From positions 6,043 through 70,042 of the forward strand of contig NIVC01003912.1 in NCBI GenBank assembly GCA_002269645.1: DNA of 64,000 nt, given 5' to 3'. The DNA is from Macrostomum lignano (lineage: Eukaryota). The notes beneath the pieces were generated by a model. That model had not been told where the DNA came from. It saw nothing but the letters and a program-made list of their open reading frames with translations, and made no database searches. The position numbers and the translations under genes are program-made. Shown one piece after another: positions 1 through 64,000 of the stretch; position 1 is the first letter of the stretch; every line of letters starts with the position of its first letter.

Positions 1-724
1 ACAAAAAGTTGTGACCTAGCTTTGAGAACGACCCACCTATGTTACAGACGTATGTACAGACAGTACGTCTCCTAATCTTCTTCAGCACTGCATGCTGATG
101 TCCCTTGCACTGATCGAGCTGTTATGAGACGAAACGTAAAAACAATGGAGGACATCTTTTTTGTTTTTAGACCCAAAGCATTGACCATTGGCATTGGCAT
201 GATTTGGAGGCAAATTTCAATTTTCCTAGTTATTCTTGAATTTCTTGTATCTTGACTAGTTTTTATCCATCAAGACAAATGTTTGTTTAAATTTTGACCA
301 ATCTGAGATGCATTGGGTTTTTGTGATTAAATGCAAATGGCCAAATGATAGAATGACCACATATCTTTTTATGCATTGGGCATAGACATGGCTGTTCTAT
401 TATCTAGAGATAGGACATAGGCCTATTTATTTGGAATATTTGGAATTAAATCAAATTGATAAAATTTTTATAGAAAATGTAGTTCTTTATCTAATATATC
501 CTAAGGGACAAAAGACCTAGGCTAAAATGAATTTTAAAAAAATATTCAAATCTATTATTCTATTGACTATTGTAAGACCCTAATATTTGATATAAATAAC
601 CAGTTTAAATTTTCATAGGCTAGGCCTATTTTGCAAATTTTTTGTGATTATTTTTTGGTCAAAATAAAATTTAGTTGTAGACCTATAAAGTACCTATAAA
701 GTAGACCTATAAGTTAAAAAATAG

Positions 725-1409
725 TAGAGCTGTCACGAGATCTCGACGAGACAAGATTTGAGACAAGATCTCGACATTTTTTCTCGTCTCGAGAAATCTC
801 GAATTTTGTCAAGAAATTCGAGACGAGATTCAAGAATTTTTCCGATACCTTTTTTCAAAAGCTTTTAAGTGATAAAATATAAAAAGGGGAGCAAATTTTC
901 ATATAAATACAACTGTTTGTTGTAACATGCTTGATAGGGCAATTTTCAAATGGTAAAATCTAGCCAATGTTGAGCAGTTATTTAACGAACGTTGTTATAT
1001 ACGAGTTTGCATTGCATATGTGCTCTTTTAGTTATCATTTCAGTTCTGCAGCAAGGTGTATCATAGCAGACTTGAAGATAATCTGCACAGGTCTTTTGAC
1101 AAATTAGTAATAGACATAGTAGGGCCAAGGGCCTATATGCTACAAGCATAAATTCTTATGAATAAATAGCAAAGAATTAAAACTAGAATTAAGAAAGTAT
1201 TCTAGAAAATCTAAAAAATATTTTTTTAGAATTGTATTTTATCAAGAAATTTAAGACAAGATAAGGCAAGATAAAAGCAAGACAAGATGCAATTCTGAAA
1301 TATATTTTTTAGATTTACTTTGTCTTGTCTCGTCTCGAAATTCTCGACTTATAAGCCTTTCTCGTCTCGAATCTCGTCTCGAATAAAATCTCTAATTTTG
1401 ACAGCTCTA
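725..1409. mobile_element. hAT-type MITE (685 bp)
   Basis: 11-bp TIR TAGAGCTGTCA (725-735) / TGACAGCTCTA (1399-1409); 8-bp TSD AAAAATAG at 717-724 and 1410-1417; inverted subterminal CTCGTCTCGA/TCGAGACGAG motifs. An 8-bp TSD is characteristic of hAT elements. Confidence 0.85.
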
Positions 1410-1536
1410 AAAAATAGACATTTAATTTATAGTATACTGTATAGGCTATAGCAAAAGAGGACAACATTTTAGTTTTGGCCTACCATTATTTTGCCATTTT
1501 CTTTTTTTAGTTGGTTTTCAAAGGTCCTAGGCCCTA

Positions 1537-1760
1537 GTCATTTCGTCAACTGGAATTTTGTCAATTGGCCATTTCATCAACTCTGTTTTATCACTGGTCA
1601 TTTCGTCAACTAGCCAATGAAGGGATCTCAAACCTCGGTCACTTCATCAACTGGCCAACAAGAAGTGTTCCAGCATTGGTCACTTCGTCAACTGCTAATA
1701 AACTACCCCCAGCAGCCGCAAAAAGATAAAACTGAACCCTGAAATGACTAAGTTGACAGG
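1537..1760. repeat. Five spaced copies of GTCA(T/C)TTC(G/A)TCAACT, probably a transposon subterminal relic
   Basis: Copies at about 1537, 1568, 1596, 1637 and 1678; related inverted motif GAAATGACTAAGTTGAC at 1741-1757. Confidence 0.5.
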
Positions 1761-3495
1761 CTAATTAATATTTATACCCTTCTCCAATATTTGCCAGCTT
1801 TTGATCGATGCATCTCTATTATATGCTTGTACATATACTAACAAAATATAATGTGCTCATGTTTGAAATTTGTGCAGCATGACGGGGTTGACATCCTATG
1901 TTACACATTTGTATATGTTAAATTTTGAATGCAAAAGTTAATTAAGAAGTAGTACATGTAGTTGAGGAGTACCCGGACCAAAAATAATGCTTTAAGTGGC
2001 CAGGTCCTCTATTTGCAAAACATACATATAGAAAGCATTCCAAATCAAGCCATTACATACATGAATGTGGTCATCTATGACTTCGCAGCAGGTCACTTGG
2101 ATGGAACAGGTCGGCGTGGTGATACAAAAGCCGCGTTGGTTACTCGCGTAGGCAAACTTAACTTGAAAGCAGCGTACAGTAGGCCAGTGTACACGCACCG
2201 CATCAACTTGTTGCTCGAGTGACTTCATTAGCGTCTAGGTCTTGACAGTGTACAGCAGGACAGTCTCGATCACCGCCTTGCCTGGAACAACGCTGTCTTC
2301 TAGCAGTCAGCTATACATTAAGCTGGCCTTGGACTGCAGGACTCCCCTAGACTACATGTAAATGTACTGTAGCTCAAGCCAGTAGTGTCGGAACATATTT
2401 CAGAGTGGGGGGGCTATTGATGGGAGGGCACATTGCACATAATTTCTTCTAATCCAAGGGCACCCAAACTGCTGCTATTATATAAGTTTGTGTGGCAATA
2501 TGACATAACCAGGCCATTCAATTCTGTGTTGGAGTAGCCAAAAGTCTAGCTGAAAATGCTCAAATTTTCAACTAATTCAAACATTGCGCAACTGTACTGC
2601 ACTCATTTCAAGGGCTGCGCTTAAGTGACTTCAGTGGTCTTTGACTATTTTATTATTTATTAATTATTTGAAATAAAACCAAGTATAATAAAACATCAAT
2701 ATTCAAGGCTCTCTATATAAACATTAATTTTAAGGCTAATAAAATTATATAATAAAATTTTAATTTTTTGGCTAAATGTAGGATCTAATATTTTAATAAT
2801 TGTATTATTTATAAGTAAAATAAACCTATTGGAATAGAAAGATGAATTATCATTTTATAATTTACACTCATTTGTTTAGCTATGGTATATATTTATTTTA
2901 TAGTATAAGCAATGTTTATATTTTATTAATTCTTTGCTGTAGTGTATTTTACAACTTCAAGTAGTAATATTAGGTAATTATTTATATTCTTAATGGTTCA
3001 ATCTATAATGTCTTTTCTTATTGCTAAAAGTTTATATTTTACACAAATAGCATTTGTTCAAAACCTTGTATTCATGCTTTGAATTACTTTATTTTCAAAT
3101 ACAAATGAAGCTACTCATATCAATAGCATTTTTAAGTAGTATGGCCCACATTGTATGTTCATTGTCATGTGAGCAATACTTCAATAACTTGGAAAAAGGA
3201 ATCCTCAAGGATCTTATTGGACTAAAGTAAGTATCAAGTATAAATTAATATGGTATTTATGAATCACATACAGAATTTTTTTAATGTCTAAATGTATTTT
3301 AACTTAAAAATCATAATTAAGCAACAAAATTAACTCAACTCAAGCAAAGTTTTTGAGGAGCTCCAAAATCAAATATTAGTACAAATTAGTAGGGGGTCAC
3401 AGACAGAGAACCAGGGGGCAGACAGGCTTTTGGTGATTTCAATCCAATGAACTCAATTCTTAACTTGATAATCTCACTGGCCTATCACTGCTCAG

Positions 3496-6400
3496 GGTGA
3501 AGGACTCATCTGGCCAGTTTGCATTCGGCTTGTGCTCGGACGCGGACTCGAGTCTGGCTGGGGCTGGCCTGGTCCAGCTGGACAAAGCTGCCGGCAATCG
3601 AGTGCTCGGTCGCTGGGGCCAGTTCTATGCCACTGCCGGTCGCGGCTGGGTGGAGCTGGTGTACATGGGCGGCAAGGCCAGTGCCGAGGACTTGGCCGAT
3701 GGCAACTGCAGCAGCACAGTGGGCTGGTCAGCTCACACGATGCTCATCTGCGATGCCACCGAGCGCAGTGGTAGTTTCCGTTATATCGGCCGGGTTGCCA
3801 TGGGCAACGGGTCTGGCTGCTACTCGCTGTTCGAGCTGCTGCACAGGTGCGGAGCGGGGGAATTGCTCAATTCTTTGTACTGCTTCCTGGCATCCACCAC
3901 TGTGTCCATCAGTAGCACCCAGTATCCCCCTGTGTCCATCAGTAGCACCCAATATCCCCCTGTGTCCATCAGTAGCCCCCAATATCCTGTGTCTATCAGT
4001 AGCACCCAATATCCCCTGTGTCCATCAGTAGCCCCCAATATCCCCCTGTGTCCATCAGCAGCCCCCAATATCCCCCTGTGTCCATCAGTAACCCCCAATA
4101 TCCCCACTGTGTCCATCAGTAGCCCCCAAAATCCCCCTGTGTCCATCAGTAGCCCCCAATACCCCCCTGTGTCCATCAGTAACCCCCAAAATCCCCCTGT
4201 GTCCATCAGTAGCCCCCAATACCCCCCTGTGTCCATCAGCAGCCCCCAATATCCCCCTGTGTCCATCACTAGCACCCAATATCCTGTGTCCAGTAGCACC
4301 CAATATCCTGTGTCCATCACTAGCACCCAATATCCTGTGTCCATCAGTAGCACCCAATATCCTGTGTCCATCACTAGCACCCAATATCCTGTGTCCATCA
4401 GTAGCACCCAATATCCTGTGTCCATCACTAGCACCCAATATCCTGTGTCCATCAGTAGCACCCAATATCCTGTGTCCATCACTAGCACCCAATATCCTGT
4501 GTCCATCACTAGCCCCCAATATCCTGTGTCCATCTGTAGCCCCCAATATCCCCCTGTGTCCATCAGTAGCCCCCAATATCCCCCTGTGTCCATCAGCAGC
4601 CCCCAATATCCCCCTGTGTCCATCAGTAGCCCCCAATATCCCCCTGTGTCCATCAGTAGCCCCCAATATCCCCCTGTGTCCATCAGCAGCCCCCAATATC
4701 CCCCTGTGTCCATCGTAGCCCCCAATATCCCCCTGTGTCCATCAGTAGCCCCCAATATCCCCCTGTGTCCATCAGCAGCCCCCAATATCCCCCTGTGTCC
4801 ATCAGTAGCCCCCAATATCCCCCTGTGTCCATCAGTAACCCCCAATATCCCCCTGTGTCCATCAGTAGCCCCCAATATCCCCCTGTGTCCATCAGTAGCC
4901 CCCAATATCCCCCTGTGTCCATCAGCAGCCCCCAATATTCCCCTGTGTCCATCAGTAGCCCCCAATATCCCCCTGTGTCCATCAGTAGCCCCCAATATCC
5001 CCCTGTGTCCATCAGCAGCCCCCAATATCCCCCTGTGTCCATCGTAGCCCCCAATATCCCCCTGTGTCCATCAGTAGCCCCCAACTAGCCAATTCCAACC
5101 CCCGTTGGGGCTTTCCGTCCAAACTCCAATCACAGTTTTTCCACGCAATAAAATTTCACCCCACTGAATCCCACATCCAAAGAATCCCTCATCCAAAAAA
5201 TCCCCCATCTATAAAATCTCTGATGCAAAGAATCTCACATGCAAAGAATTCACTATCCAAAGAATCCGCCATCTAAAGAACCTCCATCGATAGAATCCAC
5301 TCAATTCCCCACTCCACACAATCCACACAATTCCCCACTAAAGGAATCCTCCTATCTGAAGAATTCCCCATCCAATGAATCGCCCATCCATAGAATCTCA
5401 CATGCAAAGAATCCTATATCCAAAGAATCCTCCATTCAAAGAGCCCCCCATTGATAGAATCCTGATTCGAAGAATCCCCATCCAATGAATTTCCTATCCA
5501 AGGAATCCGCCATACACAGAATCCCCATCCAAAGAATCTCAAATCCATCCCTATCCAAAGAATCCCCATCTAAATAATCGACATCCAAATAATCCCCATC
5601 CACAAAATCCCCATCTAAATAATCCAAAGATTCTGAAATCCAAATCATCCCTTATCTAAAAAATCATTGACAAAATAATCCCCTCATCTAAAGAACCCCC
5701 GTCCAAATAATCCCAATCCAAAGAATCCAAAGAATCCCCCTCCAGAAAACCCCCCTCTAAAGAATCCACATCCAAATAATCCCCATTAACATAAACCCCA
5801 TCCAAAGAATCCAAAGAACCCCCCATCCAAAGAATCCAAAGAATCTCCCATCCAAATAGAATCCTTGGCCAAAGAATCCCCTCATCTACAGAACACCCAT
5901 CCAAATAACCCCCATCTAAAGAATCCCCTCATGCAAATAATCTCCGTCCAAACAATCCAAATCCAATCCAATCCAAAAGATCCCTTTATCGGAAGAACCC
6001 TTCATCGAAAGAATCCCCCATCGAAAGAAGTTCCCAATGAATCATTCTTACCAAGCCTTGAAATCTCAGTAATTCCCCTCCCCAAGACTTGACATCTCAA
6101 AAATTACCCTTAAGCCTTGACATCTCAGTAATTACCCCCCCCCTAAGACTTGACATCTTAGCAATTTCTCCCCGTCTCAAGTCTTGACATCTCAGAAATT
6201 CCCCCCACGCCTTGACATCTCAGAAATTCCCCCAGTAAGCCTTTATATCTCAGTAATTTCCGAAGTAAGTCTTGCCATCTCAGCAATTCCCCTCTGTAAG
6301 ACTTGACATCTAAGGAATTTCCCATTAAGCAATGACATCTCAGTAATTCACCCAGTAAGTCTTTATATCTCAGTAATTCCCCCTAGTAAATCTTGACATC

Positions 6401-9400
6401 TTAGCAATTTCTCCTAGTCAAAAGCGTTGACATCTCAGCAATCCCCCCCCCCTAAGACTTGACCTCCACAGAATCTCCGTTCAAAGAATCCCTCATCCAA
6501 AGAACCCCCCATCCATCCCTATCCAAAGAACCCCAGATCCATCCCTATCCAAAGAACCCCCATCCATCCCTATTCAAAGAATCCCCCATCCACCCCTATC
6601 CAAAGAATCCCCCTCTTAAGAATCTCCCATTCAAATAATCCCCCATCAAAAGAATCATTGGCCAAAGAATCCCCTCATCTAAAGAACCACCGTCGAAATA
6701 CTCCCCATCCAAAGAATCCCCTCATAAAGAATCCCCCCAAATAATCTCATATCCAAAGGATCACTCTATAGAAAGAAGCCTTCAGCTAAAGAATCCCCCA
6801 TTCAAAGAACCTTTCATCGATTTAGTAATCCCCCAACGAAGGAATTCCCCAATGAATCACTATCCAAAGATATATATTAGAAGCACCCTCCCTCATTCAA
6901 AGAATCCCCAATCCATAGAATTCCCCCAAAGACATGACATCTCAGCAATTCGCCCTCAGGACTTGAAATCTCTGCAATTCCCTTCCCTAAGATTTTGACA
7001 TCTCAGAAATTCCCCCAAGCCTTCACATCTCAGCAATTCCCCCCTGAGACTTGATATCTCACAGATTTCCCCCTTCTAAGACTTGACATCTCAGGAATTT
7101 CCCCACCAAGCATTGACATCTCGGAAATTCCCCCAAGCCTTCACATCTCAGCAATTCGCCCTCAAGCCTTGGCATCTCAGTAATTCCCCCCAAGCCTTGA
7201 AATCTCAGCAATTCCGTCTTACGTCTTGACATCTCGGCAAGTCCCTCTAAGCATTTGACATCTCAGCAATTCCCCCCCTAAGACTTGACATCTCAGGAAT
7301 TTCCCCACCAAGCCTTGGCATCTCAGCAAGTCCCTCTTAAGCCTTGGCATCTCAGCAAGTCCCTCTTAAGCCTTGGCATCTCAGCAAGTCCCTCTTAAGC
7401 CTTGGCATCTCAGCAAGTCCCTCTTAAGCCTTGACATCTCAGCAAGTCCCTCTTAAGCCTTGGCATCTCAGCAAGTCCCTCTTTAGCCTTGGCATCTCAG
7501 CAATTCTCCCCCCCCCAAGACTTGACATCTCAGGAATTTCCCCACCAAGACTTGACATCTCAGGAATTTCCCCACCAAGCCTTGGCATCTCAGCAAGTCC
7601 CTGTTAAGCCTTGCCATCTCAGCAATTCCCTCCCCCCTCTAAGCCTTGACATCTCAGCAATTCCCTCCCCCTCTAAGCCTTGACATCTCAGCAATTCCCT
7701 CCCCCCTCTAAGACTTGACATCTCAGGAATTTCCCCACTAAGCCTTGACATCTCAGTGATTCCCCCAGTTAGCAATCTCCCCGAGCAAGCATTCCCAAAA
7801 GCAAGCGTCCTTCCGATAGCAAGCATTCCCTGATAGAAAGTACCCCCAGCAAGATTGTGAAACAATTTCGTCAGCTATTACAATAATTAATTTCTTATCT
7901 ATTGGAATAGTCCTTTTTAAAACTTTTCAAAATTTAAAGTTGAATAAAATTTTTGATTATACTACATGAACGCTCGTAGCTTCTTCTCTTTTACCTGATT
8001 TACTTGACATTTTTAAGATTCCTTTAGCTTTCTTGAAATTAATTTTTTTAATAAAAAACTTCAACACTCTAAAAATTCGAACCCACGTCGCTGCATTAGC
8101 AGTTCAGTCTGTTTACCTCTAGGCTAGCTCTCATCGTTTTGATAACATGAATTGTAGCACTTATATATTTCAACACTTTGAAAACTCCCAGCATAGAGTA
8201 GAAATCACTCGAAGCAGTTACGACGTAATCAATTTCTCAGGCAGTCAATATCAGTTTCAATTAATAAAGTCAACAATTAAAGTCAACAATATGGTTACGC
8301 AATCTAAATTTAGATCTAATGGCGCTGGCTTGAATAGTGGAGTTGCGATAAATAGGGGTTTGCGATATGAGAGAGCGTACAATGAGAATATAGAGTAAAA
8401 AGTATAGAAATTTCTTTTTTATGCTGTGCTTTTAATTTTTCAAATCTCAGCAAACAGATTATATTCTCGAACTCAGCGTTTCTAGCTCTTTCCAGCAATA
8501 CAAGGCTCTCTTCTGAAAGTGAAAAACTCGAAGCACAAACAACGGTTTGATATTCCTGCTTTAAAGCAGTCAAATTCATAAAGGTGTACATTCAGCGCCA
8601 GCTACAGTGAGAGGCCTGCAGTTGATGCATTGAAATTCACAACCAAGCCAATGCCCGGGACTCATTGAATGGCAATACCCGCCCCTCAATTCAATAACTA
8701 AAAGGTGTTGCGCAACCTTTCAACGCTTATAGCTCTCTACGCCAGTGTAGAGAACCAATGCTATAGTTGGCACTGAGTTATGATGCAATACAATTCCATC
8801 GGCAGTCAGAATGCTTCTCAATTGGAAAGAACTGTTTGAACTTAAAAATGCGGGGCAAAAATCGAGTTTTTCGAATATTTAAGCCCGAAAAAATGAAGCA
8901 ATTTCTTAGCAAAATTTCGTGTACCAGCGCGCCATCAATACGCATCGAATGCAGAAAACCCCGCGAAATTCCGACCATGTAGAGCCAAGTTACACGAAGG
9001 TTCCTATAGGTACATAGTTTTGATTTTTAGTATATTGGAATGGAAGTTTTGATTTTTAGTATATTTATTTTAGTATATTGGAAGCATCCAGAATTTTCAT
9101 TATACCCCCCCTTAATTGGTTACGCAAGTTAAATAGAGTAATTATCTGGGCAGTGGGGCAAAGTGAATTTTCTTATCAGTTGGCTCTGGCGCAATCATTA
9201 AAATTGGCTGTGAAGTTTCTCGCTGCGCGCAGGCTGATAAAAAAATACACTAAAAAGGCCATTTAAAACAGTTTTTCGAATATTTAATCCCCTTAGCATT
9301 GAGCTAGAGCTTAATAAAATTACATGTACCGTCCCGGGCACATTTGACATCTTTTGGCGAAGAAACGGAGAAAATCGGTTGAGCCTTTTGGGAGATAACC

Positions 9401-10483
9401 TGTTACATACCCACAGACAGACAGGGCCGGTGGAGGGGGGGTTGCTACTTTAGATAGATTAGATAGATTAGATTAGATTAGAAGATTAGAAGATTAGATT
9501 AGATATCCCCCTGTGTCCATCAGCAGCCCCCAATATCCCCCTGTGTCCATCAGTAACCCCCAAAATCCCCCTGTGTCCATCAGTAGCCCCCAATATCCCC
9601 CTGTGTCCATCAGTAGCCCCCAATATCCCCCTGTGTCCATCAGCAGCCCCAATATCCCCTGTGTCCATCGTAGCCCCCAATATCCCCCTGTGTCCATCAG
9701 TAGCCCCCAATATCCCCCTGTGTCCATCAGCAGCCCCCAATATCCCCCTGTGTCCATCAGTAGCCCCCAATATCCCCCTGTGTCCATCAGTAACCCCCAA
9801 AATCCCCCTGTGTCCATCAGTAGCCCCCAATATCCCCCTGTGTCCATCTGTAGCCCCCAATATCCCACTGTGTCCATCAGCAGCCCCCAATATCCCCCTG
9901 TGTCCATCAGTAACCCCCAAAATCCCCCTGTGTCCATCAGTAACCCCCAATATCCCCCTGTGTCCATCAGTAACCCCCAAAATCCCCCTGTGTCCATCAG
10001 TAACCCCCAATATCCCCCTGTGTCCATCAGTAACCCCCAATATCCCCCTGTGTCCATCAGTAACCCCCAAAATCCCCCTGTGTCCATCAGTAACCCCCAA
10101 TATCCCCCTGTGTCCATCAGCAGCCCCAATATCCCCACTGTGTCCATCAGCATCCCAAGCCGCAATTGATTTCCAGACGCCTGTGCAGCCTGGAGCAGCC
10201 GCAGGGCGGCCTGCCTGCCTCGGCTATCGCGCTGATTGTTTTGCTCAGCCTGTTCATCTCCTACCTGCTGATTGGCGCCGCAATTCAACGATTCGTATTC
10301 AAGCGTCGCGGACTCGAATCCATTCCGAACTACACCGTTTGGCGAAGATTCGGCGACTGTCTGGCCGACGGTTGCGACTTCGTGTGCCGCAGCGGCGGCG
10401 GAGGCGGCGACAGCAGCAACGGACGCTACCAGCAGGTGGGCGGCCTGTCAGATGAGGACGATGAGCACCTGATTTCCGGTTAG
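3496..10483 (+). CDS. M6PR: Cation-dependent mannose-6-phosphate receptor-like protein (MRH domain, TM, sorting tail); 5'-partial
   Basis: Exon 3496-3846 (AGLVQLDK...[10 protein letters not shown]...MLIC...CYSLFEL) matches the CD-MPR MRH fold. Exon 10177-10483 encodes a TM followed by IPNYTVW...[10 protein letters not shown]...YQQV...[10 protein letters not shown], matching [16 protein letters not shown] and its C-terminal DxxLL motif. The GT-AG intron 3847-10176 is phase 2 and joins in frame (HR|RLC). The signal-peptide exon was not found in the window. Confidence 0.9.
3896..5084. repeat. Minisatellite A, left block (30-bp unit CCCCAATATCCCCCTGTGTCCATCAGTAGC, with 27-bp variants)
   Basis: About 40 tandem units starting ~50 nt after the M6PR donor; a block of 27-bp variants lies at ~4265-4540. 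Confidence 0.97.
5115..6925. repeat. Degenerate satellite B (~15-16-bp CCCATCCAAAGAATC-like units) in two blocks, ~5115-6050 and ~6475-6925
   Basis: Dozens of imperfect AAAGAATCCCC/ATCCAAAGAATC motifs. Confidence 0.8.
6052..7770. repeat. Satellite C (27-29-bp AAGCCTTGACATCTCAGCAATTCCCC) in two blocks, ~6052-6470 and ~6930-7770
   Basis: Recurrent CTTGACATCTCAGCAATT core; near-perfect 29-bp run AGCCTTGGCATCTCAGCAAGTCCCTCTTA at ~7311-7490. Confidence 0.9.
9504..10156. repeat. Minisatellite A, right block (same 30-bp unit, same orientation)
   Basis: About 22 units, ending ~20 nt before the M6PR acceptor. Confidence 0.97.
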
Positions 10484-10720
10484 GAAGTAGCGATACGGTG
10501 ACCTGATGGCGACATGATCGGTTTCATTTAAAATTGTATTCAGTGCCAAAACTGTCACATCCCCGTCATCTGTATCACTATTAATATGCCATTCATTTAC
10601 AGAGATGATATCTATAAATATTCTGTGTTTTATTATCTCAAGTAGGTTCAATTTAATAGAATTTCTTTGCTGAACGGTATTCATAGTACCTTTCTTTGCT
10701 ATGGGCAGATACCTACAATA

Positions 10721-11140
10721 ACTAGATGGGCCACTCAGGCATATATGCTTAGTAAGACAGCTGTCTACTTTCAGTTCAGTAGCAAAGAAGTATACATAAT
10801 CTATTTTATTAAAAAAGGAAGCTGAAGTGCCTTTGATAAGTTTGAGAAGCCCAAGCTTGCAGGCGTTTACAACTTGCTAATTGGTTCAGCAATAATGTAC
10901 ATTGGCCAGTCCACTGAAATGTGCATGGCAGCTTTAGGCGGGAGTTCCGAGAAAGGCAATAAAATTAGGGTGGGGCGGGTGGGGTAGTGTGGAAAGGCGC
11001 GGTTGGAGGGTTTAAGCTGGGGGGGGGTTAAGAGCCAATAAATAAGCCTTGGCTTTAAAAATACATTAAAATGCTTCTGTTTAACTTGCTACTGAACTGA
11101 AAGTAGCTTACACGCAAATGTGCTGAGTGGCCCATCTAGT
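10721..11140. mobile_element. MITE-like element with bipartite inverted repeats
   Basis: Perfect 18-bp TIR ACTAGATGGGCCACTCAG (10721-10738 / 11123-11140) plus a perfect inner 21-bp IR CTACTTTCAGTTCAGTAGCAA (10765-10785 / 11086-11106). No clear TSD. Confidence 0.75.
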
Positions 11141-11690
11141 TTTTCTAGTATCTGTGGCTAAGGGTCAAAATTTTCCAGATTGTTAATATTGGGAAGAGTT
11201 AAGATGAAAGTCTGGCTTTTCATAATTGCAACGGAAAATCTCAGAAATGTCCAACTAATCTCTGCTATTGAATAGTTATTTGATGATTGATTTCCCAAAT
11301 ATGCTGCGTTCGCTTGTACATGCAGCTAAAAATAGTATGAATTGTTTCTCCAGGATTTCATTTTATCACTCTTTTGTATCCAAGGTTTGCCCTATTGGGC
11401 CCATTGATTCCCGAGTCAATCTTTCTTATATCCACCGCTCTTTTAAACAAACAACAAGATATGTTCTAATGCTATTAGAACATTTGCTGTCCTGTTCCTA
11501 TCACTTTGTTAAGCCTATAAATATACAGATGTGCGCTCTTGACCAGTGAATCTGCTTTTAATTGCTTGTGCTAGAAAGAAAAAAATACTATAATGTCATT
11601 CATAATTTATTCTTTATTTTTATAGCAATACGTTACTTTTATTTATTTAGTGCGTTGTAGTTCTTACGCGTCACTTCCACATCCGTCAAG

Positions 11691-12340
11691 TTCTCATGCG
11701 TGACCTCAACATGTGCCCAGTTCTCATGCGCGACCTCACAGTGTGCCCAGTTCTCATGCACGACCTCACAGTGCGCCCAGTTCTCATGCGTGACCTCACA
11801 GTGTGCCCAGTTCTCATGCACGACCTCACAGTGTGCCCAGTTCTCATGCGTGACCTCACAGTGTGCCCAGTTCTCATGCACGACCTCACAGTGTGCCCAG
11901 TTCTCATGCACGACCTCACAGTGTGCCCAGTTCTCATGCGCGACCTCACAGTGTGCCCAGTTCTCATGCACGACCTCACAGTGCGCCCAGTTCTCATGCG
12001 TGACCTCACAGTGTGCCCAGTTCTCATGCACGACCTCACAGTGTGCCCAGTTCTCATGCGTGACCTCACAGTGTGCCCAGTTCTCATGCACGACCTCACA
12101 GTGTGCCCAGTTCTCATGCACGACCTCACAGTGTGCCCAGTTCTCATGCGCGACCTCACAGTGTGCCCAGTTCTCATGCACGACCTCACAGTGTGCCCAG
12201 TTCTCATGCACGACCTCACAGTGTGCCCAGTTCTCATGCGTGACCTCAACATGTGCCCAGTTCTCATGCGTGACCTCAACATGTGCCCAGTTCTCTTGCA
12301 TGACGTCACTATGTTCACAGTTCTCATGCGGGACCTCCAG
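11691..12340. repeat. 30-bp minisatellite GTTCTCATGC(G/A)(T/C)GACCTCACAGTGTGCCCA
   Basis: About 21 near-identical units, decaying towards 12460. Confidence 0.97.
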
Positions 12341-12974
12341 ACCACATCCGTTATTTCTCAAGCATGAACTCTGCATCCTACATGTAGTTCTCGTGCGTGG
12401 TTTATGCATTCCTTCATATCTGGGTGACCCCAGCACATCCTAGTTCTCAAGCATGAACGTAGCTGTTTTCGTTCTCCTTTTTCTGACATCCTCTAAGCAA
12501 ATTGGTCATTTGAAAAAGTATTGAACCATCATTAAACTATTTCTGGGTTACAATTAACGTTGATAACCGTCCGCCCTTTTTTAATCCGTAATTGTGACAT
12601 GCACATGCACACAATATTATTTGTTAGTAGATATGTTGACATAACATAACAGGACATTTAAGCAAAAGAAGTACAGAGGAAACTAATTCAACTAGCTATG
12701 AGATTTTCATAACGAAACTGTAAACACGAAGTTTGAATCGATTTTGGTAAAAAGTTGAGTTTGCCGATCATGTGCCAGTTCGTGACCATTCAATAGCCTA
12801 AAAGCAAATCAAAAAGTTGCTTTTCTGTCGCCCGAATGTCAAGCTCTGACGCACTCTGTCTATAGGCTTGTTACAGTTCGTTGGAAGGAATGGAAGCTTT
12901 AGACATGCAATTGTCTTTCGGCAATTACATGTATGTAAGTCTAGTAAAGGTAGATATATCTAGCTCGGCAGTAT

Positions 12975-13098
12975 TGTAAAGCTAGATAAGTCTCCTGCAG
13001 TATGTAAAGCTAGATAAGTCTCCTGCAGTATGTAAAGCTAGATAAGTCTCCTGCAGTATGTAAAGCTAGATAAGTCTCCTGCAGTATGTAAAGCTAGA
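12975..13098. repeat. 28-bp tandem repeat TGTAAAGCTAGATAAGTCTCCTGCAGTA
   Basis: About 4.4 copies, period 28 (GCTAGATAAG at 12981, 13009, ...). Confidence 0.93.
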
Positions 13099-13779
13099 CA
13101 AATTAGACGTTCGCGAGCCTAAATCGTGGCTAATTTTGCAACTCAGCTGGCGTCTCTCAAACAGCATAGATAACAAAACCAGAAAGCGAGTCAAAATCGA
13201 TAAACAGTAAATTTTCAGTCGTCTCAAAAATTTTTATTTGAATTAAAAATGTGTCCGCGTGAGAAAATTCTGAGCTGGTTGCACCTGCATACAGGCTTAG
13301 CATGATAGCTGATGTAGTCCTCAAAGAGAGGGCACATCGTCCAAAATATTGCTGCTAATTGACAGACACGAGCAATGAGCAATCAAAAAGCGAGGTGTTT
13401 GGCTGTTGGGGTAGCCAGACACATTTGGGTACAGAAAACGGAGCTGTCCCATCCGAGAGAGAAAAAGCGCTAAAAATGCTGAGGAGAACTCTCATTGTTC
13501 GATCCTACCTTCACTTACCACATGCTGCGCTTAGTGACTCCTTTGAATAGAAACCTACTGGATAGTATTTACTAGGCTTGAAATGGCGATTTGGCATGAC
13601 AATTGCAAAAATGCATGGCTGCATGCTTACCCAAGTGGAGCGCGTGATCTTTCTTGACATGACAAGCTTCCTCAGTTGCAGTTTCTTGATCAGGTTTTGC
13701 ATGCACTCAAGCGTCAATTACAGCTGCAATGAATCTCATGTTGTACGTTTACCATATTCTGGTTTTGCACATGCAATCA

Positions 13780-14137
13780 TCTTTTAGTATAGGAACACCA
13801 AAAGGACGTGTTACACTTTTAGAATGCAAAGCTGCAAAATTGTATAAAAATTATTAAAGGCCCTAATTTTGACTTCAAAGGCAAATGTGAGCATACGAGT
13901 ATTCTTCGCTATATAGATACCATGGCTCAAGGGGGAGTTTCTAAAATGCCAAGGCTCGAAGAGGGGATGCTGATATCTTATTTTGCTAAAGCTTGATATC
14001 AGGGTACTTGCGTTATGCATTAAACATCAAAATTTCACGAAACCAGCGATAGTGACTGGGCCATGCAGGCTTTTACGTGCGAAGTTTCTCAAAAATATTT
14101 TTGTCTTGCCTTCCCAACAGGGAGCTGACGTCGCTAG
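13780..14137 (+). mobile_element. Possible small Helitron-N
   Basis: A|TCTTTTAGTATAGG at 13780; short hairpin TTCCC-AACA-GGGAG followed by CTGACGTCGCTAG|T ending at 14137. The stem is weak. Confidence 0.35.
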
Positions 14138-14234
14138 TACGAATATAAAGGAGTTAAACAGTACAGAAGTATCAATAATTTTGTGATATTGAGAAAAAAT
14201 ACTGACATCTGGGAAAGTGACTCTCTGAACCCAC

Positions 14235-17200
14235 CTTGACCAGAAGCGGTCCCATTCCACTGCTGGCAGTCCTCGGCAAAGCTCCACTGCGGACCGCTGA
14301 GGCAAACCGCGCTCGCAGCCTCTGCGCCCAGGCTGGCGAATCGATAACCTGTCGGGCAGCGCAACTCGACTCGCCTGCCGACTGCATGACGCACGGACTT
14401 CGACAGCGGATCCAGCAGAGCGCTGCCGTTTTTGGCTATTCCGTTGACGCTGGCGATGGTCAAGTTGGACAGCGGATGGCACGGAAGCTCCTGGCAGCTG
14501 GGCACGCGGTTCGATTCGCTGCCGCTGTGAGAGGAAGCATCAAGCACCTGCCAGGTGCCGTTTAGACAGCGCATCGTTGCTGCCGTGGACGAGAACTCGG
14601 CGCTAGTGTTGACCCAGCTATCACTGTGGAGGTACGCTTGGGTCCCACCAGAGCCAGGCCTGCTGCAGTTCACGGCTGCGAGAGACCCGTTGCCTACCAG
14701 GGACACGTTGGCCGCCTGGAACACTTCGGCCTCGAAAGTCACCGAGCCGTTGTGGAAAGCGTCAAGCAGAATTTGGCTGGAGCAATGCTCTGCAAAGTGC
14801 GTTTGCCAGTTTTTGCTTGTCTGCTAAGGGGGCCAGATGTGGGGATGACTTAGATCATACGATTCCATATTGACGCTTGTAAGTACATGCGAGAACACTG
14901 GAAGGGTGGGGCAGGGCGCGAGAAAAAAGGGCACGATGGTACAACAGTAGCATGTAACGCACTACCCTGGGGGAGAAACTGAGACACACAGTATCTGGAT
15001 CTGTTTATTTTGTAACCGCTCACCACGCTACCACTGCGTGCAATACAATGGTGTGTGTTTTTCTGAAGCTGTTATTTACAAAGGCATGCTATACCGAAAA
15101 ATTAATGCTTGAAAAACAGTGGATTTTCATCTGAGAGGTCACGAGCCAGAGTCATAAGAGTCATCACTAAGCAAAATATTTCCGCAGCGATTTAGGGCCG
15201 CCAGCGAGATTTTAGCGTTACTGGCTTTTTTGTTGACAATTTTAACAAGTTTAAATTCAAAACTTTATTGATCCGCCGAACCCTTGGCTACGCCACTGCT
15301 GAAAAATGTTTTCGCTCAAAAGAGGGAAGAGCAGCTTAACTGCAAGCGGACTAAACCAGAACCGCACCAAAACCAGATCTACGAAGCCAGATGATTGTAA
15401 ATCCGGACTAAGAATAATCGGCCAATGTGTTCAGTCTAAGCAAGCCATATTTATCAAGCCATGTTGCAGAAAGAACACAGCTTGCTGGTGTCTCACCGGG
15501 ACAAATGATATCCTGCCAGTTCCGGGCTAGGGAGCCGGACCAACCGGCTATGCCTGGGCCAGCTGTGTCCGTGCAGTTGAACAGCGCCGCAGAGTTTGAC
15601 TCAATCTCCAGCTGGGCCAGCAGGCTGCTTCGACACGCGTAGCCAACCAGAGTAGCCGGGGGCTGGCCGGACAGTGCGCTGGGTTCGGCCGAGCCCAGAC
15701 TGTTGGGAAAGTGCGGCGCCAGACCTCGAGCCGCGATTGCCTCAGTTTCATTTGCCAGAGGCAGACCCGGGCACAGCTGGGCCTGGCAGTTTGAGGCGAA
15801 ACTCCAGACTGAGTTGTTCAGACAGGTTGCTGTCTTTTTAGTTTCATTGATGGCTTCGAAATAGTACATCGGGTGGCACTGCAGCAACATTTCCGCGCCC
15901 GGCTCGTGGCGTGTCGCCTTATTGAGGATTTCACTTGACGTCACACTGAACAGGTCAAGGTTCGTCAAGTTCGTCAGCGGCTCGCAAGGCAGCTTGCGAC
16001 AGAGCTCGACGCTAGCATTTGCTTTTCGAGCATCTTCTATGTCCCAGCTGCCCTCTTTGCAATTGACAGTTCCAGCTGACTTGTATGACTTCCCACGAGC
16101 TAATGTGAAGTAGTTTCCCGCCCAGCACTGCACTGTGGCTTCGGCTGAGCCCTCGACATAGCCTGTACTTGTGATGAGTGAACGGAAGGTTGCGTTTCCT
16201 GGACCGACTACACTTGTTAGAGCTGATATTCGGCAGTAGTCTGAAAGAATAGAGTGTTTTCTGCCTCACCTGATGTTCCAAGATAATCTTACTGCACACA
16301 TACTCACGTGAACAGCTCAGAGTAGTGAACGATGACGAGGGGTTCACATCCTCCCAGCTACCCCTGAGGCCATCACGTCCAATCCTGCACTGAAAAGGCC
16401 TCCACGTGTTGCTGTCATTCACAACAGACAGAATCTGGCATAGGTAATGCACCTTGGAGTAGAGTGAAAACCCGGTGGCATTCCAATGCACTGGCAATAT
16501 TTCACCCTTCTGGCTGAGTTGGAAAGGTGCAGTTAGGTTCATCAACCCGGAAACTGATGCATTGAAAGGCAGATTGTCGCACGTGACTGGCTCGCAGATT
16601 GCAGTGGCGTTCCACTTCCCGGAAGTCCGGTTGCAGGCAATGGTTGTCTTGTTCGCCACCACCGGGCTTCGAATTGTGTGCCCGGGCAGGCAGCTGACGG
16701 TGACGAACATCTCCATCGGGTTGCCGATACTCGTTATTGAGGCATTTTCAACAAATATGCTTAAATTAGAACAGTTGTGCTGCGGACAGAGTTGCAATCC
16801 GTTCATGTCCGGTGCAAAGTCACTCGTCCAGTTGGCATTATTGGAATATACATTGCAATTCACTGTCCAGTTGTAACTGACGAAGCTGGGAGACATCGGA
16901 ATTCCATGCAGCAAACTGGTAGTCCAGTTGCACACCAGAGATGCATGGTTGTTTGGGTAATGAAATCGGAACCAATGTGACAGCAAATTGGTTGAGTAGG
17001 GAGAAAAAAGCACCAAGCCGTTGTCTCCAGAGATGCTGTTTCTGAGGACGGCGTTGCTGCAAGCTCCTATGAAGGTAGTAACAAATTTATTGCCTTTTAA
17101 GCTGGGGTTTAAAATTAAAGTTCAAAACATCACCAGTTCAAAAATTATCATAAAAATTTCCAAGAAATATTCAGATAGAAACTGACGTCACTAAGCAGTG

Positions 17201-20200
17201 ATAATAGTGGTAAAGTGACAAGATCAAAGAAACTGTTTAACTTACGGACGCAGAAAAATGCTCTTTTGCCTTTGCCGAGCCACGACCATTCTCCAGTCTT
17301 GGTGCATTCTTGCTCATCGGAGGCGCCAGGAATTTTAAGGTGATCTCCGTGACAAAACCACCGCAGCTGGGTCTTGTATGGAAGTACCTGGCTTGTTTCG
17401 GTTGTTGAAGCTGTAAAGTTTTGTTCGGTGACGTTAGGTAAGACTTTATAGTAGTCCACCCATGAGTAGGACTTCACCCCGGGACAGGTGACTAAGGAGC
17501 ACTCAAAGCGGATCGGAGACCAACGGTTGCCGATCTCGCAGGTGGCCTCCAAGAATGTCCCGACAATTGTTTCGTTATTCAACCTGACCGGCTTGTAGCC
17601 AATGTCGCACGCGTATCGCACAACCTGACCAACAGGGAAGGCCGAGTTATTCGGCAGCGTCAGCGGCTTAGCGGTGTCCCCGTAGAGCACCGTTGCCATG
17701 GAATTGTTCACTTGAGGTGGCGGTTCAGTGCAGGGGCTCGGCTCACAGCTGAACGGATATCCGCCAGCTAGCGTTGCTGCTTCGCAGAGACATTGCCCCT
17801 GGCTTCCGTTTGCAAGAATGTTGCACGTGCCAGACGCGACAGTAAGGCTGGAGTTCAAGGGACTTGAGTAGTTTTCTAAGCACTGATGCGTAAAATTCAA
17901 AGGCTTCTCAGAGACACCGAGACCAGTGGGCTGGATGAGAATCGCATTCGGCACCACAGGTATGCAGCAGGAGGCCTCGGAAACAGTGAAATTCGAACAG
18001 CTACAGTTCAGCCCGCTGGCGTCCCAGATGGCGTTATGGCCGCACTGCATGTAGCCAATCCTGCCAGAGTCTGAGCAGTTGAACAGCAGCTTGGATTTGA
18101 AGGGAACCAGCAGACTCTGTGGATCAGAATAGCTCTGAACAGCTACCGTTCCCTGGGGTGTATAGCTGGACATCTGCAGCGTCGGCACCGCACCATCCGG
18201 GACGCTGTCAGGGAAAGCGCAGGATTTTGGCAGGCAGATCGGAAATTCAACCGGTTGCCAAGAACCCGCGGCATTGCAACGGCGAGTGAAGTTCGTAAAA
18301 CGTTGCGCCGCGGAAGTGTACTCATAGCCAGTCTGGCAGGTATACAGGAATGTCAACTGGGAGTTCTGGAATGTAAAAAATAGTGGATTTTGGATCGTCT
18401 GTAAGTTTTTTATGTCGGCAAGGACAAGAAGATAGTTTTTTTACACTACGAGTGTACAGGGATGAAAAGCTTCAACGGGACGAAAAAATCTCAGCTAAAG
18501 TGAAATGCAATACTTGAATAGTTGCCTGTACTTTTGGAATGACTTTATTGTCGATTTTAAACAACATAAAGAACAGAAAAAGAAAATCGCAGTAGAACTC
18601 CCGGCTCATTTTAGACAAGCAATGCGGCATTTATTCGGCATTAATTTAGAGAGACTCACTGCATTAACCAGATAGCGCAAGTCTTGCGAGCTGTTTAAGG
18701 CCACCAGGCCGCGACCCAGCAAATAAGAGTCGTTGTGAGGCTGTAGGCATCTCTTTGCTGAAATTCACGACGTGGGATTAAAATATTCTTCAGCTTCTAA
18801 TATGCAACAATATTCTAATAAGTTCCGGAGAACAGTAAAATTGAGATCTCCGAGAATTGTAACAGATTTAAGAGGGCTTACCAACGCAAAATGCTACATC
18901 GCCAGCAGTGACCAGCCTCCTTGATAGCTGCACTCCGTTAACGTTGTACGCGAACACGAGGCGATAGGCCTTGGTTGCGTCACTCTTCTGCACCAGCTGG
19001 TAGTCGTCAAACCAATACTTGGGTTTTCTTAGACCTGTGTTGAACTCCAGCATGTCCTTGTAGCCAGCGGACTGTACATCGCCGCCTCCATGAACTGTCA
19101 GATAGTCGCTTTGAATTAGCAGAATCGAAACTAAGTGACCACTGTAACCCGATGGCACTTCGCTCAGCAGGGATCTGAAGTCATTACGAATGTCAATCGA
19201 TCATAATAATAGTAATAACAATAATAATAACTGCAGAAGGGTGCCGGGCACCCTGGTGCAACGCTTTTGGTGACATTGTCCCACAACCAGCGCTGATGCT
19301 CCCACAGGATGTACAGCGGCCCTGGCTTTCTAATCGTCAGGCTTTTACAGTCTCTGTGCCTTGAGGGTTGATCCTCATGGAACTGAATTGCACAGCTCCC
19401 GACAATTTTTTGCGCACAAGCCAAAAATACACGTGACCACGCACGGAATCGAACGAGGGGTCGAGGCGCGAGAGTCGAGACGCGTTTAGCATTGAGCTGA
19501 CCTCAATCCGGTATGGGGAGATTTTCGAATTTTTCTTCAAGAAATGTCATGAACCAACCTTTTTCGAAATTTGCGCGTGATTTCCCCCACTTATCATTTC
19601 TTTAAGTTCAGGCTAAAGAATAAACAAATACGAGTAATTTATAACAAGTGATGGACCATCGTTGCTGGGCTTTTCCAGGCCTGGATCCTGCATAAACTCT
19701 AGAAACATAAATAGAAGAATAAGCTGAGCAAACAATTCATTAAACCTCAATCAGACAATCTATCTTTTTTGCTAGGAGTTTTGTATGCGCAACACGCCCG
19801 ATTCCAGCATCTACGCTCGTAAAAGGGCGAATCTGAAGCTGACACTTTATTCTTTGTTCACTGTACTTACCTTTGAAGCCATTTCTATGATAACAGCATC
19901 ACAATTCACAAAAGTACTTATCCTTAAACCCATCGAGAAGTACGCTTTTAGAACAAATAGCCTCTATAGTCTCTCTAGTGTCCTCTTGCGGTTCTCAAAT
20001 TCTAACATTTGAGGTTGCCATACTGTGACGCACGACACCCCGTTTTTCAGTGGGTTCGCCCAGCAAACTCACACGAAGGTGTCCGCTAACTCGGGCGTAT
20101 CCAATTTCGGCAGCAGGCAGCTGATCAGCAGTTGATCAAGCAGAGTCTCGATAGAGATCTGACTGCGGCGAAGGCAGAGGCAGGCAGCTGGTGCGCCCGG

Positions 20201-21607
20201 ATAGCTGCTGGACACGCAGGTCTGGTTTTCACTGGCTGCAGTGCGTCATGGCGAGGAGAATGTTCTATTCAGTCTCGTTCCATAGCAACTAATCGAGTCC
20301 TGAACGGATAACTGCCGCAATTTATTTAAGGAAATTCTTCAATGAAGTTATGTTCAGCTCCCGAATGAATGATCAAAGCAATATCTTTTGGTCTAAATAT
20401 AGCAGCAAGAATATTTATTCAAAGCTAAAAAGCATTCCGTCCGTCTGATTCGAATCGAATATCCGGATACACTGTTAGGCCTTACCTGAGTAGCCTAAAG
20501 AGTACAACAATGTCGCACAAAAGCCTGTAAGAAAATATCATCAGTGAAAGTCTTACACGTGCAGTCGGTGGATGTCCAGCAGATTGGATGCACCAGCTCC
20601 CAGTGCCGGGTCAGCACGAACTCGAACTGGCAGCTGGAGTTTCCGCCACCGCCATCGCTGCTGTCGCCTGCTGTGCCGTTGAAATCGCCGCAGGCAAGCA
20701 GCCGCATGGCCACCAGGCTGCCCGCGCCGCCACCAGTCGCGTAGGCGTTGCCCTCAGCAGCCCAGGGAATGCTGGTGAGGTTCTCGTTCAGCCAGCCAAC
20801 GTTCAGGAGCTGACCGGTGAAGCCCCATCTGAGGCTGCTGCCGTTCAGCAGTGGAATGTGCGGAGCCTGAGCCCTGTGCTCGATATCCGTTGTCATGGTT
20901 ACGCCAGAGAGCCAAACCGCAAATGAAGTGCTGTTGAAATTGAAAAAATCACTGCCTTGCAAAATAACAAACGCTTTGCGCAAGGTAAGCCTAGTTATAC
21001 AATATCTGTATTATGGTATTGAAGAAATTGCTAAAGTAAAAAAATGCACCAGAAGAACACTTCGAACACAGACCACGAACTTCGAGAACGCCTTCTGTTG
21101 CGCTCATTCTCGAACAAGAATATTTGAAGGTTTGGGAGCTCTGCTTAGGCAAAGGCCAGTGGCTACCGGAGTCTGAGATGATGCAGGCACATGTCGACAT
21201 GCCGATGAAACAGACTTGAACTTCAGACTGCACTAGGTGCCAACAACAGGGGCACCATTCGCTTCGAGTAAAGAAAGCCCAAAAATATGCTATTGATAGG
21301 AACAGAGAAGGGCCACTCACTTGACGGAGACCAGCCGAATCAGGGGTGCCAGGAACTCGGCGCTGTCAGCTATGCGAAACGGTTTCAACCCGTTCATCTC
21401 TTTGGTAAAACACGCCTGTCTCTGTTCTAGATAGTCCATGTCTGTGCCAGCGAACTCCTCCAGATTGAAGGTGTATTCAAAGCCATTGTAGTCCACCGTA
21501 CTCAGGTGGGAACTTGTTGGTGAGCCCTGTACATCCTGGCAGAAGGATGCAGTGAAGACGACTGCAAGTGCCAGACTAGACAAGCACTTTGCAACAATAA
21601 AAAGCAT
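14235..21607 (-). CDS. Secreted or cell-surface protein: signal peptide, C-type-lectin-like region, ~13 sushi/CCP modules (>=1,505 aa; 3' end unresolved)
   Basis: Phase-consistent exons: 21607-21321, 20951-20557, 20235-20073, 19353-19252, 19174-18882, 18757-18660, 18365-17246, 17066-16308, 16240-15497, 14789-14235. Repeated CCP signatures include C-x-P...V-x-Y-x-C-x-x-GY...C...G-x-W...C (e.g. VRYACDIGYK...TCEIGNRWSPIRFEC). The N-terminus MLFIVAKCLSSLALAVVFTASFC is hydrophobic. Boundaries of exons 3-4 are less certain. Confidence 0.85.
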
Positions 21608-21880
21608 TGTGTTGCAAGTCAACCGTATCGAACGAATGCCTGATGAAGCGTCTTATTGCCCCTTTTTATGCAAGTAGTTCGTACGGCATCGAAACGTTTA
21701 CTTAATGCCTCAGGCTTGCTTCACTGCAGAAGAAGGCTATGATTGGTTCGCAACTTATTCCCTGTAGCTTCAGTTTCATGCGGAGACAGAACTAGACGCG
21801 TAATGAATTGAGTTGTGCAAAAATTCGCTATCTCATTTGAATTGGCGCCATTTTATCTGACTAGCTACCATGAAGGGGCA

Positions 21881-22138
21881 CCAGTGCCAGGGACGCCAGT
21901 GCCAGGGACGCCAGTGCCAGGGACGCCAGTGCCAGGGACGCCAGTGCCAGGGACGCCAGTGCCAGGGACGCCAGTGCCAGGGACGCCAGTGCCAGGGACG
22001 CCAGTGCCAGGGACGCCAGTGCCAGGGACGCCAGTGCCAGGGACGCCAGTGCCAGGGACGCCAGTGCCAGGGACGCCAGTGCCAGGGACGCCAGTGCCAG
22101 GGACGCCAGTGCCAGGGACGCCAGTGCCAGGGACGCCA
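21881..22138. repeat. Perfect 15-bp tandem array CCAGTGCCAGGGACG x17
   Basis: 17 identical units at 21881-22135, about 270 bp upstream of the sushi-gene ATG. Confidence 0.98.
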
Positions 22139-22630
22139 TGTCAGAGTGCAGGAGGTGCCAGCAAAAGGAACGCCATTTACTCTGTTTGGACACCCAAAAT
22201 CTCGGGTGCTAAAGCTACGACGAGCATTCCGAAATTAATCTACCCGTCATTTTTAATGCAGCGTACCTTTAAAGTTTAGCGCAAATTCAAGTGCAATATT
22301 ATTTAGTCGCAGTTGAAAAGTACGAACTAGGCAGCTTGTCTGAGATTTTCACAAGCTGTAAAAGCAATCCGATCAGGAAATATAAGAAATACAGATGGAT
22401 TTAGTCCGGAAATGTCTTCATTGAGCGTGAAGCAACCAGATGACGCGGCATCCGTTAGTGAAGTAACTTTTTTATTAATTTTAATGCTTTTCCTTTTAAT
22501 CTGTTCAGCTTTATTGTGAGTGCGTCATCTGTTGCACTCATGGTTCGTGTAGCGATCACTGTGTACAGGTTAGATAGTTTATTGTAGTCACATTACACAC
22601 TCTGCAGCAGTGTTTTCATGCTGTTTCACC

Positions 22631-22662
22631 CTGAAGATGCACCACGGAGTGCGAAACGCGTC
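22631..22662 (+). ncRNA. Minimal hammerhead-ribozyme-like motif (Penelope-like-element type)
   Basis: CTGAAGA-T-GCAC-cacgga-GTGC-GAAAC-GC-GTC: core, 4-bp stem II, palindromic ACGCGT stem III and GUC cleavage triplet. AATAAA at 22706-22711. Stem I pairs only ~1 bp. Confidence 0.5.
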
Positions 22663-23804
22663 GACTTACAAATGTTGTTTGTTGGTTTTTTATTCTTTCT
22701 GTTTGAATAAAATGATAAAAGCTAGTTAACAAGCAACCGAGCGAATATAAAAATTGAATCTTGAATATCTGGCAAGCTATTTTGAGTCCAAAAGTTTATT
22801 TCTTTCATCGGGGTGAATTTAAGTCACCAGAGAAGTTCATATCTAAGAAAAAAGTTCTAAGCACTCGTAGATTCGATAAGAGATGTTAACGTCGTCTAAA
22901 GGAAACAGTTTTTCGAATACAAATAGATAAAGTCGAAGCAAGTGAGTTTGTCTAAAATCACTCAGTAATTTTTAGCATCAACACGAATATGGAAAACAGC
23001 GATTACTACATAAATAAAAGGTATTATTTGTTCGTAAAGTTTGGTTCAATAAAAGCATTGTGTCTAAAAACTAAAAGCCACTTGAAAAATTCTCCGTATC
23101 TAGCTGGCGAAAAGGCTTAAAAGATAGGGATCAAAATGCCCTCTTATTTGTGACGTGAGGGCAAGATGGACTCTTAGAGTGCATCGAGTGCATCCACCTG
23201 GGCCGAGCGCCATTAATTGAAGGTATGGAGTTCATAGTCTGGTGACCTTGATAGCTCGCCCTCTTTGTACGTGACTGACGATCCAGCTGCACTGAACCAT
23301 CCTACTAAACATTAATGTCAATATTTTTGAAATACGGAGGACTTTTAAATGGCTCAACTAGAAAAAAATACTAAAATCTACTGCGTGCGTACATATACCG
23401 ATTTGCGTATAAATCTGACAGAGTAACAAAAAATATAGTTCTACGTGTAGAAGTAGTCAGATCATTTTTGGTCTTACAGCTCTTGCTAAAACACTCACTA
23501 CACCTAGAAGGCTACACTAGCAGTAAACTCATCTAGTCTGTCCAATAAGAGTAGTTTCTTAATAGTATTTCAGGTTGCTCCATTCCCTCACTCGCTCAGC
23601 TCTCGACTCTCGACTTTGCGATGGACCCGTCTCCCTGAGCATTTCCTGTCGTAGGAAGGACACGGGTGCGCGTTAATGCAAGTAATGAAAAATACTAAAA
23701 TCAATTTCTCAGAACAAATATCGCTAAGTAATCTTTTTTACTTGTGAGCGAGTACACGTTCATTTGTGATTGAGTCGCATAGTTTTTAATATGAAGACCA
23801 AACC

Positions 23805-26800
23805 CTATAGAACAGTGTGTGCAATAAAGTGCCTACTACGTACAGCTTCGCACGCAAACAAAAAATGTAGCCCACCGAAAGAGCTCCTTACCGTTTTCCA
23901 ACGGGGTGGTGCAAACTTGACTGGAATGACACCGACCGGCCAACTTGTCTCCGTTGCTCTCGGGTCACGCACCGTATTCAAATCATTCCTTAAGTTGCTC
24001 TCATGTTCTTCTGGGACTTTAGAGTTTCGGTTGCTCCTTCGCATAAGCAGAAGGACTACTATAAAAGTCCCAATTAGGCAAAGGGCACCAACTGAAGCAC
24101 CAACAGCGATGGAAATAATGTTGGTGTTGTTGCTGCTAGTCCTTACAGTAGGCTGCATAGCTGTTTTTACGTCCAGCACCCGCAGGTACTCCCAGGAGAC
24201 CGTCAGGCTGCTGTTGCTCAGGCCAAGTAGCACGAGCTGGCGGTTGTTCATGAGCTGCACCAGCAAATAAACAGCGAAGGAAGCACTAGTGTTGGCACCA
24301 GACTGACTGTTGACGGTAAAACTGATAAGAACGCTGCCATTTGCAAACTGCATGTCGGTTAGTTGCGACTCAGCGAGCCTTAGCTGACGCGCAAGCTGAC
24401 TCGTCAGGTGGCCTTGAAGGCGGCTTTCGTCTGTAACGACGTTAGAGAATGACTCTGTGACCCTAATTTGGAGTGCCACAGCTATAGTGTCCGTCTCTGA
24501 GAGTGTCGGAGCCGTTACACGGGGTAATATAGTCGTCGTGATGCTGTTCCAAAGCGTTGCAGCTGAAGTTTGCGTCTCTGAGAGTGTCGCCGACGTACTA
24601 GTGGGTTCCTGAGTAGAAGTGATGGTACTCTGAGAAGTGCTAGACAAACTCGGCGCTTTCGAAAGTGTCGCAGATGTACTAGTGGGTTCCTGAGTAGAAG
24701 TGATGGTACTCTGAGAAGTGCTAGACAAACTCGGCGCTTTCGAAAGCGTCGCAGACGTACTAGTGGATTCCTGAGTAGAAGTGATCGTACTCTGAGAAGT
24801 GCTAGACAAACTCGGCGCTTTCGAAAGTGTCGCAGACGTACTACTGGGTGCCTGAGTAGAAGTGATGGTACTCGAAAAAGACACAGATGAGGTATGCATC
24901 TCCGAAATTGTAGTCGTTAAGCGAGATTCAAGTGTTGTTTCAAACGTCGTCCTTGCCTGGCCAATCTCACTTTCGGTGGTAGATGGAGCGATGGTTGTCT
25001 CCGGTTGGAAGCCTGGTGGTCCCTCAAAAACGCCAATAAATGAAGATATGTCATGGCACACACACGTTACGTGCCAGATGCCATCGTCGGTCTGGAATGG
25101 CGCGCGAGTCGTGCAGTTATCCGGGGTCCAGTCGGCTCCGCTCCAGCTACGGCAGATGAGGCTGATGCTACTAAGATTCACAGAGCCACTGATGTTGGTG
25201 GTGATAGTCACACCATTGCTGAGGCGTGAAACATTCTGGTTCGCACCGTCGCTCGGGTGAAATATTCCTACGTAGGCCAGAGGACTGCGTCGCGGGGGAA
25301 TCGTCGGAGAAGCCACTTTGGCCTGTGGAGTGAGCAGATCCTTGTCCAGCAGGATGGTTCCGATGCAGGCACCGTCCTGGAAGCAGTCAGTCTGGCCACA
25401 TGACCAGTTATAGTAGCGCTGCTCGAGATCGGCACCAAGTGCAACCTGTTGACGGACTGTGAAATTGGATAGACAGTCGGTGCTTCCTGAGTCACATCCC
25501 ATCTCCAGATTGGCTGAACCGACTGAGTTGAAAGACGTCTTGTACACGCGTACAACGGTCATTGTGGATGCTGCCGCCTGAGCTAGCGAGTTCGGATTTT
25601 GACTGTTGCAGAAGGCAGGAACGGTGTTAAGAATTGTAGCCTGGATATCAGCAGCTGTTGTCGAATCGAGCGTGGAGTGATAGACTCCGGATGCGATGTC
25701 GAGGACGGACTTCACTTCAGTGGCAGTTATTTTGCTTGTTGTTCCACGCTGAGATCCCGACGCGTTGCGCCTTCGCCTTCTTTTTGCGCTGTCTGGCGAA
25801 GCTGGTGAAAACGACTGAGAGTGAAACGCATCAAGGCACTTTTTAAGAGTGTTCAGTACCAAGTTAGTTATATACTGGCTGTTGGCTCTCGTTTTCCGAA
25901 ACAGTTGACAGCTTGTTGCAGCCCTGAGACAGGAAACCGATGGCACACTGAAATTATCGATAAAGTTTGAATATAATACTGCCCTTTAGTTATTTTACAC
26001 TATTGACAGGTTGGTTTTCTGTTAAAAAAGTGTATTACTATTTAGCATGACTTATATACCTTGTGTCTAAAGTCAGAAGATCCCGAATCACCAGTTCCTG
26101 CACCAGCTAATTCTTCTTGTTCTTTTCCTCGGACGACAGGCCAGTATCTGGCTCACTCAGGATCATTCCGCATAGTGCTGGACCGTCAACTACAATACAA
26201 TATATCAAATGGATACCTAGTTAATTTGAATTCGAAACTAAATAGAAATAGGAAATACGAGCTAACTTAATCGCCCTCACAGCTGTTTGAAATATTGTTC
26301 AAGTTGTTTAGTAAATCGTCGAGCTTGGCAAGCGTCAGCTGCTTCGCTTGCACCTGAATTACAGTAGTAAATGAGAACCAATCGGAGCCTGCTCCGTTAG
26401 AGTCGATGGCTGAAGCTTTGCAGATCCAGTTTCCTCCAGGTAGACGAGTGGTGAGCAGTCTAGCGGGTGTTGGTTCACTAGTTACGCTGACGCACTGGCT
26501 TGATGAATCTTGGCGACAGCACATGGCGCTGTAACTGAAGGACACGTCGGAATCGTCAGTGATATTCGGCCATATGGTGAGCGTGAAGGGTGTCTCCAGA
26601 GCGGCTCCTTGACTGGGAGTCACAGACAGTGATGCATTCACGCGGAAGTCGAACTGGGCCTGAGCGGTCCCGGAACTGGCGCTGGCGATCAAAAGCAGTC
26701 GGTAGGAGACACCGGCAGCAAAGCTGCAGCTTCGTCCTGGCTTAAGAACCAAAGTGATGAAGCAGCGTCGATTGGGTACGCATGTATCGGTCAGCGGCGG

Positions 26801-29800
26801 TCCTACTGAGCACTGCTGAAGCGACAGCGAGCCAAAGCCAGTCTCTTGAGTATCCACAGACCATTGAGTCTGAGTGATCTCACTGGAAATCACTAAAGCT
26901 GTCACCGGGACAGCAGCGTTTGGATTGATTGGTTTGTTGCTCGGCTCGGTCAAGATCCGGACTGATGGAGGCGGACGAGACAAAATCTGCACAAGCTTTG
27001 TACGACTGGACCGTCGCTGACCCCGCTGACAACTCACAGTGAGGTTCATGAAGCCTGAGGGTAGCTCGTATACACTGGGATCCGGCCAAGGCACTTGGAT
27101 ACTGTTCGATGATGTCTGAGTTCCATCCGAACCGAAGAAGCATGGTCCCAGTGTGTATGTTGCGCATGTAGATTGCCTCACCGTTGGCCCACTTGGTCAG
27201 ATAGAAGGTGCAAAATGTCGTCTCAGTCGAGTAGTCTGGATCGATGATGTACACGGATTCCTGCAGTGCATCGCTGACGCCGAGATCAGAGCGACCTCCG
27301 CGGACGAACATGAGAACCAGAGGGCGGCTGATCGTCTCCAGAAGCAAAAAGCCGCACGCCACGTTGGGCCAAGTCGGCATGGAAGCGCAGACACTCAGGT
27401 TGTAGGACTGGCCTCCTTGCAGGACTCCAGATCTCAGTCGGAAGAATTTACCTGTGATCGCCTGTTGGTCCACATTGATGGCTCTGGTGCCACCGACGAT
27501 CTTCCACTTGTACTGCAAAATTAAAATGTGGAGAATCACGCCTGATGGCAGTGTAGGTGCAAGAGCCTAAAGGTATACTATTGTATAGCAGACAGCAGGT
27601 GTACTTTATATTCGATAGTACGAGCTAAGACATTTCAGAGATATGCTCATTGAGATTTTGTTGCAAATTTTGCTTCTCTTATCATACTATGATGCATGAT
27701 TTATACAATAAGCGTTCTCAGAGTACTGTTACTTACACTCAGAGTGCCGATAGCCTTGGTATAGCAAAATGACGGTCGTACAAAAAGCACAGCGCTGTAC
27801 CAAAGATCGGGCTTCACATACTTTTGCTGTCCGAAGATACTAATGCTAAATGGCGTTTTTTCAACGAGTCGTTTAACTATGATGCTCGCCGTATTCGACT
27901 GTGTTCCGCATTCGTTCTGGGCAGAAGCCGTGATGTTGTATGACTCCCCAGGCGGAATCTGAAGAATAAAGCAAGATTTGAGACTGTAAATATTATAATT
28001 TTTTTTGAGTAATATCTTCTGACTTAAGCGCTTGAGATCACTAACATCCTTTCCGGCGTAGAAAGTGACTTCTGTGGAAAACTTTGACTGGAATGCGGCC
28101 AGCTCAGTTGCTTGACAAGCTGAGCCTGCAGCACACCGGATGTCCCAAGTGATCTGCTGCACCATCGATCCTCTGATGGTGGCATACAGGTTGAACGAGT
28201 CACAGAGTCCGACGGTGGCCACCTGGTTGGCATCTGATTGAACTCCGGCCAAAAAGATGACAGGTGGCTTCCGACCGTTTGCATTCACAACAGCGGTGCT
28301 GACACTGGAACTGGTGGCCAGGCTGATGTCGCTGCCACCCACATAAATGATATTCGAATTGATGCTGATTCGAGAGCCAGAGCAGATTGTTGCGCCACGT
28401 CCTTTCCACACGATGAGAGCGTTTGCCCTCGCGTAGCACTTTGGGCCAGCGCAAAAGTCGACGCATCAAAGATGGCCGAGCACGCCGTCTGTCGCAGCTG
28501 GATGTTTGTGTCGAACTGGAGATACAGGTGGTAGCCACTAGCGTCATCAGTTGCTGAGAGCAGCACCGGACCCTTACTCGAGCGGATCGAGAACGGCAGA
28601 GAGTTGTGCCTGGTCGGTGATTGCAAGAGGTGTAACCGATGTGTCACTTGGTGTAAATCATTGCATTCATACTTGCAGCAATAAAAACAAACCACTCACT
28701 TGAACACCGCATATGCATCGTAGCTAAGTGTTTGCAGCTTGCAGTTCATGACGCTGAGCTTCCATTGCAGCGACTGTCGGACTTCGGCCAGCGCAGAGAT
28801 ATTGCAGGTGACGCTTGTCGCGCTGTCGAATCTGGCCGGCACAGTGAGAAAGCCAGTGCGCGGGTCGCATCGGGTGTGGCGGCTAAGATCGTCGCAGTAG
28901 AGAAGGCAGACGAGATCGGGCGTGTTGACGAATCCCTGTCCGCTCACTGGCAGAGAGTAAACGGGATTTTCTAGCGTGAGTCTGCTCCCGACACTCAAGC
29001 TGGACAAGCTGGGAGCTCCAAAAACAGTCAAGGTTCCACCGGAAACGTCCTCGATGACTGTAGCACCGGAAGCGGTCAAGTATTTAACCTGTAGAGCGTA
29101 CTCGCGAGCAACGAGACCCGAGGGCACAGAAAAGCGGAACAGACCAGAAGATACATCGATGGATATTGCTTGAAGCTCCGTGTAGAGCGACTGTCAATGT
29201 GAGGGCGGAAGAAGTAGTTTGTATTTTATCAACGTAAATTACAAAGTTATCAATTGAAGCTTATAAATTTTGAGTATTGCTGGACTTGCTATCTATTTTG
29301 CTAATAATCGCCTAAATCTACATCTGTAAATACATCTGTAAGTAAACCTTTAGGCGCGTTGCCACTAAATTAGGCCATTAATCGTCACTATCAGGATAAA
29401 CGGCTTGTACTATTTTTTTCGCCGCGTTTTACATCGTCGTGTAATTTACATTTGTGCAATTTGATAGCGGTGTACGTAAAAGAGCCTTTAGTTATATTAT
29501 TGCAAAAATGGAATTGATGTCTTACCCAATCGGTCACTTTCAGCAGGCGCAGAGTGATTGAGCTGATTGTAAGGTTGATGCTGCTGCTGCTGATTGTCAC
29601 TTGCTGATAAGCAGCGTATGACCCCACGCAAGCGTTTCGGGTAATCGTGAAGTGGATCCGAGCACAGATGTCTCTCTGCGGGTCGCTGGGCAGCAGACAA
29701 CGACGGCATTTATCGTAAGTCTTTCGGGACGACAACGATGGCTCAGCGACACCGTCACAGCCTGTGATACAGGAAGTGTCGTTGCTGCAGCCGCAGGGTC

Positions 29801-32800
29801 CTACGCCGAAGTTGGCCGCTCTTCCGGTGCTTCCCTCGGTGCAGAAGCCGCACTTATTGATGCGCGCAGTGCTGTTCACTTTACCATCGCACCACACCGA
29901 TCTGATGTACTCATCAGCAGTCGCAAATCGACTGGAATTGTAGCACAGGCCAGGCATTGGCGAGACAAAAGATCCGTTGCATCGACCAGCGCAGTCCTTT
30001 CCATAACGCATGGCTTTGCCAGTTCTTCCACCAACGCAGTTGCCACAGTCGTTCCAGATCGCTGTGCCATTTGCATCACCGTTGCAGTCGATGCATGAGC
30101 GACCATTTCCACCACAGATTTTACAGACATCAGTCTGGAGACCTGACCATGGCTGATTGTCGCAGCCAACCGTCACTGGACGGACAACTGCCCATCCAGC
30201 AGCTGCACTTTTGTTGACCACGCTACTGACAACGAGTGGATTGATGTAGACTTGTTGTTGGGCGACCAGCTTCTCTGCGGCTGTAAAAGCAAGGATGGCG
30301 CGACTGCGGGACCAGGACGCCGGGACGGTTGGCCGAAATCGGATCGTAGCGTTGGCCGGGAGGAACATCGCTGTGACAGGCCCCGTACCGTTGACGCCAT
30401 TTGCTAGGAAGTCAGAGAGCTGCAGCGTGGAGGAAGATGTAGATGAGATGCTTCCCAAACACTGGATGGTTGAAAAGGCATCCGAAGTTTTTGCCGAGTC
30501 CTTAAAACGCGAGAGCATGCGATACTGCTTAAACGCAGGCTTGTCAGCGGATACATTCAGAGTCTGCCAGGACATGGAGTTCGGCAGCTGGTACTCCAGA
30601 ACACCACTTGCATCGTCGCCGAGGCCTTGTAGAACGAGAGCGCCCAACTCAAATGTATTATCGTCACAAAAGAACAGTGAAACCATGTCGCCGACCCGAA
30701 TCTGAGTGACGTAGTTTTCTCCATGCCGTTGCAGCATGAAGCCTTGCTCTCGCTGTAATTTCTGACTCACGTACTCGTTCTCCCTGTCCTTGAGAACACC
30801 AACAGAGAAGAAATCTTTATTCACAACAGGAGGCTGCTCCTTGTGCAGCACGCTGATTGTGACTTTGACTATCCCACCCATGGCTGTAAAAGGAAGGACG
30901 GATGGAACAAGGGAACCAGAGCTGGTGTAGCTGAAGCGAGGCGGCAGTCCACTCCAAGCCTGGCACATCAGAACGAAGGTCTTGGTAGCGGCATTGCGAT
31001 TTGGTTCGAATCGGATGTTGGCTTGGCTTGGACTCGGAACGAGAAAGCCTCTCATGTACTCGTTGATACCGCTTGTCGTGACTCCACTTCGGAACGTCAG
31101 GTTTCCGTAGATGTCAGACCTGGAAGTTACACAAATTACGTTTACACTATATTTATGTATATACTGAAGTATAATACTTGAACCAAAACAATTCACATGA
31201 GATATTTTTCATTCTCCTTTTATTCCATTATTTCAAGTATTAAACCGAAAAATCTATTTATGTTTCGGTTCTTGTTACATTTCTTACATTGTTCTGGCAG
31301 CAATGTGCCGCCTCTACCTTCGTAGCAGGAGTAAACTTACCACACTGGCTGCACCATGTACTTGCAGAACACGCCACCGACAGTCGAGAACTCAACCCTT
31401 GAGCGCATGTTGCAGAGACTTCGCTCACAGTGCAGATCAATTACGTTGTTAAGTCTTAGATCGCACACGCTGCTGCTCGGGAAACCGTTTGGACTCAACA
31501 CCAGCACTGTGGAGAGAGACACATCCAGCACAGAGGTGTCCATGACGCTGAGGCTGGATTTATTCAGTGTCACATTGGGAGGTAAAGCTCTCGGAGGTAG
31601 GAGCACGAAGCTTCTCATAACGCATTCCGATCCGTCCGGAAGTAGCAGCGAGTACGTGAGATTGATGAGTACATTTTGAGCGCCGTGTAAGAGAAGCTGG
31701 AAGCAACTGTCGGGTCTGATCGGCTCTGGACTTCCGCTGACGTTGATTTTGCGACCATCCAACTCCATCTCAGTACCGGATGCCGGGCTAACAAAAATTA
31801 CTTTGATGCGTGCGGCAGACGCAGCGCCAAGAAGGTGACCTGTGCGACAGACGCCGGGGTCCGGAGCATCCCTGTACAAGCCCTTGAAGCCAGAAACGAG
31901 CTGAGCAGCTGGCAAAAGCCGATGAGGGCGAGGACACAATTGACGGCAATTGGCAAAGTCCAAGCAGGCACCGAATGCGTGAGGACAGGCAGTCTAAGGA
32001 TGAGCATTTTGAATGAAGCAATCTCGTCACCGCGCATTAGCAATACAAACAATGAGCTTTTTTACCTGCTACGAATGTAACTCAAAAAATTAGTAGGCAT
32101 TCAGTAGAATGCATTCTGTTGCTTACCTCATTGGCGCCCTCGCATATCGTGAAATTTTGAGGCAGAGACGCACAGAAGCTTGACCCAGCTGTAGCATTCT
32201 CACAGATACGAGCGAAGCTCGTATTGTCGAGAAAAATAAGCTAAAGAAGCTAAAAAGCTAAAAAAAAACAGCCATTTTGATACCTACCTTGCCTTGTGCG
32301 TTGCACCGTGCACCCTGATCGACAAGAGACAGCACACAAGCAGCCTTGCAGAGTAGTTGACCGCTGGGTGGGCAGGAAACCTGTGCAAAACGACAGCAAT
32401 GGGTTTCATGAAGTTGGAACGACTCGAATAAATCATAAAGTTGCTTGTACCCACTTTGTATCGGCAATCCTTAGGCTTCTCTGTAGTAATCTGATCATTT
32501 GTAGTTTCTGGACCGATTGTTGTACGAGGATAAATTGTCGGCGCTTCGCACAAATTATCAGAAGGAATACAAGTCTTTGAAGCCAAACAGGGAACATATC
32601 CAGGATAGCAGATGGATGAATACTGAATTCGGAGAATCTCGTCGCCAAAGTAGTTTCCGTCAGTCGGAGGCGTGTCCTGCTCCGGCAGCAGTCCGTTCCA
32701 CAGTCTGCATGTAAAATTCACACTGCCTGGCTGTCTGAGTTGCACATAAAAGTATGAACTCTCAACCGATAGCAGTAGGTATCCTGAGCCAAACTTTCTG

Positions 32801-35800
32801 ACAGGAGCACTGCCATAGTAGGAGTAGGCGTGAAACGAATATTCGGTGTAGAGCGACGACGCCTCAATGTAGCAGTAGGCAGCCTTGCTCGGCGCCTCTC
32901 GACACAGCTGACGAACGTGGTCGTTGAGAGCGGATTCGGGAAACTCGGGCAAACCGAGACTGTCGCACCACGGGGCAGAGGCTGTAGACTGGTTCAATAC
33001 TGGACCTAAAATATTATTTGGGTAGACATCGTCATACATGGATCCAGTGCCGTTCTTTTCTACCACGACTGTCGGGAATCTAGCTGGTGGCGGTCGCGAC
33101 TTCGGCGGAAGCAGAAATCCGTAGGTAGGCTGACACTCGGCGACTACCTTGTTGTCCTTGTTGAAGTAGCGAACCCTCAGCTTTACCCACGATAGACTCG
33201 CATTGGAGCCGGCGTAGTTGGACATTCCCAGAGCATCTGCGCTCACGCAGCTGTTGTTATCGAGAAGCCTGTCGAGTGTAATTTCCTGTCCGATGCGGCT
33301 GTTGTCGAGCTTGTTGGATCCGATTCTCATCACTGGAGGACCCACTTGCTGCACGACGGTGAAGCGAAAATTCAGATCCGCAGGAATGAAGCAGGAGTTT
33401 GTAGGCGACACGGACGTGATGATAATCTTGTTGTTGGGACACGACCTCTTTGCCTCCACTTCATCGCACTGTGTCTGTCTTAGACACATGTGGTATCCGG
33501 TATAGCATCGGATCAGAGGATCAGTGCTGGTGCTGGTGGCATTGTCACACGGGCTGTTCATGTAATTGCAGTCGTCCCAAGACATGTGAACACTTCTGTT
33601 GTAGCAGATTCCTTGTTTTGTACACGATTTCTGAATATTGGAGAGGTGTAAGATTGAAAGGCTTTGGAGAGATCAAATCTAAAGAATCACCTTAGCATGA
33701 AATGAGTATCATTTTATTAGAATTGCTATTTTCAAAGATCTCTAGATGCTGGCAATGCCCTCAGAACTGTTAGCTTTCAATAGTTTTCGCATGGTAGTAT
33801 GTGTAAAATATTACAGATAAGATTTTTCTGCTGCAATTTTTGACACTTTAAGGAGCGAGTGCATCAAATAGCTGACATTTCTGGCTTCTTGGATCGAAAA
33901 TCGAGCAAATCATTTCAGAATTGTTTCGGCTATTAATCTAATATTCATAGCGAGGTTCGGACTATTTATTTATGCACGAACTTTTTAAAGGTCTTAAGCC
34001 TTAAACTTTCTAATTAAGCGTAAATTAGTATTGCGTTATTTACTATTGGGGGGGAATGCTTCTTATCTTTATCTATTCAACTTTCTTTTGTTGTTTTTTT
34101 GTTTTTTTCAATAAAAAGAGATTTATAGCAAAACTCCTTGTCCTGATAATTTTAATGGAATAAAATGATTTGTAAAACTGAAGACAAAATGCTTTTAAGA
34201 AAATGTGCTTTTATTTTTAAGGGTTAACATAAGTAATTTTCGTCCCTAGCTTAGTGGTTCAAATCTTAGTCGCGTAATTTTTTGATTAAAATCGTCATTC
34301 AAGTAAATATTTTGGAATACCTACGATGTCAAGGCTTGGGGGAATTGCTTCAATGCTGTGACTCTTGGAAAGAATTGCTGTGATGTCAAGGTCTTCTGAC
34401 GGAATTGCTGGTATTTCAGGGCTGACGGAGGGAATTGCTGAGATGTCAAGGATTGCTGGGGGGGAATTGCTGAGGCGTCAAGGCTGAGGGGCAATTGAAG
34501 CTACATGTAGTTTATTAAGAACCGAGGGAACCAGTAGACTGCTAGTCCTCATACACTCAGCAAAATTGAAAAGTTTCCACCCTCGCACCAGCCGTGTATA
34601 TTTAGAGTTTCAAAACTGGTTTTGTCGCCAGACTTGTGCCATAGACGATTGATGATTTCGTCAACACGCACTTGGGCCATAGACAAAAACTTGGGTAATA
34701 GACGCCAGACAGGTCGAAGAAAACAGTCACACGGAGCAGACAGCAACAGCTTACAGGAGTCTAAAATCCACGTTCGCAACCGAACGCAATGCTTCGCCAA
34801 ATGACCGACCTGGAACGAGCGCGCGCCATTGGCATGCTGGACGCTGGGATTACCTGAAGCGCTCGATTCGGCGCGAAAATCCGCCGCAAAACGTTGCCCA
34901 ACTGCGCGAATCACTGTCTACTGCATGGCAACAACTACGGCAAGACTTTCTGCGACGCCTGGTTCTGGGAATGCCCCGGAGAGTGAGCGCTCTGCTGCAC
35001 GCACGTGGCTGCTATACGCGTTACTGACCCTGTTCTGGGCAAGTTGTCACCCATGCTCGCGTACTTTGTTTCTTTGCTGTTCCTTTGCTTCGTTCGAATC
35101 CGGATTATATATTTGTCTATGGCTCAAACCACGAATATCTCCACCCACCAAAACGTTGACCCTTCGCGCGCTAGGGTGGAAACTTTTCAATGTTGCTGAG
35201 TGTATGTATCGCGTCTTATTCTCATTTTGATATTCCATTTTTTAGTCTATGGCCAAGCCATTCCTGCAGCCAAGACTGGGCATGCTCTGGCCGTGGCTAG
35301 CCTGGCCTTGCTTGCGATCCTATGCAGTCTTATTTTGAATGTCTAAAGTCTTATCTAGAGCGTCAAAAGCGATACTAAAAATGATTTCTCTAGGGGCAGC
35401 TATCATAGATCTTATATTCCCTAGATAGGCCACTTTGTATGGCGGTAATAGGGAAAGTGCGACCGCTGTTTTTCGTCACTTCTGCGAAAAAGCCGACACG
35501 GATTGCTTATAAATTTGAGTTCAGTAGCTTTGCGACATAGAAGCTATTTTTTGAGAATTTAATAGAGCTTCTCATGAATTGAAAAAAAAACTACTCAATC
35601 AAACTAAGAACTATCCATACACTGCAGAGACTGCTGACGAGATAGATTTCAGTAGTTGATTTTCTCGCTATCGCGAGTCTCAATTTTTTTTACATTAGCC
35701 TCTATAGCCACATAAGTGGCTAATGAGTGGCCCTTCTTTTGTAAATATGAATGTATACGAACGCCGCAGATGCACATAAAGATATTTTAATACACATATC

Positions 35801-38314
35801 TGTAACATAAAACAAGAAACGAACAAGCACTCACCAAGCCATTTAAAGAACACTGCTCCTCCAAAGCCATGAGACGTTCTAAACAGGTGCTCATGTTTGC
35901 ACAGCCATTAGCAGCAGGACAGTCGAACTCACCCTGTGATTAAATACAAATGCGTCATCAGTTCTAGCCGAACAAAATTGTTTCTAAATTTGCTTTGGAA
36001 AGTATTCCGAAACGATAAAGTCCAACTAGTTACCAAGGTGCAGTTCTTGCCCTCTCGACACGAGGTTCCGGCTGGAAGACAGGCTGGAGCTGACAGACAC
36101 GGGTACATGCCTGAAATACAATCAATCTCGTACTTAACTCGAAGAATCTCGTCTCCAAAGTAGTTGCCGTCAGTCAGAGACGTGTCCTGCACAGGAAGAA
36201 ATCCGTTCCACAATTTGCATGTCAGATTCACATTGCCTGGCTGACCCAACCGCAAATGCATGCGCACATTCTCAACCGATAGCAGGAGATATCCAGGGCC
36301 AAACTGTTTGGTAAGAGCGCCACCATAGTAAGAGTAGGTGTAGAACGAATAGGCGGTATATAATCTCGGTGCTTCGATATAGCAGTAGGCAGCTTTCCTC
36401 GGCGCTTCTCGGCATAGCCGACGAATCCGGTCATTGGGTCCGGGTGTAGGAAACTCGGAGCGACCGAGACTGTCGCACCACGGTGCGGATGCATTCGAAT
36501 TGTTGATAGTAGCATTCAGAATATATTCCAGATACAGATAGTCATACATAGTGGCGGTGCCGTTCTTTCGCAGTACCACTGTCGGGAAGCCAATTGATGG
36601 TACTGGCTTCGGCGGAACCAGGAATCCGTAGGTAGGCTGACACTCGGCAACCAAGTTGTTGTCCTTGTCGACGAAGCGCATCTTCAGCGTAACCCACGAA
36701 ATTGTCGCATTGTAGCCAGCGTAGCTAGACATTCCCAGTGCGTCTGCGCTCACGCAGCTGTTGTTGTCGAGTAATCTGTTGAGCTGAATCTCCTGACCAA
36801 TGCGGCTGTTGTCGAGCCGGTGGGACCCGAGTCTCATCACTGGTGGACCTACCTGCTGCACAACAGTGAAGCGAACATTCAGCGTCGCAGGCACGAAGCA
36901 GGAGTTAGTCGGCGAGACCGATGTGATTATGGTCTTGTTGTTTGGGCACGACCTCTTCGCTGACACCTGGTCGCACTGCTTCTTTTCCAGACACAAGTTG
37001 AATCCACTATAGCAGCGGCCCAGTTCGACAGGCTCGCTTGAGTCTGTAAAATTGTCGCATCTCTCACTCGCATAGTCACAAGTGGACCAAGGCAGGTAAA
37101 GAGTCCGATTGTAGCAGAATCCTTGTTTCGGACAGAAGTTCTGCGGAAAGTTTGTTTTAATGTTTTTGAGGAACGCATGAGTCACTTCTCGGGGATTAGA
37201 ATCAGACATGCGTCCTCATGCTTACCATGTTTCGTTCGGAACAGTTTTTTTCGATGGTTTGAAGTTCTTCGACGCAGATCTCTATAGTTTTGCAGAATTT
37301 CGTTGTCGGGCAGTACATTTGAGTCTAAAATTTTGCGTCCACTTTAATATTTTCACATGTTTAAAAACACTGAGGGATTGATTGTGTAAAGTAATTTATA
37401 GCTTGCGCTTAATTTTTTGTGCAGGCTCGTATTTGTTATACTGAACAGTTATGTTCAGGACTGCGGATGTTTATTTTCTTACATGATTTTACGAATCTAG
37501 CAGATTCTTGGCCTACTTGGTGAACAGAGAGACATACTCGTTCACCCCAAGTTAACTTGTAAGTGTTGACACCCGAGAGCACTTTCCCCTGTATGCAGAC
37601 TTGATGCATTAATTTTGTAAATGGCTTGTGTACATGTAACTTTTTATGATAATTTAAGACGGCATAAAAATGATTAAAATGCACGTGAACACGGCTTTTA
37701 CATGTCCATGTGTGCATGAATCATGCGATTTGTTGGCTCAACTGATAACGAACAGAGTCGACGGGTCCTCCCATTGTTAAACGCTAAACTTTTTTCTTGA
37801 GTTCTTTGCACCCCAGTGTAGGTAATGAGGTAATTCATAGAACGTGCACAAACTGACACATTTTACGGTGTAATTGAGCATTCTTTTTAAGAAATGTTTA
37901 TAATGTAACAATTCTACAGTTGCGTCGCTGGGGGTGGGGGATACAACGATGTTTCCGCGAATCCTGAGTTCCCAAAATGCCGTAGTCACAGGGCAGATGT
38001 CTGACGCCTTTTATAGTTATTTAGAAAGTTAAGAAAGTTTTTTAGCCTACCAGGTATTACTAATGATAAAGGTACTTTTTTAATGCATACGTAAAGCAAA
38101 AATTACAAAAACCCTATTCTATTTGACTATGGCTTCGACATTTTCAGTTATCTCTCCATTTCAAAATCCTAGCTACGCCACTGCAATTCTACATAAGCCA
38201 GTGAGTCAGTCAATCGCTTACTGCATCCGAACAATTTCCAATCGCCAATACGTCTTGAGGTCCGGTTAGCAGCAGCTGCAGCACCAGCCAGAGTCCCAGC
38301 ATGGCGCCTGCCAT
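23805..38314 (-). CDS. Giant PKD1/REJ-like single-pass receptor (~3,200 aa): signal peptide, duplicated Cys-rich domains, GCDG/CGG repeats, IPT-like, REJ, GAIN/GPS, mucin stalk, SEA-like, one TM; 3 ORF lesions as assembled (possible pseudogene)
   Basis: Phase-consistent exons: 38314-38222 (MAGAMLGLWLVLQLLLTG...), 37140-36034, 33630-32455, 32380-32288, 32240-32127, 31993-31341, 31119-29526, 29190-28700, 28609-28046, 27958-27737, 27512-26281, 26189-26060, 25947-23805. REJ-type motifs: IIDPD, GPCF, VTPSQGAALETPFTL, ASAIDSNGA. GPS: ICRSW...WTPDNC...CVCHDISSF. TM: IISIAVGASVGALCLIGTFIVVLLLM. Confidence 0.8.
24575..24870 (-). repeat. Coding 81-bp (27-aa) Ser/Thr mucin repeat STITSTQEPTSTSATLSKAPSLSSTSQ, ~3.5 copies
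   Basis: GAGTAGAAGT recurs at 24611, 24692, ...; the repeat is in frame within the terminal exon. Confidence 0.9.
34325..34498 (-). repeat. Short degenerate copy of satellite C in reverse orientation
   Basis: GGAATTGCTGAGATGTCAAGG is the reverse complement of CCTTGACATCTCAGCAATTCC; about 6 decayed units. Confidence 0.8.
34554..35202 (+). mobile_element. Internally deleted Tc1/mariner element (649 bp)
   Basis: ~30-bp TIRs (CACTCAGCAAAATTGAAAAGTTTCCACCCT / AGGGTGGAAACTTTTCAATGTTGCTGAGTG) with TA on both sides. The transposase N-terminus MLRQMTDLERARAIGMLDAG (from 34789) is fused out of frame to the C-terminus YLKRSIRRENPPQNVAQLRESLSTAWQQL...MPRRVSALLHARGCYTRY* (to 35027). Confidence 0.92.
37917..38183. 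mobile_element. hAT-type MITE (267 bp) in intron 1 of the REJ-like gene
   Basis: Imperfect TIR CAGTTGCGTCGCTGG / CCTAGCTACGCCACTG; 8-bp TSD CAATTCTA at 37909-37916 and 38184-38191. Confidence 0.8.
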
Positions 38315-38659
38315 TTTTGTGAAACTAAAATTTTGTGTTCATTTTCATATGTAATAATTGCATTATTCTCGCTAGAAAACTATCGGCAAGTTTATAGCGC
38401 AGAGTTACTCGAGCCTGTGAAATGTTTACCGAATAAATTTGCTTTCTTTAGAAAAGAAATTTTTCTGTAAACAGTTAGAAATTAAAAAATTGGAAAGTAA
38501 TTAGCAACCTTAATAAATAAGAGGCACCAGCTAATGTACAAATCGTAGCTAGGGATACGCATAGATTTGAATTGGAGGGGCCGCAACCCTTAGGGGTGCC
38601 ACAATTTGTTGTTTTTGTGGGCGCTCCCTGTCTCTTGATGAGCACCCTTGACTCTTAGT

Positions 38660-39565
38660 GGGTGCCCCTGTCTCCTAGGTTGGGTGCCCCCACTGCCCCT
38701 GTCTCCTAGGTTGGGTGCCCCCACTGCCCCTGTCTCCTAGGTTGGGTGCCCCCACTGCCCCTGTCTCCTAGGTTGGGTGCCCCCACTGCCCCTGTCTCCT
38801 AGGTTGGGTGCCCCCACTGCCCCCGTCTCCTAGGTTGGGTGCCCCCACTGCCCCCGTCTCCTAGGTTGGGTGCCCCCACTGCCCCCGTCTCCTAGGTTGG
38901 GTGCCCCTGTCTCCTATAGGTGGGTGCCCCCACTGCCCCTGTCTCCTAGGTTGGGTGCCCCCACTGCCCCCGTCTCCTAGGTTGGGTGCCCCCACTGCCC
39001 CCGTCTCCTAGGTTGGGTGCCCCCACTGCCCCTGTCTCCTAGGTTGGGTGCCCCCACTGCCCCCGTCTCCTAGGTTGGGTGCCCCCACTGCCCCCGTCTC
39101 CTAGGTTGGGTGCCCCCACTGCCCCCGTCTCCTAGGTTGGGTGCCCCCACTGCCCCCGTCTCCTAGGTTGGGTGCCCCTGTCTCCTATAGGTGGGTGCCC
39201 CGTCTCCTAGTTTGGGTGCCCTTGTCTCCTATAGGTGGGAGCCCCTGTCTCCTATAGGTGGGTGTCCCGTCTCCTAGGTTGGGTGCCCCTGTCTCTTAGT
39301 TTGGGTGCCCTTGTCTCTTATAGGTGGGTGCCCCTATCTCCTAGGTGGGTGCCCTTGTCTCAGCTATAGGTGGGTGCCCCTGTCTCAGCGATAGGTGGGT
39401 GCCCCTGTCTCAGCTATAGGTGGGTGCCCCTGTCTCCTAGGTGGGTGCCCCTGTCTCCTAGGTGGGTGCCCCTGTCTCAGCTATAGGTGGGTGCCCCTGT
39501 CTCCTATAGGTGGGTGCCCCTGTCTCAGCTATAGGTGGGTGCCCCTGTCTCTCAGCCACTGCTGT
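38660..39565. repeat. 31-bp minisatellite CCCC(T/C)GTCTCCTAGGTTGGGTGCCCCCACTG grading into 21-23-bp subunits
   Basis: About 16 31-bp units up to ~39170, then shorter GGTGGGTGCCCCTGTCTC(C/AG)TA(TA) units. It ends in GCCACTG like the local MITE termini and starts ~350 bp upstream of the REJ-like ATG. Confidence 0.93.
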
Positions 39566-40878
39566 GGGAGCCCAGAAAATAACATTCAAAACTATACATA
39601 ACTTTCGTAGATAACGAGGGGCAAGATAGATACCTTTTATTTTTTAAACTTCAAGATTATTCAAGCTGAAAACCTTGAGCAATACAGTAACAATCACTAT
39701 GCATGCAGATAGTGAGCATGATCGCTAATTCACTCACCGAACTTATTAGAAGACGAGACTATGGCTATAGTTAAACTGAGCAAAGCTGGGATAAAAGTCT
39801 GTGGTTTTGTGTGCCACCAATTTTCATTTCGCGGCTTTTATGCGATGAGTTTTATATTCAACTATTCAAACCCTTCTTGAGGCTTTTGAGGCTCCAATGA
39901 CCAATGAGAAACGTACAATGCAATTCTAAATTATAGGGTTCGCAGGTGCAAAACCAGACTGAGAAAGTGGACTGGTCGAGTGGAGCTTAAAAGTCCTGCA
40001 AAGCGTCACTAGGACTGGCAGCCTGAGACAATTAGGGTTTGTAGTACATGGAAATTCAGCAGGCTGAGTGCATCGGACAATGTGGAGTGGAGAGACTGAA
40101 AAATGAGGCGGGCTGGCCCTCGGTGCAGTACAGGGCTACTCTGCTCTTACAGTCTAAAATGTGTGGCTGTCACCGCGGTAAACAAAACATAAGCAGTGAG
40201 CACACACTCGTTACAATAAATCTTACTTGTATTTTCTCACGGTCCTAAAGCTCACTAATTTGCTGTACAAAATTACTTAACCTTCTCTGTCTCTTACTGT
40301 TTTTGGTTTGATGCCTAACTGTTGCATTGCTGACTGGGTTGGTTATTACATAGGCCTAGCTGAAGCATAGGACAAAATGGGTAATGCGACCCTGGGTTCT
40401 AGTGCCGATATGCACAGTCGTCACGACCGTTCACCTTTGTTGATCTCTGGTGGCTTCAGTTGCACGACAGAGTTGCCATATGGATATGGCTGGGCATAAT
40501 TAAGTATAGAAGTGGCTAATCGGTTTTCACGAGGTAGGCCAGTTCGAATTGGTTCTGACCTTATCCTTTTGTCATATCACTGCTTATTGAGGAGAAATTA
40601 AATTGAATAAGCAACAAGTAAGGAACTTTGGAAATTACTTGGCTAAAGCCTACACAGTAACAAAGACAAAACACGAGGCAACGCGCTGGCTAGACAAGCA
40701 AAGGGGTACCAACCTGTCCTAAATTGTTCGGGTCGGTAAATGATAGCTGCTTTGTTATCACGATGGTACTTTCTGATCTCCCCACCCCTGAGACTTCAAG
40801 GTTTGTTTTAGGATCTCCGGCTTCTGGTATCCGGCCCTACTGTGATCACATTCCTATATCAAAAAGACCAACAGTGCA

Positions 40879-41340
40879 GGGTGTATTTCATGAGAAAACT
40901 ACAAATGAAAAGTGACAATTTAACAAGTGATAAGTGTGACAAGTGACAAATTGTAGTTTCTTCTGTTTCATTCAGCTTTTACAAAATGCTTGACAATTTT
41001 CAAAAGTAGCTCGCTCAAAATTCCAAGTCTATTGGCCGAATGGCGTATTTTCGCTAATTAAGTTTGTTAGCCCGGCTCTCAGTCTGCTACAAAGACCGTG
41101 CTAATTAAGTTTGTTAGCCCGGCTCTCAGTCTGCTACAAAGACCGTCGATCCTCGTCTTGAGCATACTTGACAAGTACACGGACCGCTTGTCAAATTTTA
41201 TTTTAATACTGCGTACACCATAGATCCGCAAGAGCGTAGTGTATGTTTATAAGCAGATCGGCCAGGATAGCGCTAGACAATTATTGTCACTTGTCACCTG
41301 TAACTTGTCAATTTGTCACAACTTCTCATGAAACGCATTC
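40879..41340. mobile_element. Degenerate MITE (possibly PIF/Harbinger-like) with an internal 47-bp tandem duplication
   Basis: Imperfect TIR GGGTGTATTTCATGAGAA / TTCTCATGAAACGCATTC; inverted AAGTGACAA / TTGTCACTT subrepeats; exact 47-bp duplication at 41053-41099 and 41100-41146. Confidence 0.55.
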
Positions 41341-43329
41341 ATAATTCTCACTTTGTCACTATACTAGTAATTTGACTGACCATTGGCTTCACGAAAATTA
41401 TCTCTTTTTTCACAAAGCTATCAAAGTCTACTAGTCTCTATCCAGAGCATTCTATTAGACAAAAATTACACAGTATGTTTCACTCGTCTACAGAAAACGG
41501 AATAGTATTTTTAAATTACATCGAAATTCGGCCGACGTATGAATTGTTGACGTTATCCGTCAATGTAAAATGTCAAAAGCACATTATCATCGACGTCGAT
41601 AGGCGTCGCGGGTACGTACGGTCGGCCAGACTATAGTAATCACGTTAAACTGATCGTGTACGTACATATATATAGTACGGGGCTGTGTAAAAAAATTGCC
41701 GTAATAAAACAGTCATAGTGGGGCCAAGTGGCATTTCGCATAACGATACAAGGCATGTAGTGAATTCTATTAGTGTCGAACTCTTTGAAAATTAAGCACT
41801 TTGTACATGTACATAGCATACATGCTGTAACGACCTCAAAGGGCTATAATGTCTCAACAAATTAATAACTTCATTGACTCTGTATATTATACATGTATGA
41901 CCATCAGAGCACCGGAGATTTTAAGCCTAACTTTATGTTGAATTCTGCGTTTTCTGCATAGGTTCTCGTTCTCGTAAGAGGCCCGGCCGGAGATCTGTAG
42001 CTCTAACAGCGGCGTTGCTATCAGCCAAGTGACGTCACCTACCAAGCCGCGATTTAATCCGCTAAGAAAAGGGGTGGGGTTACGTTCAAAAGAGAGGGGT
42101 CGTCCGTATCAGTACTTGCAGCATGTGCTTGACACGTTAAAACTGGGAGGGTTATAACTTCGTCATATCACTAATTTTACTATCAAGTATAACAAATAGT
42201 GAAGCAGATCTTCTAAATTTAGGTGTATAAACGAATAATAAGCCTAATATCAGAAAAAATTAACACACAAAACATATATCGTAAGCATAAAAATAAAGTG
42301 TACACCTGTCCAAGGGCTGAAACTGTTTTTTGAGTACTTGTTTCGACTAAAGTGCAAATTATGCCGTCAAGGTGCGGCGGCATCAACGTGTGGCTGTGGC
42401 CTTTTATTCTGTTCGCTTGTTACTGTTCTGTACAGACAGTACAGTCTGTCTATATGTGGCCTAGGGCCTATCAGTTCTACTGCAATGCCTTAATGAAAGC
42501 TTGAACAATTTCTAACTGATAGTGTTAGCATAGGCCTACCATAAGTTATAACAGCATAGTTTGTTTTTTTAAGACAAAGTAAGCCTACTATGTGTATGCA
42601 AATAAAAAATGCTTTTACTTTTCACATTTACTTAGTAATAGTAATATCTCATTAAGTTTAGGTAAGAGTGCTTAATCAGGCTTAAGTCTCCTAAAATCTT
42701 TATTTATACTTAAAATAGTTTGTAGACTTTTCTAGAGTCAAAATAATTTAACAAATGCCAATGGAACTTGACAATGTCAATTGCCATTGACATTAAATTA
42801 ATATTTAATTTTTCTTTTAGGCTTTAGGCCTATTGAGTATTTTATTGTCTACAAATTTTATGCTACCTATCTATAACCTATCCTTAGAATCGTTTTTAGC
42901 TTTGCCTTTATTTAAGTTTAATAATAGACCTAGGGCCAAGGCCTATTAAGAAATATTCTCACACTTGAATTTTTAGCAAAATGAAGCTTTTGTTGATTTC
43001 AGTTTCTCAAAACATGTTAGCTATATCTTCTATGTTAATTAATGTTATATTCTTAATTTCATACTAGGCCTATGGTCTTACTATGGTGCAAATTTCGCAC
43101 CAAGCACTAAAATTTATGAAAGAAGCGCAAATCCGCAAATATTGAGGCCAGGCGCAAATTACAGCCTTGTGAATTTTTGCACCATTGTTTTTTTTTCAAA
43201 TTTGTATTTAAAGCAGTAACTTTTTCATCTTACACTCATACCTTGTACATCTTGTTTTAGTTTCATGTATCCAAAATAAATCTAATTTAAGAAAGTCTCA
43301 GCCAAGGCAGAACTATTGTTTGAATAAAA

Positions 43330-44000
43330 GATGTTTGCAGTCTTGAGGTTGAGATGCGACTACATTGGCATGCCATTGACCAGGCTCAGATTGTGGCCAA
43401 TAAACCAATAGTCATTGAATTTGAAGCGCTGTTAAGAAAGCAAGCAACAGGAAACTACTTGTTTGCCTGGTTAGAGCATAGCATTATTGGTGCTTCTGCT
43501 TCCGCATGGCAATGCCAAAGTGGAGCAGATCTTTAGCAACCTTAACAACGTCATGACAAATAAACCTAGAAGTTTGGCTCTTATGACAATCAATTCTTTG
43601 ATTGTTGCAGCCCCATGTCTTCAAGTCAAGGGCTAGACAGCGGCAACACTACCAGTCTTCTTTAGATTGCTCAATTTATACATTAGTGCCAATGCCACTT
43701 ATAGGCAGTGCTTGAAAGACAAACGAAAGGTGGAAGAAGTGGCGCAGCAAAAGCAACTGGAAGAGTCACCCTGGCTTGAAGTTTCATCTGAAAAAAAATC
43801 AAGCAAGACATTCAAAGACTTGGAAGAGGCTATTGAGAACTTAAAAAAGAAAATTGAGCGCATATTAGAAAGGAAAGAATTGGCATAGAAGCTGCTAGAA
43901 AAGGTACATAAAGCTTCAAAGTCTAAAGGGAAAGAGCTAGATGAGTTGAGGCGGCAGCATGAGAAGCTACTAAAAAAAGAGAGCAACAAGTGGAATGTTA
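43330..44000 (+). pseudogene. Decayed hAT-family transposase C-terminus (dimerisation motif plus coiled-coil tail)
   Basis: Frame from ~43475 reads SIALLVLLLPHGNAKVEQIFSNLNNVMTNKPRSLALMTINSL, matching the hAT P-H-S-N-A-x-x-E-R-x-F-S dimerisation motif. It is interrupted by stops and followed by a K/E-rich tail. Confidence 0.7.
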
Positions 44001-46618
44001 AGGATGCTCGCGATCTTGTATTTGCTTGCTATTCTATTTGCAAAATAAACATATTTTTTAATCATTGAAGCAGGTTTTAACTCAATCAATTCCTCAAACA
44101 AATCATTTGAGGAATTGAGGCATTTTTGGAAATTTTTTGTTGACACTTAGCTTTGGTTTCATTTTTTGTAAGTTTGTAATATCTTTATCTACAAGCATTT
44201 GCATAAAATTAGTTTATTTCACAATAATGTAGGCCTTACTAGTATGTAGGATTAAGTATAGAATTTTTTAATGCACACTGATTTACAACTCAAAAATATG
44301 CCAACACTGTCAGGCGCGGAAATTCAGTACCAGGCACAAAAAAAATCGGTGCAGCTGAGTGGGACCACTGATTTCATACTCAATATTTTGGTCTATAAAA
44401 AAATTAAATCTTATTAATTTGTTACAAAGGGCTTTGTTTTATCTTATATAATACTAACAATGTTACCAAGTTGTTACAGTGTTAATATAATCTTTTCTAA
44501 GCTTATGAAAAATCCTACAGATACTACCAAGTTGGCATAGGTATATTTGTACTATTGTTTAATCAACAATTTACAATTAACAATTTAACTATCAATTGTA
44601 GTAGGTTTTCTAATTTTGTCCAAGCAATTTTTTTTACAATTGTTATCAAGTTTCCATTATAAAATTATTTACTTGACTTTACTTTATCTAGGTACTAGTC
44701 ATTTGGATGACAAATTGATTAGAACCTAGAAGCAAGTTGCTTTTGTTATAGACACAATTTGTTATTGATAAAAGTTAAAGAAATTAGAAATATAATTTTT
44801 TAGTTAGTGACAGGTGCGTAATAATATTAATTAGCTTGTAATTATTTGTTTCATTCATATTTAAAAAATTCTATCAAAATATTAATATGTATAAAAAAGT
44901 CATACTAATTATATGGTATTCTTTCTATGCAGATCATTTTGAATTTTCCTAGAATATTCAGACATCTAAACCATAAACCTATAGAGAATCCTTTTGAAAT
45001 GTTAACTACAAGAAAAGCAGAGATATTTACTAGACACTAAAAACAAAATAACTATTACCTAAGGATATTTTTCTTCTTATCAAAACATTTGTCACCAAAA
45101 TGTCTTGTCACCAAAACAATTATAATCCTTTTATCTCTAGTACAAATCTTTTACTAACTATATATAGACCATTGTCAATACAATTTACCTTGGTAGCTTT
45201 GGTACCTGAGTGTCAAGACACTGCTAACTAATAATCACTAATCTATATATTCCAGTATGGCATTAACAATGACCAAAAGGTTTCTAGCTTTTTAGCACTA
45301 TCTCAATTTAACTTTGCATTGCATTATTTTGATTGTAATAGCTTGTGTCTATTTCTAGTGTTGGACAAGTTACTTTGAAAAAGTAATTTTCAGTTAAGTA
45401 ATTTCTACTTCCAAGGAAAATAACTTCTGGCACTTGTTCTGGTACTGGTACTCTTTAAAAAAGTAACTTTTAGTACTTCTATTACTGGTCCTTTCTAATT
45501 TTAAAGAACTGCTAATTAAAAAGTACTTAAACATGTATTTGTGAAATTTATTGCAATCTGGCACCCTGCTATTGACTGGCTTCCTAGAGCATAGACATAT
45601 CCTCTGACTAAAAAGAACTCATATTTAAGAGATTTTTGCAAATATTTTCTTTAGAGCAAAGTGTAAAATTTGAAATTACACTAGCCTTGACTTTGTTTTG
45701 GTACTCAAGCAAGTTGCAAAACTATCAAACTTTCAATAAAAACAAAGTTGGCTAAGACAAAGTTTTGGTACTTTGTTTTGGTATTCAAGTTGCAAAACTA
45801 TTAAAATTTCAATAAAAACCTTGTCAAAATTAATGGCACTTTTGATTATATCTCTTTTTAAGATGGTCCAAATAATATGTTGTACCATTTTATAGTAGCA
45901 ACTCTCTTCTTCATATTAAATTTAATATATTTTAAAATAGGCAATGGAAACAAAAGTTATAAACAAAAATATAGCAGAAAGTAGCAAAAAGTACTTTTGA
46001 TTGAATGCACTCAAACTTCTTTGTAGGCTACTTTGACAAAAATATGTTTATAGAAAAACTAAAAAAAATTTAAGCCTTTTAAAATAGCAAAATATTTCAG
46101 ACTTCGGTTTTAGCTTCATTGCTTTTTATTCCCTCCTTTTTTGAGTGCCAAAAACCATATATATACATTTAAGTGTTGCTTAGAAAAGTGTGATGACCAG
46201 CATCAATGCTGATTCATAATCCATGGCTTTAGTGAATGGTCAACTGTGGAATATTGAGCCTCTTAAACACCTTAGATTGCTATTCAATAGTCTTTATCTA
46301 GATTATTGAGGGTAGTTTTGGCAAAGAGTCACAAACATGTGGCAACCTGTCCTAGGCTGTTCTATCCTTCCATCTTGAAACTGATCCATCTAGCAATAGA
46401 TAGTCATTTTTTCTATAAACATACTTATTGATAGCTAAAATTTTCCTAAAGTTATTTTTTAAAAACTGTTTAATTGACATTTAAATTATTACAAATGATC
46501 AATATAAAACTGTTAGCAAATAGACAAAAGTGCATTTGCATTTTGCTTAGAAATAGTTTTGAAGTCACTATAGTTTTAAATAAAATTGTGTTCAAGTTTG
46601 GCATTTTTAATTGGGTAG

Positions 46619-46922
46619 CAGGGGCGGATTTTGGGGGGAGTGGCCGCCCCCCCCCCCTCCAAAATAGCTTAACCAAACATATTGCGCCCCCCAAAAAACC
46701 TAAATTTGCGCCCCTAAACGTGATTTTTCGCCCCAAACGCCTTTTTAGCGCCCCTAAGCTTGATTTTTCGCCCCCAAACGCCTTTTTAGCGCCCCTAAGC
46801 TTGATTTTTCGCCCCTACACGCATTTTTGCGCCCCTAGCTTAAAAATTGGCGCCCCTTACACTCATGTTGGCGCCCCAAACTTGGACCGCCCCCCCCAAA
46901 TGAAACTCTGGATCCGCCACTG
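46619..46922. mobile_element. hAT-type MITE (304 bp) 183 bp upstream of the UBE4B ATG
   Basis: TIR CAGGGGCGGAT / ATCCGCCACTG; 8-bp TSD TTGGGTAG at 46611-46618 and 46923-46930; internal CGCCCC subrepeats. Confidence 0.88.
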
Positions 46923-47104
46923 TTGGGTAGTATTTATTACCATAATCTTTTAACAGTCTAAAATCTAGGTGAAACTTTCATCATATTACTAGATATAAGT
47001 AGTAATGTGGAAGTTACTTGTGCACTATATAATGTGTCCACTATATGTTAATTGGTATAACTAACTATATTAAAATTGCATGTGCTACAGTACTTGGCTA
47101 AGAC

Positions 47105-50100
47105 ATGAGCACTAACATAGAGCTGCGAGATGCTGACTCTGCATTAGATTACCTTGCTAGCCAGGTGTGCGGTCCAAGCAGTCAGTTTCTATCTGCTGGC
47201 CGCCCCTTATGCGGCCTTCGAGTCCACGGTGTAGCCGGAGTTACTCACATCTCCGAGCTGCTGTCCCGGTCGCATCCGACCGAAGTCCGGGCAATCCTTG
47301 TTCACTACTTGGGCCTGCTGGCTGCCGGCACTTTCACTGCGCCAATGTCGGCCTTGAGTCCGCTGACGCCGCATCTGCTTGAGTCTGGCGACTCTGGCCT
47401 GGTTACGGTTCTGTGGCAAGAGCTGTCAGCTGACGTCCGAGCCGAGGTCTTTAGCCGGCTATTCACCGATTTGCACACGCTGATGAAGCGTCAAAGACTA
47501 ACTGAGACTTTCTACAAAGCTGTCCTGCAGATGATTATTGAATTGGTCGAATTGCAAATTGATGGTGTCCGAGTATTTGCCAGATTCCTGCTCCAGATGG
47601 AGAACTGGAATTACAACACTGAGGTGCCGGTGCTGTTCGAACGGCTGTCTTTTCTGCCCGCGTTTCTCTGCTTATCTCCGTTCGCGTCGGAGTCTGTAAG
47701 TTGCTGTAATTAATTGGTCACTTTTAAACCAGAAATAGTTAGTAGAAAGCTGAATGAGCAAAATTGCCTCACAGTCACTGTTGGTTGTGCGCCTGCTTGA
47801 ATGCCTACAAATCATGCAAATATTTATTTACTTGGGCATATGGCGACTTAAAATAATAACGCTTTCAATAAAAATGGGTTGGGTACCATGTGTAGAAGTG
47901 AAATGATTTTATGCAACCTAGCGGAGCTCAACGATAGTTTAAAAAGCAAACTCAATGTGCACCATCGCATCATCGTGTTACCCAGTTTGAAGTGGCCGAG
48001 GAACTGTTCCCAGTGGTGGACAATCTGAGCCCAGAAGAGGTTTTGATGAGTCATCGAGTTATCCACACGGCTCTGGACGTGGCCCGCGATCGGCAGTACC
48101 AGCTGCTCTATTCGCTGCTACGCGAGCCGCAGTGCCGCCCGAAGGTGCTGCGTCTGCTCTGGCGCTGCTGCCGGCTCGGCTCCAGCCGCGGCCAGATGCA
48201 ATTCGACGAATCGTCCGCTCTGAGCGAAGGCTTCCTGTTGAATCTGCAGGCGACTCTGTGCAAATTGGCCGCTAAGATTCCATTGGACAAAGTTGATCGG
48301 GCATTCTTGCTGAGGCCCGACTGTCCGTTTCCGATCAAAGTGAGTTCAGTGCAGTGCACTGGCGCATCAAGGGGTAGGTGGTGCATCAAGGTGCAGGTGG
48401 TGCAAGGGTCAGGTGGTGCATCAAGGGGCAGGTGGTGCAAGGGTCAGGTGGTGCATCAAGGGGCAGGTGGTGCAAGGGACAGGTGGTGCATCAAGGGGCA
48501 GGTGGTGCATCAAGGGGCAGGTGGTGCAAGGGTCAGGTGGTGCAAGGGTCAGGTGGTGCAAGGGACAGGTGGTGCATCAAGGTGCAGGTGGTGCAAGGGT
48601 CAGGTGGTGCAAGGGTCAGATGGTGCATCAAGGGGCAGGTGGTGCAAGGGACAGGTGGTGCATCAAGGGGCAGGTGGTGCATCAAGGTGCAGGTGGTGCA
48701 AGGGTCAGGTGGTGCAAGGGTCAGATGGTGCATCAAGGGGCAGGTGGTGCAAGGGACAGGTGGTGCATCAAGGGGCAGGTGGTGCATCAAGGGGCAGGTG
48801 GTGCAAGGGTCAGGTGGTGCAAGGGTCAGGTGGTGCAAGGGACAGGTGGTGCATCAAGGGTCAGGTGGTGCAAGGGACAGGTGGTGCAAGGGACAGGTGG
48901 TGCAAGGGACAGGTGGTGCAAGGGACAGGTGGTCCAGGTGATGCAGGTGGCAGGTGGTGCATCAAGAGGCAGGTGGATTAATGCATCATCACTAGGTCCA
49001 TCATCACCCATAAATAACTAATTATCAGGATGACGATGCCCGCCTGATGGCGAACGCCGGCGAGGTGGCGGCCTGGCGAGGCGAGCTGGGCACCGAGGCG
49101 GCCAGCTTCAACACGCAGGGCTTCTTTCTGGCCGCCTACGCGCATCACATCGGCCTGATTGCGACGCTGCGCAAGCATAAGCGCAGACTGCGCAATCTGC
49201 GTGAAGCGGAACGCATCCTGGACAGCGGAGAGCAGGCGCAGAATGCCGACAGGATTCGGACATTTCTCAACAGTCAGAAGCGAGCTAAACTGTGCGATCA
49301 GGTGAGCGTTCCGTGAATAATTCAAGTTCCGTACCGGTGTCTTTGAATCATTTATTAACTCACCCGTTAAAAGCACTAAAACCGTGACAAGAATGGCTAA
49401 GGAGTCATTGCAAACCACTCACTAGTGGCTCTCTAGCGACTCTGGGGCGAATCTTGTAACCTTTTACCGGCTCAATTGACTGTTGGGTCACGAGCGCATC
49501 ACGCCTGAGTTGCAGAAAGTCGTCTAAAAATCGCTGTGTTAGCGCTTAACTTTCTACTAACTCAAGTAGATTATGCGCAGTAGGTTGTCTTATTCATAAA
49601 GTGACGCAGATGCGCTTTAGAGATGCAACTCGGTGATTCTACAGCGACTCTAGCACGCTTCAAATACAACTCTACCAGAGTGACTGTTGTCGCCCAAGAG
49701 TCTTTTTAGAGTCGCAGATAATAGAACACCTCAAATTGACTCATTGACGACTTTTTGTCGACTTGTACCGAGACATCTTTATCGTATTTTACCTGTGTTA
49801 CCTGCAACGACTATGGGGCGACGCAAGTGACGCTAGGAAGCTTCTATGCCTAGGTACCGTTTTCATCGGATTGACTCTGCTTTAGTATTTAGAGAATAAT
49901 AGTGCTTATGAAGACTAAGCTCGGGTTATGAAGACAATTAACAATTGTCGCTAAGTTGGCATTGCTTACACTGATCCATCTCCGCTAGGCGGCAATCTAC
50001 CACGAGTCGCTGCTGAGAGACGCCATGTTCTACTACGATCAGCTGGCCGACTGGCTGCTCTCCCTGCTGCAGTACGGCGAGCCGCAGCAGTGCAAAGAGC

Positions 50101-52626
50101 TGCGCAGCCTGCCTGAGTTCTTTCTAGAGGACATGTGCGAACTGCTCGTGCTGGTAATCGAATTCCAGCCCGGCTACTTCAAGCAGACTCCCGTGCCGCG
50201 CTGCTTCCGCCTGGTGATTGCGGCTCTGTCCCATCCGTATCCGCTGGTGCGCAATCCCCACTTGGTGTCCAAGCTAGTTGAGATATTATTTTACCTTGAT
50301 CCCACTGTGCAGCCTCGTATGGAGGCTCAGTTCCATGACCTGGTGATGCAGCAGTGGAGTCTGGATGGATTAGTCACTAGCCTGTTGCAATTCTACGTGG
50401 AAGTTGAAAGCACGGGCTCGAGCAGCGAGTTCTACGACAAGTTCACCATTCGCTATCACCTGGCCACTATATTTCACAGCCTCTGGGCGACCCACCTGCA
50501 CAGGGAGCAGTTCCGTCGACAGTCTCAGAATCCCGTATTTGTACGATTTGTCAACGTGTTGATTAACGATGCCACCTACCTGTTGGACGAGAGTCTCGGC
50601 TGTTTGAAACGAATCCGAGAGATTCAGGACCTTGCAGATTCCGGCTTTCAAGGCTGCACCGCCGAGCAGCAGGGAGAACTTAAACAGGAGCTGAATAACA
50701 ATGAGAGACAGGTGCGTTTATGTTATACGGGTGCAAGACTTGTAAGGAACAGTTGGTTTGGACGGTGTTAGCCAATAAAATGTTCCGCGCCAATGAAATG
50801 TGGAGTGGGGTGGGTAATTTTTGTATTCATCTCAGCCAATTAGAAGTTGCTGAAGTGAAGTGGTGCCTTTTCTATTCGCTGTAGTCAATAAGAAATGACT
50901 GGGTGTGAGTTGCGTGACTTCTCTATTTGTCTCAGCCAATGAGAGGCGACTGGAGTGAGGTGGGTGACTTCTCTGATTGTCTTAGCCAATGAGAAGCGGC
51001 TGGAGTGAGTAAGATGGCTTCTCTGTTTGTCTCAGCCAATGAGAAGCGGCTAGAGTGACGTGGGTGACTTCTCTATTCGTCTCAGCCAATGAGAAGCGAA
51101 TAGAGTGAGGTGGGTAGCTTCTCTATCCATGCCAGGCAAAAAGGAGCGACTTCGTAGAGGGTTATTATTGATTTCTCCCAGCCAAAAATTTTCCACAAAC
51201 TGACCTAACACCAACCTGCAGGTGAAATCCTACCTGACCCTGTCGCTAAAAACGGTGGAAATGTTCAACTACCTGACTCAAGAGCTGCCCAGGGCTTTCA
51301 TGAACGGCGAACTAGTGGAGCGGTTAGCAACTATGCTCAACTACAATCTCAAGCAGCTCTGCGGCAGCAAGTGCAACACTTTAAAAGTCCGAAGTCCGGA
51401 CAAATACGGCTGGGAGCCGAGGTCCATGCTGAGCAATTTTATCACCATCTACTTGAATCTGGCCGTCCAGCCCGAGTTCCAGGAGGCCATTGTGAATGAC
51501 GAGCGCAGCTACTCGGAGTCGCTGCTCCCCCAGGCTATCGAACGGATCCGACGGGCCGGCATTCGCTCCGAGATGGATCTGCAGGTGCTGGAGCGGCTGC
51601 GGGAGCGGACAGACGAGATCGCCAATGCCAGGCGGCAGGTTGACTTGGACTATGACAATGCGCCGGACGAGTTCATGGACGAGATGATGTTCACTCTCAT
51701 GTCCGACCCTGTGGAGCTGCCCACTGGACAGGTGCGTGTTGTTTGCATGTCTGCCTGTCAATAGCTGTGCCAGCCTCTCAGGTCCTCTGTTGCTAAGGCC
51801 ACCCTCCCAGATCCTCAGTTGCTAGGCCAGCCTCCCAGATCCTCAGTTGCTGGGCCAGCCTCCCAGATCCTCAGTTTCTGGGCCAGCCTCCCAGAGTGTC
51901 AGTTGCTAGGCCACCCTCCCAGGTCCTCTGTTGCTAAGGCCAGCCTCCCAGATCCTCAGTTGCTGGGCCAGCCTCCCAGATCCTCAGTTGCTGGGCCAGC
52001 CTCCCAGATCCTCAGTTGCTGGGCCAGCCTCCCAGATCCTCAGTTTCTGGGCCAGCCTCCCAGAGTGTCAGTTGCTAGGCCACCCTCCCAGGTCCTCTGT
52101 TGCTAAGGCCAGCCTCCCAGATCCTCAGTTGCTGGGCCAGCCTCCCAGATCCTCAGTTGCTGGGCCAGCCTCCCAGATCCTCAGTTGCTGGGCCAGCGTC
52201 CCAGATTCTCAGTTGATAGGCCACCCTCCCAGATCCTCAGTTGCTGGGCCAGCCTCCCAGATCCTCGGTTGCTAGGCCAGCCTCCCAAATCCTCAGTTTC
52301 TAGGCCAGCCTTCTCAGTTGCTAGGCCACTCTCCCAGATCCTCAGTTGCTAGGCCAGCCTTCTCAGTTGCTTTGCCAGATCCTCTTCAACTGTCTGCCGC
52401 AGCCTGACCCCCTGCTGTCTCCCCCTTTCTAAACTTTCAGATTTTGGACCGAGCCACCATCAGGCGCCACCTGTTGAACTCGGCCACCAATCCCTACTCA
52501 AAGATGCCCATGTCCGAGTCCGATCTGAAAGAGCTGCCGGAGCTTCGCAATCGAATTGCCGCTTGGAAAGCCGAACGGGACGCCGAGAGACGAGGCGGAG
52601 CTCGAGGTGAGCCAATGCAGCACTGA
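47105..52626 (+). CDS. UBE4B: Ubiquitin conjugation factor E4 B / Ufd2 (Ufd2P core + U-box), 878 aa
   Basis: Exons 47105-47695, 47986-48339, 49029-49301, 49989-50711, 51222-51731 and 52441-52626, all GT-AG and in frame. Motifs LPEFFLED, NPHLVSKLVE, TGSSSEFYDKFTIRY, FVRFVNVLINDATYLLDESL, LCGSKCNTLKV; U-box APDEF...[26 protein letters not shown]. Confidence 0.96.
48370..48975. repeat. Intronic minisatellite of mixed 16/18-bp units GGTGGTGCA(TC)AGGG(G/T/A)CA
   Basis: Fills most of UBE4B intron 2 (48340-49028). Confidence 0.95.
50820..51125. repeat. 50-bp degenerate tandem repeat, most units carrying AGCCAAT(GAG) (CCAAT box)
   Basis: CTCAGCCAAT/TTAGCCAAT at 50831, 50931, 50981, 51031 and 51081, with a decayed unit at 50881; lies in UBE4B intron 4. 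Confidence 0.85.
51775..52378. repeat. Intronic 28-bp minisatellite CCAGCCTCCCAGATCCTCAGTTGCTGGG with a 169-bp higher-order repeat
   Basis: Fills UBE4B intron 5; the variant CCAGAGTGTC recurs at 51891 and 52060. Confidence 0.95.
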
Positions 52627-52844
52627 ACTGGGCTGGTGTAGCACCCACAGACTGATTGCGTCACCTCTGCATCATCAAATCTTTTTATTACATTTTGATG
52701 CATTTCTTTGTTGAGGTCCTGTCCACACTAGTTAAAATCGATGGCCCTTACTGAAGTAATGTGCGAGACAAGGCTTGACTGTCTCAGGTAAGGTGGCTTC
52801 TCTATTAGACGTTGGTGATACGTCTAATAGGTGAGATCTTAGAT

Positions 52845-53375
52845 CTACTGTCTCATAGGTGAGATCTCACTGCTACTGTCTCATAAGTGAGATATCACTG
52901 CTACTGTCTCATATGTGAGATATCACTGCTACTGTCTCATAGGTGAGATATCACTGCTACTGTCTCATAGGTGAGATCTCAGTGCTACTGTCTCATAGGT
53001 GAGATCTCACTGCTACTGTCTCATAGGTGAGATATCACTGCTACTGTCTCATAGGTGAGATCTCACTGCTACTGTCTCATAGGTGAGATATCACTGCTAC
53101 TGTCTCATAGGTGAGATCTCACTGCTACTGTCTCATAGGTGAGATATCACTGCTGCTGTCTCATAGGTGAGATCTCACTGCTACTGTCTCATAGGTGAGA
53201 TATCACTGCTACTGTCTCATAGGTGAGATCTCAGTGCTACTGTCTCATAGGTGAGATCTCACTGCTACTGTCTCATAGGTGAGATATCACTGCTACTGTC
53301 TCATAGGTGAGATCTCACTGCTACTGTCTCATAGGTGAGATCTCAGTGCTACTATCTCACGGGTGAGATCTCAGA
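52845..53375. repeat. 28-bp minisatellite CTCATAGGTGAGAT(C/A)TCACTGCTACTGT containing the palindrome GTGAGATCTCAC
   Basis: About 19 units beginning ~220 bp after the UBE4B stop. Confidence 0.96.
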
Positions 53376-53994
53376 AGTACTCATTATAATCTGAGTGAGA
53401 ACTCAGATAATTTCAGTTAAAATTCCGGTGCTAACAAAATCTCACTTGGGATAATTATGCCGTCTGTCGCCATCATTAGTCTTAGTAGACTTCGGATGTC
53501 TTGATAACTGCTAATTGCTGCTTTTTCAATGCTTTTTTTGTAGTTGTTTGTTTCCTCACCGAATATCCCAGTGCACTCGCTGATCAGTTATCCTAGCTGT
53601 GTTGCATATTTAATGGGCGTTTCTGCTTTTTTGTATTGTAAATCGCCTTCCCTTTACTATTAGCCAACTATAAATGTTGATCTGCTTTGCTGCATCAGAA
53701 GTATTCTGTTGTTTAATTTTGCGTATCAATTATTTTATCATTAATATTTTGCTTGTTTTCTCGCAAAAAGTCGTTTGTTATTTGTACTGTGTACTTTAGA
53801 TAGGTTTGCTCGTTATGTTTTTGTTAGGCCCTAGAAATGACAGTTTCTGAAAGCAATTTATCGATAAGTTTGCTGGTTGAATTGTTTAATTATATATCTT
53901 ATATTCGTAGTCACTTTCAGTTCCTTAGTAAAATGTTTAATTACCTATGGTACTTTAGTCGGGTATTTAACCATTTCAGTTCCTTTGGAATATA

Positions 53995-55115
53995 AACCAT
54001 TTCCGGTCCTTCGATTGGGTGTATAACCACTTCCGGTCCTTTCATTGGGTGTATAACCACTTCCGGTCCTTTCATTGGGTGTATAACCACTTCCGGTCCT
54101 TTCATTGGGTGTATAACCACTTCCGGTCCTTTCATTGGGTGTATAACCATGCACTTCCGGTCTTTTCATTGGGTGTATAACCACTTCCGGTCCTTTCATT
54201 GGGTGTATAACCACTTCCGGTCCTTTCATTGGGTGTATAACCACTTCCGGTCCTTTCATTGGGTGTATAACCACTTCCGGTCCTTTCATTGGGTGTATAA
54301 CCATGCACTTCCGGTCTTTTCATTGGGTGTATAACCACTTCCGGTCCTTTCATTGGGTGTATAACCACTTCCGGTCCTTTCATTGGGTGTATAACCATGC
54401 ACTTCCGGTCTTTTCATTGGGTGTATAACCACTTCCGGTCCTTTCATTGGGTGTATAACCACTTCCGGTCCTTTCATTGGGTGTATAACCACTTCCGGTC
54501 CTTTCATTGGGTGTATAACCATGCACTTCCGGTCTTTTCATTGGGTGTATAACCACTTCCGGTCCTTTCATTGGGTGTATAACCATGCACTTTCGGTCCT
54601 TTCATTGGGTGTATAACCACTTCCGGTCCTTTCACTGGGTGTATAACCACTTCCGGTCTTTTCATTGGGTGTATAACCACTTCCGGTCCTTTCATTGGGT
54701 GTATAACCACTTCCGGTCCTTTCATTGGGTGTATAACCATGCACTTCCGGTCTTTTCATTGGGTGTATAACCACTTCCGGTCCTTTCATTGGGTGTATAA
54801 CCACTTCCGGTCTTTTCATTGGGTGTATAACCACTTCCGGTCCTTTCATTGGGTGTATAACCACTTCCGGTCCTTTCATTGGGTGTATAACCATGCACTT
54901 CCGGTCCTTTCATTGGGTGTATAACCATGCACTTCCGGTCCTTTCATTGGGTGTATAACCACTTCCGGTCCTTTCACTGGGTGTATAACCACTTCCGGTC
55001 TTTTCATTGGGTGTATAACCACTTCCGGTCCTTTCATTGGGTGTATAACCACTTCCGGTCCTTTCATTGGGTGGATAACCATGCACTTCCGGTCCTTTCA
55101 TTGGGTGCATAACTA
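53995..55115. repeat. 30/34-bp minisatellite CACTTCCGGTCCTTTCATTGGGTGTATAAC
   Basis: About 36 units; a 34-bp variant (CATG insertion) recurs every 1-5 units. Confidence 0.97.
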
Positions 55116-56339
55116 CTAGCACTTCCAATGCTGAGTTACCTTACTACCCGAGTCTCTCTATCGTTACTGTTTTGTTGAAATACCAATTCTCAGTGTCAAA
55201 TAACCACATAGACTATTTAGTGCTTACAGTAGTGTTGTGTTGCTCTTTCATGCAAAATTAAAGTCCTTAACTGCAACTTACTCGCTCTCTCAGCTTCTCT
55301 GTTCGGTTTGCGTTTGAGTTGTGTTATAAAAATGCTAACTGTTTTGGTGCTGATATTATAGCTGGACTGTTCTGTGACAGCCCTGACGTGGGTAACTTTT
55401 GCAAACTGTTGCAGCAGGCTTGGTTCTTGGCTTATGTTAATAAAAATGTAAGATTATATCTGTAATCATCTTAATCAAACAAGTATCAATAAATTAATGT
55501 GCGACAATTGTTTGCCAGAGACAATCTGGCAGAAGCCAAATTGTGCGTTATGCTGATTTAAATCTATCCTTTGTGGTTCTTGTTTCTATATTGATGGTTA
55601 GGAGAAGCGTTGCTCCAGTGTGCTCGCAGCTCGCGATTGTCTGGCGAGCGCCGGTAGGCATAGACAAATCGTTGTCACGTGCTGCGACCGCTGATTCTTT
55701 GCATTGTTTTTCTGTTTGACGATCCTACAGACAATGCATTGTTTGTAGTAATGATTGTTCTGCATAAAATATGCGAATAATGATCGTCAAATTGCTAAAC
55801 AATGGCCATAGACGATAAGAAAATTCATTTACTTTGCCATCAATTATTTAATTGCTTGCTGGCATTCTCTACTAGCTTGCAAAATGCTATATTACACTTT
55901 TAAAGTGAGGTCCGAGAGAAGTTGCTTTCTGGAGCAAAGGGTGGCGAGTTATCAATGTTGCTGAGCATACTAATTAAATGCGCTTTTCATGTTACTATTA
56001 TCTTGTACTTTCGATTTACATGTGCAACTTTCCAATACATTACTGTGAAGAAGCATCGAAGTAATGCTTTATGGTTGCTCTGCGGTTTTACAACAACCGC
56101 CGCAATATAAAGCACTTTGCTGCTGCAAAGCTCGTAAGACGCTTAAAAGATAAAACAGCATCAATGTATATTTATAATGTTTTATAATCAGATTGGCCGA
56201 AGTTGAAGCCCGATGGGACTGTAGGGTTTAGGGCTCTGCATCCGGATCCCGGGTATTGGGGTGCAACTAAAAAGAAGGGGCTACAACATCTGCAAAAATC
56301 CCCGTATTCATTGACACTTAGCTGCATAACCTTCAAAAC

Positions 56340-56448
56340 TACATATCCCCAACCTTCATACCCCCATCCCTAATATGCATGCCCCCAATATGCATATCCC
56401 CAATGTCCCCAATATGCATATCCCCTATATGAATATCCTCAATATGCA
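56340..56448. repeat. Degenerate 15-bp ATATCCCCAATATGC repeat (first patch)
   Basis: About 6 decayed units; a second patch lies at 58415-58510. Confidence 0.75.
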
Positions 56449-56777
56449 ACGTAGAATTGAGGCAGGCTACATTTCTTTAATAATATTATATAGACAAAGC
56501 CAACAAGAAACCCTTTCTTTTCCGAGTATTTGTGGATAACGATGGCGAATAAAACTAAAACTTTATTTGTACAACATGTTTCGTTGAACATACAGCATCG
56601 TCAGGTAGAATAAAATATTTGTGAGACCAACGGGGTAAGAAAGACGCAAAAATATATATTTTATCAATTAGAGCATGGTGTACCAAAAAGCTAGAATTGA
56701 ACAACATTAAAATTACAGAGTCGATAGAACTAAAGTGCACACTGCATGCTGCCTCTCCCTGCTAATTGAACGCTAAA

Positions 56778-57902
56778 CACGTAGAAAGACCACGGGGTGT
56801 ATTACAAATACACACGACCCATTTCACGATAGCTCGCAAACCGAATTACCGATTTTCGTAAAAGTCTGCCATTTGGATCGAAATTCAGCATTCAGCTCCT
56901 GTTCTGGAGGTTCATTTTTGTCATATTTTTGGGGTTTTACTTATTTAATTGTACATGTATTTTCTCTTTAATGTACATGAGCCAACCCCCCTCAATCTGC
57001 TAACCCCACCCACGTTAAATAATAATAATTAAAAAGGGCGTGATTTTTGGTAAGCGTGTTCTTGCTAACTTGTTTGATTTGTTTGCCTGCGCGAGAACGC
57101 AGAGGTATTGAAGGCTACAAGCATCGGATTTTTGCCTACTTAGTTATTTTTCGGTTTCGAAGAGTTAGTCGATTTAACAGCTCCATCTGGACGACCTTCG
57201 GGATCTTCAACGGGGTGCCCTGACGAGCTGGCTCCCGCACCTTGCTGAACATGGTGCAGGACCATTGTATAATATGCAAACATGCCTGGTTTGGTGCCTT
57301 GTGAGAAAAATCACGATGTTAGCGGTGTCAGCTTGTCGGGGTCGCGTGGTGGCACTCTGTTGAAGGTCTCGAAGGTCGTCTGTATGTCTACAGTTCAGCC
57401 TAGGAGGGTCGCCATCGTCCCTTTCATTCACCGATTATGTCTACTGACTGAATGCTGCATGCTGAAGAGGATTCTTCCATTTCAGTTTTGGGAACGCAGC
57501 CGTCTCTGAGATGCCGATCGGGTGCTTTTGTTGAAGGTCCCGACGGTCGTCGCCGATGCTCCAGACGGTGATGAAGGGGACCCTGGTTCCTGGGATGCTG
57601 ATAACAAAGGCCTCTACGACTGATATGCATAGTTTGTTGAGCCGACGTAGTTTCATGATGAGATTTTTGTGAGCAGAAAAATTTTACCAATGTTGGTGGT
57701 TTTTTCCACCAGACACCCGAGGAGAATCGTTGAATATCTCGACAATGCCGATTTTTCGTGATTCTCAAAGTTGCTCCATCGAATAGAGCGGAACATTTTA
57801 GCACGTGTTCTGGATTTTCATGACAATTGGTTGAATATTTTTGGAGATCCAGACAAAAGAAAAAAGTGTGTATTTGAAATACACCCCCTGGTCTTTCTAC
57901 TG
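56778..57902. mobile_element. TIR element of ~1.1 kb, possibly a piggyBac-like non-autonomous element
   Basis: 34-bp IR GTAGAAAGACCA(C/G)GGGGTGTATT(A/T)CAAATACACA at 56781-56814 / 57867-57900 (2 mismatches); flanks TAAA (left) and TTAA (right). The interior is GC-rich and broken by stops. Confidence 0.65.
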
Positions 57903-58414
57903 TTAAAAGAGGGTTGGCAGTCTTAAACGTGCAAAGCTTCCAATATAGAAAGTTTATTATGGTGCTCAGTGCGATCGAAAATTTTAAAATGGTTGAGCAT
58001 GTCCAAAAGCTCACCATGAGTTTGAGAATCAAAAATGGCGAACGTGTCATCGACATATCGATAGTACATCCGTGGTGCGGATTTACTCTTTAACCACTCA
58101 GACCCTGCCAGGCAAAAGGTGCGCCAGGCATAAGTTAGCTAGCGTTGGAGCCAGCGAGCTGCCCATCGCACATCCATCAGTTTGACGATATAACTTATTT
58201 TGAAACATGAAGATATGTTAGTGCTCAATTAGAGTAGTTTTTTAAACTTTCGAGCATCGAACAGCGGTTCATTGGTATTGTTGTCGCTGTACACGTTCCG
58301 GCACGCAAGATCAATTGCAGCTTCAACGGGACATTTTAGTTTTATTCGCCATCGGTATCCACAAATACTTGGAAAAGAAAATGTTTCTTGTCGGCTTTGT
58401 CTTTCTAATCCCCA

Positions 58415-58510
58415 AAATGCATACCCCCAATATCCAAATGCATATCCCCAATATGCATATCCCCAATATGCATATCCCCAATATCCATCTCCCCAATCTT
58501 CATCTCCGCA
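58415..58510. repeat. 15-bp ATATCCCCAATATGC repeat (second patch)
   Basis: GCATATCCCCAATAT x3 plus decayed flanking units. Confidence 0.8.
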
Positions 58511-58692
58511 ATCTTCGTATCCTTTAACTTGCTTTGAAAAATTGTGATTTTGAAAGTCAATAAGCATAAACATTTGAGTTCACGACCTTTGTGGATTATG
58601 AAGTAAGTCTGATTTTGTTTGAATTTTGAGTCTGAATTTAAATCTTTCTTCAATGTCTACAGTTTTCAGTTTTTAGTATTTTGTAATCATAC

Positions 58693-61600
58693 TTAGATGA
58701 TGGATCCAAGCGACACGACGACTCCAAGAAAGCATGCAAACTCAAAAGCCAGCAAGCACTCGGAGCTCTTCAAAGCGACTTCTTCATCAGGATTCACACT
58801 GCTTTCAGACTCTGGAGATGGCGGCTCGCTTGTGTAGTGGGTTGAATCACTTGTAGCTGTACTCCTAGTTTCAGCAGCTTCCGTTGCGCGTGTAGAGCTG
58901 ACAGACTCTGAAGACCTCGGCTCCCTTGTGTAGCGGGTTGAGTCACTTGTAACTGTACTCGTAGTTTCATGAGCTTTCGGTGCGCGTGTAGATCTGACAG
59001 ACTCTGAAGACGTCGGCTCGCTTGTGTAGCGGGTTGACTCACTTGTAGTTGTAGTTTCAGGAGCTTTCGCTGCGCTTGAAGAGCTGACAGACTCTGGAGA
59101 TGTCGGCTCGCTTGTGTAGCGGGTTGACTCACTTGTAGTTGTAGTTTCAGGAGCTTTCGCTGCGCTTGAAGAGCTGACAGACTCTGGAGATGTCGGCTCG
59201 CTTGTGTAGCGGGTTGGCTCACTTGTAGTTGTAGTTTCAGGAGCTTTCGCTGCGCTTGTAGAGCTGACAGACTCTGAAGACCTCGGCTCGCTTGTGTAGT
59301 GGTTATCACTTGTGTAGAGGGTTAAGTCACTTGTAGCTGTAGTTTCAGGAGCTTCCGGTGCGCCTGTAGAGCTGACAGACTCTGAAGACCTCGGCTCGCT
59401 TGTGTAGTGGTTATCACTTGTGTAGAGGGTTAAGTCACTTGTAGCTGTAGTTTCAGGAGCTTCCGGTGCGCCTGTAGAGCTGACAGACTCTGAAGACGTC
59501 GGCTCGCTTGTGTAGCGGGTTGACTCACTTGTAGTTGTAGTTTCATGAGCTTTCGGTGCGCTTGAAGAGCTGACAGACTCTGGAGATGTCGGCTCGCTTG
59601 TGTAGCGGGTTGGCTCACTTGTAGTTGTAGTTTCAGGAGCTTTCGCTGCGCTTGTAGAGCTGACAGACTCTGAAGACCTCGGCTCCCTTGTGTAGCGGGT
59701 TGAGTCACTTGTAACTGTACTCGTAGTTTCAGCAGCTTCCGTTGCGCGTGTAGAGCTAACAGACTCTAGAGACATCGGCTCCCTTGTGTAGTGAGTTGAC
59801 TCACTTGTAGTTGTAGTTTCAGCAGCTTCCGGCGCGCGTGTAGAGCTGACAGACTCTGGAGATGTCGGCTCGCTTGTGTAGCGGGTTGGCTCACTTGTAG
59901 TTGTAGTTTCAGGAGCTTTCGCTGCGCTTGTAGAGCTGACAGACTCTGGAGATGTCGGCTCGCTTGTGTAGCGGGTTGGCTCACTTGTAGTTGTAGTTTC
60001 AGGAGCTTTCGCTGCGCTTGTAGAGCTGACAGACTCTGAAGACCTCGGCTCCCTTGTGTAGCGGGTTGAGTCACTTGTAACTGTACTCGTAGTTTCAGCA
60101 GCTTCCGTTGCGCGTGTAGAGCTAACAGACTCTGGAGACGTCGGCTCCCTTGTGTAGTGAGTTGACTCACTTGTAGTTGTAGTTTCAGCAGCTTCCGGCG
60201 CGCGTGTAGAGCTGACAGACTCTGGAGACGTCGGCTCGCTTGTGTAGCGGGTTGACTCACTTGTAACTGTACTCGTAGTTTCAGCAGCTTCCGTTGCGCG
60301 TGTAGAGCTAACAGACTCTAGAGACGTCGGCTCCCTTGTGTAGTGAGTTGACTCACTTGTAGTTGTAGTTTCAGGAGCTTCCGGTGCGCCTGTAGAGCTG
60401 ACAGACTCTGGAGATGTCGGCTCGCTTGTGTAGCGGGTTGGCTCACTTGTAGTTGTAGTTTCAGGAGCTTTCGCTGCGCTTGTAGAGCTGACAGACTCTG
60501 GAGATGTCGGCTCGCTTGTGTAGCGGGTTGGCTCACTTGTAGTTGTAGTTTCAGGAGCTTTCGCTGCGCTTGTAGAGCTGACAGACTCTGAAGACCTCGG
60601 CTCGCTTGTGTAGCGGGTTGAGTCATTTGTAACTGTACTCGTAGTTTCATGAACTTTCGGTGCGCGTGTAGATCTGACAGACTCTGAAGACGTCGGCTCG
60701 CTTGTGTAGCGGGTTGAGTCACTTGTAACTGTACTCGTAGTTTCATGAGCTTTCGGTGCGCTTGTAGAGCCGACAGACTCTGAAGACGTCGGCTCGCTTG
60801 TGTAGCGGGTTGGCTCACTTGTAACTGTACTCGTAGTTTCAGCAGCTTCCGTTGCGCGTGTAGAGCTAACAGACTCTAGAGACGTCGGCTCCCTTGTGTA
60901 GTGAGTTGACTCACTTGTAGTTGTAGTTTCAGCAGCTTCCGGCGCGCGTGTAGAGCTGACAGACTCTGGAGATGTCGGCTCGCTTGTGTAGCGGGTTGGC
61001 TCACTTGTAGTTGTAGTTTCAGGAGCTTTCGCTGCGCTTGTAGAGCTGACAGACTCTGAAGACCTCGGCTCGCTTGTGTAGTGGTTATCACTTGTGTAGA
61101 GGGTTAAGTCACTTGTAGCTGTAGTTTCAGAAGCTTCCGGTGCGCCTGTAGAGCTGACAGACTCTGGAGATGTCGGCTCGCTTGTGTAGCGGGTTGGCTC
61201 ACTTGTAGTTGTAGTTTCAGGAGCTTTCGCTGCGCTTGTAGAGCTGACAGACTCTGGAGATGTCGGCTCGCTTGTGTAGCGGGTTGAGTCACTTGTAGTT
61301 GTAGTTTCAGGAGCTTTCGCTGCGCTTGTAGAGCTGACAGACTCTGAAGACCTCGGCTCCCTTGTGTAGCGGGTTGAGTCACTTGTAACTGTACTCGTAG
61401 TTTCAGCAGCTTCCGTTGCGCGTGTAGAGCTAACAGACTCTAGAGACGTCGGCTCCCTTGTGTAGTGAGTTGACTCACTTGTAGTTGTAGTTTCAGCAGC
61501 TTCCGGCGCGCGTGTAGAGCTGACAGACTCTGGAGACGTCGGCTCCCTTGTGTAGTGAGTTGACTCACTTGTAGTTGTAGTTTCAGCAGCTTCCGGCGCG

Positions 61601-63539
61601 CGTGTAGAGCTGACAGACTCTGGAGACGTCGGCTCCCTTGTGTAGCGAGTTGACTCACTTGTAGTTGTAGTTTCAGCAGCTTCCGGCGCGCGTGTAGAGC
61701 TGACAGACTCTGGAGATGTCGGCTCGCTTGTGTAGCGGGTTGGCTCACTTGTAGTTGTAGTTTCAGGAGCTTTCGCTGCGCTTGTAGAGCTGACAGACTC
61801 TGGAGATGTCGGCTCGCTTGTGTAGCGGGTTGGCTCACTTGTAGTTGTAGTTTCAGGAGCTTTCGCTGCGCTTGTAGAGCTGACAGACTCTGAAGACCTC
61901 GGCTCGCTTGTGTAGCGGGTTGACTCACTTGTAGTTGTAGTTTCATGAGCTTTCGGTGCGCTTGAAGAGCCGACAGACTCTAGAGACGTCGGCTCCCTTG
62001 TGTAGCGGGTTGAGTCACTTGTAACTGTACTCGTAGTTTCAGGAGCTTCCGGTGCGCTTGTAGAGCTAACAGACTCTAGAGACGTCGGCTCCCTTGTGTA
62101 GCGGGTTGTGTATAGCGGTAGAGGATCGCTTGTAGAGCTAACAGACTCTGGAGACGTCGGCTCGCTTGTGTAGCGGTTTGAGTCACTTGTAACTGTACTC
62201 GTAGTTTCAGCAGCTTCCGGTGCGCTTGTAGAGCTAACAGACTCTGGAGATGTCTTCTCACTTGTGTAGTGTGTTGAATCACTTGTAGCTGTAGTTTCAG
62301 CAGCTTCCGGTGCGCTTGTAGAGCTGACAGACTCTGGAGACGTCGGCTCCCTCGTAGACTTGCTCGTGGGTTCATACGTTGTTTTCGTACTATTTTTCAC
62401 TGAAAGTTATAACAATAAAGATTCAGTTCAACAACATTTAATACTGCATGCAGTAGCCTCCGTGCTGTCTAACAAAACCTCTTACAGTACAAAAGCTGCT
62501 GGGGTTAGTGCCTTTAGGAACACCGGTACAAGACTAGAGGATCCCCAGTACAAGACTAGAGGATCCCCGGTACAAGACTAAAGGATCCCCGGTACAAGAG
62601 TAGAGGATCCCCGGTAAAAGACTAGAGGATCACCAGTAGAAGACTAGAGATCACCAGTAGAAGACCAGAGGATCACCGGTAGAGGACTAGAGAATCACCG
62701 GTAGAGGACTAGAGGATCACCGGTAGAGGACTAGAGAATCACCGGTAGAGGACTAGAGGATCACCGGTAGAAGGCCAGAGGATCCCGGTACTTACCGGGA
62801 CACTTCAACGGTGACGTCACGGAGCCGCCGCAGCCCACCTTGGAGCAGTTTGGCGGCTCGAACCCGGCTTTGCAAAAGCAGACTTTGCCAGAAGTGAGCA
62901 CCCCGTTGGCATTGCAGTCAGGACACGACTTGCAGGCTCGGACGGTGCTCAGCGGTGTGCAGGTGGAGTTGACGCACATCTGCAATTTTCAAAATCGTCT
63001 TCGTCTTCATCGAGGCAGGTCTTCACCTCAACTGCTACCCAACTCTGCTAGCCATAGCTGGCCTGCCCATCTCACCGAGTCAACTCCGCACTTGGCTCCG
63101 TCCGGCACCAGAGAGGGGCTGCGCATTCCGGATGAAGACAAATCGATGTCGGAGAACGAGTAGCAGGTGGTGTTTCCGACCGTCTTATTCTTCCCAAACC
63201 GAGGCTTAGCAACCAGTTCGCACTGCTGCAGGCCGCACTCAACGTCCCTGTAAAATTTGTGAATATTTAAATGCCTGTGTCTTTCCTACTTGCAATAGCC
63301 ATTAGTCAAACAGCTCCATTCACTCACTTTGGAGCGCACGGCACGTGGGAGAAAAATCCCGACAGTCTGAACCCGGCCCAGATGTAAAGCACAGCCAGTC
63401 GTGAATGGCAGTGGCCGTAGGCGCTGCTGTTTTTGTTCAGGATTTCAAAGCACTTCTTGTCGGCGCTCTTGGCTGAAGAATCGAAAAGCCTTCGGCACTG
63501 GGTGTCTGGCGATCTGCAGCGTCCCTTGTAGCAGAAGGC
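58693..63539 (-). CDS. ADAM-family protein, 3' part (Cys-rich + EGF-like) followed by a ~1,235-aa mucin exon with a hydrophobic C-terminus; 5'-partial
   Basis: Phase-consistent exons: 63539-63328 ([19 protein letters not shown]...[10 protein letters not shown]...YGHC), 63247-63076 (DVECGLQQC...LVPDGAKCG), 62979-62796 (MCVNSTC...[21 protein letters not shown]), 62399-58693 (S/T/E/P repeats ending [20 protein letters not shown]). Confidence 0.88.
58850..62340 (-). repeat. Coding mucin tandem repeat with 90/96-bp units ([30 protein letters not shown] and variants)
   Basis: About 37 in-frame units, including a longer [11 protein letters not shown] variant repeated three times. Confidence 0.95.
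62521..62790. repeat. Intronic 21-22-bp tandem repeat ACTAGAGGATC(C/A)CCGGTA(C/G)A(A/G)G
   Basis: About 12 units abutting the ADAM EGF-exon donor at 62795. Confidence 0.9.
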
Positions 63540-63605
63540 CTGAAGTGATGAGGATGCAAATGCTGAGCAGATGTTCTCACTAATTCTGTAAAAAATATCT
63601 TGACA

Positions 63606-63878
<273 letters not shown>

Positions 63879-64000
63879 ATAACTACAGATGAACTTACTA
63901 TTCGAGAAGCGAGTATGAACTTTAAATATGTAGCTCATAGCTCAGACAGGCACAAAATGAAAGGTGCTTAAGCTACAAGGTAAAAAACATAACACCAGAC

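Follow-up and report, generated by a model that had tools for sequence, protein, structure and literature searches.

The GAIN domain is known from adhesion GPCRs, polycystin-1-like proteins and the REJ receptors of sea urchins, where its role is explained by self-cleavage at the GPS combined with a tethered agonist or subunit association. In these families, the GAIN domain is found directly before the first membrane helix. Among the sea urchin proteins, SpREJ1, SpREJ8 and SpREJ9 are cDNA-verified REJ- and GPS-containing proteins with one predicted transmembrane helix (TM), and SpREJ2 has two (PMC1934368). SpREJ8 and SpREJ9 are 2965-3274 aa long and comprise a partial REJ domain and a GPS upstream of the single TM, with no known domains further upstream (Gunaratne et al. 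2007, PMC1934368). The nearest analogue among adhesion GPCRs is a one-TM isoform of Drosophila Cirl (PMC13197933). At the membrane-proximal end, the SEA-like 'proteolytic switch' receptors form a class known for regulated shedding, and EpCAM, Trop2, IA-2 and dystroglycan are treated as SEA or SEA-like proteins (PMC6586460), while KIAA1549 undergoes furin-type processing (PMC13570299).

Here we analyze a region of a 64,000-nucleotide stretch of Macrostomum lignano DNA (the window) which, judged from its sequence, is the 3' part of a gene whose product is a polycystin-1-related cell-surface glycoprotein of very large size. Like SpREJ1, SpREJ8 and SpREJ9, the window protein combines a REJ and GPS ectodomain with a single predicted TM and has neither PLAT nor a channel; as in SpREJ8 and SpREJ9, its REJ match is partial and its N-terminal regions are otherwise unrecognised (PMC1934368). 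The earlier note on this DNA had suggested an undescribed receptor class, but as a REJ-GPS protein without a channel the class is already represented by these three sea urchin proteins (PMC1934368). The SpREJ proteins, known to us by their description, differ in that their GPS lies just upstream of the TM and is assumed to be cleaved, whereas in the window protein about 300 residues intervene and the catalytic residues are absent. SpREJ1 also possesses C-type lectin and EGF modules, none of which are seen in the window protein.

The window protein shares with PKD1, PKDREJ, PKD1L1-3 and suREJ3 a REJ domain followed by a GAIN/GPS-type domain within a very large glycosylated ectodomain, but it lacks their HL-T/S cleavage site, PLAT domain and 11-TM/channel-like region, and its GAIN-type domain is located away from the membrane. 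Similarly, the GPS Cys/Trp pattern and last strands of the adhesion GPCRs ADGRG1, ADGRG6, ADGRL3 and ADGRF1 align with the window family, yet the window protein has no 7TM unit, and no tethered-agonist context because its last GPS strand continues into a mucin stalk. What appears to be new is that a stalk and a SEA-like module are interposed between GAIN and the membrane, that the whole family has lost the GPS catalytic residues and that a furin-type site is conserved; no description of such an architecture was found in the literature on Macrostomum REJ/PKD1 proteins and on single-pass proteins combining REJ, GAIN and SEA.

Gene structure and REJ domain

The features of the gene are collected in Table 1. 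Its protein is represented in public databases by M. lignano A0A1I8FVC6 (P0001), with an identity of 97% overall and 99% in most exons. The minus-strand open reading frame 25946..23805 encodes 713 aa, and its frame is open back to 25985, the position from which we number the residues of the window protein. The stop at 23805 is probably reached by intronic read-through of this frame.

Table 1. Features of the window gene, with positions counted from the first letter of the window
Feature	Position	Strand	Basis
Upstream exons, same gene	27704..37215	-	Open segments; P0001 mapping; tblastn
Two paralogous ~430-aa modules	37215-35932 and 33672-32287	-	Upstream exons
Upstream exon	31993-31340	-	Open segment
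Cys-rich exon, CxxCGG-type repeats	31208-29394	-	Upstream exon
Further upstream exons	29193-28699 and 28465-27704	-	Open segments
REJ domain (C-terminal ~55% of Pfam model)	26285..27049	-	Pfam PF02010 E=4.8e-10; exon about 27093-26270
Last large exon: helical-plus-beta region, GPS-type motif, stalk, SEA-like domain, TM, tail	25949-23892	-	Single open exon
GAIN-like region: four long helices, then ~11 strands and two short helices	25020..25949	-	AF2, tblastn, profile matches
Polybasic RRRRR, candidate furin-type site (R-X-K/R-R)	25767..25781	-	Low-confidence inter-helix loop; alignment
GPS-type motif C-x2-W-x5-W-x4-C...C-V-C-H-D-I-S-S-F-I-G-V-F-E-G	25020..25154, core 25064-25038	-	Sequence, hhalign
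Ser/Thr-rich (mucin-like) stalk, aa 323-494, 172 aa	24504..25019	-	52% Ser+Thr
SEA-like juxtamembrane domain, aa 495-614, including DMQFANGSVLISFTV	24144..24503	-	Beta-alpha-beta-beta-alpha-beta; AF2, Foldseek
Single TM helix IISIAVGASVGALCLIGTFIVVLLLM, aa 623-648, then RRSNR	24042..24119	-	Kyte-Doolittle 19-residue mean up to 2.58
Cytoplasmic tail, first part (RRSNRNSK...FAPPRWKT)	23892..24041	-	Sequence; common to P0001
Last intron (probable)	23646..23891	-	GTAAGG donor at 23891, CAG acceptor at 23646; junction used by P0001 model
Terminal coding exon (probable), EMLRETGPSQSRESRAERVREWSNLKYY and stop	23559..23645	-	Translation; tblastn of P0001 residues 2400-2438

The P0001 model splices from ...DDGIWH (GTGACG donor) to the last stalk repeat and thereby relegates the GPS strand, together with most of the stalk, to an intron. 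The strand that it excludes, VTCVCHDISSFIGVFEG, aligns with conserved residues in all homologues; we read the public model as wrongly removing this strand, and the present gene structure corrects it. When the splice from the REJ exon to the last exon was modelled by hand, three solutions kept the phase, but none was convincing; one uses the P0001 junction to ...SPDSAK, and the other two insert a micro-exon of 47 nt at roughly 26108-26062. In an alternative model, the stretch from 25949 to about 25800, which encodes the first ~50 residues of the last exon, may belong to an intron. Further upstream, a frame change between 27566-26883 and 27196-26270 is accounted for by a plausible 88-nt GTGAGG...AG intron. 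More than 2000 codons are open over the ~12 exons of the gene, and no paralogues of its exons were found elsewhere in the window.

The window protein matches Pfam REJ with 39.1 bits against a cut-off of 25, over profile positions 176-432 of 452, and three of its homologues, P0002, P0003 and P0005, match the same model with E values of 7e-54 to 1e-37. A tblastn search with P0005 aligned to the REJ exon over 27037-26531, while searches with P0002, P0003, P0004 and P0008 gave co-linear matches to 30686-29670 and 29175-28402. A GPS/GAIN-type domain follows C-terminal to REJ, as in the PKD1/REJ superfamily, and is evident from its motif, an hhalign probability of 95% and Pfam GPS matches in relatives. 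Pfam returned no domain on the full annotated P0001, and the UniProt label of this entry, 'ZP domain-containing', was not reproduced.

A family with a common C-terminal layout

An exhaustive HMMER scan yielded 16 matches. In tblastn alignments, the amphioxus, mussel, clam, annelid and bryozoan proteins follow the window co-linearly, and the same order of C-terminal modules recurs in Branchiostoma, Potamilus, Mercenaria, Dimorphilus, Bugula and one Logan transcript; homologues in five phyla end with one TM. The family is a real, conserved and uncharacterised sub-family of the PKD1/REJ superfamily, distributed over flatworms, annelids, molluscs, bryozoans and amphioxus, whose members, the window protein included, already stand in public databases as uncharacterised entries. 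Word-indexed homologue searches with the whole exon and with REJ plus GAIN gave no match, and one with the family profile recovered P0012 only, probably through interference from low-complexity words. A coral skeletal 'REJ domain-containing protein' was considered as a relative and rejected, as it is a standard multi-pass PKD1 protein with PLAT and a conserved cleavage site.

GAIN-like region and polybasic loop

The AF2 model of the GAIN-like region, built with the 16-sequence alignment (pLDDT 81, pTM 0.82), places helices first and then a beta sandwich; among its last five strands, the CxC ends the penultimate one and is followed by a 5-residue turn and the final strand. This pattern fits a GAIN domain, where a helical subdomain A precedes a beta-sandwich subdomain B and the last five strands of B form the GPS. 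Alignments of P0003 and P0002 by tblastn extend over 25949-25020. The GPS-type motif reads C278-RSW-SGADW-TPDN-C291 ... C308-V-C310-H-D-I-S-S-F316, and its residues C278, W281, W287, C291, C308 and C310 align with those of the adhesion-GPCR Cys/Trp pattern. The likeness to a GPS goes beyond chance: comparison of the family profile with adhesion-GPCR GPS segments by hhalign gave the 95% probability above and a pairwise E value of 2.9e-8, a mildly circular result since the template segments came from the same PDB search; in that profile search, adhesion-GPCR GPS regions stood, in register, in 6 of the 11 best matches, with individual E values of only 0.05-1.3. Pfam GPS matches 3/16 family sequences (best E=0.0021), and UniProt names the Bugula members 'GPS domain-containing'. 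For the window protein itself, Pfam made no GPS, GAIN or SEA call, and when the single exon was searched against PDB sequences, the only match was a chance one to an asparaginase.

A Foldseek search of the PDB with the GAIN-region model found no GAIN structure among the best 50 matches, which were headed by an axonemal protein (TM 0.37) and otherwise consisted of antibody Fabs. The profile similarity of the GPS part and the predicted secondary structure support a GAIN fold for the GPS-containing region, although Foldseek did not confirm it.

At the presumptive cleavage site, the hhalign alignment sets D against H, I against L and S against T, so that the catalytic His-Leu-Thr/Ser of the GPS corresponds to Asp-Ile-(Ser)-Ser. 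Where an autoproteolytic GAIN domain has His(-2)-Leu(-1)-Thr/Ser/Cys(+1) before its last strand, the window protein has H-D-I-S-S, and Asp in place of the catalytic His, first pointed out in the earlier note, held up in the profile alignment. Because none of nine family sequences (0/9) has a His at -2, GPS self-cleavage is predicted to be lost across the family. The domain is also removed from the membrane, as ~300 residues of stalk and SEA-like domain separate F316 from the TM that begins at residue 623.

The polybasic loop in the helical half of this region has low model confidence (pLDDT about 50 at model residues 50-70). In the corresponding alignment column, P0002, P0003, P0004, P0005 and P0008 have RRRKR, RRRKR, RKKR, RRRRRR and RKKR, and a furin-type polybasic site is kept in 6/7 members that cover the region. 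Cleavage by a proprotein convertase at this loop would be consistent with such conservation.

Stalk, SEA-like domain and membrane anchor

Ser and Thr make up 52% of the stalk and 21% of the remaining exon. The stalk contains an in-frame 81-bp tandem repeat in 3.6 copies (27 aa x 3.6; 24583-24873; TRF 94% matches, no indels), and at its position the homologues have S/T/P-rich linkers of varying length. The earlier note had recognized this Ser/Thr-rich stalk, although its estimate of ~200 aa was slightly high.

The AF2 model of the SEA-like domain has a pLDDT of 83.5 and a pTM of 0.74. Its best matches in a Foldseek search of the PDB were the EpCAM/Trop2 C-domains (E=6e-4 to 1e-3, TMq 0.64-0.70, rmsd 2.6-3.4 Å), with a chain of the dystrophin-glycoprotein complex and the IA-2/phogrin ectodomains among the other top matches; by model and structural search, the domain therefore has the membrane-adjacent alpha/beta sandwich of a SEA fold. 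P0004 aligns to the region by tblastn (24491-24198, E=4.6e-4). Pfam SEA (PF01390) gave no match at E<=10 in nine family members, and when the SEA alignment was run as a profile against the PDB, the only matches were weak, spurious ones to a viral envelope glycoprotein.

MUC1-type SEA domains have a cleavage motif of the G↓S-[VI]-V-V type at the β2/β3 turn. Residues G550-S551 (24338-24333) occupy the β2/β3 turn of the SEA-like domain, and the surrounding motif G-S-[IV]-[IVL]-[VI]-x-F is present in the window protein (NGSVLISF), in P0003, P0004 and P0008, and in the Bugula paralogues P0007 and P0034. Four lineages other than the window protein have GSIIV or GSIVV at this turn; the amphioxus member is without the Gly-Ser motif.

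The TM is the only such hydrophobic segment of the exon and aligns with the TM of all full-length homologues; the whole cytoplasmic tail comprises ~80 aa. With a Ser/Thr-rich repeat region, a SEA-like domain and one TM, the protein has the constituents of a transmembrane mucin, although the repeat region is short for a mucin and its O-glycosylation is predicted. MUC1-type mucins and KIAA1549 share the Ser/Thr stalk, SEA or SEA-like domain, single TM and cytoplasmic tail, and MUC1 also the Gly-Ser at the SEA β2/β3 turn; the furin-type processing predicted here has its counterpart in KIAA1549. In these proteins, however, a long mucin repeat array forms the head, whereas the window protein has a REJ-GAIN assembly preceded by Cys-rich modules, and its stalk is short (172 aa); its candidate furin site lies in the GAIN-like helical region, outside the SEA-like domain. 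Sequence homology of the SEA-like domain to transmembrane mucins or KIAA1549 was not detected by either Pfam SEA or the PDB profile search. The juxtamembrane alpha/beta SEA-like fold is likewise shared with the Notch HD, EpCAM/Trop2, dystroglycan and IA-2, but at only 12-16% sequence identity, and the N-terminal neighbour here is an unstructured stalk and not a folded domain.

Neither a 7TM unit after GAIN, as in adhesion GPCRs, nor PLAT after TM1 with a multi-pass or channel-like region, as in polycystin-1, is present, and the homologues too have one TM. On the minus strand, no multi-TM coding cluster was found in the 23.5 kb downstream, and no downstream ORF matched PLAT or PKD_channel; the next gene, which opens with a signal-peptide-like sequence and has Sushi domains, begins at about 21652. 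The layout that the earlier note had read from the DNA, namely REJ and a GPS-type domain, then a Ser/Thr stalk and a SEA-like fold, and finally one TM with a short tail but no multi-pass unit, is therefore borne out by the exon sequence, Pfam REJ, AF2 and the downstream region, and the relatives that it had suggested looking for, with REJ, GPS and one TM, do occur in the other invertebrate groups named above, and all homologues end alike.

Discussion

Taken as a whole, the window gene probably encodes a very large type-I membrane glycoprotein of a conserved bilaterian PKD1/REJ sub-family. Its ectodomain consists of Cys-rich modules, beta-sandwich modules, REJ and a GAIN-type domain lacking the catalytic residues, whose last strand leads into a predicted O-glycosylated stalk, the SEA-like domain, one TM and a short tail, with no 7TM or 11TM bundle. 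The order of these modules and its conservation across phyla, the loss of the GPS catalytic residues, the SEA-like fold and the single TM emerge from the analysis itself, whereas the processing scheme that follows is inferred. The GAIN domain would remain uncleaved at the GPS and serve as a structural cap for the REJ module rather than as a tethered-agonist shield, while a proprotein convertase would cut the conserved polybasic loop among the helices of the GAIN region, leaving the two pieces non-covalently associated. The Gly-Ser turn of the SEA-like domain may undergo self-cleavage as in mucin SEA, or may be a protease site as in Notch, EpCAM and dystroglycan. Because of these three inferred steps, namely the uncleaved GAIN, the convertase loop and the SEA-like Gly-Ser turn, the protein would act as a transmembrane mucin or adhesion receptor with a large head that is releasable by force or proteolysis; any signalling would proceed through shedding or partner proteins rather than through an intrinsic channel or GPCR.

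A more specific version, offered tentatively since we judge it rather unlikely to hold in full, is a bilaterian receptor family in which REJ-GAIN has become detached from any channel or GPCR, a convertase cut in the GAIN-A loop takes the place of GPS self-cleavage, and coupling to the membrane is taken over by a mucin stalk and a self-cleaving SEA domain, so as to produce a three-piece, force-releasable surface complex.

The alternative that survives best, quite possible without being probable, is that the window protein is a flatworm orthologue of SpREJ8 or SpREJ9, such that the class is already described and only the stalk and SEA-like annotation is new. Their partial REJ, single TM downstream of the GPS and lack of known upstream domains (PMC1934368) have parallels in the window protein, whose match to the REJ model is confined to the C-terminal part, and P0004 (3417 aa) and P0008 (3514 aa) are close to them in size. 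However, no echinoderm protein is among the 16 HMMER matches, and the description of SpREJ8 and SpREJ9, with a GPS 'upstream of TM1', mentions neither a SEA-like domain nor a stalk (PMC1934368).

It is also conceivable, if rather doubtful, that the SEA-like domain is a passive spacer and the polybasic site unused, so that the protein acts in adhesion or in the glycocalyx as one uncleaved chain. In structure, the domain comes closest to EpCAM, Trop2 and IA-2, whose domains are SEA-like and not canonical mucin SEA; Pfam SEA found no match, the amphioxus member departs from Gly-Ser, and the Gly-Ser of the window protein falls within an N-G-S glycosylation sequon. Against this, the G-S-[IV]-[IVL]-[VI]-x-F motif has both the position and the form of the mucin SEA cleavage site and is kept in five lineages, and the polybasic motif is kept in six, in an exposed loop.

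M. lignano has many near-identical duplicated loci, and the window copy might accordingly be a decaying paralogue of a functional gene, as could be argued from the frame change, from an in-frame TAG in the best micro-exon candidate for linking the REJ and last exons, and from an identity to P0001 of only 70-94% over some tblastn segments. We regard this as very improbable: the 88-nt intron explains the frame change, the stretches of low identity fall where sequence is skipped or shifted in the P0001 model and do not arise from substitutions, and the long run of open codons retains its conserved Cys, Trp and motifs intact. Scarcely credible, finally, is a canonical polycystin-1-like gene with PLAT and 11-TM exons elsewhere and an intronic or alternative stalk/SEA-like/TM frame. 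In its favour, P0001 excludes the GPS strand along with most of the stalk, and tandem repeats can remain open by chance. Against it, the C-terminus of P0001 nevertheless consists of this SEA-like domain, TM and tail, with neither PLAT nor a channel, VTCVCHDISSFIGVFEG is conserved throughout the homologues, these end in one TM in five phyla, and the downstream minus strand offers no PLAT, PKD_channel or multi-TM sequence before the gene at about 21652.

In our preferred reading of a single-pass PKD1/REJ glycoprotein, the family keeps the REJ-GAIN pair without the catalytic residues and ~300 residues from a single-pass anchor, and the conservation of the polybasic loop and the SEA Gly-Ser suggests that one proteolytic logic stands in place of another. 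If the three-piece version is true, GAIN function would be independent of both tethered-agonist shielding and a juxtamembrane position. With its single membrane pass, the family is also a simple system in which the mechanics of REJ-GAIN could be studied. Confirmation of our preferred reading would mean that the REJ-GAIN unit has a role of its own, for instance in binding, in structure or in bearing force, and would affect how mutations in the polycystin-1 ectodomain are interpreted.

Gene organization at the locus

Window positions are used throughout, and residue numbers count from 25985. An earlier note had described a GPS motif followed by a mucin stalk, a SEA-like module, one transmembrane (TM) helix and a short tail, and all of these are found in the minus-strand sequence at the positions it assigned to them. 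The gene has several exons, with open segments reaching at least 37215, and these features lie in its final large one. The stop at 23805 most likely represents read-through into an intron, judging from sequence; a donor and an acceptor flank it, the same junction is used by the public protein model A0A1I8FVC6 (P0001), and replacing the stop by the spliced terminal exon leaves the topology unchanged. The first ~50 residues of the exon may or may not be coding, and its join to the REJ exon is provisional. The gene thus read encodes a type-I membrane protein whose REJ-GAIN head is joined through a glycosylatable stalk and a SEA-like domain to one TM.

No Pfam family was matched by the paralogous modules in the 5' part of the gene, and no Pfam model by the Cys-rich exon that follows them, although tblastn finds that exon conserved in the homologues from amphioxus, mussel and annelid (E down to 8e-31).

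Features of the locus and of the rest of the window
Feature	Position	Strand	Description
Paralogous Cys-containing modules, ~430 aa	37215-35932 and 33672-32287	minus	55-61% identical; small Cys-rich exon precedes each
Cys-rich exon	31208-29394	minus	repeated C-x2-C-G-G / D-C-x-G-D-type units
Exon missing from P0001	29193-28699		yet supported by homologues (tblastn)
REJ exon	about 27093-26270	minus	Pfam REJ, E=4.8e-10; directly upstream of last large exon
Last large exon	25946-23805	minus	713 aa; frame open up to 25985
Helices, then strands	aa 13-322	minus	translation and prediction
Furin-type polybasic site	25767-25781	minus	RRRRR
GPS-type motif	C278-F316 and following	minus	C278-x2-W-x5-W-x3-C291 ... 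C308-V-C-H-D-I-S-S-F316-I-G-V-F-E-G; sequence
Stalk, 172 aa		minus	52% Ser+Thr; in-frame 81-bp x 3.6 tandem repeat inside; sequence
Domain after stalk, ~120 aa		minus	contains DMQFANGSVLISFTV; sequence
TM helix	aa 623-648	minus	Kyte-Doolittle up to 2.58, then RRSNR
Tail		minus	after TM helix; last in order
Splice donor	23891	minus	GTAAGG, directly after ...PPRWKT
Splice acceptor	23646	minus	pyrimidine-rich CAG; terminal exon encodes EMLRETGPSQSRESRAERVREWSNLKYY, then stop
Microsatellite	21815-22279		perfect 15-bp unit, ~20 copies
Start of downstream gene	21652-21320	minus	signal-peptide-like start MLFIVAKCLSSLALAVVFTASF...
Downstream gene	21652-14000	minus	Sushi/CCP-repeat ORFs after start ORF (17148-18356, E=3e-9)
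Ufd2/UBE4-type ubiquitin ligase (chain elongation factor) exons	47105-51764	plus	Ufd2P_core, E=1.6e-60; U-box start
AT-rich trough	44001-46000		GC 0.28 (about 0.45-0.5 elsewhere in window)
Single open exon, 1235 aa	58693-62400	minus	Ser/Thr/Glu/Pro-rich repeats of ~27-30 aa; hydrophobic segment at end
ADAM Cys-rich domain ORF	63324-63938		just upstream of the 1235-aa exon
Mannose-6-phosphate-receptor-like N-terminus	ORF within 3497-8000		E=4.5e-8; the next ~4 kb are extremely strand-asymmetric (GC skew -0.57 to -0.48)

A search for a hidden multi-pass unit downstream on the minus strand was negative: within the window there is neither a PLAT or PKD-channel match nor a cluster of hydrophobic segments, except a microsatellite. 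This repeat, which has more than one open frame on either strand (PGTPV / ASLAL / QCQGR), lies in the interval that separates this gene from the next one, a distinct Sushi-domain gene.

Elsewhere in the window, the GC skew suggests a long C-rich repeat, and the 1235-aa exon may belong to a mucin-bearing ADAM-like gene, given the adjoining ADAM Cys-rich ORF. The window, with its ligase, ADAM-type, mannose-6-phosphate-receptor-like and Sushi-domain sequences, is animal DNA.

A conserved family across phyla

Word-indexed searches recovered almost no homologues, and an exhaustive HMMER scan over 1.84 billion representative proteins returned 16 matches. The best, A0A1I8FVC6 (UniRef, Macrostomum lignano; E=2.5e-291, 97% identity), maps onto the window exon by exon at about 99% identity, which assigns the window to this species or one very closely related. 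UniProt names the protein 'ZP domain-containing protein', a label that Pfam did not bear out, as no family matches it at E<=0.1. This model takes ...DDGIWH|VTCVCHDISSF...stalk as an intron (window 25064-24700, minus), and so loses most of the stalk along with the last GAIN strand, which is conserved. The best reason to take the continuous reading frame, rather than the annotated splice, as the real protein is its conservation across phyla.

The homologues include long, uncharacterized proteins from Branchiostoma lanceolatum (2398 aa), the annelid Dimorphilus (3417 aa) and the clam Mercenaria (3514 aa), a mussel protein (Potamilus, 2024 aa) labelled 'PKD/REJ-like domain-containing' and bryozoan proteins (Bugula) labelled 'GPS domain-containing'; the remaining matches are one transcript and several metagenomic fragments. 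Pfam REJ is matched by three homologues (E=1e-37 to 7e-54). In alignment, the homologues share the whole plan C-terminal to REJ: helices broken by a polybasic R-[RK]-[RK]-[RK]-R site; a fixed Cys pattern; C..W..W..C...CxC....[AS][LV]FE; a Ser/Thr/Pro linker of variable length; a ~120-aa domain; and one TM and a tail. Their Cys-rich, beta-sandwich, REJ, GAIN-like and SEA-like parts are co-linear on the window (tblastn).

GPS homology and the catalytic site

When a profile of the 16 sequences was compared with all PDB sequences, six of the 11 top matches were adhesion-GPCR GPS regions (ADGRG1, G6, L3, F1). Their Cys and Trp residues are in register with those of the family in every case, but each match reaches only E=0.05-1.3. 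Pfam GPS is the sole family matched by more than one member (3/16, best E=0.0021). Aligned by hhalign with three of the PDB-matched segments, a mildly circular choice of template, the family gives a probability of 95% and a pairwise E of 2.9e-8; Asp stands opposite the catalytic His, Ile opposite Leu and Ser opposite Thr.

In the AlphaFold2 model of the GAIN-like region (pLDDT 81, pTM 0.82), four long helices precede some eleven strands and two short helices. The CxC closes the penultimate strand, and a turn of five residues links it to the last strand. Such an arrangement is the one known from GAIN domains. However, Foldseek of this model against the PDB placed no GAIN structure among the 50 best matches. 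With profile and AlphaFold2 evidence in favor and Foldseek against, the GPS homology in the earlier assignment is supported, while the full GAIN fold predicted for the region is only probable.

At position -2 from the putative scissile bond, none of nine family sequences carries a His, so the loss of autoproteolysis proposed in the earlier note is a reasonable inference, and one that holds for the whole family, not the window protein alone.

The juxtamembrane SEA-like domain

The juxtamembrane domain is modeled as beta-alpha-beta-beta-alpha-beta (AlphaFold2, pLDDT 83.5). In the PDB, Foldseek matches it best to EpCAM and Trop2, at their C-terminal domains (E=6e-4 to 1e-3, TMq 0.64-0.70, rmsd 2.6-3.4 A), with a dystrophin-glycoprotein-complex chain and IA-2/phogrin ectodomains also among the top matches. 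EpCAM, Trop2, IA-2 and also dystroglycan are treated in the literature as having SEA or SEA-like juxtamembrane domains (PMC6586460). Pfam SEA is not matched in this domain. In the modeled window protein, the Gly-Ser of NGSVLISF falls exactly at the beta2/beta3 turn, where four other lineages have GSIIV or GSIVV; in MUC1-type SEA domains the motif for self-cleavage has this same place and form. Fold, structural matches and Gly-Ser together support the 'SEA-like' label, and self-cleavage of the domain is possible.

Proposed mechanism

We suggest that the GAIN domain would remain uncleaved, its role being structural. Between helices of the GAIN-like region, in a disordered loop that AlphaFold2 models with low confidence, lies the polybasic site; the aligned column (RRRRR / RRRKR / RKKR) is kept across phyla in the window protein and homologues P0002, P0003, P0004, P0005 and P0008. 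This conserved furin-type candidate site may replace GPS cleavage: a proprotein convertase would cut the loop to leave two pieces that stay associated, functionally echoing that cleavage. The SEA-like domain would self-cleave or present a sheddase site, so that force or proteolysis could release the head, much as happens in transmembrane mucins, KIAA1549 or Notch-type switches. No recognizable domain was found in the short tail.

Relation to known REJ proteins

In a recent adhesion-GPCR review, the list of GAIN carriers is confined to adhesion GPCRs, PKD1-like proteins and sea urchin REJ receptors. Among the last, cDNA-verified REJ+GPS proteins have one predicted TM (SpREJ1, 8 and 9), two (SpREJ2) or none (SpREJ10) (PMC1934368). 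Channel-less REJ+GPS proteins are therefore known, and the 'undescribed receptor class' of the earlier note is overstated. SpREJ8/9 resemble the family in their length of about 3000 aa, partial REJ and unrecognized N-terminal regions (PMC1934368), and may be orthologous to it. We found no description in the literature of an insertion of stalk and SEA-like domain that separates GAIN from the membrane, of a family-wide dead GPS or of the family's conserved convertase site. The observation itself is confirmed and its interpretation partly supported, the architecture being right and the claim of a new class too strong. The family represents a conserved, unstudied PKD1/REJ sub-family, in which the REJ-GAIN unit is parted from both channel and membrane.
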